A DNA stretch of 45,361 nt. Origin: Bdellovibrionota bacterium FG-1 (GTDB taxonomy: Bacteria; Bdellovibrionota; UBA1018). Shown piece after piece: positions 1 through 45,361 of the stretch. The stretch covers positions 1-45,361 of the forward strand of contig JBBCAW010000019.1 of the NCBI GenBank assembly GCA_051382295.1, in the 5' to 3' direction. A program made the position numbers and the translations under genes. The notes beneath the pieces were generated by a model. It searched no databases. It saw nothing but the letters and a program-made list of their open reading frames with translations, and was not told the DNA's origin. Every line of letters begins with the position of its first letter. The first letter of the stretch is position 1.

Positions 1-1
1 G

Positions 2-98
2 GGCTAAGCTGCGTAGACAATTTGGCTTGGAAAAAATCGTACGAATTGACCGCTTAGCCAGATCTCCCCGGCGGGGATCTTAGCCAGAAACTAGCCAA
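2..98. repeat. Cluster of (C)TTAGCCA repeats flanking a GC hairpin
   Basis: CTTAGCCAGA at 53-62 and 79-88, CTAGCCA at 91-97, inverted GGCTAAG at 2-8; GATC(T)CCCC-GGC-GGGGATC hairpin at 61-79. Confidence 0.55.
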
Positions 99-104
99 CT
101 CCAG

Positions 105-365
105 TCATATCGGGTCATGTGGGATGCCGTAGGAACTGGGTAACTGCGCGAAAACTCTGTTAATGATTTCAAATAGAAAGCCCCGTTTGTCACCAAAAGG
201 GGCCCGGAAAATGGTGGAGTCGAATTTCTCTTCGAGCTTCAAGCACAAGTCGAAGCTTCGCATTCTAGCCTGGAGCACGAACTGGTAGATTGCCCAGGCA
301 GCGCCGAGAGCGCCAAAGAGAAATTTTAATAGGTCCATCGGAGTCGTCGGTAGAAAAGATGACAT
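105..365 (-). CDS. Small membrane-anchored hypothetical protein, possibly truncated
   Basis: AAGGA RBS upstream; hydrophobic segment LLKFLFGALGAAWAIYQFV followed by an amphipathic helix; C-terminus looks unstructured. Confidence 0.35.
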   Translation of the reverse strand: MSSFLPTTPMDLLKFLFGALGAAWAIYQFVLQARMRSFDLCLKLEEKFDSTIFRAPFGDKRGFLFEIINRVFAQLPSSYGIPHDPI

Positions 366-660
366 ATTGTGTCATTCCTTATTGATGGGGGCACGCTCCT
401 AATACGAGTCGGGAAAAATCGGAAAAACTATATGAGTTACACATAATTTGGCGTTCTATTGCGTGTCTTAGTTTGATGAACCTGATAGAAGCGTCAATAG
501 GGTGCCAGACCCGACTGGGTTAGCGGCGGTTCGTCAAATTGGAGAATATTGCCGCGTGATTCAATACCTAGATCGTCAGCCGGAAGATTCGGTCAAAATC
601 GCGCAGGGCGTAGCTATAACTATGTCTGCCTAAAGCGGCGAGGAGCTTACTGAAATTCGT

Positions 661-1638
661 ATGGCCGAAACTGAGAATATTTCTAAGATTGCAAAAAAAG
701 TTTCTGACGAGTTGTTCTCTGCTTTTGGCTGGGAAAGGGTCGGTCCAATTAACCAAAACTGGACTTGTGCTCAGCCCGAAGAGCACCAAACTGGCGCGAA
801 TACACATCCCTCGGATGTTGTCTTTCATTACGATGATCCTTATAAGAAGGGGTCTGTCTATGTCAGCGTTGATTTAAAGAGCTATGCAGCGGCATCCATT
901 ACGACTGCCAGTGTTGCGGGGGCGATCGCATCGCTCGGCAAGGCAACAACGTGTGCAAACCTTTCAGATAAGTTCACAAGTCTCTACGTTAGGAATTCGG
1001 AAACTGCACACTGGGAAGTTGTGGGGCTACTTTTTGTCTATAATCATGATGGTGAATTTGAAAAAAGTTTTTCAGCGCTCTCACAGCAAATTGCGGAAGT
1101 GAACTACGCCATTCCCCAAGATCGTCGGATGTTCCTGATGGGCCCAGATAAGATTTCCTATTTATACAATGTCGCTCTTGACCTGATTTATCTGAAAGGA
1201 CGAGGGCAAATAGAAGGTGAGTACAAATTTTATTTTCCGGATTTAATCAATCTAAAGGCTAAGAATGATCGCGAGGCAGATGCAGCCACTTTGGAGTGGC
1301 TAACGGGACCATGGCAAATTATTAAGTCCGGAAAAAATACTCTCGTATATTTCGATCATGGCAGCCCGACCGTTGATGATTTCAAATACCTCTTGGACTT
1401 TTTGTTTAGATATCAACTTGTAGAACAGAAAAATAAGATTCAGGTACGCATGGTTCGATCTAGCTCTGATCAGAGTGATTCGGCAGCCATTTTTGACAAA
1501 GCGAAGGGGGAGTACGCCGCCGCTGTCCACCCTTTAGAAAAAGACGTTTTTCAGAAGCGATTGCAAGTTATCGGCTTTGAAAGAATCCCAACAAAAACTA
1601 CTTTTTTTGATCATATTCAGATTGGAATGGAGCGATGA
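661..1638 (+). CDS. Putative PD-(D/E)xK nuclease, first gene of a candidate anti-phage operon (GAPS4a-like)
   Basis: HPSD-VVF...VDLKSY motif pattern; ATGA overlap with next gene; AT-richer than the ICE. Confidence 0.55.
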   Translation: MAETENISKIAKKVSDELFSAFGWERVGPINQNWTCAQPEEHQTGANTHPSDVVFHYDDPYKKGSVYVSVDLKSYAAASITTASVAGAIASLGKATTCANLSDKFTSLYVRNSETAHWEVVGLLFVYNHDGEFEKSFSALSQQIAEVNYAIPQDRRMFLMGPDKISYLYNVALDLIYLKGRGQIEGEYKFYFPDLINLKAKNDREADAATLEWLTGPWQIIKSGKNTLVYFDHGSPTVDDFKYLLDFLFRYQLVEQKNKIQVRMVRSSSDQSDSAAIFDKAKGEYAAAVHPLEKDVFQKRLQVIGFERIPTKTTFFDHIQIGMER

Positions 1639-2912
1639 GCAAGAAAGTCCATTACCCAATTTATTTTGCTGAAGACAAAGATGTGTTCGATCTGCTGGCG
1701 TCTTCAAAGCGGATTTTTGATGATAACCGACTGATACAGATCGCACGGAAGCGCGGGATTATCTTGAGTGCATCTACTAGTCGAGATGATTTGGTTCAAT
1801 ACCTTTCCAGACTCACGTGGGGATGGTTACAAATTCAAGAACTTGTTGCATTAACTGAAAGTCGAGATCGAACTGAAAAAGTAGCGAACGAGACTGTCAC
1901 GACGAAGCTTGAGGCCGCCAAACTGCAAGAGGCGGCTATCGCAGTTAAGAAGGAACGTAGCGAAAAAAGCGATGAAGTCTACAGCATCCATAAAGGTGAT
2001 GATGACAAAGTAACTATCAAGGTTAGTTACACCGATTTTGAGCCGTCCAGAACGCGGCTAAGTCAGAGAGTTCAGAGAGACCTGCTGATGGAGATCGAAA
2101 AAACTGAAGACGGGTATGTATTTCGACACAACGCAAACGAACGTGGTCGAGAAATTGTTTCAAAGATTATCGAAAAACTACCACGTGAGTTAGAGGCGCC
2201 AGTGGTCCCTGAACGACTTAGTTTAGCTGGTATTAAAGATCCAGCTAAGCGAACAGAGTTTTTTCTGCATCTCATCCAAAATCTTCAAGGTTTCAAGTTG
2301 GTTAATGTCACTTCCGTCAGTGTTGATCGCGTAGCTGCCGAAGAGGACGATCATTCTAAGTTTGAAGCAGAACTAGGAAGTGGCTCATTAGTGGATCAGG
2401 ATGATTTTGAGAGCGAGGGGTCTACTCCGGATGAAAACGCCGAAGAGACGGTGGAAGAAACCGCCGCAATGCTTAGTGTCGTGCGGAAAGTGGCGCTCCA
2501 TGGAGAGAATCTCTTGGGCTCCCCCCAGTTTGATCAATTGAAGAAGGACAGATTTTTCTTGAGTCGAGCAGTTTGGCGGTCGAGCGAGTCCCGCCAAGGT
2601 GGAAACGAGTTAGACTTTGAAGCTGATTTTGAAGATGCGAAGAATTGCGCGGGTTTTAGATATAATGTTCTTGGGATTTACAGTCGGAAGACTCGCGGCA
2701 ACCAAGAGGTTAAAAAGACCCGTGCCGCTGTCGCGGCTTCCGACCGCGCAAAATATCTATCTTTGATCGAGAGAGCGGCCAAAGCTGCTCATCTTGCAGT
2801 AGTTGTTGACAGTCCAAAAGATGCTAGTTCTACTACTCATGGTGTCCAAGTTAGCGAATCGGGAACTGCCACGATGCAGGATGAGAAAAGCCACCGAGAG
2901 ACAAAAAGGTAA
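1635..2912 (+). CDS. Hypothetical protein, accessory subunit of candidate defence operon (GAPS4b-like architecture)
   Basis: 425-aa ORF coupled on both sides (ATGA, TAATG); N-terminal ..RKRGII..R..L..YL.RL helical region; acidic internal linker. Confidence 0.5.
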   Translation: MSKKVHYPIYFAEDKDVFDLLASSKRIFDDNRLIQIARKRGIILSASTSRDDLVQYLSRLTWGWLQIQELVALTESRDRTEKVANETVTTKLEAAKLQEAAIAVKKERSEKSDEVYSIHKGDDDKVTIKVSYTDFEPSRTRLSQRVQRDLLMEIEKTEDGYVFRHNANERGREIVSKIIEKLPRELEAPVVPERLSLAGIKDPAKRTEFFLHLIQNLQGFKLVNVTSVSVDRVAAEEDDHSKFEAELGSGSLVDQDDFESEGSTPDENAEETVEETAAMLSVVRKVALHGENLLGSPQFDQLKKDRFFLSRAVWRSSESRQGGNELDFEADFEDAKNCAGFRYNVLGIYSRKTRGNQEVKKTRAAVAASDRAKYLSLIERAAKAAHLAVVVDSPKDASSTTHGVQVSESGTATMQDEKSHRETKR

Positions 2913-3607
2913 TGGCAGTTCTTCTTCATTGGTTCAATGCCTCTCTCTCTGCGTCTGATCTCTCTATCCTGGGCGATGCAATGCTGAAGCATGGAGTAAC
3001 ACGGAGCCGTGGGTCTGGGTTTCGTGTGTTGAGCAAGCGTCCAAAAGAGATCAACGGTACGTACTTTGAAAAGCTTGAGTTTAACTACGTATCAGTTGAC
3101 CCTTTTGGCGTAAAATCTACTTATCCACGCACTGAATACAGTAATGTTAATTTCTCACTTACCGAGGACTGGCCTTCTATTGAGTTGCGTGATTGCTCCC
3201 GGGGATCCGCTTCGTTTGGACGGCGTTTGCGAGAATATCTAGGTGTACAATTTAATATTAGTCGCGTTGAAATTGAAGTTTTGGATTGGCTCGATCATAT
3301 CGAAAGAGCGGTAGAAGATTTCGGGGTCTTATCTCTTGATATTGATTCTGTTGAGTTGTCCGCACACGCTAGTGGAATCGTACGAATTACTAGCGATCAA
3401 GATGTTCGGAGAGAATTGAAGTCTTTCGTGAGAGATCGCCAGTATAGGGTGGTAAAGGCTTTGATTCGGTGGAATTTTAATTCTGGTGGCGTTACTTCCT
3501 GTGAATTACGAAGAAATGGCTCAGTTAAGTTTTTGGAAGACTCAAGTGAGCGCACTGTTGGGGTAGTGCGTGAAGCGCTTAAGATGTCCAGAAAAGTGAT
3601 TAGTTAG
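2912..3607 (+). CDS. Hypothetical protein, third gene of candidate defence operon
   Basis: 231-aa ORF; start overlaps the upstream stop (TAATG). Confidence 0.6.
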   Translation: MAVLLHWFNASLSASDLSILGDAMLKHGVTRSRGSGFRVLSKRPKEINGTYFEKLEFNYVSVDPFGVKSTYPRTEYSNVNFSLTEDWPSIELRDCSRGSASFGRRLREYLGVQFNISRVEIEVLDWLDHIERAVEDFGVLSLDIDSVELSAHASGIVRITSDQDVRRELKSFVRDRQYRVVKALIRWNFNSGGVTSCELRRNGSVKFLEDSSERTVGVVREALKMSRKVIS

Positions 3608-3666
3608 TTTGGAAGATTTGCAAGTAAAGCAGGCGCCCAGACACGTCCGCAGAAAAAGTTGGTGTC

Positions 3667-3708
3667 TGGTCGATGCGACGGGATTCGACACTCCGATCCT
3701 TTGGTCCC
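3667..3708 (-). pseudogene. Degenerate tRNA-Pro 3' half (anticodon loop to CCA); probable att scar and left ICE boundary
   Basis: Minus strand reads GGGACCAAAGGATCGGAGTGTCGAATCCCGTCGCATCGACCA, matching the tRNA-Pro pattern GGGACC..GGT-CGGAG-GTTCGAAT-CC...CG-ACCA with mismatches; no 5' half present. Confidence 0.65.
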
Positions 3709-3844
3709 CCTCGCCCAAAAAAACGGTGCAAATTGATCTCGGAGTCTGCAATAACCATTGATATCGAACCGCGAAAAGCCGAAATTTCGGCAGGACCTAC
3801 ACTCATGAGAATGACACGTTAAACGGTGGTTCCCAGGGTACGTT

Positions 3845-4423
3845 TCACGGTTTGAGCCGCGTGGCGGTCAACACGCAGCGCTCCGCCCGACTTCTTGCCC
3901 AATAACAAAGTACGGATACGATGAAAAGTACGACGTTTTCCGGTAAAAGCAGAACCCATCCTAACTCGGCGATCACGTAACCTGTGTACATCGGATGCCG
4001 AACCCATCGATAGACGCCTTCTCGGCATTCTTGACCGCGAAGTCCTGGTGAAACGCCCACTCTTGTCCCCAGCTCGATAGTGGCAAGTGTCGCCAGGAGA
4101 AAGCCAACTACAGCTCCGAAATCCGCAATCATGATCATCCATGTGGGGACTGGAACTCTCGGTACGGCATAAAAAAGCGGGAGCGCGGTCGAAATGTAGG
4201 CAAGGGCCGCCTGCCTGATGGTGCCCTGCTTAATGGCCGGTACCCTCGCTAAAAGAAAGACCGACCACAGCAAGTCTCTGAAGAAGAGAAAGGCATAAAA
4301 CAGACGTTCCGAATGGGACCATCGCCACCCGGCGATGGCTGCAAACGCCATCATCAGTAGAGCACCACCCATCCCTGATAAGTCGTTCCTGAGCTTGCTT
4401 TGCAGCCATCGCATGATCGTCAT
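3845..4423 (-). CDS. Isoprenylcysteine carboxyl methyltransferase (ICMT/PEMT) family membrane methyltransferase
   Basis: Multiple TM segments; GVYRWVRHPMY motif; C-terminal R..AE..L. Confidence 0.85.
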   Translation of the reverse strand: MTIMRWLQSKLRNDLSGMGGALLMMAFAAIAGWRWSHSERLFYAFLFFRDLLWSVFLLARVPAIKQGTIRQAALAYISTALPLFYAVPRVPVPTWMIMIADFGAVVGFLLATLATIELGTRVGVSPGLRGQECREGVYRWVRHPMYTGYVIAELGWVLLLPENVVLFIVSVLCYWARSRAERCVLTATRLKP

Positions 4424-4446
4424 GATTTTTACCTAGTGGCGGGGCA

Positions 4447-4584
4447 TTAGGGACCCGGGTTACCGCCACCATCGCGGTCCATCAGGATCATCGCGCCCAC
4501 CTTACCGGCGAAGACCGGACTTATGCTCTGAATGGCGGCTCCTACCGCAAGAATAATCGCGAACACTTGAAGTACTCGTTTCAT
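4447..4584 (-). CDS. 45-aa secreted peptide precursor MKRVLQVFAIILAVGAAIQSISPVFA-GKVGAMILMDRDGGGNPGP (not in ORF track)
   Basis: ATG overlaps the hydrolase stop (ATGA); AAGGA RBS; n-region MKR, hydrophobic h-region, P-V-F-A SPase I site; fills the gap between two operon genes. Confidence 0.8.
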   Translation of the reverse strand: MKRVLQVFAIILAVGAAIQSISPVFAGKVGAMILMDRDGGGNPGP

Positions 4585-5408
4585 ACATCATCCTTTTTGC
4601 TGTCGATGATTAATTCTTCGATCAGACCTGCGACAGCATCAGGTTGATCAAATGTGACAAAATGTCCGGCCCCAGCAACTAACCTAAATTCTGCGCCAAT
4701 CATACGCGCGTCGGTCTCAAGCGTAGCCGGTGGAAGCATGAGGTCAAGTTCACCGGCAATGAAATATTTTGGAATCGAGAGAAGCCGGAGCATTTCGACG
4801 AAATCAATCTTGGGGGCTCCTTGACTGAGAACCGGGAGCACTTGCTCGAACGTCTTCCAGGAAACAAGATCAGCCGTTAAAAGACGCTTTCCGCGTTCGA
4901 CCGTGGCGGGCGAAAAATACAACAGGCCGTAGCTTGAAAGTAACCGCGTCAAGGTTTCTCGCGATGGATTTCTCTCCCACTCAACGTCGGCTGCGCTGAG
5001 TTCCGGCGTCATGTACTTGAAATATTGCTGGACCGCGACGGCATATGCAGCGGCGCTAAAAGGGGTTGCGATGGCAATGAGGCCGCCCAATTCAAGGCGA
5101 TTACGCTGAGCGAGTTGTGCGCAAAAAAGCGCGCCAAAGGAGTGTCCGCATAGAATCAGGGGACCCTTGAGTTCCATCAGTGTCGCCTCGATGGCGCTCA
5201 CCACGGAGTCAAAGGTTGGATTCGCGGCCTCTTCCTGCTCGCCACTCCCCGGCGTATCTACATATGAAATATTGAATGAACGCGCGAGCACGTCCATTGA
5301 ACGAAGTGTGGCGGAACTCAGGCCGGGTCCGCCCGGAATAAAACAAATCATCGGCCGTGCCCCGGCGTGTGGATGGGAACTCCGTATTTGGGTCAGTTTC
5401 GCTTTCAC
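4581..5408 (-). CDS. Alpha/beta hydrolase, proline iminopeptidase (S33)-like
   Basis: PGGPG oxyanion motif, GHSFG nucleophile elbow, GELD acid, AGHF catalytic His; GTGA overlap with upstream regulator. Confidence 0.85.
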   Translation of the reverse strand: MKAKLTQIRSSHPHAGARPMICFIPGGPGLSSATLRSMDVLARSFNISYVDTPGSGEQEEAANPTFDSVVSAIEATLMELKGPLILCGHSFGALFCAQLAQRNRLELGGLIAIATPFSAAAYAVAVQQYFKYMTPELSAADVEWERNPSRETLTRLLSSYGLLYFSPATVERGKRLLTADLVSWKTFEQVLPVLSQGAPKIDFVEMLRLLSIPKYFIAGELDLMLPPATLETDARMIGAEFRLVAGAGHFVTFDQPDAVAGLIEELIIDSKKDDV

Positions 5409-6793
5409 GTCGGACCTCCTTGGGGATCAATAGAGAGCAAGGGCCGTCCGGGCTTGGATAGCATCGCGTTTCCGATTCCGAGTTTTTTGATCCACCGAAA
5501 AAGCGTGGTGGGATGCATGGATAAGGACTTGGCGGCCGTTGTCCTGTTTCCGTGGGTTTTTTCTAACGCGGTCAGAATCTCCGTTCGGATCTGTTGATAG
5601 CGCGAGATCAACGGACTCGCTTCGGCGCTGGTGGCGGGGGTACCGATGCCTGACAAGGCTTCGCGAACGGTGTCGCCGTCCAGTTCTCGCTTGTTGGAAA
5701 GAATCACGATCTTCTGGATCACGTTTTGAAGTTCACGCGTATTGCCGCGCCATGAATGCGCAAGGAGCGCATCAATGCCACTCGCGCGGACGGCGAAAGG
5801 TTGATCTCCGCAGAGATCACTCAAAAAGGTTGTCGTGTAGTATTCGATGTCTTCGGGGCGTTCGCGAAGAGGGGGGAGGTGGACTGTTACTGCGTTGATC
5901 CGTTGAAGAAGATCCAGGCGGAAATCGTTACCTTTAACCATCTCATCAAGATCTCGATTGGTGGCGGCGACGAACTGAACATCAACTTTCATGGAGCGCT
6001 TCGATCCCAGGGGTTGAATTTCCTTTTCCTGAATCGCCCGGAGGAGCTTTGCCTGGACCGGCAGGGAACATTCGCCCAGCTCATCAAGAAAGAAGATTCC
6101 ATTATGCGCCTGCGCAATCAGTCCAAGCTGGTCAGCATGGGCGCCGGTAAATGAGCCCCGGGCGTGACCAAAAAGCTGGGACTCAGCTGTATCGCGTGGG
6201 ATGGTCGCCATGTTTGCCGTAACCATTTTCTTTTTCATGCGGGAGGCGTAGTGCTTCGCAAGAACCTCTTTGCCCGCGCCGGTTTCGCCGGTGATGAGGA
6301 TTGTGCAGCTCACGCCGCTCCGGGCGATCCGCTCAACGGTGTCTAAAACCCGTTTAACCTGCGGCGAGCGAGTTTGAAAAGTGAAAGCGCCGCTTTCTTT
6401 GGTCCGGCGCTGTTTTAGGTCGAAACCCTTATTGATGGCCACCCGGAGATCCCGCTCGTAGTCATTCGACTTAGTAATGAAATCGACCAGAGGGCGACGC
6501 ATGGCTTCGACGACCCGCTTGGTCGTGCGGTCACCGCTCAAAACCACGATAGAAAGCTCCGGTTTTTCATGGAAAGCCCAATCCATGAAGTCGAGGCCGT
6601 CATTTTCCTGGCCTTCAAAGTTAAGATCGACCACTACGACATCGATCGGGTTATTGCGGGCGGTCGCCTTTCCGGCGTTAACCGAGCTTGCGGTCAGTAC
6701 GTCGTAGGCATCGCGCAAAAGGATCTGGGCATTCCTCAGAAGGTCGAGATCATCATCAATCAATAAAATTTTTGGACGATTTTGGCCCTGCAT
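5405..6793 (-). CDS. Sigma54-dependent response regulator (NtrC/AtoC family: REC-AAA+-Fis HTH)
   Basis: IDDD/VVD receiver, GETGAGKE Walker A, ESQLFGH.RGSFTGA, FLDE, ATNRDL, W.GN.REL, C-terminal HTH. Confidence 0.95.
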   Translation of the reverse strand: MQGQNRPKILLIDDDLDLLRNAQILLRDAYDVLTASSVNAGKATARNNPIDVVVVDLNFEGQENDGLDFMDWAFHEKPELSIVVLSGDRTTKRVVEAMRRPLVDFITKSNDYERDLRVAINKGFDLKQRRTKESGAFTFQTRSPQVKRVLDTVERIARSGVSCTILITGETGAGKEVLAKHYASRMKKKMVTANMATIPRDTAESQLFGHARGSFTGAHADQLGLIAQAHNGIFFLDELGECSLPVQAKLLRAIQEKEIQPLGSKRSMKVDVQFVAATNRDLDEMVKGNDFRLDLLQRINAVTVHLPPLRERPEDIEYYTTTFLSDLCGDQPFAVRASGIDALLAHSWRGNTRELQNVIQKIVILSNKRELDGDTVREALSGIGTPATSAEASPLISRYQQIRTEILTALEKTHGNRTTAAKSLSMHPTTLFRWIKKLGIGNAMLSKPGRPLLSIDPQGGPT

Positions 6794-6798
6794 AATAT

Positions 6799-8181
6799 TT
6801 ACCTCGAAAGCCTGATTTCAAAGCAGGCGCCTCCCATTTCGGAGACGCGATAAATGATCCTTCCACCATGTGCTCTTATGATGTGATTGGCCGTCGCAAG
6901 GCCAAAGGCTTGTCTGTCATTCTTGGTTGATTTGGCTCGACCTTGGAGATAAAGGCCGACCTGATCCTGTGCCAATCCCGGTCCGTCATCCATCACCTCA
7001 ATGGTGGTCGCATCGGTGAGGTTCTTTACGACGACTCGGACCCGGTCGCGGCAAGCGTCGAGCGCGTTTTTCACCAGATTGCCGACTGCCCGGCCAAGAA
7101 GTTGAGTGTCATGGGCCACCACTACCGCGGTGTCCGGGATCTGGCTTTCAACATGAACCAATCCAAAACGCGGAGACGCGAGATTTGCCAACTCTGTGGC
7201 CGCAGTGATGCAAGCGCGGATATCTTCCGTTTTGAGAACCTCGGCCTCGAAATCGAGATTCGCCCGGGCGACGGTTACCTGGTTAAGAATCTGTTCGGCA
7301 ATCAGGGGGATCCGTTCAGCGCTATCCTTTCGCTCTTCGGCAGTAAGATGCGGCAGGCCTGTCACTTTAATGAGAGTCTGGAGTGCCGCGACTGGATTGT
7401 GAAGGTCATGGATCAGGCGTTTATAAGCTTCGGTGGCAAGCTCCTTGGCCCGCTTTTCAGCGAGTGCATCGAGGGCACTTACGAGAGCCAGATGGGTTTC
7501 AAGGATGGCGTCCCGAATGTGATCCAGTTCCATGATGGCGGTGGGGGTAAGTGCTGCTGGATTTCTGAGTGTTTTAAGGGACCGAATGGCCTCATCCAAA
7601 TCTGCTACGGGACGAAGGGCACGCTCGATCGTGTGTTTGAGTTTATTTCTGGCCATGCTGCCAATGAGAAGGCCGATGGCCAAAACAACCAGCGCCATGA
7701 ACACGGACCAGCATAGAATTGAGTAAAGCGGTGTGACCATGATGATTCTGGCGTCTTCCTGTTTTGGGCCATTGGGACGATGAAGTGGAATTTGGGTCAG
7801 GAGGCCGCGCGTAGTAAGGAAGCTTTGTGAGCTGAGGCGCAATGAGGGGGGTGGATCGTAGGGCTGGTCCAGCTCGGAAAGGGAACCCGAAGAGGCATAG
7901 ACGATTCCATCATCGACGATCATCACGGCGCTGTTTTTCTCAGTACCGATCGATTTTGCCAGGCGCTGAAGCTCAGGACGATCCTGGGTCTCGACCAAAC
8001 TCGCAACATGGGCGCTAACGGCTTGCAGGATTTGGACGTCAGTTCGTAGCTCCGCCACGAGAACGGTTCCTCCAAAGGCTAGGCTAATGAGCACGGCCGT
8101 GGCCGCCTGGATCCCTCGCCGGTATTTTCCGAGAGTTTGGTCAACGTGGGATGCAAGAGGAATGGCTTTTGGTGTCCCCAT
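6799..8181 (-). CDS. Membrane sensor histidine kinase
   Basis: Two TM helices flanking a periplasmic domain; HAMP-like linker; H-box IHDLHNP, N-box NLVKNALDA, G1 DDGPG, degenerate G2 AFGL, HGG. Confidence 0.92.
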   Translation of the reverse strand: MGTPKAIPLASHVDQTLGKYRRGIQAATAVLISLAFGGTVLVAELRTDVQILQAVSAHVASLVETQDRPELQRLAKSIGTEKNSAVMIVDDGIVYASSGSLSELDQPYDPPPSLRLSSQSFLTTRGLLTQIPLHRPNGPKQEDARIIMVTPLYSILCWSVFMALVVLAIGLLIGSMARNKLKHTIERALRPVADLDEAIRSLKTLRNPAALTPTAIMELDHIRDAILETHLALVSALDALAEKRAKELATEAYKRLIHDLHNPVAALQTLIKVTGLPHLTAEERKDSAERIPLIAEQILNQVTVARANLDFEAEVLKTEDIRACITAATELANLASPRFGLVHVESQIPDTAVVVAHDTQLLGRAVGNLVKNALDACRDRVRVVVKNLTDATTIEVMDDGPGLAQDQVGLYLQGRAKSTKNDRQAFGLATANHIIRAHGGRIIYRVSEMGGACFEIRLSR

Positions 8182-9759
8182 TTACAACCCCGCTACTTTC
8201 GTATTTGCGCAGCCCGGCTCCAGCGAGACCGCGCGGTAATCGATGTAAACGTCGGCTAGGATGTTGGGCTCAAAGCCACGAACGCAGTCGGCGGCCCAGT
8301 AGTGGCCGCGCGGGTGAAACAGATCGACGGTGACTGCCGAATCGTGCAGACTTTCGACAAGATCGACATACATATTCTGCCGCAGGACGCGATCCTGGGT
8401 GGATCGAGCCTTGCGGATCAAGGCATCCGTTTTTTCGTCATGGAGGCCGCTGAAATTATCGGGATTGGTTGATTCGAAGTTACGAACCAGGAACTCGGTG
8501 TCCGGGTAGTCCATGTTCATGGAGACTAGAAATGCTTGGAGGGTCTTGTCCGAATAGCCCTTCATCAACCGACCCCAGCTCATTGGCACCGCCTCGACAT
8601 TCCAGCCTTGGGCGCGCAAAGACTGCTCGAAAAACAGCTTCATCTCTTGGCTCCGTGCCAAGATTTCTGGAATCGCAATCCGAATCAAATGCTGTTTTAG
8701 GCGTTTCTGAAGCTGGAGCGGCGTGCTCGCACGTCGGTAGGAGTGCTGATAGCCGGGTAGACCGGGGGGAATATACCCTTTCGCGGCAACCGCATCGGGG
8801 TGAAAGGTTTTGCGAAAGTTCTCTGCATCGATGCTATCGCGAAAGGCGCGCCGCACGGAGATGTGATCAAAGGGGGGGAGTCGAGTATTGAGGCCGACCA
8901 CCCAAGTTGCCGCCACGGGCGCCACGAAGTGCTGGCCTTTGGCAAATACATCTTCTGTCCCATTCAGTGGAAAGCTTGCGAGATCGTCCACCAGGCCGGC
9001 CTTTGCTTGCTTGATGGCTTCGCTTTCATCCATCACCCGCAGCACCATTTCGTCAATTTTAGGACGATCCGCATAATAGGTGCCGGCTCGATCGAGCACG
9101 ATGTCGGTGTAGCGTTCATGTCGTTCGGTTCTCATATACTTGAATGGACCGGAGCCAATGGGTGCTTTAAAAAAATCAGGGTGCTCTACCTCGCGCGGTA
9201 AAATCTGCGCGGTTGCGCCAGCAAGTACTGATAGAAATGGTGGAAAGGGGTATTTTAATACAATCTCGACTTGATCAGCGCCAATGGCGCGAAGGCCGGC
9301 GACACTGGCGGTCTTACCTTGGTGAAATGCCTCTGCTCCCATAATGCAGTCATAATAGGTGAAGACCTTGCTGTTCGGAGCGACGACTCGGGTCAGGGAG
9401 CGGACCACGTCTGAGGGCGTGATCGCCTCGCCATTTTGGAAAAAAATTCTTTTTCTGAGCTTGAAATGAAGAGTGCGCCCATCTGGACTGGTATTCCATG
9501 ATTCGGCGATAGCGCCATGAAGATCGAGGTTGGCGGTAAAACTCAGGAGTCCGTCATAAATCAATTTGGAAACCAAAAGGGAGGCGGTGTCGTCCATCTG
9601 GGCGGGATCGAGTGATGGGGGTTCGGCGTAAAGCGCTTTGACGTAGCGTCGAGCCGGGGCCTTCGTCGTGGCCGATCCGTGACCTATAAAAGCAACCGCT
9701 GTGATTCCAAGAATCACGCCCGCCGCGCTAAAAACAATCCTCTTTTTCTTCTTTTCCAC
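8182..9759 (-). CDS. Family-5 (OppA/DppA-like) peptide-binding periplasmic protein, with no cognate ABC permease in the window
   Basis: PPSLDPA, IYDGL, AESW, F.NG..IT..DV..SL, PIGSGPF, PFD..VRRA motifs; N-terminal signal or anchor; GGAGG RBS. Confidence 0.92.
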   Translation of the reverse strand: MEKKKKRIVFSAAGVILGITAVAFIGHGSATTKAPARRYVKALYAEPPSLDPAQMDDTASLLVSKLIYDGLLSFTANLDLHGAIAESWNTSPDGRTLHFKLRKRIFFQNGEAITPSDVVRSLTRVVAPNSKVFTYYDCIMGAEAFHQGKTASVAGLRAIGADQVEIVLKYPFPPFLSVLAGATAQILPREVEHPDFFKAPIGSGPFKYMRTERHERYTDIVLDRAGTYYADRPKIDEMVLRVMDESEAIKQAKAGLVDDLASFPLNGTEDVFAKGQHFVAPVAATWVVGLNTRLPPFDHISVRRAFRDSIDAENFRKTFHPDAVAAKGYIPPGLPGYQHSYRRASTPLQLQKRLKQHLIRIAIPEILARSQEMKLFFEQSLRAQGWNVEAVPMSWGRLMKGYSDKTLQAFLVSMNMDYPDTEFLVRNFESTNPDNFSGLHDEKTDALIRKARSTQDRVLRQNMYVDLVESLHDSAVTVDLFHPRGHYWAADCVRGFEPNILADVYIDYRAVSLEPGCANTKVAGL

Positions 9760-9789
9760 TGATTACCTCCTTTTGCCATTCGGTGTATT

Positions 9790-9806
9790 TGCGAGGAACG
9801 AGCCAA
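9790..9806 (-). promoter_or_regulatory. Sigma54 (-24/-12) promoter for the signalling operon
   Basis: Minus strand TTGGCTCGTTCCTCGCA has exact GG-N10-GC spacing, about 30 nt upstream of the binding-protein start codon. Confidence 0.7.
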
Positions 9807-10012
9807 AAATGACAATGCGTTTTTACCATGAATCCATATACCTGACAAATTTATTCTAGTAATGTTAGATAATAATTAAATAGCCGTTATTTAAGGTATT
9901 TCTGGTTAACGTTCTGGGTGGTCTTTGCGGTGGTTGATCGCGCCCGGGTTTTGCTGCTCATCGGTCGAGATCAGCGTCGATTCAAAACCATTGCGGCTTT
10001 TGTGACGGATCG

Positions 10013-10039
10013 ACCGCTATAGTAGCGCTATACCGCTAT
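10013..10039. promoter_or_regulatory. Candidate enhancer (UAS) repeats in the divergent intergenic region
   Basis: CGCTAT at 10015, 10026 and 10034, including inverted repeat CGCTA-N3-TAGCG; AT-rich tract at about 9830-9910 lies between it and the leftward promoter. Confidence 0.4.
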
Positions 10040-10137
10040 TGTTTTTACTTCGACTTCGATGCGGCCCCTCATTTTAACTCCCGGATTTAATTCATTTCTC
10101 GTTTTCACGTAGTCCTTTCGCGTTTTCATTCGAACGT

Positions 10138-10152
10138 TGGCACGGACTTGCT
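10138..10152 (+). promoter_or_regulatory. Sigma54-like promoter motif toward the tra region (spacing one base short)
   Basis: TGGCACG-GAC-TTGCT: both half-sites match consensus but spacing is GG-N9-GC. Confidence 0.45.
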
Positions 10153-10215
10153 TTGAAAGAAGGTGAGGACTGCGAGGGTCGCCGTCCAAATGAGTAAACT
10201 GTTGGAGGTTTTAAA

Positions 10216-10422
10216 ATGAGATTTTCTACTTGTCCGCGATGCGGGGACCAGGGCTACGAGCGGCTCTCGTCTCACGATTACTGTGTAAGTTGTGATTATA
10301 GCCCGGACTTCGACATGACTGTCGATCTGCCTATTCCGTTTTGGGCGCAAAAAGCCGTCGATGATCCCAAAGATAGTCTCTTCACCCTCATCAATGCGGC
10401 GGCGATAGCCGCAGTCGCTTGA
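10216..10422 (+). CDS. Small zinc-ribbon protein
   Basis: CPRC...CVSC; GGAGG RBS. Confidence 0.7.
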   Translation: MRFSTCPRCGDQGYERLSSHDYCVSCDYSPDFDMTVDLPIPFWAQKAVDDPKDSLFTLINAAAIAAVA

Positions 10423-10442
10423 GCAATAACCCGGAGGAAAAT

Positions 10443-10679
10443 ATGAATAAAGTAGCTGGGCTAACAACCCCTGAGTTTCAGGAGATCGTCACCAAATTGA
10501 TCCAGGCGATTGGTCGCGCAACCCAAAAATCCTGCAAGACCATTTGGGGCTGGGTCGTTCGTGGCTTTCGCCATGTGGAGCGTAAGTGGGCAGAATCAGG
10601 CGAGCTAGATCGTCGTACCCAGGCCAGGATGCACGATTATTATGCGCGGAGTTTTCATCACCTTCGTTGCGCTTTGTGA
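10443..10679 (+). CDS. Small hypothetical protein
   Basis: GGAGG RBS before ATG 10443, in frame with track ORF 10419. Confidence 0.6.
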   Translation: MNKVAGLTTPEFQEIVTKLIQAIGRATQKSCKTIWGWVVRGFRHVERKWAESGELDRRTQARMHDYYARSFHHLRCAL

Positions 10680-10701
10680 GCACGAAAAAGGAGATTTGCA
10701 A

Positions 10702-10839
10702 ATGAACCTCATGTTGATTTTGGTGATCGTGTTGTCGCTCTCTGTTTTGGGTGCCTGTACCACGGTGCCGGCAAAAGTTGAGCATTCAAGGACGCTGGAT
10801 GATTCGTTTTTTCATCAAGTGGGACGTTTTGAGCGCTGA
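10702..10839 (+). CDS. Small lipoprotein (45 aa)
   Basis: AAGGAG RBS; hydrophobic signal ending in lipobox LGAC. Confidence 0.7.
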   Translation: MNLMLILVIVLSLSVLGACTTVPAKVEHSRTLDDSFFHQVGRFER

Positions 10840-10877
10840 GACTATTGAGCCGGGTGGATCATTGGATTCGAGGGGTC

Positions 10878-10914
10878 GGCTCAGGGATGAGCCCTTTTTG
10901 TTTGCTTTTTTTTT
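10878..10914 (+). terminator. Intrinsic terminator-like hairpin upstream of the tra operon
   Basis: GGCTCA-GGGA-TGAGCC followed by CTTTTTGTTTGCTTTTTTTTT. Confidence 0.6.
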
Positions 10915-10926
10915 AGGGGGTATAGC

Positions 10927-13900
10927 GTGAGTTTTGGCGATGTTCAGGCGAACACAAAAACAGAAATAGGAGCGGGATTGGGTATTACGATTCTGCTGGC
11001 GGTGGTCGGTGCGGTTTATGCGGTCGGGCACTGGGATACGGTAACCGGCGCCTATCGCTTGCTATCGATGTTGGTGGAACGCGACGCTCAGCTGGTCATC
11101 GCGGGGATGGGGGGCGCGCTGTTAGGCGCCGGCGCGGCGGTTTGGCGGATTGCCATGCTGGTAGGCCGGGTCAATGGAGATAAGTCAGTGGGGGCGGCTG
11201 AAAATAGCAATCAGAGCGGCACCGGGAGAAATACTTCCCTTTTAGAATTCCAGGCCATGGGGCTGTCCGTTTTGATTGCGCTGGGAACCTATTGGCTTCT
11301 TGCGTATGTCTGGCTCCCTGGAAAATTGAACGTGTTTCACGTTAAGGGAGCGTATCTCCATTTCCTCCTCGATCAATTCTTTCGAATAGCGTTTTCAATC
11401 TTCGCACTCATTCCTGGCTATTTAGTGGGTCGTTCGCCGTTTTTAAGGTCTCTGCTCAAATTATCGACTGGGCGAATGCCAAAGTTTCCCAGACTTTTGG
11501 ATGCAATTGTTTTAGGTTCCGTGAATGAGCACAATTTAGAGGAAAAACCCAGCTGGGTGATTCTTGGGTTGCGCGGCCTGGTTGGGAACATTCTTGTTAC
11601 TGGCAGCATTGGGAGCGGCAAGACTTGGGGCACGATCTTCAGTTACATCCGTCAGATCTTGACCAATTTTCGGATTCGACCTTCGGTTCTGGCTATTGAC
11701 CCCAAGGGTAAGATCGCCAAGCAGATTAAAGTCATTGCCGAAGAGCTTAAGATGGAAAAGTTCATCCTTCACATGAAGCTCGATGGTGACGTGACGTTCA
11801 ATCCGATCTATCAACCATCGGCGCTCAAATCAGGGGCCTTCTCGGATATCGCTAAGATGGTGCGGTCAGCGGCGGTCAATTACATGGGGAAATCGTTTGA
11901 TTCCTCTTTCTGGGAGCAATCCGCCGCCACGCTGGTAAAAAACTGTCTCATCTATTGCGCGGCGACCAAGGGCTATTACACGCTTAATGATCTCTACACC
12001 GCGATGGTTCGGGCGGTATCGAATGAAAAGGAGTTTATTGAGGAGCTTGCGGCGTGTCTTAAAAAGGATACCTTTGATGAAGAAGAAAGGGCCAACATTG
12101 AATTTGCGGTTCAGTATTTTCGGTGTGAATACCAGCAGCTTGATTCCAAGGTAAAAACCGGAATTTTGGCGACCTCGACGAGCTTTCTCAATCAGTTTCA
12201 AGAGTATCAGGCGAGCAAGATTTTCTGTCCGGCGGAAAAAGAGCTGGTCATTCGTTCCATGGATGATGTCGTGACCGAGGGAATGCTGCTGCTGTTTGAC
12301 ATCACCAACGACGGTCTTGCGCGGTCCATGGGGACTTTCGTCAAGCTTCATTACGAGAAGGCCCTGCTCAATCGTCTTAAGCTAGGCAGATCGACCGCAC
12401 GAGCCGGGGTGTTGATCATTGACGAGTACCAAGACGTCGTAACGACCGGTTATGGCAGTGACTTCGGTGACGAAATCTTCTTGGCCGAGGGGCGTGAGGC
12501 TAATGCCATTACTATCGTTGCGACCCAAAGTCTTTCGGCGCTCGAAAACGCGATTGGACGGGCCAAGCCGACGCAAGTGCTGACTAGCTGTTTCCGTACT
12601 CGGATTCTGTGTCAGGCAACGGATGGCGCTACGACTAGCGCCTATCAATCACTGGCGGGCAAGGTGGATCGTAAGCAGATCTCCCGCAGCATCTCTCAAC
12701 ACTCCAGGGAGGATGCTGCGGGGCTGGGTTTTGTAAAAAAGGCGAGCGTGAGCGAGTCCGTGAGCGAGAGTGAACAGAAAGGAGATGCCGTGACTGCTCA
12801 TGACCTGGCAATCCTGACCTCCTACGAGTCCTACGCGATGGTGTATGATGGCGTCCGTTCGTTCTTTATCAAGCTATTTCTCAAGCCAGACTATCTGCAA
12901 GATAAGCGAGCGTTTCACGCAAAAATCATTGAGTCCATGCGGCCGGTGGCGGTTCCGTTCATGGTGATAGCTCTGGCGTCGGGTGTGCTAGTGGGAGGGG
13001 TCACGACAAGCGCCGAGGCCTTTCCCCAGGTTTGCACGATTCTAAAAACCTCGGAGGCGAAGTCATGCATGGACTTCAGTGTTGGCGTCTGCATGTGCGG
13101 GTGGCCGATCCCGCACCCCTGCGCGAACTTCTCCTACTTTATTCCGCAAACGTTCATTGAAGTCATGCCCAACGAGCGGGAGTCCTATTTTGGCGACTTG
13201 CCGGGGGCCGCCATTCAGCTCGGCGCGGCAGGTAAAAATCCGGTGCCTTATGGTGCCGAAAGCGATGATGACACGCATTCGTATCATTCACATGTGGTCT
13301 CGGTGCCCTTCACCCAGATTCCATTCGACACCATGCCGTGCGCTGGAGCGCCGAATGGTCGGCCCTGTTTTGAGGGGATGAGTGAGTATCTGGGTTCAAA
13401 TTGGATGACGGGAAGTGCCGATAGTTTTCAACCTAATTTTTTAGCCTGGAGCTTGAGTCCCAAGGGTTGTCTCGTGAAAGGCGCTGCAATGTCGCTGTTC
13501 GGTGAGTTGACAGTTGGATATCCCACGGTTTCGGGCTGTGCGGTTCCGATGTCGTGGATGCCGAAATATCCACCGTCCAGCCATTCGGCGTGCACCGGGT
13601 GGGGCACGTTCTATCCGCGTTCAGGCGTCTACAACGGACCCAGTCCGACAACCGGCGCGCTCATGGTCGCGGCTCGAATGAAGAGTATTTCGAATGAGGT
13701 GTTTCATACTACGCCGGGGTCGCTAGAGGAGCGTTGGCAGATGATCTATCCGCAGTCTTCTTCCTGCTTTAGGGAGGGGCAGAACGTGGCCATTTTGGAC
13801 ACGATCAAGGATGTTCGCGAAATCGGGCGCCTGACCTCTGGAAAAATGAAGGGTTACCTCTTTGCGGTATGGAGCAAAGTGAGTTGTTGTCGTGAATTGG

Positions 13901-13971
13901 CTGAAGTTCCAACCGCCGTGGCCGCCATCGCGGCGATGAATATTGTTTGCCAGGGATTGGGGAGTTTATGA
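10927..13971 (+). CDS. Type IV coupling protein (TraD/VirD4-like) fused to a C-terminal TraU-like domain
   Basis: N-terminal TMs, Walker A GSIGSGKT, IDPKG, Walker B LIIDEYQ, ATQS; then a hydrophobic segment ending in A-E-A and a Cys-rich domain with G.C.C...Y..P...IEV and WG..YPR.G, WQ..YP motifs typical of TraU. Confidence 0.8.
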   Translation: MSFGDVQANTKTEIGAGLGITILLAVVGAVYAVGHWDTVTGAYRLLSMLVERDAQLVIAGMGGALLGAGAAVWRIAMLVGRVNGDKSVGAAENSNQSGTGRNTSLLEFQAMGLSVLIALGTYWLLAYVWLPGKLNVFHVKGAYLHFLLDQFFRIAFSIFALIPGYLVGRSPFLRSLLKLSTGRMPKFPRLLDAIVLGSVNEHNLEEKPSWVILGLRGLVGNILVTGSIGSGKTWGTIFSYIRQILTNFRIRPSVLAIDPKGKIAKQIKVIAEELKMEKFILHMKLDGDVTFNPIYQPSALKSGAFSDIAKMVRSAAVNYMGKSFDSSFWEQSAATLVKNCLIYCAATKGYYTLNDLYTAMVRAVSNEKEFIEELAACLKKDTFDEEERANIEFAVQYFRCEYQQLDSKVKTGILATSTSFLNQFQEYQASKIFCPAEKELVIRSMDDVVTEGMLLLFDITNDGLARSMGTFVKLHYEKALLNRLKLGRSTARAGVLIIDEYQDVVTTGYGSDFGDEIFLAEGREANAITIVATQSLSALENAIGRAKPTQVLTSCFRTRILCQATDGATTSAYQSLAGKVDRKQISRSISQHSREDAAGLGFVKKASVSESVSESEQKGDAVTAHDLAILTSYESYAMVYDGVRSFFIKLFLKPDYLQDKRAFHAKIIESMRPVAVPFMVIALASGVLVGGVTTSAEAFPQVCTILKTSEAKSCMDFSVGVCMCGWPIPHPCANFSYFIPQTFIEVMPNERESYFGDLPGAAIQLGAAGKNPVPYGAESDDDTHSYHSHVVSVPFTQIPFDTMPCAGAPNGRPCFEGMSEYLGSNWMTGSADSFQPNFLAWSLSPKGCLVKGAAMSLFGELTVGYPTVSGCAVPMSWMPKYPPSSHSACTGWGTFYPRSGVYNGPSPTTGALMVAARMKSISNEVFHTTPGSLEERWQMIYPQSSSCFREGQNVAILDTIKDVREIGRLTSGKMKGYLFAVWSKVSCCRELAEVPTAVAAIAAMNIVCQGLGSL

Positions 13972-15119
13972 AGATTGATGTAGCCGCAGGGTTGGTGAGT
14001 CCCTATGTTGCCTTGTTTCAGGATGTGCTGAACCACGCCCAGCGGGAGGGGGCAAGTGACATCCATATCCAGCCCGAGCGTGACTCGGTTGAGATCCGAT
14101 TGCGCGTGAATGGAGACATGGAGGTTTTCAAGCGGCTTGGGGTTGAGCATCGCCAAAGTTTTATCAATGAAGCCAAGCGGCTTTGTGGTCTTTCTATTGC
14201 CCGAAGCGGTGAAGAGCAGGATGGCCGGGTTTCTTTTCCCGCGCGTAAGCTTGACCTGAGAACGAGTTTGGTTCCGGCTCAGTATGGCGAAAAGATTGTG
14301 CTCCGGCTCCTAGACCTCTCGCGGGAGTTCAAGCTGGATCAAAGTGGCCTGGAGACGGGGGTCACTTCCGAGCTGCGTGAAGCCTTGAGGGCAAAAAACG
14401 GGGTGGTTATTGTCTCAGGCCCCACGGGCAGCGGCAAGACGACGTTGCTTTATACTCTGTTATGCGCTTTGGATCGCGTCGGAAAAAACATCATTACCCT
14501 GGAAGATCCCATAGAGTACAGTATTGCGGGCCTGACCCAGGTTCAGGTCACGCCCAAGCTCTCGTTTGCTCGTGCTTTACGTGTCATTCTTCGACAAGAC
14601 CCCGATGTGATCTTGGTGGGGGAGATCCGAGATGCAGAAACTGCGGATCTCTGCGTAAAAGCCGCATCGACCGGGCATCTGGTGCTCTCCACCCTTCACG
14701 CCAACAGTGCCGTTGAGGTCATCACGCGACTTTTAAATCTCGGGGTGGATCGCTACATGTTGCAATCCTGCCTGCGGTTCTCGGCGGCGCAGCGGTTAGT
14801 CAAAAAGCTGTGTCCGCAGTGCCGAGTAGTCGCGCCTCCTTCGGCCCGCGCCTCGTTGAATGAACTGTGTCTTCAGCGAAACTTTCGCGTGAGCAAGGAT
14901 GCGGATCTTCGGGTGCGAAACCCGAGCGGCTGTTTGGCGTGTCGTCAGGGGGTTATCGGCCGCATTCCGGTTTTGGAATATCTGAAATCGGTCCAAGTAA
15001 GTGCATACCTCAAAAGCCAGGGGTGTGAGGTGCCACCGCACCTGACAATGAGGGAGATGGCCTTACGGCACGTGGAGAAAGGGGAGACGGATGTTTTCGA
15101 AATCCTTGAACTCGAATAA
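13968..15119 (+). CDS. GspE/PilB-family secretion ATPase lacking the N-terminal membrane-docking domain
   Basis: ASDIHI.P, GPTGSGKTT, LEDPIEY, LRQDPDVILVGEIRD, GHLVLSTLH, tetracysteine CPQC...CLAC; ATGA overlap. Confidence 0.92.
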   Translation: MKIDVAAGLVSPYVALFQDVLNHAQREGASDIHIQPERDSVEIRLRVNGDMEVFKRLGVEHRQSFINEAKRLCGLSIARSGEEQDGRVSFPARKLDLRTSLVPAQYGEKIVLRLLDLSREFKLDQSGLETGVTSELREALRAKNGVVIVSGPTGSGKTTLLYTLLCALDRVGKNIITLEDPIEYSIAGLTQVQVTPKLSFARALRVILRQDPDVILVGEIRDAETADLCVKAASTGHLVLSTLHANSAVEVITRLLNLGVDRYMLQSCLRFSAAQRLVKKLCPQCRVVAPPSARASLNELCLQRNFRVSKDADLRVRNPSGCLACRQGVIGRIPVLEYLKSVQVSAYLKSQGCEVPPHLTMREMALRHVEKGETDVFEILELE

Positions 15120-15843
15120 GTCGCTTGTCGGACTATTATTGCTGGGACTTCCGTTCGCCCCGGCCCCGGCGGATGAAGTTCAGTATTTTGATCATGGTAT
15201 AGATTTTTGGCAGCCCTTCGTACCTGCCATGAAGTCCGCTCCTGCGGATGGTGCCTTTCCTTGGCACCAGTACCTCGATCCGAAGAACAAGGAGTTCTTT
15301 CGTGAAGGCGACTACACGCCGCCCGAGCCTTTTATGGAAATCGTGCGAAACCCCACCGACGCTAATCTCAAGATGTGGTTTGGCTATATCTCGAAGAAAA
15401 ACGAGCTTTCAAGCCGGCTGCAAACGCGAATGCAGGAGTATCTGGTGAAAAACGGCCCCGCCATTCCGGCTTTGGAGAAAGAGCGCGTTTCGGCGCAGCT
15501 GGCGGCGCTTCCCCGCTCCGCTCCCACTGCCCAGCGCTACCGGTTTCGTTTGTATTTTGACTCCCATTGCCCGCATTGCAAGCGAATGCTGAGTACGATG
15601 GCCGAGCTGCAAACGCAGGGCTATTTCGTTGAGGCCAAGCAGGTCGATCAAGACACCCGCGAGCTCTCCGGGGTCACCATCCCGGTGGAGCAGGCCCTGC
15701 CGGGCGAGATGAAGGAAAAAGAGATTAAAAGTGTCCCTGTTCTTTTGGTGGGCGATTTGTTCAAGAAGGTTGTTTACCGGATTAATGGGTATCAAACCAC
15801 GGCGCAGGTGTTGGCTGCGTTACCAAAGGGAGATGAGCAATGA
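15091..15843 (+). CDS. Periplasmic thioredoxin-fold protein, TraF/TrbB-like
   Basis: Signal peptide; A/VRNPT..N helix motif; CPHC; I.SVP. Confidence 0.7.
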   Translation: MFSKSLNSNKSLVGLLLLGLPFAPAPADEVQYFDHGIDFWQPFVPAMKSAPADGAFPWHQYLDPKNKEFFREGDYTPPEPFMEIVRNPTDANLKMWFGYISKKNELSSRLQTRMQEYLVKNGPAIPALEKERVSAQLAALPRSAPTAQRYRFRLYFDSHCPHCKRMLSTMAELQTQGYFVEAKQVDQDTRELSGVTIPVEQALPGEMKEKEIKSVPVLLVGDLFKKVVYRINGYQTTAQVLAALPKGDEQ

Positions 15844-16367
15844 CGACGGCAGTGAAAATATTGAACGGAGATTTGAAGGCTATTGACGATCAGGGTTGCA
15901 CGCCGCTCATGTACGCGGCGGGGAGCTCGGGTGCTGACGTTTTGGCGGCACTTTTCCCTTATGGGGAACGGGAGGATGTCAATCAACGCGATTACCTGGG
16001 AATGACTGCGCTCATGCACGCCGCCCGTGCTGGTAATCAAGGTGGCGTCTGTGTCCTCATTGGTGCGGGTGCCGATATCAATCTCAAGGATCACGATGGT
16101 GAGACTGCATTGATGATGGCTGCACAGACGGGTCACGAGCAAATTGTTAAATTCCTAGTCAAGCATGGAGCGGCGATCAATGTTCGAAGCCGATTTGACG
16201 GAACCACGGCTTTGATGGCGGCGGCAGCCGGCCAGCACCGATCCATCATGGAAATCCTGATCGGTCGGGGTGCCTATCGGCAGGCCAAGGATTTTTTCGG
16301 TTTCATTGCGGATGACTGGCTCTTGGCAAAGCAGCACCGCCGCAGGCTGTGCGCAGCTTTGGCATGA
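15840..16367 (+). CDS. Ankyrin-repeat protein
   Basis: Four G.T(P/A)LM.AA..G repeats with GADIN-type linkers; coupled to the upstream gene. Confidence 0.92.
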   Translation: MTTAVKILNGDLKAIDDQGCTPLMYAAGSSGADVLAALFPYGEREDVNQRDYLGMTALMHAARAGNQGGVCVLIGAGADINLKDHDGETALMMAAQTGHEQIVKFLVKHGAAINVRSRFDGTTALMAAAAGQHRSIMEILIGRGAYRQAKDFFGFIADDWLLAKQHRRRLCAALA

Positions 16368-16430
16368 GTGAGCCTCATTCAAAATGAGGACGAGTTTGAA
16401 CGGCTGATTTTCTAAAGAGGTATTTTTCCT

Positions 16431-16886
16431 ATGCTTCCCTTGCAAACGACTCGTGATTATTCGGGGCGGTTTCCCTTTTGGCCGAAAATGTTGGCGGCCA
16501 TGGTGGTTTTGGTGTTTGCCCTGGTACTGCTGGGCACCCTCCTTTCCATACCCCATGCACTGGCCGCAAGCACTCATCTGCCCGGAGATGATGTATCCGA
16601 CAGGCTTGAAGCGGCAGGCACCCTGCTCAAGCTGATTGACACGGGTTTATTCAAATGGGCCGCGAAAGTGTTCGCCGGGCTTTTGGTCATGTCAGGGGGC
16701 TGGGCACTCAAGGAGCAACGCTTTGGGGTGGCCGCTATTTGTGTTGCGGGGGCCGTGGTGATCGGGACCACGCCCAAGTGGGTCAAAAACATCTTCGACG
16801 TAGGTGATAATCAGGGGTTGTTTTCGCAGACCGTGCTTCCTGCTGGGCGAGCGGTTGATCAAGAGAGGGGTGAGTTTGGTGCATGA
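16431..16886 (+). CDS. Conjugative pilin (TraA/VirB2-like)
   Basis: Long leader ending in ALA, then two hydrophobic helices; lies directly before TraL-E-K-B. Confidence 0.6.
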   Translation: MLPLQTTRDYSGRFPFWPKMLAAMVVLVFALVLLGTLLSIPHALAASTHLPGDDVSDRLEAAGTLLKLIDTGLFKWAAKVFAGLLVMSGGWALKEQRFGVAAICVAGAVVIGTTPKWVKNIFDVGDNQGLFSQTVLPAGRAVDQERGEFGA

Positions 16887-17190
16887 CTATAGCCGTCTCC
16901 GCCAGGAGTTCGGAAAACGGGTCAGTCAGACTATCGACTCACCCATCATGATTGTGGATGTGTGGGAGCTGCCGGAGGCGTTCGCAGCGCTCTTTGTCGT
17001 GCTCGCACTCGGGGTGATTGCTTACGCCTGGGGTGCGATGTGTATGGCGCTGCTTGTAGTGTTAGTCGCGGTCCCCATGATTAAGAGGAACCACAACCGT
17101 GGCATATTTTTGCACTGGCCTTATCGAAACTGGCGGATGCGCCTTCCGGGGTTGATTAATCCGCGAGGGCGAAGAAAGTTTTCAGACTGA
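16879..17190 (+). CDS. traL: TraL-like membrane protein
   Basis: TIDSP.....WE..E motif, two TMs, basic C-terminus with H..Y; synteny. Confidence 0.6.
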   Translation: MHDYSRLRQEFGKRVSQTIDSPIMIVDVWELPEAFAALFVVLALGVIAYAWGAMCMALLVVLVAVPMIKRNHNRGIFLHWPYRNWRMRLPGLINPRGRRKFSD

Positions 17191-17262
17191 GTGCTGGCTC
17201 AGCTCAGGCTCAGAAGAAGGAAGTGACCGTATGGAACTCATAAACGAAGGGGGAAGTGAAAA

Positions 17263-17505
17263 ATGGAAGAGCAAAAAGGAAGCAATGGATCATGTCGAGA
17301 AGACGGGCAGCCTAAGCAGTTTGTTCGGATTGGCATGTCGAAGGACGGCAAGTGGTATTTTGTCGATACTATCACGCGGACTTTTATTCATATTAATTAC
17401 CTGGCAGCGATTCGTAAGAATAAAGATGCTGCTTTGGCTCAAGAGGCTGCGACCAGTGTTGGTAAAGCTAAACGAGCAAGGAAAGAAAATGATCGGGCCT
17501 CTTGA
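17263..17505 (+). CDS. Small hypothetical protein within the tra operon
   Basis: Purine-rich RBS; protein-like composition; overlaps the probable TraE start. Confidence 0.5.
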   Translation: MEEQKGSNGSCREDGQPKQFVRIGMSKDGKWYFVDTITRTFIHINYLAAIRKNKDAALAQEAATSVGKAKRARKENDRAS

Positions 17506-18199
17506 GAAAGGGATCGCAGCGGCGCGGTTGGCGACGCCGCCCGTGGGGGCTTATGAGGGCGTGGATCTCTCGATCCTGCCTAAGTACATCTCCTTTCGGG
17601 CGGCGTTGCTTCACAATAAATTGACTCATCAATACATCAACCTGATCTTGGCGGGTTTGCTGGTGGTTCAGTATGGCATGAGTCGGTATGAAATTTACTC
17701 CCTGTACGGGAAACTCCGGGCCAAAGAATACATTCTGGCACCCGGGGTCCAGGATTTCACACCCGCCAATCCGCAAACCGTGCCTGAGAGCTATACGGCT
17801 GATGCCGTAACCGACTTCATTAATCAGCTGGGGAACGTGAATCCGGGAAATATCGACGAGCAGTATTCGCTGTTGGCGAAGTTCATGAGTCCACAGCTCA
17901 AAGTGAGGTTTGAGGCCGAGGCTATTGATTTCAAAGCGAAGATTAAAGCGGAGTCGATCTCGGAAATGCTGACGGTGACTCAGCGGGAGATCACGCCGAG
18001 CGCGGACGGGTTCTTCCATGTAGTCGCACTGGCTCGCCGGGATCGTTATCTCAATAACGAGTACGTCGGCCATACCGATGAGGTGATTGAAATGGTGCTT
18101 CAGCTCATAGCGCCCAAGCGGGATCGGCCTTGGTACGTGCAAATCAACTCTTTGTCACGCGAGGCCGCTGAAACGTTTCGGGCCAAAAAAGGAAAGTAG
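17489..18199 (+). CDS. traE: TraE-like (VirB8-fold) protein; start reassigned from 17231
   Basis: Single TM followed by N..P.N.....L..F.SP pattern; position between TraL and TraK. Confidence 0.6.
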   Translation: MIGPLEKGIAAARLATPPVGAYEGVDLSILPKYISFRAALLHNKLTHQYINLILAGLLVVQYGMSRYEIYSLYGKLRAKEYILAPGVQDFTPANPQTVPESYTADAVTDFINQLGNVNPGNIDEQYSLLAKFMSPQLKVRFEAEAIDFKAKIKAESISEMLTVTQREITPSADGFFHVVALARRDRYLNNEYVGHTDEVIEMVLQLIAPKRDRPWYVQINSLSREAAETFRAKKGK

Positions 18200-18213
18200 G
18201 AGGATGAAGAGAC

Positions 18214-18996
18214 ATGAAATATCTCAAATGGGTTCCGCTCATTATAACCTTTGGAGTCGGTGTGACCGTGGCCCAGGCCAGGACGATCTACTTTGGAAGT
18301 GAGACGGAGGTTGTGCCGATTGTCTACGGTGGGGCTACGATTTTTCGATTTTCGGGTGAAATCCGGACGATTTCTCAGGCTCAGCGTTTTCAGATCACGC
18401 CCGCTAACGGTGATTCACCCAATTATGCGCTCTTGTCCGTGACGCCGCGCTTTGCCACGGGATCAAGTGAGGTGGCGTTTATCTTCAACGACGGCACGAT
18501 CATTAAAACCCGGCTGGTGGTGGTTTCGCGGGTAATCCCCGAGAAGACGGATTCCATCTATGAATTCAAATCCAAAGAAACCCTGATTCAACCGGATGGA
18601 GAGACCAAGACCGGCGCATCCATGCCTGAGTTGGACTTGATGAAGGCGATTATTCGGGGAGATGAGGTTTTGGGCTATGAAGTTCGTAACCTGGCCCGGT
18701 CGATCAGTCCGGGGATTAAAGGGGTCAATATCCAGTTGGTGCGGATTTATACGGGCAACCAATTCAATGGCTACATTTTTGAGATCGTGAATACGACCAA
18801 AAATCAAAAGCTATTTGTGAATGTGCAGAACATGAGCCTGGGCGATCCCAATGTGGCGTTACTGGGGTCGGTGGATGACGCACTCATTGAGCCCAAATCC
18901 ACCGGGCGGCACAAGACGCATCTGCGGATCGTGGCCAAGTCGACCTCGATTTACAACGAGCTCAGGCTTCCCATTCAGGTGGCGGAAAGGAAGTGA
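18214..18996 (+). CDS. traK: TraK-like outer-membrane core protein
   Basis: Signal peptide (AQA); beta-rich N-domain; LMKA helix then Y.G....G..FE..N; synteny. Confidence 0.65.
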   Translation: MKYLKWVPLIITFGVGVTVAQARTIYFGSETEVVPIVYGGATIFRFSGEIRTISQAQRFQITPANGDSPNYALLSVTPRFATGSSEVAFIFNDGTIIKTRLVVVSRVIPEKTDSIYEFKSKETLIQPDGETKTGASMPELDLMKAIIRGDEVLGYEVRNLARSISPGIKGVNIQLVRIYTGNQFNGYIFEIVNTTKNQKLFVNVQNMSLGDPNVALLGSVDDALIEPKSTGRHKTHLRIVAKSTSIYNELRLPIQVAERK

Positions 18997-20255
18997 TGGC
19001 GATGAATCGAATCATGCGGGGTGTTCACGAATGGGTGTTGCCTCACCGGGACAAGCTTCCCTATGTGGCGATGGCAGTGATTATTCTGGTGGTCTACGGC
19101 GTGTCTAAGGTACGCGAAGCCACGACCTACGTCTACAAAAGTGAGGAAGCTCATGAATTTAAAGAGGGTCGGGTGTTGGGTTATCAGGGGGACTCCATCT
19201 ATGCAGGCAAAGAACGTCTATTTTCAAAAACCGTGCGAGAGATTCAAACGACTCTCACAACGCTTAAGGATGCAACGGCAAAGATTCAGTCACGGCTTGA
19301 CGTTGTGGAAAGCGGAAAGCCCCTCGGTCTTGCGACGATGGTGTCGGCCGAGAATTTAAAGGGGGAGGCCAATGCGGGCAAGACCGGGATTATAGGCAAG
19401 GACACCATCGAGGCGGTCCGAACTGGGCAGCCGGTCGAAGAACTGCCGGTGACCCGAGTGAGAGAATCTCAGGGGGGCGAGCGCAGTAGTCGGCATTCGC
19501 GAGGGGGGAGGGAGACTGGCACCGTTGGCTCGATTATCTCGTTTCCGGTCAAGGAGGTGGTTTTGGATCGGAGTCAGGGAATCGTACTTCCTGCTGGAAG
19601 CTATGTGAAAGCCAAACTCATGACGGGGGTCGAGGCTCCAGAAGGAAAAACCTATCCGGTTCTTCTTCAGCTCGATTACGCCTACATCGTACCCAATAAA
19701 CATCGGGTTGATCTTTCTGGGTGCTTTATGATTGCGAAATCTCAAGGCGATCTGTCCACGGAGCGTGTTCAGATGCAGGCGTCAAAGCTCTCCTGCGTCT
19801 CCAAGGAGGGGCGCATGTTTGAACGCGAGGTGAGCGGCTTTATCGCTGACGACAAGGACAATAGCTTTGCGGTGATGGGGTCGGTCAATTCCAAACAAGA
19901 TCGCGTGGCAGCCATGGCGTTTCTCTCTTCGATTGTCGAAGGAGTTGGAAAGGCGATTCAGCAGGCTCAGACCACGCAACAGACTACACCGCTCGGGGGC
20001 TCGCAATCGGCGGTGACGGGTAGTAGTGCCGAATACATGGCGGCCGGAGGGGCGTCGAGCGCAGCTTCAATGGTGACGCAGTGGTATTTGAAGCAGGCTC
20101 AGAATCTGCTCCCAACCATCAATATTGGATCCGGGCAAGACGTGTGGGTCATCATGCAGGACACGGTGAAACTCCCGACCGATTACTTCAAGAAAAGTTC
20201 GAAAGGAGGCCAAAATGATGGCGTTTACTCGTATCTTAGCCGTGTGTTGGATTAG
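18993..20255 (+). CDS. traB: TraB/VirB10-like core protein
   Basis: TM plus coiled coil; LPAGSYV.AKLMTGVEAP, DLSGCF, GDLSTER, LSC, P.I.I..G motifs. Confidence 0.85.
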   Translation: MMAMNRIMRGVHEWVLPHRDKLPYVAMAVIILVVYGVSKVREATTYVYKSEEAHEFKEGRVLGYQGDSIYAGKERLFSKTVREIQTTLTTLKDATAKIQSRLDVVESGKPLGLATMVSAENLKGEANAGKTGIIGKDTIEAVRTGQPVEELPVTRVRESQGGERSSRHSRGGRETGTVGSIISFPVKEVVLDRSQGIVLPAGSYVKAKLMTGVEAPEGKTYPVLLQLDYAYIVPNKHRVDLSGCFMIAKSQGDLSTERVQMQASKLSCVSKEGRMFEREVSGFIADDKDNSFAVMGSVNSKQDRVAAMAFLSSIVEGVGKAIQQAQTTQQTTPLGGSQSAVTGSSAEYMAAGGASSAASMVTQWYLKQAQNLLPTINIGSGQDVWVIMQDTVKLPTDYFKKSSKGGQNDGVYSYLSRVLD

Positions 20256-20595
20256 TGGGATCGTTTTGTTCTCGGGATGCAGTATGAATCGGGCTGACAG
20301 CCTGCGGATGCTGGATCGTCGTTCGGAATACGAGGCACCAGGTCGTGGCGACACCTCTCCTCATCTCAAAGAGGCGGGATTGGCGGGGTTCCACAACGCC
20401 CCCATCCCCGTCAGAACTCGCGCCCAGGTGGCGCCCGTCTGGATTTTTCCGCACGAGACGGCAAGTCGGGATTATTTCTGGGGCGGCTGGATCTCGATTG
20501 TGACTGAGCAGCCGCAGTGGGTGTTGACTCAACCCGGGCGGCTGCCACCCGCGCCCGGCGTTGTGGATGCGGCTTTGGAAGGAAGTACAAAATGA
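20215..20595 (+). CDS. traV: TraV-like lipoprotein
   Basis: Lipobox FSGC; P.RT..QV..VWI.P.E......GG.I......W motif. Confidence 0.75.
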   Translation: MMAFTRILAVCWISGIVLFSGCSMNRADSLRMLDRRSEYEAPGRGDTSPHLKEAGLAGFHNAPIPVRTRAQVAPVWIFPHETASRDYFWGGWISIVTEQPQWVLTQPGRLPPAPGVVDAALEGSTK

Positions 20596-23240
20596 AATCT
20601 TTAAAGGAAAAGCTCCCCAGGCCGATTCAAGAGGCGCTAGCTAAACAGGACATTTTCGTGAAGGCCCTCTTCACCCGGCCTGAATCGCTTTCGGCGCTTC
20701 TTCCGTATGACGAGTACATTGCTGAAAGTGGCATCTTTAGAAACAAGGATGGATCACTGGGGGTCGTTTTTGAGGTATCGCTTCTCGAACACGAGCCCAT
20801 GGGCGTTGACGCCGTGCGGGCATCAGTCGAGTCGCTCAAAACCTGGTTCAATCTCCCCACTCAATGCACGCTCCAGATTCTCTTTGATCAAGCCAACATC
20901 TCGGCGCTTGATCTGCTCTTTGATGATATCGAGCGCTACTATCCCACGCCGCACCCGGTTTCCCAGGCGCTTTTTAGTCGGCGCATTGGGAATCTCAAGG
21001 CAGCTTGTAATGCCGATCAGAAGCTGACGCCGCTGGCCCGTCGGGCGTTGGTCTCGATTCGTTATTTTCCAGAGGGCCGCGGGCTGCGGCTGGGGCTTAA
21101 ATTCGTCAAGCGGTCAGAAAGTATTCTTCATCGGGAAATGAAGTCCTTTGTCCGTGAAAGTCGTCATTTTTCCCAGATTATCGCGGACTTTCAACACAAC
21201 TCAAAAGTGCCGCTTCGTATCCTGAATGCGCAAGAGTTGTTGGACGTGCTTCGTCGATTTTTCAATCCAAAGACCTACTACAAGAGAAGCTTCGCTAAAT
21301 ACAACCCGAACGTCATGCTCTCGGAGCAGATTCTTTATAATAATCCCACGCTGGATTACGCGGGCATTGAGTGTGAAGGGATCAAAACGCGCACGCTTTC
21401 GCTTAAGACCTCTCCACAGTTTGCTTATCCGGGCGGGATGGCCTATTTCACGAAGCTACCGTTTCCCTTCAAACTCTCGATCAATGTCACGTTTCCTACT
21501 AAACGGCAGGTCAAGACGTTCTTCGATATGAAAGAATTTTTTCTCCAAAATACGCCATCGGCCCGGGCGCGGAGGCAGCGCGAAGAGGTGATGGTTGTCC
21601 AGGAGCGCCTGGCGCGTGAGGACCGCTGTCTCCATGCTACTATTACCGTGACCATTGAGGGGGCAACGGATGGAGAGCTGGAATCCCGGGTTCGTGAGGT
21701 GGTCAATCTTTTTAACAACAACCTGGAGTGTGAAACCGTCTTGGAGGATGACATCGGGCTTGGCTTGTGCCTGAATACGCTCCCGCTCAATTATATTGCC
21801 AAGTCGGATTACTCTAGCCAACGCTTTATCCGTATTTTGCGCTCCGATCTCGTTAACTTTGTTCCGATCTTTGATTCCTTTCGTGGAACAAAAAAGCCGC
21901 TTGGACTTTACCTTTCGCGGGAAAGAAATCTGGTCCGGTTTTCTACGCTGGAAAATCAGACCTCGAATCACACGGTGGTGCTCGCGGACAGCGGGTCCGG
22001 GAAAAGTGCGTTCATCATTGACTGCATCCAAAATGCAAAGCGAATGACGCCTGAGCCACTGGTGTTTGTGATCGACAAAAAATCAAGCTCGGTCATGCTT
22101 TCTGAGTGTTTTGACGGGGATTTGACTATTTTTGATCGGGATAAAGAGATGCCCTTCAGTCCCTTTCGAGGAGTTTACGACGAAGAGAAGTTCTCGTTTT
22201 TAGCGAAGTTATTGGAATGTGGAATTAAACTCACCTCCTCTCACTTCGAATTCGATAGCCTTCATGGGTCGGCGATCCATCAGTCTTTGCGGCTGGCCTA
22301 CGAGAAGAAGGTCAAGGAAGCCGGGCTGGCCTATGTGGACGGCGAGCTTTTGAAGCAAAACTCAGCGGCGACCGAAGTGGTGTTGACCATGGATGATCTG
22401 ATTGTTGAGCTTGCGGCTCTTCCGTCCGTGAAGGGCTTTGAGTCATTTGGTTCGGTGGTGGACGCACTGACGCAGCGGCTGATGCCGTTTTATGGCAACG
22501 GAGACTATGCCAAATATTTTCGAGGATCAGCCAAGCGGCGTTCGGGCAAGCGTCCGCTGCTTTATGTTTACGACCTGGACGCTCTTGAAACTGATCCGAC
22601 GCTTCAGGCCTTGATGACGATGGCCGTTTTTGAGGAAGTCCGTAGAATTCGGAAGCTCCCTGAAAATGAGAATCGCATGTCTTTTGTGATTCTCGAAGAA
22701 CTCGGAATGCTTGGGCGAAATAATCCCACCGCTGGACCCTTCATCGTGGATTTTGCGGAAACCGGGCGAAAGCTCGATATGTGGCTATTTTCCCTAACCC
22801 CGCGTCCGCAGAACTATTTTGAGCTGGAAGCGGGCCGGGCGATGTGGTCGGTGGCCGACAACTTTCTGTTTCTTCAGATGGGCGCGGACAACATTAAATA
22901 TCTCAAGGAGCATTCAGATCTTATTGATGAGGCGAGTAGCCAGATTATTGGTTCGCTTCGTACGGTCTTGGGCGAGTACGCCGATGTCTTTTATATGAAC
23001 AAAAAGAAGACCTGGTGCGGGGCCTTTCGGTTCATCCAGACCGGACTTGATCGCTGGCTATGCCCAAGCAATGCCAAGGATTCACGCGAGGCTGGGCGGG
23101 CGCTTAAGCAGTTTAAAGGTGCCAAGTGGCAGGCACTCGAATACCTGGCTGCGCGATTTCCACAAGGGGTCGAAAAGTTTGAGGAAGCCCAAAACGAAGA
23201 AAGGATGAGAACCCATGACAAATCTCATGTCCAGACCTGA
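20592..23240 (+). CDS. traC: TraC/VirB4-family conjugation ATPase
   Basis: LS.LLPY, N.H.VVLADSGSGKS, FVIDK..S, degenerate Walker B ILEE, GRK; ATGA overlap with TraV. Confidence 0.88.
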   Translation: MKSLKEKLPRPIQEALAKQDIFVKALFTRPESLSALLPYDEYIAESGIFRNKDGSLGVVFEVSLLEHEPMGVDAVRASVESLKTWFNLPTQCTLQILFDQANISALDLLFDDIERYYPTPHPVSQALFSRRIGNLKAACNADQKLTPLARRALVSIRYFPEGRGLRLGLKFVKRSESILHREMKSFVRESRHFSQIIADFQHNSKVPLRILNAQELLDVLRRFFNPKTYYKRSFAKYNPNVMLSEQILYNNPTLDYAGIECEGIKTRTLSLKTSPQFAYPGGMAYFTKLPFPFKLSINVTFPTKRQVKTFFDMKEFFLQNTPSARARRQREEVMVVQERLAREDRCLHATITVTIEGATDGELESRVREVVNLFNNNLECETVLEDDIGLGLCLNTLPLNYIAKSDYSSQRFIRILRSDLVNFVPIFDSFRGTKKPLGLYLSRERNLVRFSTLENQTSNHTVVLADSGSGKSAFIIDCIQNAKRMTPEPLVFVIDKKSSSVMLSECFDGDLTIFDRDKEMPFSPFRGVYDEEKFSFLAKLLECGIKLTSSHFEFDSLHGSAIHQSLRLAYEKKVKEAGLAYVDGELLKQNSAATEVVLTMDDLIVELAALPSVKGFESFGSVVDALTQRLMPFYGNGDYAKYFRGSAKRRSGKRPLLYVYDLDALETDPTLQALMTMAVFEEVRRIRKLPENENRMSFVILEELGMLGRNNPTAGPFIVDFAETGRKLDMWLFSLTPRPQNYFELEAGRAMWSVADNFLFLQMGADNIKYLKEHSDLIDEASSQIIGSLRTVLGEYADVFYMNKKKTWCGAFRFIQTGLDRWLCPSNAKDSREAGRALKQFKGAKWQALEYLAARFPQGVEKFEEAQNEERMRTHDKSHVQT

Positions 23241-23532
23241 GTTAAGAATGGCGTTAGTGGTGTTTGTCGTCATCGGCAGGGTCTATGCTTCGACCCCGAA
23301 CTTGGTTGAGGTACCGGATATTTCGTTGGGCACTCCATTGGAGCCTAAGAGCCAATATGAACCAATGCACGATGAAAGACCGGTCTTGCATAAAGTGATG
23401 CAAGGCGAAGAAGTTGCAGGGGGTGCGAAATATCCCGAAGCCGATGAGCTGGTGATTGAGCCCGAAAGTGAGAGTATTTCGATCATCGCCGCGCCCATTG
23501 TCGAGGTGGATCCTACAACGGTTCGGAGGTAA
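23215..23532 (+). CDS. Small secreted hypothetical protein
   Basis: Signal-like N-terminus ending in VYA; overlaps the TraC stop. Confidence 0.5.
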   Translation: MTNLMSRPELRMALVVFVVIGRVYASTPNLVEVPDISLGTPLEPKSQYEPMHDERPVLHKVMQGEEVAGGAKYPEADELVIEPESESISIIAAPIVEVDPTTVRR

Positions 23533-23535
23533 GAA

Positions 23536-24876
23536 GTGATGCTTAAGGGTTCATCGTTGCTTTGGATGGTCGTGGTTTTGTTGGTAGCGGCCTATTTATG
23601 TCTGACCAATCCCACAGTCTACGCCGACACGCGCGAATTTCGTCAATCCACTCAGCTCTATCCAAGCGAATACCTGCTTCAATCTCGGGAGCCTCGGCAT
23701 GATCCGGTTTTCGATCACGCCCGCGTGATTGACCTTTCCGCGACGGTCGGGGTTGGCTCTGATTGTGGAAGAATCGATTTTAAAAACACCCTTCGTGCCA
23801 CTCTGGGTAATGTGCTCGATACGAAATACTTTGGCAACATGGGTTCGGATATCCTTGCCGCTTCGCCAATGCTGTTGACTTGCTATTTTTCGCCGACCTG
23901 GTGCGCGATCCTCAAGCACAGTCAGCTCAGCGCCCACTGGCTTTCGCAGATGCGCCTGGACCAGTGCTCGCTCATGGACAAGTACACCGACAGTCGGGTG
24001 GATGATTTCTATCAGGAGCGCCAGGGCTGCGTGCGCCAGGCGATTGAAAAAAATGGCGGCGATATGGAAGCCGCTATGCAGTCCTGTAATGGGAATCGCT
24101 TGTGGCAGGCGGATCTTTCCAATTGGGCGGGAAGCCGTTTTGGCGGCAAGGCTGAAAGTAACCGCCTCATCGATTCTTCGGCCAAATGGGCGGGAATGGA
24201 CAATTCGGAATCGCGCGGGCCGCTTGATTTGGTCAAGTCGTTGGTGGGCGATACCGTCGTCTCGCGCGGTAACGTGAGCGTGGATTACGGCCCCTATAAG
24301 ACGGCACTCACCCCTCGCACCTACCTTCAGTCGGTCGAGAAGACCACCTACGATAAGCTTTGCGGCGGGATCATAAAGAGGGTAGTCGCTGTCGGTGACG
24401 CTGTTAACGTGGACAAGGTGGTCAGCGATGAAGAATTACGGAGCCTAAGTCCCACCCACGCCATCCTGGTTGACCGGCAGACCATCCGGGCGCTCATCCA
24501 TTTGGGTCCTAATCAGCGGCAGGCCGCTTGCCAGAAGCTGGCTGACGCTGTAGCGCTGACCGTGTTTTCGACGGATATCAATCGGTCACTCGATATCTTG
24601 ACGATGCTGTCGCAGAACCCCAATCTCCCAGATAATCGTAAAAAAGAGATCGAACTCAAGCGCCTTGCGTTGAAAGAACAAGTCGAAATGACCGTCACTC
24701 TTCAACAGAGCCGGAATGAACCGCTGAATCGGGTGCTCTCGCAGATCAACGAGATGGGGGGGGCGCTCGAAAGTGATTCCATAGGTCAGGATTTTGCGCG
24801 GGATGCGGCGGCGGCCCGTGGGGCGGCAAACACCCATGAGCTGATGAATTGTTCTGATGCTGTCATGTGCGAGTGA
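23536..24876 (+). CDS. TraH-like periplasmic protein
   Basis: Signal peptide; CGRIDF resembling the TraH CGGID motif; several Cys; C-terminal coiled coil; directly before TraG. Confidence 0.55.
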   Translation: MMLKGSSLLWMVVVLLVAAYLCLTNPTVYADTREFRQSTQLYPSEYLLQSREPRHDPVFDHARVIDLSATVGVGSDCGRIDFKNTLRATLGNVLDTKYFGNMGSDILAASPMLLTCYFSPTWCAILKHSQLSAHWLSQMRLDQCSLMDKYTDSRVDDFYQERQGCVRQAIEKNGGDMEAAMQSCNGNRLWQADLSNWAGSRFGGKAESNRLIDSSAKWAGMDNSESRGPLDLVKSLVGDTVVSRGNVSVDYGPYKTALTPRTYLQSVEKTTYDKLCGGIIKRVVAVGDAVNVDKVVSDEELRSLSPTHAILVDRQTIRALIHLGPNQRQAACQKLADAVALTVFSTDINRSLDILTMLSQNPNLPDNRKKEIELKRLALKEQVEMTVTLQQSRNEPLNRVLSQINEMGGALESDSIGQDFARDAAAARGAANTHELMNCSDAVMCE

Positions 24877-24888
24877 AGGGGGTGTAAG

Positions 24889-26385
24889 ATGTTTTCCAAT
24901 ACTGCATTCGAGGCGATGTATCAGTACCTGGGGCTTGAGCTTCACGCCAAGTCCATTGACATCATCACCTCCCACAAGGTTTTTGGCGCGGTCATCTTGT
25001 TCATCTTTGGCGTGATGTTTTTCGTAACGGCCACTCAGTTTTTTTCCCGTTACATCCCGGGGCCGACGGTTCATCGAAAGCCGGTCCCTCTGTCAAAATT
25101 CATCAAAGTGATCGGCTGTTTGTTTCTCGGGATCGCACTTCTGGAAGCCCGCTTTTCGACGAGTGTGAAGCGATTTAACGGCGAGTCCTGGCATCAAAAT
25201 TCCTACATTCATGGGCAGCTCAGGCAGGTCGAACCCGAGTACAAGGTGAGCCTGATCTTCGATTTGATGAGTCGCACTGCCGAGGAGTTCGCCGCTTTGC
25301 TCGCTCGCACCATTGATCAGCTGGTGGGTTCCACGCACTCTCAGCTTGATGCCCCTAACTTTTTTTTCAAAGCCATCATGTACGGCGCTGCTGCTACCAT
25401 TGAGGACGTAGATCTCAAGCGTAGCATCCATTTTTATACCGAAGAGTGCTTCAACCGCGTGCTCCCGCTGGTGAAGGAAGTCAAGAATCAAAACAAATTG
25501 GACGGGTTTTTCGCCGACAGCTCCGTGATCGATCAGAAGCTCTCCGAAATGCCGATCCAGCTCCCGGATCGTGTGAACTACACCTGTCTGGACGTGAAGA
25601 AAGACGTGACCGAAAGCCTGCGGGCCTACGCCATGAGTCGTCAAAAGGACTTCGGTACGACGATCAACACGACGATGGGCGACCGTGGCTCTTTGCGTTC
25701 TGAGAATTTCCTAAACCTCCAGGTGTCCTCGATGCTGGTGGATCATTACCTGACCGAGCATGAAGGCTGGATGGGTGTTCAGAAGGGCTCACTGATCCCC
25801 ACCACCGGGGGCCGGATCGCGCAGTACCTCAACCGGATTATTAGCGTGGATGGGATCTTGAGCATCTTTGGGATGAAGGAAGCGCAAGGCGTTTGGGTTT
25901 CAGCGGCGAGGGCTAAAGAGTTCAGCGAGAACCTGGCGAGGGCACCGCATGTGGCGGGCTTCATCAAGATGTTCTGTATCTTTCTGTTCCCCTGGCTCAT
26001 CTTTTTCGTCGTCGCCGGCCATTACCAGGTTCTTTACGTTTGGTTTGTTATCTATTTCTCAGTGCTGCTGTGGGCGCCGATCTGGACGCTCATGTACCAC
26101 ATCATGGTCGGCATCGCGCTTTCCGCCGAGACGATGGACGCTCTGGGCAGACTCAGCGACGGCGTTTCGCTTTATGGCGCTGAACTTGTCAATGCCCGCA
26201 TCTATCACCTGTTTGAAGTCTACTCTTGGCTTCAGTTGGTTGTAGGCACCCTTTTTACGGGAGGGGTGTTGTGGTGGATTGTTCCGCTTTTGCGAGATGG
26301 TCGTGGTGACTCGACGCCTGAGTTTATCGAGAACTCGGCCAATGCGGTCACGACTGGCGCTCAAGTGGCAGGAGCGGTACTATGA
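24889..26385 (+). CDS. TraG N-terminal-like / VirB6-like polytopic membrane protein
   Basis: N-terminal TMs; periplasmic Y...C....TC region; C-terminal TMs with P..AG...FP and LLW.P.W. Confidence 0.7.
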   Translation: MFSNTAFEAMYQYLGLELHAKSIDIITSHKVFGAVILFIFGVMFFVTATQFFSRYIPGPTVHRKPVPLSKFIKVIGCLFLGIALLEARFSTSVKRFNGESWHQNSYIHGQLRQVEPEYKVSLIFDLMSRTAEEFAALLARTIDQLVGSTHSQLDAPNFFFKAIMYGAAATIEDVDLKRSIHFYTEECFNRVLPLVKEVKNQNKLDGFFADSSVIDQKLSEMPIQLPDRVNYTCLDVKKDVTESLRAYAMSRQKDFGTTINTTMGDRGSLRSENFLNLQVSSMLVDHYLTEHEGWMGVQKGSLIPTTGGRIAQYLNRIISVDGILSIFGMKEAQGVWVSAARAKEFSENLARAPHVAGFIKMFCIFLFPWLIFFVVAGHYQVLYVWFVIYFSVLLWAPIWTLMYHIMVGIALSAETMDALGRLSDGVSLYGAELVNARIYHLFEVYSWLQLVVGTLFTGGVLWWIVPLLRDGRGDSTPEFIENSANAVTTGAQVAGAVL

Positions 26386-26404
26386 ATTACCTTTTCTTGC
26401 TTTC

Positions 26405-26760
26405 AAAGCATTCTCTCAGCGTCCGCGCCGGAGCACAGCTCCGGCGCGGACCTGTGTCTTCAGGGGAGCCGCAGGCTCCCCAAGGGGGACTGGGGGGCGA
26501 AGCCAACCAGAAGTTTTATAGGCTGGTGGCGCCACCAGCCATGCTTGCGAGCCCTAGTTTTACCCATTTTTTTTCCTGTTTTATCCTTTCTATTTTTCCT
26601 CCCTCTTCTGCATCACCTTCCTATTTTTCTGTTCACCCTTTTGCCTTTTCTGCCGCGCCACTCCTGAAGTCCCACTTGTGTCACGACATGGGCCTGGTCT
26701 TCGTCACATTCAGGATTTGGCCTTCATACAATTTCACGACTGATTGTGACGCCTTGAACG
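26405..26760. other. Candidate oriT region
   Basis: Non-coding-like stretch upstream of mobC-relaxase with GC hairpins (CCGCGCCGGAGC-ACA-GCTCCGGCGCGG; GGGGAGCC-GCA-GGCTCCCC), a pyrimidine tract, CCCA..TGTC-AC-GACA-TGGG, CCTGAA/TTCAGG inverted repeat and TCACGAC repeats. Confidence 0.55.
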
Positions 26761-26858
26761 GGCCTGAAGAGCAACGGGCGAAGCCCGAGCGATGCAGCGG
26801 CCTTGGCAAAAAGACACATCCGAATTGTCTCGTAACCATGCAATCGAAAGGAGCCCTT

Positions 26859-27170
26859 ATGATCCATTCCGTACCCGAATCGATGCACCCAGGCCGTAGG
26901 CCGTGGGTGCGAGCGGTCTTGTCTTTAGCGGTAGCGGCGGCCTTGCCTTCGCTCGTCGCGTGCAGCTCGACGTGCCATCGGCACGAGAGCGCGGGCCGCG
27001 TTCTTGACGAGCAAGGTGTGATGTTGGGGAAACTGAAGGTTGAACGCGCGGATACGCGGGTATCAACCAAAGTTCAGGCTGATCCCGACCTCAAGGCCGC
27101 CGAGGAACATCTCAACATGGTGATCGACATGGTGACGCGTTCAAACAGCGCCGTGAAAGCGGCACGTTGA
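26859..27170 (+). CDS. Small lipoprotein (possible entry-exclusion factor); start reassigned from 26382
   Basis: AAAGGAG RBS before ATG 26859; lipobox LVAC. Confidence 0.6.
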   Translation: MIHSVPESMHPGRRPWVRAVLSLAVAAALPSLVACSSTCHRHESAGRVLDEQGVMLGKLKVERADTRVSTKVQADPDLKAAEEHLNMVIDMVTRSNSAVKAAR

Positions 27171-27196
27171 ACGCAAGAAACAAAGGAGAACGAGAA

Positions 27197-27400
27197 ATGA
27201 AGAAAAATCGGGATTCCACGTTCGAGCAAATAGGAAACGGAGTAGCCGCAGAAGTCGGCAAGGTCGGTGCGCTGACGGACGAGCTGAATAGTGAGAACGG
27301 AAGCTGCGCCGACGAGCCACAGGAGGTGGGCAACTGGATCACCGCCATCGGAAAGGCGTTGCTCGCAATCATTGGCGTCAGTGTCGGCGCACAGCAGTAA
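27197..27400 (+). CDS. Small hypothetical protein with C-terminal hydrophobic helix
   Basis: AAGGAG RBS; compact ORF in the mob operon. Confidence 0.5.
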   Translation: MKKNRDSTFEQIGNGVAAEVGKVGALTDELNSENGSCADEPQEVGNWITAIGKALLAIIGVSVGAQQ

Positions 27401-27423
27401 CGGTATTGCAAAAGGAGTGAGCG

Positions 27424-27789
27424 ATGGAAAACGAAAGTGAATCCAAACCGAAGCAGAAGGGCGGGCCTCGTGCGAATGTTCGCTTCAGCGAACGTGAGTA
27501 CGGGCAGCTTTTAAAAGATGAAAAGGAGCGCGGCATTTCTATCCCGGTGCTTCTTAGAGATGCGTACTTCAGCGGCAGACCAACGGCAATTCTGATGGCG
27601 AAGGAGGAAACAAGAGCCGTTCTCACGGAGCTGCTTCGCCAGGGCAATAACTTGAACCAACTCACGCGGCAGGTGAATGCGGGCATCGCGGCCAATGTGA
27701 AGCAGGAACTTGCCAACATTGGCCGCGCTCTTACGGGGATGACCGCGCTTCTGCGCGGCAAGGTGCTGAAACTGAAAGAAGCCGAATAA
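27424..27789 (+). CDS. mobC: MobC-family relaxosome protein (RHH)
   Basis: NVRFSERE RHH start; L.RQGNNLNQL.R..N motif; directly upstream of relaxase. Confidence 0.9.
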   Translation: MENESESKPKQKGGPRANVRFSEREYGQLLKDEKERGISIPVLLRDAYFSGRPTAILMAKEETRAVLTELLRQGNNLNQLTRQVNAGIAANVKQELANIGRALTGMTALLRGKVLKLKEAE

Positions 27790-27796
27790 AGGAGTA

Positions 27797-29656
27797 ATGG
27801 ACATGGCGTATGTGAAGGTTGCGTATCGCAAGAATGCTGACAGCCTGATTAAGTATGTGTTCAAAGAAAAAGCGCCCGACGACCCTGCTCATGGCGAGGA
27901 TTGTCCGCCCAATGAGCAGGGCGCGAAGAACGCTTTTGAGGCGGTGCGCGACCTTCACAAAGTCAAAGAAGGCATCCAGGCTTTGCATGTCATTCAGTCT
28001 TGGAGTCCTGAAGAGAGCAAGAAGCTTACCGCCGAACACATGAACAAGATGGGACAGGAGCTAGCGGGACGCTACTTTGAAGGTCATCAATATCTCGTCG
28101 TCACGCATACCCATGACGATCATCACCACAACCATATCGTCGTCAATTCCACGCATACAGATACCGGGAAACGCGTCACCAATAAAAAGAAGCATCTCTA
28201 CAAGCTCCGAGACATCAGCGATAATATTTGCCGCGAGAATGGGCTTTCGGTGATCGACGGCGAGGCGAAGCAGCGCCGAGAAAATATGCCGGATCGCGCT
28301 CAGAAAATCGACCGCTACAATGGAAACTCGTACATCCGCGCGATGAAGGACAAAGCGCAGTTTGCCAGGCACTACGCCACAAACTTTGACGAGTATGCGG
28401 GTTACCTCGATGCCTTGGGGGTGCATCTTCGAATCAAGGATAAAACGATCACCTATTTTTATGAAGACAAGGCAAAGGGAAAGCGAGGCGATAAACTTGG
28501 AAGAGAATTTACAAAAGAGGGATTGGGCGATGCATTCAAGCGAAACCACGAGCTGTTCTCAGCCAGGCCCGAGCTGCGCGCGAGAATTCGATCAGAATTC
28601 GAGCGCGCCTCAGGGGCTGGCAGATCTACTTTGGGAGCTTCGGGCGGTGTACTTTTGGACGGACGGGACGATGCAAGGCATCGGCCAAATGACGTCCAGG
28701 CTTACACGAAAAGTTCACGCGCTTATGGTGATCGCAGCACTCCTTCTGATGATAAACTTCGCAACAGCATTATTCCTATTGAAGCCATTCGCCACGCCCG
28801 CACTGCGAACATCCTCGAATACTGCGTGCGCAATAAAATCGGACTGATGACCAATGAACGAGGCAAGCGTGCGCTCCAGGGCCGACCCCATGTTGAACTC
28901 GAAGAGACGACCTGGACGAACACGCGAAATAAAACCAAAGGAACTGCAATTGAGCTGGTGGCGACGCATGGAAACCTGACCTATTTGCAGTCGATCGCGA
29001 AAATCAACAACACGCCTTCGCTTTTGGAACTTGAGACCCATTTCGGACCGGCCAGTCGCAAGTTCACTTCCTTTCATGTACCCAGACGGCACGAAGCGGC
29101 GTATCCCGCCGCGATCGAGCGGCTTGGGCGATTTCTCACTTCGTTTGGTACCAATCCTGGGGTGGGCGAAGCCCTGCTCATGAGCGATCAGGCGCGCGTG
29201 AGGCGAAACGGCGCGATACGACTTTACCCAAAGGGCGATAACAAGAATTCGCTCGAATTCGTCGAAGATGAATTCGAAAAGTGGCAACCGAAGCGCCGGG
29301 GGCGCTTCAAGACGCCCTTTCACTCAAGCCGCGGTAGCGGCGAGACTGTTGTGCTCTTCACCGATCCGAAACAGTACATCCAGAAGCGCGGAAAGGAGCT
29401 TTTCGCGGATCGCAAACGCAACGACGGGATTCTGGTCCTGATGGAGCCCAACGAAGACAGGGTGGCCGACTATTTGAAGTCCAATCCACACGTCAAGACC
29501 ATCGAGATTGTGACGACGAGTCCGAGCAAGCCCGCTCAGGGCGAGCTCGACTTCTTTGGCAACCTCAAATCGAAGTTGACGGGTTTGGAAGTCAAGGTGC
29601 ACTTCACCGGCCAGGAGAGGGCGCTCACGCGTCGGGGACTGGAGTTAAGCATTTGA
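27797..29656 (+). CDS. MOB_P-type relaxase with C-terminal primase/Toprim-like extension
   Basis: LIKYV catalytic Tyr, HVIQSWSPEE motif II, VVTH....HHHNHIVVN motif III, GLSVI. Confidence 0.9.
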   Translation: MDMAYVKVAYRKNADSLIKYVFKEKAPDDPAHGEDCPPNEQGAKNAFEAVRDLHKVKEGIQALHVIQSWSPEESKKLTAEHMNKMGQELAGRYFEGHQYLVVTHTHDDHHHNHIVVNSTHTDTGKRVTNKKKHLYKLRDISDNICRENGLSVIDGEAKQRRENMPDRAQKIDRYNGNSYIRAMKDKAQFARHYATNFDEYAGYLDALGVHLRIKDKTITYFYEDKAKGKRGDKLGREFTKEGLGDAFKRNHELFSARPELRARIRSEFERASGAGRSTLGASGGVLLDGRDDARHRPNDVQAYTKSSRAYGDRSTPSDDKLRNSIIPIEAIRHARTANILEYCVRNKIGLMTNERGKRALQGRPHVELEETTWTNTRNKTKGTAIELVATHGNLTYLQSIAKINNTPSLLELETHFGPASRKFTSFHVPRRHEAAYPAAIERLGRFLTSFGTNPGVGEALLMSDQARVRRNGAIRLYPKGDNKNSLEFVEDEFEKWQPKRRGRFKTPFHSSRGSGETVVLFTDPKQYIQKRGKELFADRKRNDGILVLMEPNEDRVADYLKSNPHVKTIEIVTTSPSKPAQGELDFFGNLKSKLTGLEVKVHFTGQERALTRRGLELSI

Positions 29657-29748
29657 AGATTTACCGGGCGAGCAGGATGCGAGCCCAAATCGAGGTTTCA
29701 CGAGCCAAGGCGTTAGCGGCGAGGTGAAACCCAGAAGGAAGGCAAAAC

Positions 29749-30126
29749 ATGGAAACGACTGTTGCAAATAAGAAGGAACAGAAGGCCGCAAAGAAAAGCA
29801 CCCATGTCGCAATTCGAGTCGAAAAAACGACCGGGAGGCTCGTTCAGCAGATCCTCGACCAGATCAACAAAAAGGATTTCGGAAAGCGTGTGGGTGCCGA
29901 CGCGGTGATCGCGATTGCAATAGGGCGCGTGACACAGGGCGATATCTTGGGGATTCAGGAGACATCGCTCTCCAACAAGGATCGCTTCGAGCGAGACTTC
30001 GCGCGCTACGTTGCGAAGCACGGGAAGATTTCGCGCGACGAATATCTGGGCAAGCGTTTGAACGGAGCAATCCCAGCGGAGCCGGAGCCGAAAACCGGCT
30101 CCGCAGATTTGCAAAAAAACGCATGA
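29749..30126 (+). CDS. Small basic DNA-binding-like hypothetical protein
   Basis: GAAGGAAGG RBS; AIRV beta-helix-helix pattern. Confidence 0.55.
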   Translation: METTVANKKEQKAAKKSTHVAIRVEKTTGRLVQQILDQINKKDFGKRVGADAVIAIAIGRVTQGDILGIQETSLSNKDRFERDFARYVAKHGKISRDEYLGKRLNGAIPAEPEPKTGSADLQKNA

Positions 30127-30295
30127 TTGCCGCGTAATAATCGCATTTTCTCGCGCTTTTTCACTCACTACTGAGCAGGAGAAATGATATGTATTTTGTA
30201 TCTGGCAGCTCCGTTCGGAAAGGGATGGAGTTCGGACAACAGTTCTTTGACAATTCGGAGCGTTATCGGAATCACCTAACGTCGGAGGTGCTGCA

Positions 30296-30571
30296 ATGAG
30301 ACGGGCACCGTACAAGGGCGAGAAAACGCATGACACAGTTCATGTGCTTAACCCGCCCGTTTCCTTTGATCCGAACGAATGGGCGAACTCGGAAGAGGCC
30401 GCCATCATTCTTCGGAAGTTTCGGAAGAAGGACGGAAAACCCTCTGTCGGCGCGATTCACACGATGATCTACCGGGGCAAGCTCGCCGCGCACCGTTTTT
30501 TCGGGCGGCTCTTGTTTCGTAGGTCAGAACTGATGCGGCTCGTGGCTCTTTCTCCAACGACAGGAGGATAG
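30296..30571 (+). CDS. Excisionase-like HTH protein
   Basis: EEAA.IL.....I.TMIYRGKL.A.RF.GRLLFRRSEL (MerR/Xis-type HTH); GGAGG RBS; precedes integrase. Confidence 0.75.
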   Translation: MRRAPYKGEKTHDTVHVLNPPVSFDPNEWANSEEAAIILRKFRKKDGKPSVGAIHTMIYRGKLAAHRFFGRLLFRRSELMRLVALSPTTGG

Positions 30572-30575
30572 AGGC

Positions 30576-31889
30576 ATGGCGATCAAAACGTGGGAAGAAG
30601 ACGGCAAGCTTCACTACAGCGTTCGCGCGGTAGCGAAGGTTGTCACTGACCGAGAATATTGTGCAGACCGACGTGATACCGGGGTTCTTGAAGAAAGAGA
30701 CCCGGAGGTAGTGAAGAAACACCTGGACCGGATTTACTCGCGGCTCATGAGTGAGGCCAAGAGTGACGCGATCGAGCGTTCACACTTGGGCTGCACCTGG
30801 GGCGAGCTGGTTCAGAAGTGGACAAAGGCACTTGAAGAAGAGGCAAAGTGGCCTGAGATTGACGGACTGAGAAAGCCCGTCAAGTGGTCAACGGCGCGGG
30901 GTTATCTCCAGTCCGTGAATGATTTCACGCAGACTTGGTGGAAAAAGCCCGCCTCAGAGATCACGCCTGCTGATGTGGAGGACGTGTTCTTGGACATGAA
31001 GCGGTTGGGTTACTCCAACTGCCGCATGTACAACGCAAAGGTCGCCATCAGTAAGTGCTTCAAGTGGGGAATGGCAAGACGGATGATTCGAGGGCTCGCG
31101 GTTCCGCCGACTCAAGGCTTTGGCATTAGTCGGAAGGAATCCAAGCGGCCCGAGATTTTGAATGTCTCGCAGAGCGAATTCCTCATTTCAGAAGGCTATC
31201 GGAGAGGGAGTCCCTGGCGACAGGTCTGGAAAGGTGCTTATCACTCGGGCGGGCGCAGCGGAGAGCTGTTCCAGCTTAAGCGAAAGCATGTGGATCTGGT
31301 CGAGCGAATGATCCATTTCGAGGAGAAATGGAACTTCGTCTACAAACAAGTGGAAGACCTCAAAGATGGAGAATGGCGGCATGTGCCCATCAACGATGAT
31401 CTTTATGATCTGTTGATGGAACTTGGCGCAAAGGACATGGGGCCGGAGGACTACATATTTCCCAGGGTTACAGCCTGGGTTTATGGATCGGCAGCCGAAC
31501 CGCTGCGGAAGTTTTGCGATGAGATCGGGGTACCCTCGATCTGCTTCCATACTCTGCGGGCGTGTTGGGCAACCCAGCTTCTCAAGAACGGGGTCTCCTC
31601 AACAAAGGTCATGGCAATGGGCGGCTGGTCCGACCCAGAAACCATGCACCGTTATGTGAGACTGTCCGGGATTGAACTCGACGGGGCCACTGATTCGTTG
31701 TCTACCGGGCCGAAGGAGCGACCGGCAAGAGTCTTAAAACTCGTGCCGGGCTCAGAGGCCCGCAAGGCTACGGCGGCGGCACCTGCCCTGGATCTGATGG
31801 ATCGGTTACTCTCTTCAGATCCAGCCGTGGCGGAAGCCGCGAAGCTGGAGCTAGAAGAGACCCGACGCCGGAAGGCGCAGGGGGCCTGA
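30576..31889 (+). CDS. int: Tyrosine recombinase/integrase
   Basis: SGGRSGEL (R), LK, FHTLRA (HxxR), GGWS (W), RY (Y); N-terminal arm and core-binding regions. Confidence 0.92.
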   Translation: MAIKTWEEDGKLHYSVRAVAKVVTDREYCADRRDTGVLEERDPEVVKKHLDRIYSRLMSEAKSDAIERSHLGCTWGELVQKWTKALEEEAKWPEIDGLRKPVKWSTARGYLQSVNDFTQTWWKKPASEITPADVEDVFLDMKRLGYSNCRMYNAKVAISKCFKWGMARRMIRGLAVPPTQGFGISRKESKRPEILNVSQSEFLISEGYRRGSPWRQVWKGAYHSGGRSGELFQLKRKHVDLVERMIHFEEKWNFVYKQVEDLKDGEWRHVPINDDLYDLLMELGAKDMGPEDYIFPRVTAWVYGSAAEPLRKFCDEIGVPSICFHTLRACWATQLLKNGVSSTKVMAMGGWSDPETMHRYVRLSGIELDGATDSLSTGPKERPARVLKLVPGSEARKATAAAPALDLMDRLLSSDPAVAEAAKLELEETRRRKAQGA

Positions 31890-33630
31890 TGAGACAAGTG
31901 CTATATGATGATGGGGTGATGAATCCGAAAACGATTTCCGAGTTTGGCTTATTTTTTGGGGCGCAGGTGGAGGTTCCACCGCGCGGAAGCGACAAGGTTT
32001 TGAACTTGTTCACTTTCGAAAAGTCACCCCAAATATTGCTGTAAACTAAAAATTGATCCCCAGGACCACAACCGGTTCTGGGGATTTTTGTTTCTGAACC
32101 CATTGTAAAGCCTGGGTTTTTTATGTGCAGGACAATCTCGTCTTTTTTGACCTCGATCTTATCGAGGATGGCCTTCAGGAATGCCTGCCGAGAAGCGATC
32201 GGGAGCTTTCCAAAGTCCTCTCCGAAACGTTCCAGAGCCTTCTGAATCGCATCAACACCCAACAGGGCCGCCGATCCATTTCCCATCCTCTTTTTGATAT
32301 CCTCCGCCTGCCGTTCCAAATCCTGCTTCTCCTGCTGAAGCCTCTGGGATTTCTCCATCCAACTCCGCTTCTCCTCAGTCGTCGGTGCCCCCAAAATCTC
32401 GTCCATGACCTGATCAAGCTTCCGAATGGTGCCCTCTAGCCGCCGACTCAATGCCAGGAGAGCATCCTTGTAATCAGGTTGGCTCGATTTAAACTCTTCG
32501 TTTGCCCGAGCGACCAACGCCTTGACGACCTCAGGACTCTTGGCAAGCTGCATCAGCTTTCCAATTACAACCTTCTCGACAGCATTCGCCGGTAGCGACG
32601 AAAAATGACAAGTGCATTTCTTCGCGTGTCGATACTGGATAAATTTCTTTTCCGACCTTCCCCATCCACTCCCACCCACCAAACGAACACCCCTGGGGCA
32701 CTCGATGAGTCCCGTCAGCAAGAACTCGTGGTACTTCCACCTGGGAACCTTCAGCTTCTTGTAGTTTTCATCCAGAAGAATATTCGCCTGTTCCCATCGC
32801 TCCCGATCAACAACGGAGGCCCAGACCGTTTTGACGATACGGTAGCGCTCCGACTCAGGTACCCTTTCCGGGTCTTTCTTTCGATTCTTCCGATTTAGCT
32901 CGATCTCACCGACGATAGAACGATGCCTGATCCAGCGGATGAGTGAGCTGTCATCCCAATCCAACCCATGATCTCGCTTGTACCCAGCCTCACGAATCAG
33001 CTCCAGAGCCTTGCTAACGTACCCGGCCTTATTGAGAAAGATATTGAGAATTTCCTCAGCGACAACTTGCTTGGCAGCATTGACTTGAAGGTAGCCCGGA
33101 CGCTCAGGGGAAAGATCCAATCCGTATGGAACCGGCCCTCCAGGCCACAACCCTCTTCCTGCTCTGGCCTGGTAGCTAACCTTCACGCGCTCGGCAGTAA
33201 TTTCGCGTTCGAGCTGAGCGAATTCGATCGCGAAGTTCAGCATGGCCCGGCCCATCGCGCTTGAGGTATCGAACTTCTGTCGAATAGAAATAAACGAGGA
33301 CTCGCTGTCGTCGAAAAAAGCGCGTAGATCGATCCAGTCACGAACGGATCGACTCATTCGAGAAATCTCCGTAATGATCACTGTATCGACCTTTTTCTTG
33401 GAAATATCCTTTAGGAGTCGCCTAACCTCCGGTCGCTCCAAGCTCTTCCCAGAAAAGCCCTCATCTTTGTAGACATCAACAGCCTGACCCCATTGGCCCC
33501 CTTCCTTGAGATTCTCGCCCTCGATATACTTTTCGAGACTGGTGATCTGATTTTTGATCGACCCTTCCTCAACTTTTGCCTGCTCCTCCGTGGAAACCCT
33601 TGCGTATAATCCGACTTTTCTCATTTTCAT
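31768..33630 (-). CDS. Large serine recombinase (integrase)
   Basis: YARVST catalytic motif, D.GFSG...RP, SRMSR, recombinase domain, LLTGLIECP..C Zn ribbon, coiled coil, I.V C-terminal strands. Confidence 0.95.
   Translation of the reverse strand: MKMRKVGLYARVSTEEQAKVEEGSIKNQITSLEKYIEGENLKEGGQWGQAVDVYKDEGFSGKSLERPEVRRLLKDISKKKVDTVIITEISRMSRSVRDWIDLRAFFDDSESSFISIRQKFDTSSAMGRAMLNFAIEFAQLEREITAERVKVSYQARAGRGLWPGGPVPYGLDLSPERPGYLQVNAAKQVVAEEILNIFLNKAGYVSKALELIREAGYKRDHGLDWDDSSLIRWIRHRSIVGEIELNRKNRKKDPERVPESERYRIVKTVWASVVDRERWEQANILLDENYKKLKVPRWKYHEFLLTGLIECPRGVRLVGGSGWGRSEKKFIQYRHAKKCTCHFSSLPANAVEKVVIGKLMQLAKSPEVVKALVARANEEFKSSQPDYKDALLALSRRLEGTIRKLDQVMDEILGAPTTEEKRSWMEKSQRLQQEKQDLERQAEDIKKRMGNGSAALLGVDAIQKALERFGEDFGKLPIASRQAFLKAILDKIEVKKDEIVLHIKNPGFTMGSETKIPRTGCGPGDQFLVYSNIWGDFSKVNKFKTLSLPRGGTSTCAPKNKPNSEIVFGFITPSSYSTCLIRPPAPSGVGSLLAPASRLPPRLDLKRVTDPSDPGQVPPP
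31889..32044 (+). pseudogene. 5' fragment of a gene coupled to the integrase, probably interrupted by the serine-recombinase element
   Basis: TGATG overlap with int stop; MRQVLYDDGVMNPKTISEFGLFFGAQVEVPPRGSDKVLNLFTFEKSPQILL stops just after about 32030. Confidence 0.45.
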
Positions 33631-33636
33631 CTCTTC

Positions 33637-34020
33637 TCATGCGATTAACTGCTCTACTCGAGATTGCCTCTTCAGCAATATATCCAAGTCAAAATCACCA
33701 TTTTCAATTTCCAACATTCCGTTCTCCTTCATGAGGCCGAACAGCATTTTCACCCATTCCGAATCGACGGAACTCAGCTGAAGAACAGAGACGGGCAGTC
33801 CTGCTACTGCCCAGGTCTTAACCTTAGCAGCGCTCCGTTTCATTTTTCTCCTACGGTTGAAACACTCCTTACAACGTGACTCACTCCGAGCATTTCCCTT
33901 CCTTGGGAAATTTTCAATCAAGCGTTCACACGCACAGTCCACACATTTTCTAAAAGCCTTCTCTGGATGCGCTTCATTATCCAGTTTCATTAAACTCGAG
34001 TGCCTCCTCATCATCCTCAA
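33637..34020 (-). CDS. Zinc-finger protein upstream of the serine recombinase (possible directionality factor)
   Basis: CVDC...F.......SRCKEC and basic helix; ends 6 nt before the recombinase start. Confidence 0.55.
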   Translation of the reverse strand: MRMMRRHSSLMKLDNEAHPEKAFRKCVDCACERLIENFPRKGNARSESRCKECFNRRRKMKRSAAKVKTWAVAGLPVSVLQLSSVDSEWVKMLFGLMKENGMLEIENGDFDLDILLKRQSRVEQLIA

Positions 34021-34240
34021 CGCTCAGCGCGTGGACGATTAGAAGTATCGAGCCATGATCTTGGATCTAAAAATGGTGACAGTCAGGACCCTCGACATCC
34101 ATTTCGTATAGTAAAGCCCTTTACAGCGATATTTGGCTGCGCGGGGCCGCCCTTCGCGGTCACAAAATAAACCTGCTCACACCGGTCGTGAAAGCTACCA
34201 AGGGCAATTAGAAGCACACCGGCCAAACCTCTGGCGGCCA

Positions 34241-34936
34241 CTACCAGGTCCAAGTCCTCCTTCTCGAAGGTGGAATCGTTCCATCAACCATCCCCCTAAA
34301 TGTATCGACTGCCTTGTTATACTCCTCAAGTTGTCCGTTGGTCGGACCACTCGTCGGATAACCCACCTCATCCAATGTCGGAACTCCCTCAGGAAAAATA
34401 AAAGGCTCCTCTTGTACCTTGGAAGCAACCTCAATATTGCATCGCTGATGGCCTGATTTGAAGTTTGCCTTCGGATTCATAGTTAGCCGAATCGCTGCAC
34501 CTTTAGGCGATAACAGGGCAGCATTCATAGCCGGATTGTATGTTAAGTTAGTGACCTGTCTCAGGTCATGGGCCGTCATCTTCCAGTTACATAAACTTCC
34601 TATCGGCAGAGAGTTTCCTTTGTAAAGGTAGTCATCCGAACAAAGAAACCCGTAAAACATTCCAACTACTTTCGTCTGGACGGTCCACAGGTCAAGCGGG
34701 AAACTGCCTTTCCGAAACTCGATCAGCTCGCAATACTCGCAGAAGCTAGAATAGTCTTTTCCGCAAAATACTTCATGGCGTTTTCCAGGGAATCCATGCC
34801 TCCGAAATATTCTTTCAACCGGCCACGGATTTTTTGGGTGGAAAGTTAGTTTTATATCAACCGAATACATATCGTCACACTTACCGCCACTCAGAAAGAT
34901 ACTTGGAACGCTGCTGCCGCCTTTGTCTTTGGACAT
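34241..34936 (-). CDS. Putative T4 gp32-like single-stranded DNA-binding protein; start reassigned from 35386
   Basis: GGAGG RBS before ATG 34936; P.....HGF......C......CEYC resembles the gp32 His-Cys3 zinc site. Confidence 0.45.
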   Translation of the reverse strand: MSKDKGGSSVPSIFLSGGKCDDMYSVDIKLTFHPKNPWPVERIFRRHGFPGKRHEVFCGKDYSSFCEYCELIEFRKGSFPLDLWTVQTKVVGMFYGFLCSDDYLYKGNSLPIGSLCNWKMTAHDLRQVTNLTYNPAMNAALLSPKGAAIRLTMNPKANFKSGHQRCNIEVASKVQEEPFIFPEGVPTLDEVGYPTSGPTNGQLEEYNKAVDTFRGMVDGTIPPSRRRTWTW

Positions 34937-35182
34937 AATAAGTCCTCCCATTACCGATAACGAAGCACGAGTGGACAATCCTCCGATCACTGATTGACAG
35001 GGTCTGGCCTCGCGAAACTTAGAGGTGCAAGAGGCGCAAGTCCGCGCTCTAGCGCCCCTAATTCCCCCTATTCCGCAGAGGCGACCCAGCCTCCGCAAAA
35101 ACGTGTCCAGCTCATTGTCGTAATAAGCCTGTGAGCCTCTAATGACTCCAAGGCGACACGTATTAAGCAAGGAGATCCCGCT

Positions 35183-37246
35183 ATGAGTGAAAACGAACAA
35201 TTTGCCCGAGTAAATTCGCCAGACATGGCAAAGCCCGAGAAGATCCATCTCACCGAGATAGAGAAGCCTTCTAATGTTTCTAAACTGATTGAAGTGGATG
35301 CCCGACCCGTTCTCATTGGTCCTGTCAGCCTGATTCCATACCGGTTCTTCATGCGCTGTCCTGTTGCAGATGGAAAACAAGACCACTGCCCAGCAAAAGC
35401 TCTAGCCGAAAAAGACGGCGCTTCGTTTCAATGTGAATTGTACGATTTCTCAATACAGAACAAGGAAGGAGCGTTTGTTCATGAAATAAAAAAGGATGAC
35501 GTGCGCATCATCGCTTCTTACAAGCAAAAAACAGCGTTTGTCACCGCGGTCACGCTCTCTCGCTCTCCATGTAAGGTCGATGAATTCCGATATAAGGCTC
35601 AGGTAAAAGAGCCCGAAGTCTTGGGGGTCAGAGAGGCCGTCTTCTATCCATCTGCTAAAATCATCGAAAGAAGTGGGACCGGGGATTCGATCATTGATGA
35701 ATCGGGGAACCCATTTCGCGCACAGACTCTTTTCAGCATTTCCGAAGGAGCTGATCTGCTCTCGACCGCATCAGCCCTAACCATTATTGGGAGAGTGCAC
35801 CCAAACCCAAAGAACCAAGTGCCGACCATCGCCATACTGGAGACGAAAAACGTATTAGACGACTTCAGAAATTTTAGATTGTCGGACGAAATTCGAGAGC
35901 AGTTCAAAATGTTAAATGAAGCCGGACTTTCCGGCGTGGCCGATGCACTATCGTCAATGACTCAAATTTATGACCGTCAGCTCACTCATCTCCTCATCCT
36001 GCTTATTTTTCATAGCGTGATCTCATTTCGTTTCGACGGCAAAAACATCAAGGGGACGCTTGAAGGTCTATTTATTGGTGACGCAGGGGTCGGGAAAACC
36101 ATGATCCTAAAAACGATGATCCAAAAACTAAGGCTGGGCCAATTTATGACGGGGTCATGCTCCTCCCGCACGGGATTGAGCTACGCCGTGATTCAGATGA
36201 ATGGAACCTGGGAAATTCAGTGGGGCGCGTTCCCTACAAACGACATGGGCCTCCTCATCATTGACGAGGGCCAGGACATTTCACCCTTTGACTGGGAAAA
36301 GCTGTCAGTAGCACGGAGTGAAGGGGTACTTACGGTAGATCGAGCGGCTAAGGGCGAACACCCGTCTCGCACTCGCCTAATCGTATCCGCCAATCCCAAA
36401 GACGGGAAGCAAATCGACTCCGAATTATATCCTTGCGTCCATGTGAAGCAGCTCTTTACTACCAAGGACATCCGTCGCTTCGATCTGATTCAGTCGCTTA
36501 GTACCACTGACGTTAGCAAGGAAGTCCTGGTCAGAAGCGAGCGAAGTAATGACTCCCAGTGCAATTGGCTCACGCCAGAGGCCCTCAGGAACTCCATCCT
36601 TTTCGCCTGGTCTAGAAAGCCTGATCAGATCCGCTTTGCGGAAGGCATTTCTTCGATCATCTCCCGATGCGCAGGAGCTCTCTTCGAAAAATACGGCACC
36701 GCGACTGATATCCCGGTTGTGACGAGCGATATCAGAGATAAGGTCCTTCGCCTTTCTGTGGCCTATGCTACGGCCAACCATCGCACCGACGACAGTGGCG
36801 AGGTAGTCGTGGTCACAGAAGAGGATGTAAAATCGGTTCTGAACCTCTTGAATACAATCTATTCCAACGGCAATTTTGGCCTCGACTCCTACGCTGCGAT
36901 GATGACCGATGAGTCCAACTTAACTGACGATGAATTCAACCTCATCAAGGAAGAGCTACTTCCAGGGGACCTCATTTGCCTTGGGATTCGAAATCGAAAC
37001 GCCGAGCTCATATCTCTTTTCATTAGAAATCCGGAAATGACCGGCAATGACATCAGTAACGTCATCGACATGGATCGAAAAATAGTCTGCAGCTACATGG
37101 AGCCACTCAAGAAGCACGGACTAATCACAGCCAAGCGTGGTGCCGGATACACCGCGACGAGGAAGTTCAACAAGTTCCTGCTAAAACTCAAGGCATTGGG
37201 GTATCATCTTGGACCGCTTACAGCGGCGGCGTATGCGACTCGATAA
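35183..37246 (+). CDS. MCM-family AAA+ helicase with C-terminal winged helix
   Basis: IGDAGVGKT, SSRTGLS, WGA....D.GLLIIDE, R..LIVSANP, RRFDL (Arg finger), wHTH tail; AAGGAG RBS. Confidence 0.85.
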   Translation: MSENEQFARVNSPDMAKPEKIHLTEIEKPSNVSKLIEVDARPVLIGPVSLIPYRFFMRCPVADGKQDHCPAKALAEKDGASFQCELYDFSIQNKEGAFVHEIKKDDVRIIASYKQKTAFVTAVTLSRSPCKVDEFRYKAQVKEPEVLGVREAVFYPSAKIIERSGTGDSIIDESGNPFRAQTLFSISEGADLLSTASALTIIGRVHPNPKNQVPTIAILETKNVLDDFRNFRLSDEIREQFKMLNEAGLSGVADALSSMTQIYDRQLTHLLILLIFHSVISFRFDGKNIKGTLEGLFIGDAGVGKTMILKTMIQKLRLGQFMTGSCSSRTGLSYAVIQMNGTWEIQWGAFPTNDMGLLIIDEGQDISPFDWEKLSVARSEGVLTVDRAAKGEHPSRTRLIVSANPKDGKQIDSELYPCVHVKQLFTTKDIRRFDLIQSLSTTDVSKEVLVRSERSNDSQCNWLTPEALRNSILFAWSRKPDQIRFAEGISSIISRCAGALFEKYGTATDIPVVTSDIRDKVLRLSVAYATANHRTDDSGEVVVVTEEDVKSVLNLLNTIYSNGNFGLDSYAAMMTDESNLTDDEFNLIKEELLPGDLICLGIRNRNAELISLFIRNPEMTGNDISNVIDMDRKIVCSYMEPLKKHGLITAKRGAGYTATRKFNKFLLKLKALGYHLGPLTAAAYATR

Positions 37247-37376
37247 GGTGCAAATCTTCAGTCATTTATTGATTTGGTCGGGTGCGGGTCCCAGTCGTGT
37301 GGATTGCTAGGCAGTTGGATGGGTGATAAAGCACGACTAGCGTTTTTCTAGTAGCTATTTTGAGGAGCGAAATTTC

Positions 37377-39608
37377 TTGAGCGATGACACCTTCCGTCAC
37401 TATCAGCCTGCACACGAACTTACTCCCACCTACCTGAATGGGATGCAAGCCATTGCGGCGGGGAGCCTCCAAGAAGCGGTTTCGATTCTAACATCAGAAC
37501 CTGAGGACTCTCCGTGCTATGGCCTTGCGATCGGCAATGCGGCCCTGAGCCTTATTCGCCTTGATCAACGAGAGAAGGGCGAAAATCTAGCCAGAAAAGC
37601 CGCCACAAAAATGCAGCTCACCGGGTGTCCTCACCCCCCCTCGGGCGTTCAGATTCTACGAAATTTGGCCGAAGCGATCGCCGGACAGGGCCGATCGGCA
37701 GAGTCACTGCCACACTTTAACTCGGCCTGTCTGACTGCCGACGCACTCATCGCTAAACACCCGGACTTTGCCACAGATATCGAACTTGAAAAGGCACATA
37801 CCCTGAACTCCTGGGGAGCTGCCCACCTCAATCTCCGGCAGTATCCCGTGGCGATCAATATCTTTAATGCTGCCCGCGAAATTTATCGAACCCACGCAGG
37901 TATAAATTCGATCGGGATATCGGAAGTCCTCACAAATTGCGCCCATGCATATCGACTTCTTGAAAAATTCACGGAAGCGGAGTTCTCCCTGATTGAGGCG
38001 CTCAAATACGCGAAGGAGATGGATTCGAAAGATCAGATATTCCGCGTCCAGCTTGCACTAATCCAGATTGGCTCATCCTCTCTGCCGGAATTAGAGGCTT
38101 ATTCGATTCTCGAACTGGCTGCGAATGAGTGTGAATCGTCGGGCAGGTTCAGCGCTGCCTATTTGCGTCGTGCTATTGCCGCGAGTTGGGCGGCAGAGAC
38201 GGGAAAAACCACGTTTGGCCTATCGATGATCGAGAAGGCAAAGACGCTTGAGACTCACCTCGAAGCGAGCGATCCCAATCCACCGCGTCTACGCATGACG
38301 GAGACCCAGCTCCTCATTCAAAACAACGCCCCAAAAGATGACGTTATTCATACACTAATCCAAGGCGCGCATCTCTGGTATGCTCAATTAGGGCCAAGAT
38401 TGATTGACGGAGATGTTCAAGCAACAACTTCTGAAATGCATGAACATTTTCGGTTGCTGGCTCGTAAACTTCTCGACGTCAGGCGCATACCGGAGTCTCT
38501 CGTCGCATTTGAAGCAGGGAGAGCACTCAGCTACGCAATCGAAGTGGAACCTGCCTTACTGAACGAAGTTGGATCAATCAACCCATTCTCAGCCGATGGT
38601 AAGACGATTGCACTTACCTCCCTACATCGAACGCAGAAAGTCCTGAGTCCTGACGAGGTAATTGTGGCTTTCTCCATTTTGCCGCCGGATGTAATCGCAT
38701 TTATTATCAGCAGTGATGCTGTGGCTGCTATATTCGAACCTCTCCCAGATACGCTCGATGGTTGCGAGGCATTGTTTAAAGAAATCGATGCGATTCCAAC
38801 AAGGTTACATGCGGGCGTGGGCGCCCGAGCGATCCCTGACTTAATTCAAAAACTCACGACTCAACTCAAGTCTAACGTAGGGCTAAGAAAAGTATCAGCG
38901 TTAATGCCTTACTCGCGCCTCCACTCAGTTCCGTGGCGAATGATCCTCCGTAATGCTGGAGTTCCTTGGAATCAGCTCCAGTTCGGAACTGAGTTCGGAC
39001 TCATGTTGCGAACACAAGGTAACGGCCCTGGCCCTAAACTGCCATTGAAGTTTCTCGCATTGGGAAACGGGTACGCTGAAACGATCGATTTGAACGAAGA
39101 AGCACGATTGTTTGTAGCCGCCCTCGGGGCCTCTGCCACGCTTACTGAACAGTGCACCCGTCAGCATCTAACCGATGCCCTACAGCAGGATGCGGCTGTG
39201 CTGATCTCGTGCCACGGCTCTGTCAATCCGCGAATATACGACGGGCAGCTCGTTCTCGCGCTGAACGATGGAGATTTTCCAGTCGGCTCTATCTTTCCAC
39301 CACATGTAAAGGCACCGCTGGTAATATTGTCCGCCTGCGAGTCTGGCGTCTATGGAATGCATTGGTCAGACTATCCTTTAGGGGCTGCTCCAGAGCTCAT
39401 CCGATTAGGCGCAGAGGCTTGCATCGGGACGCGTTTTTCAATTGGAGCTAGGTTTGCTTCGGACTTCATCGATGCATTCAGCTCTCTAGTAAAAGCTCAA
39501 CCGAATATCGCTCGGACTTTTTGCGGAGCACTGGAACTGACTGAGCAGAAGGGAGCCGATTCCTGGAAAGATCTGGCTTGTCTCGAGCTATTGGTACGAA
39601 GAAAGTAA
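37377..39608 (+). CDS. TPR-CHAT (caspase-like) protease
   Basis: N-terminal TPR repeats; FE.GRA; P...LH.VPW; catalytic SCHG and LSACESG. Confidence 0.88.
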   Translation: MSDDTFRHYQPAHELTPTYLNGMQAIAAGSLQEAVSILTSEPEDSPCYGLAIGNAALSLIRLDQREKGENLARKAATKMQLTGCPHPPSGVQILRNLAEAIAGQGRSAESLPHFNSACLTADALIAKHPDFATDIELEKAHTLNSWGAAHLNLRQYPVAINIFNAAREIYRTHAGINSIGISEVLTNCAHAYRLLEKFTEAEFSLIEALKYAKEMDSKDQIFRVQLALIQIGSSSLPELEAYSILELAANECESSGRFSAAYLRRAIAASWAAETGKTTFGLSMIEKAKTLETHLEASDPNPPRLRMTETQLLIQNNAPKDDVIHTLIQGAHLWYAQLGPRLIDGDVQATTSEMHEHFRLLARKLLDVRRIPESLVAFEAGRALSYAIEVEPALLNEVGSINPFSADGKTIALTSLHRTQKVLSPDEVIVAFSILPPDVIAFIISSDAVAAIFEPLPDTLDGCEALFKEIDAIPTRLHAGVGARAIPDLIQKLTTQLKSNVGLRKVSALMPYSRLHSVPWRMILRNAGVPWNQLQFGTEFGLMLRTQGNGPGPKLPLKFLALGNGYAETIDLNEEARLFVAALGASATLTEQCTRQHLTDALQQDAAVLISCHGSVNPRIYDGQLVLALNDGDFPVGSIFPPHVKAPLVILSACESGVYGMHWSDYPLGAAPELIRLGAEACIGTRFSIGARFASDFIDAFSSLVKAQPNIARTFCGALELTEQKGADSWKDLACLELLVRRK

Positions 39609-39740
39609 CGATGGCGACAATCCGTCCAGATCCATGTGTGCGAGAGGCCAGTCGAACGCCTCATTGATAAAAGTTACCAGACCTCGGACCAGCAAAGCCA
39701 CCGAGGGGCGCATCGCCGTTGTCCCGTCCGAAAGGCGCCA

Positions 39741-40601
39741 ATGGCAAAGCGTGTTTTTGGATACATCCGTCGGTCAATTGAAAGCGATAACCTGTCGCTC
39801 CAGGCGCAGGAGCGGTCCATCCGCTCCTTCACGGAATCTCAGTCGTGGGAGCTGGTGTATCTCTTTTGTGACCGGGGAGATACCGGCAGCAACACAGATC
39901 GAAATGCCTACCAACAAATGCTTACGGCGTCAGTACAAACAAATGGCGTCCGGGCCGTTGACCTGATTCTTGTGCCGAAGCTTGATCGGATTTCCAGGAG
40001 CCTAAAGGACATTCTCATTTTGATCGAGGACCAGCTTGACCCGCTTGGAATTGGCCTGAAGAGCGTAACCGAGAGCTTCGACTCCAGTACCTCGGAAGGC
40101 CGCCTCATGCTGAGTATGTTAGGAGGCTTCGCCGAGTTTGAGAGGAAGCGAATCGTTCAGCGCCTGATGGAAGGCAAATATGAGCTCGCCGCACATGGCG
40201 GTTGGAATGGCGGCCCTATTCCCTACGGCTACAGCCTCAACCCTCACGGTAAAGGGTTAGTATGGGACCCTATCCACGCCGAAATCGTCCGCCAACTATT
40301 TCACCGCTATGCCAACCAGGACTTGAGCATACGCAAACTTAAGCTCGCGACCGGCTGCGAACTGCACCCTGACTCCATCGGCGAACTCCTCAGCAATCCG
40401 TTTTACGTAGGCTGGATGAGCTACGGCGGCAATACGACTCAAGGTACTCATCCACCGATTACAAGCGCCCGACTGTTCAATAGGGTCCAAGAGCGCAAAA
40501 TGATCCGAGCAAAGAGCTACGAGACAGGCCGAAAACTTTTCAAAATATCCGGGATGCAGATGATTCCGCTGAGTTTCGGACGATTGTCGGGCGCTACTTA
40601 A
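39741..40601 (+). CDS. Second serine recombinase (catalytic plus recombinase domains, no Zn-ribbon/coiled coil)
   Basis: GYIRRS, KLDRISR, FDSST.EGRLM, FAEFER, GG.IPYGY, L.NPFY.G, G.H.PI. Confidence 0.9.
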   Translation: MAKRVFGYIRRSIESDNLSLQAQERSIRSFTESQSWELVYLFCDRGDTGSNTDRNAYQQMLTASVQTNGVRAVDLILVPKLDRISRSLKDILILIEDQLDPLGIGLKSVTESFDSSTSEGRLMLSMLGGFAEFERKRIVQRLMEGKYELAAHGGWNGGPIPYGYSLNPHGKGLVWDPIHAEIVRQLFHRYANQDLSIRKLKLATGCELHPDSIGELLSNPFYVGWMSYGGNTTQGTHPPITSARLFNRVQERKMIRAKSYETGRKLFKISGMQMIPLSFGRLSGAT

Positions 40602-40732
40602 CGAAACTCAGGAGGCTTTGCGTCCCTATTTGAGGGGCTGAGTAAAACGGTAAGCACCGGGGGTTAGGGGTCATTCAGCCTAAGACGACGGGTACGTGCA
40701 AGCGTTCCCGTCAAAAGACGCTGATTCGCGAC

Positions 40733-42448
40733 GTGATGAAGGGGTTATTTTTGGAACAATTTGATTATCTAGGATTTTACAGCAAACATTTGAAGCTCCT
40801 TCCGACAGGCCAGGAGCACCAGCACAAGGCGCTCTGCCCATTTCATGAAAATACCGATACGCCGGCATTTTCCGTAAATACCCAAAAGGGTGTTTGGAAA
40901 TGCTTCGGGGAATGTGATGCCTCTGGTGGAGTAAGAGAATTCGAGAATCGCCTCGGTAGTCGGGGTAACGTGAGCGGCTTACAACCGGACTACTCCACTT
41001 CCGTTGTGACCTACCATCGGCAACTCACGGAGGAGCATGTTCGTTACCTCAATGCTCGCGGTGTTCGCATCGAGACGATCAATAAATTCAAGCTCGGATC
41101 GCTCGGAGATAAGATCACCTATCCGTATCTCGATGCTGCCGGACGGTGCGATGGATTTAAGGCTATCAGCACTGACCCTGGCAAGCTCACCTTCTTCAGC
41201 GTTTCTAAAAACGCGATTAAGCTTTTCAACATTTCCGCGGTACCTAACGCCAAGCTCAATTACCGTGACACGATCCTATTGGCCGAGGGTGAAAAGGACG
41301 CCCTGATACTGGCCCAGGCCGGTTACGACGTCGTCGGAGTCTCAGGAACGCAGGGCTTCAAAAAAGAGTATGCCTTCCTCTTCGAGCAATTCAAGCGAGT
41401 CATCGTCGTCTTCGACAATGATGCTGCTGGACGCAGTGGAGCAAAGAGGATCGCCGAGTTCATCGGTCCGAATTGTTTTATCTTTCAGTGGAAACGTCGG
41501 GAGGCGGATGACGGCTACGACGTGAACGACCATTTTCTTAAGCTCGGTGACCGCTTCAATGAGATCTTCGACCAGGAGCTGATCACGAATACCACTTCAG
41601 CCCAGTCGCCAATCATCCTTTCCGCATCGGACCGACTCCCTGAATTTCAGAAATACCTGGACGGACTGAAAGGAGGTCGGCTCCTAGGTTTCGACATACC
41701 CTGTTTTCCGATGCTAACGAAGTACATGCGTGGCATTCGTGGAATGATCGGCATTGGTGCGCCACCAAAAGTAGGCAAGTCAACGCTGACGATCCAAATA
41801 GCGACGGACGTAGCAGCTCAAGGATACCCGGTCCTCTATTACGACTTTGAAAACGGATTCAGTCGCATCATTCTCAAGATGCTGGCAAGAAAATCTAAAG
41901 TTCACCCTGACCACATTTCATTGGGATCTCCCGACCACGCCAAGCAGGTCGAGGCTGCTCAAGATGGGCTCCGTCCCGCCATAAGAACTCTTTTCATAGA
42001 AAATGATCGCCGGCTGACCGAGGAAATAATTTTGAGCCAAATCCGCCACGTTAAAAAGCTAACAGGTCATGATCGAGTCCTCTTGGTGGTTGATTCGGTC
42101 CAAAAACTTCCCATGAATCTTGGCGCCAGGCGTGAAGGTATTGATGGCTGGATCCGATTCTTTGAGAACGTCCGTGACACGGAGAACGCGACGATCATTG
42201 TCATCTCGGAACTTGCCAGATCCGGTTACGAGCAATGTGGAATTAGTTCATGGAAAGAGTCCGGTGATCTCGAATATTCCTTCGACCACATGATTCAGCT
42301 TACTCGTAAGAACCGTGATGACCCACAAGGGAAGGAATTGACTCTGAACATGATCGCATCCCGAGAACTCGAGCCTGGAGAAATAGCGACCTACAGATCC
42401 ATCCGACCTCTCTGGTATTTCGACGAAATCGAAAAGGGGTTTTTCTAA
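40733..42448 (+). CDS. Primase-helicase fusion (CHC2 zinc finger, Toprim, DnaB-like SF4 helicase)
   Basis: CPFH...PAF.....WKCFG.C; EGEKD and FDND.AG; G.PKVGKS, DFE, VVDS.Q, ISEL.R, KESG.LE. Confidence 0.92.
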   Translation: MMKGLFLEQFDYLGFYSKHLKLLPTGQEHQHKALCPFHENTDTPAFSVNTQKGVWKCFGECDASGGVREFENRLGSRGNVSGLQPDYSTSVVTYHRQLTEEHVRYLNARGVRIETINKFKLGSLGDKITYPYLDAAGRCDGFKAISTDPGKLTFFSVSKNAIKLFNISAVPNAKLNYRDTILLAEGEKDALILAQAGYDVVGVSGTQGFKKEYAFLFEQFKRVIVVFDNDAAGRSGAKRIAEFIGPNCFIFQWKRREADDGYDVNDHFLKLGDRFNEIFDQELITNTTSAQSPIILSASDRLPEFQKYLDGLKGGRLLGFDIPCFPMLTKYMRGIRGMIGIGAPPKVGKSTLTIQIATDVAAQGYPVLYYDFENGFSRIILKMLARKSKVHPDHISLGSPDHAKQVEAAQDGLRPAIRTLFIENDRRLTEEIILSQIRHVKKLTGHDRVLLVVDSVQKLPMNLGARREGIDGWIRFFENVRDTENATIIVISELARSGYEQCGISSWKESGDLEYSFDHMIQLTRKNRDDPQGKELTLNMIASRELEPGEIATYRSIRPLWYFDEIEKGFF

Positions 42449-43320
42449 TGAAAAGGAGCAAGCCCAAGGAGGGCGTGACCACCATCAGAATGCCGAGCCA
42501 CTATACGACAGCGGTTTTGGCGAATCGGGACGAGCTGTCAGGTCACTCGATGAGCGAGGAGGCGCGGCACGAGCTCGTGACCGGCTTCGAGTCGATTGAA
42601 CTAACCTCGACAGAGCATCGGGCACTATTTGCTCTGTTTAAGCTCTACAACGAACGCGGATTCACGGACGCTACAATCCAATCTGGTGTCACTTTCACTC
42701 CCTATGAGCTTTGCAAAGCGATGGGCTACAAAAGCTACGGCAGCTCCAGCTATCCCGGCACCTCCCGGACGGAGGCATTGAGCGCCCTCAATAGCCTGAG
42801 TGATAAGCGTTACCGCTGCCTCTTTACGATCCATAGAAACCCCAACACCAGGAAGATCGCGGTAGTCGCGATTCCGAACCGAGCCGTTCTCGAAGTCAGT
42901 CACCGCTACGAGGGCATGACCTTCCATGAGGTCCGAGGAAAACTGATGGGCGCATCACCTGAGGAGATCACGGCAAAGGTTTGTGAACAGCTCGTCCATG
43001 CCAAGTTCTGGCGGCCCATGGATACTGACTTCTACGACCGGCTCCGATCTTCAGGCGTACGCGTCAATGAGGAGCACTGGTTGCTCCAATATTGGTTAAT
43101 GCGCTCGGAGCACCCTTCGAGATCCGCGACCTTTGACGAGCTATTGAAGGTGCTCAAGCTCGATCAGTCAAAAACTCATCGCTCCAGGCAACGGAATTTC
43201 GTACTTAGGATTTACAAGGATTTCCAAAGGGCAGGCTACTTATCCAAGGTCCACGTTGATCGGAAATCAGGTGACGGTCGCGTGCTCGACTATCTCGAAA
43301 AAGCGCTAGATCGCTACTAA
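42448..43320 (+). CDS. Replication initiator-like (winged-helix) protein
   Basis: TAATG-coupled to primase-helicase; LT..E.R.L.AL, FTPYELCKAMG, AL..L pattern reminiscent of plasmid Rep proteins. Confidence 0.5.
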   Translation: MKRSKPKEGVTTIRMPSHYTTAVLANRDELSGHSMSEEARHELVTGFESIELTSTEHRALFALFKLYNERGFTDATIQSGVTFTPYELCKAMGYKSYGSSSYPGTSRTEALSALNSLSDKRYRCLFTIHRNPNTRKIAVVAIPNRAVLEVSHRYEGMTFHEVRGKLMGASPEEITAKVCEQLVHAKFWRPMDTDFYDRLRSSGVRVNEEHWLLQYWLMRSEHPSRSATFDELLKVLKLDQSKTHRSRQRNFVLRIYKDFQRAGYLSKVHVDRKSGDGRVLDYLEKALDRY

Positions 43321-43420
43321 GACCGGCACGAGGGGTACCGAGCAAAGTTGAAACCTGATTCCGACTATATCACGGTGCGTTATGGCTGATGTGACCGCGG
43401 GTAATAGGTAATAGGGTAAG

Positions 43421-43447
43421 CGAAATCGGATCGGGTGATCCGTTTCG
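43421..43447. terminator. Hairpin between convergent genes
   Basis: CGAAATCGGATC-GGGT-GATCCGTTTCG. Confidence 0.5.
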
Positions 43448-43473
43448 AACTCATTCAATTCGATCACGCCTGG

Positions 43474-43881
43474 TCATCCCTCTGAATCAACGGACTTGAG
43501 GAGTTTTCGGACTTCATTCTTGAGATGCTTCGCCTGGGTAAGCGACTGATCGAGCATTTCGTCTACGGCACCGAGTCTCTTCTTAACGACGGCCTTGCTA
43601 ATTCCCTGTTGGGCGGTCACGTCGAACTGAAAGAGCTGGTAGAGATCCACGCCGAGAGCCTTTGAAATACGCATGAGCGTTCTGAGTCCAATGGCCCATT
43701 GACCACGTTCGATATCTGAGATCCGACTCTCAGCTCCAAGATTTCCACGCTCGGCAAGCTGAGCCTGCTTCAAGCCCTGTTGAACCCTAAAATATCGAAT
43801 CCTAGAGCCAATCTTCTTCACCAAGACTTCCAGCTCTCGATCCAAATCTGTGCGTTTTGAAGAACTAGTGATCTTTTTCAT
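43474..43881 (-). CDS. XRE-family HTH transcriptional regulator
   Basis: IG.RIR..R...GL.Q.QLAE......ISDIERG......TL.RI..ALGV. Confidence 0.92.
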   Translation of the reverse strand: MKKITSSSKRTDLDRELEVLVKKIGSRIRYFRVQQGLKQAQLAERGNLGAESRISDIERGQWAIGLRTLMRISKALGVDLYQLFQFDVTAQQGISKAVVKKRLGAVDEMLDQSLTQAKHLKNEVRKLLKSVDSEG

Positions 43882-43937
43882 CTTCTGAACTCCCCTAAAT
43901 TCTATTGAACTAGTCTGGAATTCAGAATCCTCATTAC

Positions 43938-43969
43938 TAGGGTGATTTTACGAAGTTACAAACACCCTA
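43938..43969. promoter_or_regulatory. Inverted repeat in divergent promoter region, candidate operator
   Basis: TAGGGTG-N18-CACCCTA. Confidence 0.35.
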
Positions 43970-44087
43970 TTTTCTAAAGTCCCCTTGGGTAATGGCCGAG
44001 AAAGAGAGGTGAGCATTCGAGACTCTGCTGATCTTTCTATGGGAGGGCATCGAGAGCGTTCGATTCGTCATCATTGGAGGAGCTTAA

Positions 44088-44678
44088 ATGCGAAACATAA
44101 ATTTGAGGTTATTTAGAACGGGACAGCGGTGGAATAAAGCATACCCTTCCATTTTACTGCTCATCACAGCTACTGCCTTAATCGGACCGATTGCTTGGGC
44201 GGATCAGCTCGACGACAACATCCAAGCAGCTAAGAAACAGAATGAACGCGGAAAGAATTACAAGAAATTCGTCGATGACACCTTAAGACAGGCAAAAGTT
44301 AAGCAGAAATCAAAAGAGTGCAAGAGCTTCCGCCTCGTCATTTCGCTCTGCCAAGCGTCAACGAATATTGAACACGCAGATGCTGCAAAGAAAATGGAAG
44401 ATGACGTAACCAAGGAATCAGGTGTGGTCAACAAATACGCCCGTTATAAGATCGGTCAACAGAAGGTCATGTCGAGCCAGGGCTATCAGTCGAACCTTCA
44501 ACAATATAAGAAGTTGAGCGGGAAAGCTTTCGATCGAAAGCAATGCGATGAGAACGAACCGAAGACAGGAACGGTGGATCCTGCTGGTAATCCCGTCCAT
44601 GAAGAAGTCATGCTTTGTGGTTGCGAGGAACTGTCCGACGATGACTTTGCCTGCTCAAATCTTGAGTGGTTACAATAA
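44088..44678 (+). CDS. Secreted Cys-containing hypothetical protein
   Basis: GGAGG RBS; signal peptide ending in AWA; six Cys in the mature part. Confidence 0.7.
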   Translation: MRNINLRLFRTGQRWNKAYPSILLLITATALIGPIAWADQLDDNIQAAKKQNERGKNYKKFVDDTLRQAKVKQKSKECKSFRLVISLCQASTNIEHADAAKKMEDDVTKESGVVNKYARYKIGQQKVMSSQGYQSNLQQYKKLSGKAFDRKQCDENEPKTGTVDPAGNPVHEEVMLCGCEELSDDDFACSNLEWLQ

Positions 44679-44681
44679 TAG

Positions 44682-45265
44682 CTACGGCTTCTTCCAGCAA
44701 TCGAAGATACCCATCTCCACCGTGATCCGAACGTCCGGACATACCTGCCGCATCCCCTGGATCATCAGGTCTTGAATGCCGCTGGACTGAACGTCTGCTT
44801 GGTCCGCTGGAACTTCGACCACAAACTCGTCGTGGATGTAATTGACCACCCGGTACCCATTCCTGACGAGCAGATAAAGTGCGAGTTTCGCGCCATCAGC
44901 CGCTAGCCCCTGAAATGGAAAGTTCTTGCCTTGAGTGTAGCTGCAATTGGATCGGATACGACCACTCACGGTTTCTACGGCAGACCTGGATTGATACCCC
45001 TGGCCTTTGGGTACCGCGAGATACTGGTTCATCTCCGGGAACGATTCGAGCCAGCGATCACGAAGCTCCTTAGCTCTTCCCATAGTCAGATCTTCAATCC
45101 CGTAGGTGGAACTGGCATAGCTCATGAAATTCTTAACGCCTAACCCACCTGGGAATCCGAAATTACAAGCTTTCGCATAAAGTCGGTCCTGCTTGCTGAC
45201 ATCAGATGCCGGCTTATTCAGGATGATTCCTGCAAACCAACGATGAAGATCGACTCCCTCGTTGG
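44682..45265 (-). pseudogene. Family-A DNA polymerase C-terminal fragment (phage type), 5'-truncated
   Basis: N.G.DLH, motif B R..AK..NFG, NFPFQG.AAD..K, motif C IHDE; motif A absent; in-frame stop at 45291-45293. Confidence 0.85.
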
Positions 45266-45361
45266 TGTCCTTTTTCACAAAGTGCGTAGTTTAGGGGGCC
45301 TTTTGTGTTTTTCTGTCTAAAAGGAAAACACTATGACTCAATCATCATTTGAGACCCGGTT
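45264..45361 (+). mobile_element. Probable left end of an insertion sequence disrupting the polymerase
   Basis: Polymerase homology ends abruptly at GGTGTCC; AT-rich leader; AAAGGA RBS and ATG at 45333 (MTQSSFETR) running off the window. Confidence 0.45.

Follow-up and report, generated by a model that had tools for sequence, protein, structure and literature searches.

The 45-codon open reading frame (ORF) at positions 4447-4584 of the minus strand is a genuine gene, maintained by purifying selection, and belongs to a fixed six-gene order of the window, i.e., of the whole 45,361-nt stretch of DNA analysed here: an SBP_bac_5 binding protein, a histidine kinase, a sigma-54 regulator, a hydrolase, the peptide and an ICMT-like methyltransferase. 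The ORF product may be a Sec-exported precursor whose tail, x-P-G-(I/V/P), is enzyme-modified and then sensed by the co-encoded binding protein (SBP), kinase and sigma-54 regulator. This is the reading we favor, and we put its probability a little short of even.

The small open reading frame and its family

The precursor peptide gene consists of 45 codons and a TAA stop, and reads MKRVLQVFAIILAVGAAIQSISPVFAGKVGAMILMDRDGGGNPGP. The ORF is confirmed as it was described in a first-pass annotation of this DNA, and the strand, which had been left unstated, is the minus strand. The ATG (4584-4582) shares an ATGA with the TGA of the gene for a 275-aa alpha/beta hydrolase (4581-5408, minus strand), an overlap that suggests translational coupling, and a ribosome-binding site, AAGGA (4591-4595, minus strand), is situated 6 nt before the ATG; coupling and binding site had both been reported previously and both are found. 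The 4-nt overlap with the hydrolase gene (offset -3) recurs in many relatives. On the other side, the methyltransferase gene begins 23 nt downstream of the peptide ORF.

The layout of a Sec-type signal in a short product, also reported earlier, is seen in the sequence: the N-terminus has a net charge of +2 and an uncharged run of 12 residues, and V-F-A occupies positions -3 to -1 ahead of Gly27. Cleavage sites were judged by our own heuristic based on the -3/-1 rule and not by SignalP. By this check residues 1-26 (nt 4507-4584, minus strand) are the predicted signal or leader, and residues 27-45 (nt 4450-4506, minus strand) are the predicted mature part, GKVGAMILMDRDGGGNPGP, with the C-terminal tail N-P-G-P. 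The predicted cleavage before Gly27 would thus give a 19-residue mature peptide, as was first proposed. A signal peptidase I cut directly before Gln19 was considered and rejected, because V, I or F frequently occupies position -1 of such a site. A lipoprotein signal was rejected for want of a lipobox Cys, and a Tat signal for want of a twin-arginine.

To collect relatives, hydrolase homologs were taken from 41 related genomes, a one-per-species set, metagenome contigs and 401 sampled genomes of the phylum. The one-per-species set comprises Bacteriovoracaceae, Bdellovibrionales, other Bdellovibrionota MAGs and one labelled Elusimicrobia. Any signal-like start between the hydrolase and methyltransferase genes was accepted as a candidate ORF, and the C-terminus was not used as a criterion. 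A positionally equivalent small ORF is present in 58 of 62 loci that have both the hydrolase and the methyltransferase; these loci are not de-duplicated, and the same MAGs occur in several collections. The count consists of 41 of 45 loci in a first set, including L020, which the search pattern missed and direct reading recovered, and 17 of 17 further loci. The four exceptions are L059, where an in-frame deletion fuses the peptide start to the methyltransferase, L068 and L069, where the hydrolase is truncated, and L073, a contig with several frameshifts. Nine loci (L043-45, L065, L074, L076, L087, L089 and L096) have the hydrolase without the methyltransferase, and none of these has a peptide ORF. 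The peptide is thus confined to loci with the methyltransferase gene (58 of 62 versus 0 of 9).

Position, frame, and both the N- and C-terminus are conserved across hydrolase identities of 23-60%. In nine pairs of equal length, pN/pS values (Nei-Gojobori) are 0.04-0.63, with codons 1-25 showing lower values than those that follow. The flanking genes had been suggested earlier as the means of collecting orthologous peptides, and this approach yielded the 58 equivalent ORFs; where a loss of the frame among relatives had been envisaged, the ORF is kept, with pN/pS below 1. The ORF is short, as a chance, untranslated frame in an intergenic spacer might be. However the conservation of position, frame and termini at such low hydrolase identities, the pN/pS below 1, and the presence of a ribosome-binding site with a coupled start leave that explanation a negligible probability. 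No sequencing runs, RNA runs included, are listed as containing positions 3845-5408 of the window.

The ORF had also been termed unannotated. This is correct in that there is no family name for the peptide in Pfam or NCBIfam, but some public MAG records do call relatives “hypothetical protein”, and the window’s own product is already present in the protein collection that was searched. A profile search of this collection, of 5.8 billion proteins, found 48 clusters of 39-56 aa, the window product among them, and all of these are unnamed or “hypothetical protein”. In the ESM Atlas, the best scores obtained with the peptide were 0.85-0.87, to unnamed clusters, where 0.9 is the level of a lead.

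Members of the family begin with M-K-(R/K/N/S/T/G/H), followed by a 12-residue uncharged run and then Gln19, which does not vary among 23 aligned peptides and 47 others; the same peptides have no conserved Cys. In a collection of 88 sequences the n-region charge is +1 to +4 (heuristic), the uncharged run measures 12 residues in 86 and 15 in the other two, and a -3/-1-compatible site is found in 88 of 88 (heuristic). The site is of the A-x-A type and lies 3-9 residues after Gln19. In many of the short forms the predicted cleavage site is followed by Lys at +1 and +3, which is unfavorable for Sec export in E. coli. The signal region is the most conserved part of the molecule, with the invariant Gln19 and the lowest pN, and therefore the N-terminal region probably does more than direct export.

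The middle part is variable. It consists of about 8-40 polar residues in the short forms; in the long forms of 98-123 aa it extends to about 70-95 residues, and its conserved core looks helical. The mature regions are otherwise short, polar, rich in Gly, Ser, Asp and Lys, and not amphipathic. A “short propeptide”, as the first-pass annotation had it, thus does not describe the whole family, since the long forms have a mature part of ~90 residues.

Conservation returns at the C-terminus, which has the pattern x-P-[GTHN]-[IVPG], and every one of the 58 ORFs defined by position has Pro at -3; the 88-sequence collection required this C-terminal motif and so cannot be used to test it. PGI is by far the commonest ending, and PTV, PGV, PTI, PHI, PNV, PTG and PGP are also found. 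Pro as last residue occurs in two distant lineages, that of the window (NPGP) and that of L020 (SPGP). At -4 the residue varies between G, E, N, S, D, K and Q. In 69 of the 88 sequences the last basic residue, a Lys or Arg, is 5-8 residues from the end, and may be a processing site. The proposal that the tail DRDGGGNPGP is the functional end is thus supported in part: the extreme C-terminus is conserved, but only in its last 3-4 residues.

The gene cassette around the peptide

The hydrolase matches Pfam Abhydrolase_6/_1 and shows no signal peptide in its sequence. Its oxyanion loop reads PGGPGLSS, and Ser90, in a GHSFG nucleophile elbow, makes up a Ser-Asp-His triad with Asp221 and His249; among relatives the loop, GHSxG with the catalytic Ser, and His249 are invariant. 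A GGPG loop of this kind is characteristic of S33 proline iminopeptidases. NCBIfam matches are weak and point to BioH and to proline iminopeptidase, with 30.8 bits for pro_imino_pep_2 against a cut-off of 167.65. An AF2 model (pLDDT 95) has esterases, BioH and tricorn factor F1 as fold neighbors. Since these are a mixture of esterases and a peptidase, the two activities are not separable from the fold.

The gene downstream of the peptide (3845-4423, minus strand) encodes an integral-membrane methyltransferase of 192 aa, assigned to the ICMT/PEMT family by Pfam (ICMT 6.8e-9, 36.5 bits with a cut-off of 24; PEMT 3.6e-7), and with an NCBIfam match to LmtA at 1.9e-4. An alignment of 24 sequences shows that the SAM motif R-H-P-M-Y-x-G-Y and a C-terminal R...E are invariant. 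The best structural match of the AF2 model (pLDDT 90) is Ma-ICMT, 4a2n, with 158 residues aligned at an rmsd of 3.5 A and a Z of 10.7, a value that is supportive but not decisive for helical bundles, and the exhaustive structural aligner alone ranked Ma-ICMT first. Steroid 5-alpha-reductase and eukaryotic ICMT are the next matches, with 5vg9 among the ICMT structures matched. A PDB sequence search with the protein gave 0 matches, and Foldseek with the model found nothing at E<=0.001. The known structures of the family would place the active site on the cytoplasmic side, because of the arginine-rich catalytic loop and the requirement for SAM. The idea of a +14 Da shift, raised in the first-pass annotation, fits the presence of this ICMT-like gene downstream of the peptide.

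Upstream of the hydrolase are the three genes of a putative sensory pathway. The sigma-54-dependent response regulator (5405-6793, minus strand) has a receiver, an AAA+ domain with GSFTGA and a Fis-type HTH. The sensor histidine kinase (6799-8181, minus strand), matched by Pfam HATPase_c, has two predicted transmembrane segments on either side of a periplasmic loop of ~105 residues, a topology read from the sequence. The third gene (8182-9759, minus strand) encodes a periplasmic binding protein of the SBP_bac_5, or peptide/nickel, type (Pfam 1.2e-51) with an N-terminal signal sequence, and signal peptides are found in the window SBP and in 19 relatives. The nearest solved relatives of this protein bind peptides, dipeptide, glutathione and murein tripeptide. 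There is no ABC permease or ATPase gene next to the SBP gene, which instead abuts the kinase gene. All cassette genes upstream of the peptide are on one strand with gaps of -4 to +5 nt.

A -24/-12 element of the sigma-54 type, TGGCTCGTTCCTCGCA (TGGCTC-N5-TCGCA; 9790-9805, minus strand), lies ahead of the SBP gene, 31-46 nt from its start codon. A strict form of the pattern, TGGC-N7-N-[CT]GC[AT], is present within ~130 nt upstream of the SBP gene at 12 of 20 loci, against a background of 82 matches in 887 kb on both strands. A relaxed pattern, GG-N10-GC, adds four loci, which brings those with an element to 16 of 20; L019, L027, L030 and L036 show no convincing -24/-12 element. In the whole window a consensus sigma-54 search gave 17 matches with 20.7 expected, and only the one at 9790-9805 is meaningful, by its position and conservation. 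The genome encodes rpoN (match of 219 bits), and a scan of positions 3500-10200 for sigma-70 promoters and terminators gave nothing above shuffled expectation. The operon is very likely sigma-54 dependent, because it has the -24/-12 element, RpoN is encoded and no sigma-70 promoter stands out. The cassette’s own activator is the obvious candidate driver, and this would constitute a positive feedback.

The cassette order is kept wherever contigs reach, with the exception of four loci. There is an insertion in the kinase at L019 and in the regulator at L039; L034 has the last three cassette genes alone, and in L020 the hydrolase follows directly after the SBP. The window itself is a conjugative element, and the cassette is located beside its T4SS conjugation cluster. 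The genes of the element include a coupling protein/TraU ORF, T2SSE ATPase, TrbI, TraV, TraC, relaxase and NikA, together with a tyrosine integrase and two serine recombinases. In relatives the flanks contain CBASS, BREX, R-M, Abi, SIR2, DGR, MazF and a mer operon, as well as resolvases, excisionase-type HTH proteins and TraC/TraG. The cassette is patchily spread in the Bdellovibrionota, mostly on mobile or defence islands: the hydrolase profile matches 36 of 401 sampled phylum genomes (about 9%) and 29 of 204 genera, and in the regions taken from sampled genomes the pair of peptide and methyltransferase is complete in 17 of 20. Some genomes have two diverged cassettes with different peptides (L092/L093, L022/L024, L015/L023), and the five proteins of L092 and L093 are 36-57% identical. 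Between L019 and L027 the hydrolase and methyltransferase are 70% and 68% identical, but the sensor genes only 43-50%, and this difference suggests that the enzyme half and the sensor half of the cassette recombine. A megablast search of positions 3800-9800 against plasmids gave no match.

Possible roles of the peptide

The simplest reading that makes use of all six genes would be a RiPP-like signalling module, in which the precursor is made up of a conserved leader, also serving for export, a variable core and a terminal recognition box. The layout of a RiPP cluster is indeed seen, with a precursor beside tailoring enzymes (58/62 loci), a conserved leader and a variable core. In such a module the 45-residue pre-peptide would be completed prior to export, so that its tail could be reached in the cytoplasm. 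The membrane ICMT-like enzyme, whose SAM site would face the cytoplasm, would convert the C-terminal carboxylate into a methyl ester. The cytoplasmic serine hydrolase may first trim the tail at the invariant Pro, in a CAAX-like order, or it may be the matching esterase. Sec and signal peptidase I would then free the mature peptide into the periplasm (GKVGAMILMDRDGGGNPGP in the window), and a cut after the last basic residue could release a tail of 5-8 residues (DGGGNPGP in the window). Binding of the tail by the SBP would switch the kinase, and the phosphorylated sigma-54 activator would turn on the operon’s own promoter as a positive feedback. The activator might also act on functions of the element, in the window those of the neighboring T4SS conjugation cluster.

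Several features argue for this signalling module. Among them are the invariance of Pro at -3 in a peptide whose gene is adjacent to that of an ICMT-family carboxyl methyltransferase, and an apparently exported SBP that has no transporter, lies beside a kinase, and has solved relatives that bind short peptides. The hydrolase with its invariant catalytic residues, the -24/-12 element with GSFTGA in the regulator and rpoN in the genome, and the mobile surroundings are also in its favor. Several points count against it. PGI is shared by most members, even by the two cassettes of one genome (L092, L093), and a signal read by this tripeptide alone would lack specificity. Sec export is disfavored by the Lys residues at +1 and +3 of many short forms, and the conservation of the signal region above that of the mature part is unusual for a mere export signal. 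The long forms and the outer membrane, considered below, also speak against a diffusible peptide. No correctly spaced sigma-54 site was found ahead of the T4SS genes in the window, and an output beyond autoregulation is thus hypothetical. A predicted complex of the SBP (36-525, alignment of 17 rows) and the peptide (16-45) had a score of 0.01, with the mark at 0.32 and without controls, and counts neither for nor against the module.

A wider form of the same proposal would be a peptide module of mobile elements in which the “P-G-I box” is the bacterial counterpart of CAAX, trimmed by the hydrolase, methyl-esterified by the ICMT-like enzyme, and read by the SBP_bac_5 protein, kinase and sigma-54 regulator. 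It would serve as an autoinducing count of carriers that times, e.g., conjugation or defence. Taken as a whole this is somewhat unlikely, and is put forward as a speculation.

The role of the product as a cell-bound modulator of the SBP and kinase, either periplasmic or anchored by its N-terminal helix and not diffusible, should also be considered. In one variant it is a tethered or decoy ligand, whose tail plugs the SBP cleft. MgrB, a small membrane protein that regulates the sensor kinase PhoQ, is a parallel. The conserved domain of ~90 residues in the mature part of the long forms fits better with a small periplasmic protein than with a diffusible peptide. Moreover, a 19-mer would not readily cross the outer membrane, which restricts the escape of peptides of at least 19 residues, and the periplasm would be common to the peptide and the SBP. 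The N-terminal helix, with its invariant Gln19, is the most conserved part of the molecule. However a hydrophobic run of only 12 residues and an A-x-A site in every member favor cleavage, and the constant company of a cytoplasmic hydrolase and a carboxyl methyltransferase is left unexplained. We regard a cell-bound modulator as rather unlikely, and the two readings that follow as less likely still.

The hydrolase and the ICMT-like enzyme could instead make a non-peptide signal, possibly of the type of the fatty-acid methyl ester 3-OH-PAME of Ralstonia, with the small secreted protein as carrier or co-receptor. Enzymes of the ICMT/PEMT family act on lipids too, in line with the LmtA (1.9e-4) and PEMT matches, and the hydrolase is similar to thioesterases, esterases and BioH. 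Yet the nearest solved relatives of the SBP_bac_5 sensor bind peptides, the co-occurrence of peptide and methyltransferase is strict, and the only invariant mature residues of the peptide are at its carboxyl end, beside a carboxyl methyltransferase gene. Such a lipid-like signal is improbable. Equally doubtful is a modified antimicrobial or toxic RiPP, similar to a bacteriocin, that is merely regulated by the three-component system. The precursor layout of conserved leader, variable core and adjacent tailoring enzymes, and the location on mobile and defence islands, would agree with a bacteriocin, but the short, polar, non-amphipathic mature regions rich in Gly, Ser, Asp and Lys do not, and neither an immunity gene nor an ABC exporter nor a dedicated leader protease is encoded in the cassette.

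On a cautious reading, the data describe a new family of small proteins, sharply conserved in their terminal motif and without a name in annotation pipelines, and the 88 distinct peptide sequences collected make it a clean, testable candidate family. Bacterial ICMT-family enzymes are widespread and mostly of unknown function. If the peptide is the substrate of the methyltransferase, it would be the first ribosomal-peptide substrate in bacteria for an enzyme of the ICMT family, and the C-terminal chemistry of RiPPs would gain a membrane enzyme class. Producer, two tailoring enzymes, receptor, transducer and promoter would then all be held in one 6-kb cassette that moves between genomes. Peptide signalling is textbook knowledge in Gram-positive bacteria, their phages and plasmids, and is rare and poorly documented in Gram-negatives. 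The signalling module, if true, would represent a chemistry of peptide communication not described in bacteria, and would open the question of what the mobile elements of predators sense, e.g., confinement in prey or the density of carriers. A search of the openly accessible literature found no paper that describes the cassette or that places an ICMT-family enzyme in the biosynthesis of a RiPP.

Comparison with known systems

The first-pass annotation likened the ORF to the Phr and AimP precursors of Bacillus Rap-Phr and phage arbitrium. The layout of a small ORF with a predicted Sec-type signal is present, and an active part would presumably be at the C-terminus; the gene is also carried on mobile elements, where the peptide could report the density of element carriers. 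The assignment to such a system does not hold, however. Pfam detected no TPR receptor of the Rap, AimR or PlcR type among the five cassette proteins, and the window has a single TPR protein, of the TPR-CHAT type, at a distance of 33 kb. In place of a TPR/RRNPPA receptor the cassette encodes an SBP_bac_5 protein of the periplasm, a kinase of the membrane and a sigma-54 regulator, and its host, a member of the Bdellovibrionota, is Gram-negative. In addition, the window peptide is flanked by two tailoring enzymes and has no sequence similarity to Phr or AimP.

The Agr system of staphylococci (AgrD/AgrB/AgrC/AgrA) has a precursor of ~45 residues, a membrane enzyme that modifies it, a histidine kinase as sensor, and positive autoregulation. 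The window precursor is similar in its ~45 residues, the adjacent membrane enzyme, the kinase and the proposed autoregulation. It differs in that no AgrB family match was found in the cassette by Pfam, and thus there is no AgrB-type peptidase, and also in having no conserved Cys for a thiolactone and no HPK10 kinase, in the SBP that is interposed, and in its enzymes, an alpha/beta hydrolase and an ICMT-like methyltransferase.

In CAAX processing of a-factor and Ras, cleavage by Rce1/Ste24 is followed by carboxyl methylation by ICMT/Ste14; yeast a-factor is itself a pheromone. The peptides described here likewise have a short conserved C-terminal box, encoded beside an ICMT-family methyltransferase and a hydrolase that is a candidate for trimming. 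The box however lacks a Cys at -4 and is marked by its invariant Pro at -3, the candidate protease is of a different fold, and no prenyltransferase was found in the cassette by Pfam.

On the enterococcal conjugative plasmid pCF10, the SBP_bac_5 protein PrgZ captures the cCF10 pheromone and controls conjugation; signal peptides are the source of such pheromones. PrgZ passes the pheromone to the Opp permease and the cytoplasmic receptor PrgX. As in pCF10, the SBP_bac_5 protein of the window is encoded on a conjugative element; unlike pCF10, the cassette has no permease and the kinase gene abuts the SBP gene.

The sensor half resembles the well-established SBP-dependent sensor kinases, among which a review lists, in the text available, LuxP-LuxQ, TorT-TorS and AioX-AioS-AioR, and notes that genes of kinase-stimulating SBPs typically sit with signalling genes (PMC8050422). 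The likeness to LuxPQ and AioXSR is in the gene for an exported SBP that accompanies a kinase with a periplasmic domain and a regulator, without transporter genes; the differences are that the window SBP is of family 5, the peptide type, and that its presumed ligand is encoded in the operon. AioR, like the regulator of the cassette, is sigma-54 dependent.

For the enzyme half, C-terminal methyl esters of RiPPs are a precedent. In the text available of a 2024 review, those made by AgeMTPT, LahSB and LasF are described, LahSB being a class I methyltransferase that acts on a C-terminal Met, Ile or Val, and neither “isoprenylcysteine” nor “integral membrane” occurs there (PMC11285071). The methyl ester proposed here would similarly be placed on the C-terminal carboxylate of a ribosomal peptide, but by an enzyme that, unlike LahSB, is an integral-membrane protein of the ICMT family.

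Possible recombination and co-occurrence of cassettes

Whole cassettes from two of the related loci that were found through hydrolase relatives, L019 and L027, were compared gene by gene. The hydrolases are 70% identical and the methyltransferases 68%, whereas identity in the sensor genes is 50% for the SBP_bac_5 protein, 43% for the histidine kinase and 44% for the regulator. This difference in identity suggests recombination between the sensor genes and the part of the cassette that makes the peptide.

Single genomes can also carry two cassettes with different peptides, as is seen with L092/L093, L022/L024 and L015/L023. L092 and L093 are found on the same contig of genome G384. The tails ...GRQNPGI and ...RERSEPGI are examples from such paired cassettes. 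The presence of paired cassettes with different peptides is compatible with parallel, separate channels.

Interrupted and decayed cassettes

The kinase gene of L019 is split by an insertion of ~1.8 kb (L019:3535-5291), and the regulator gene of L039 by one of ~2.6 kb (L039:3399-5958). In L059 (L059:1891-2433) the methyltransferase is fused in frame to the first 23 residues of the peptide. In L068 and L069 the hydrolase is cut short at about residue 134 and is directly adjacent to the methyltransferase; the peptide ORF is missing. L059, L068 and L069 are decayed variants of the cassette.

Sequences upstream of the SBP and T4SS genes

A convincing sigma-54-type -24/-12 motif is absent upstream of the SBP gene in L027 (L027:2524-2784) and L030 (L030:2534-2794). 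In both regions TGTTGCA(A/T)TTAC-type words recur several times, and the palindrome TTGCATTTG(C/A)AAATGCAA is present as well. The repeats and palindrome may represent activator-binding sites or another promoter design.

In the window, a near-perfect sigma-54 -24/-12 motif, TTGGCACGGACTTGCTT, is present at positions 10136-10152 (+). Its spacer is one base short (TGGCACG-N3-TTGCT). Downstream of the motif a series of small ORFs begins (10216-10422 onward) and continues into the T4SS genes. The motif could mark an output promoter of the cassette regulator that has degenerated or was mis-assembled.

Other genes of the window

Three tightly packed ORFs of 325, 425 and 231 aa (661-3607, +) are convergent on the cassette end; none has a Pfam match. 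Within the T4SS gene row, an ankyrin-repeat protein gene (175 aa; 15840-16367, +) adjoins a gene for a thioredoxin-like protein. A single ORF of 1014 aa (10927-13971, +) has TrwB/TraD-type coupling-protein domains at residues ~518-644 and a TraU domain at residues ~712-989, an unusual fusion of the two in one ORF. Further along, two serine recombinase genes (31768-33630 and 39636-40601) enclose one gene for an MCM-type P-loop helicase (35183-37246) and another for a TPR-CHAT protein (37377-39608), and the region 31768-40601 may be an island nested within the conjugative element.
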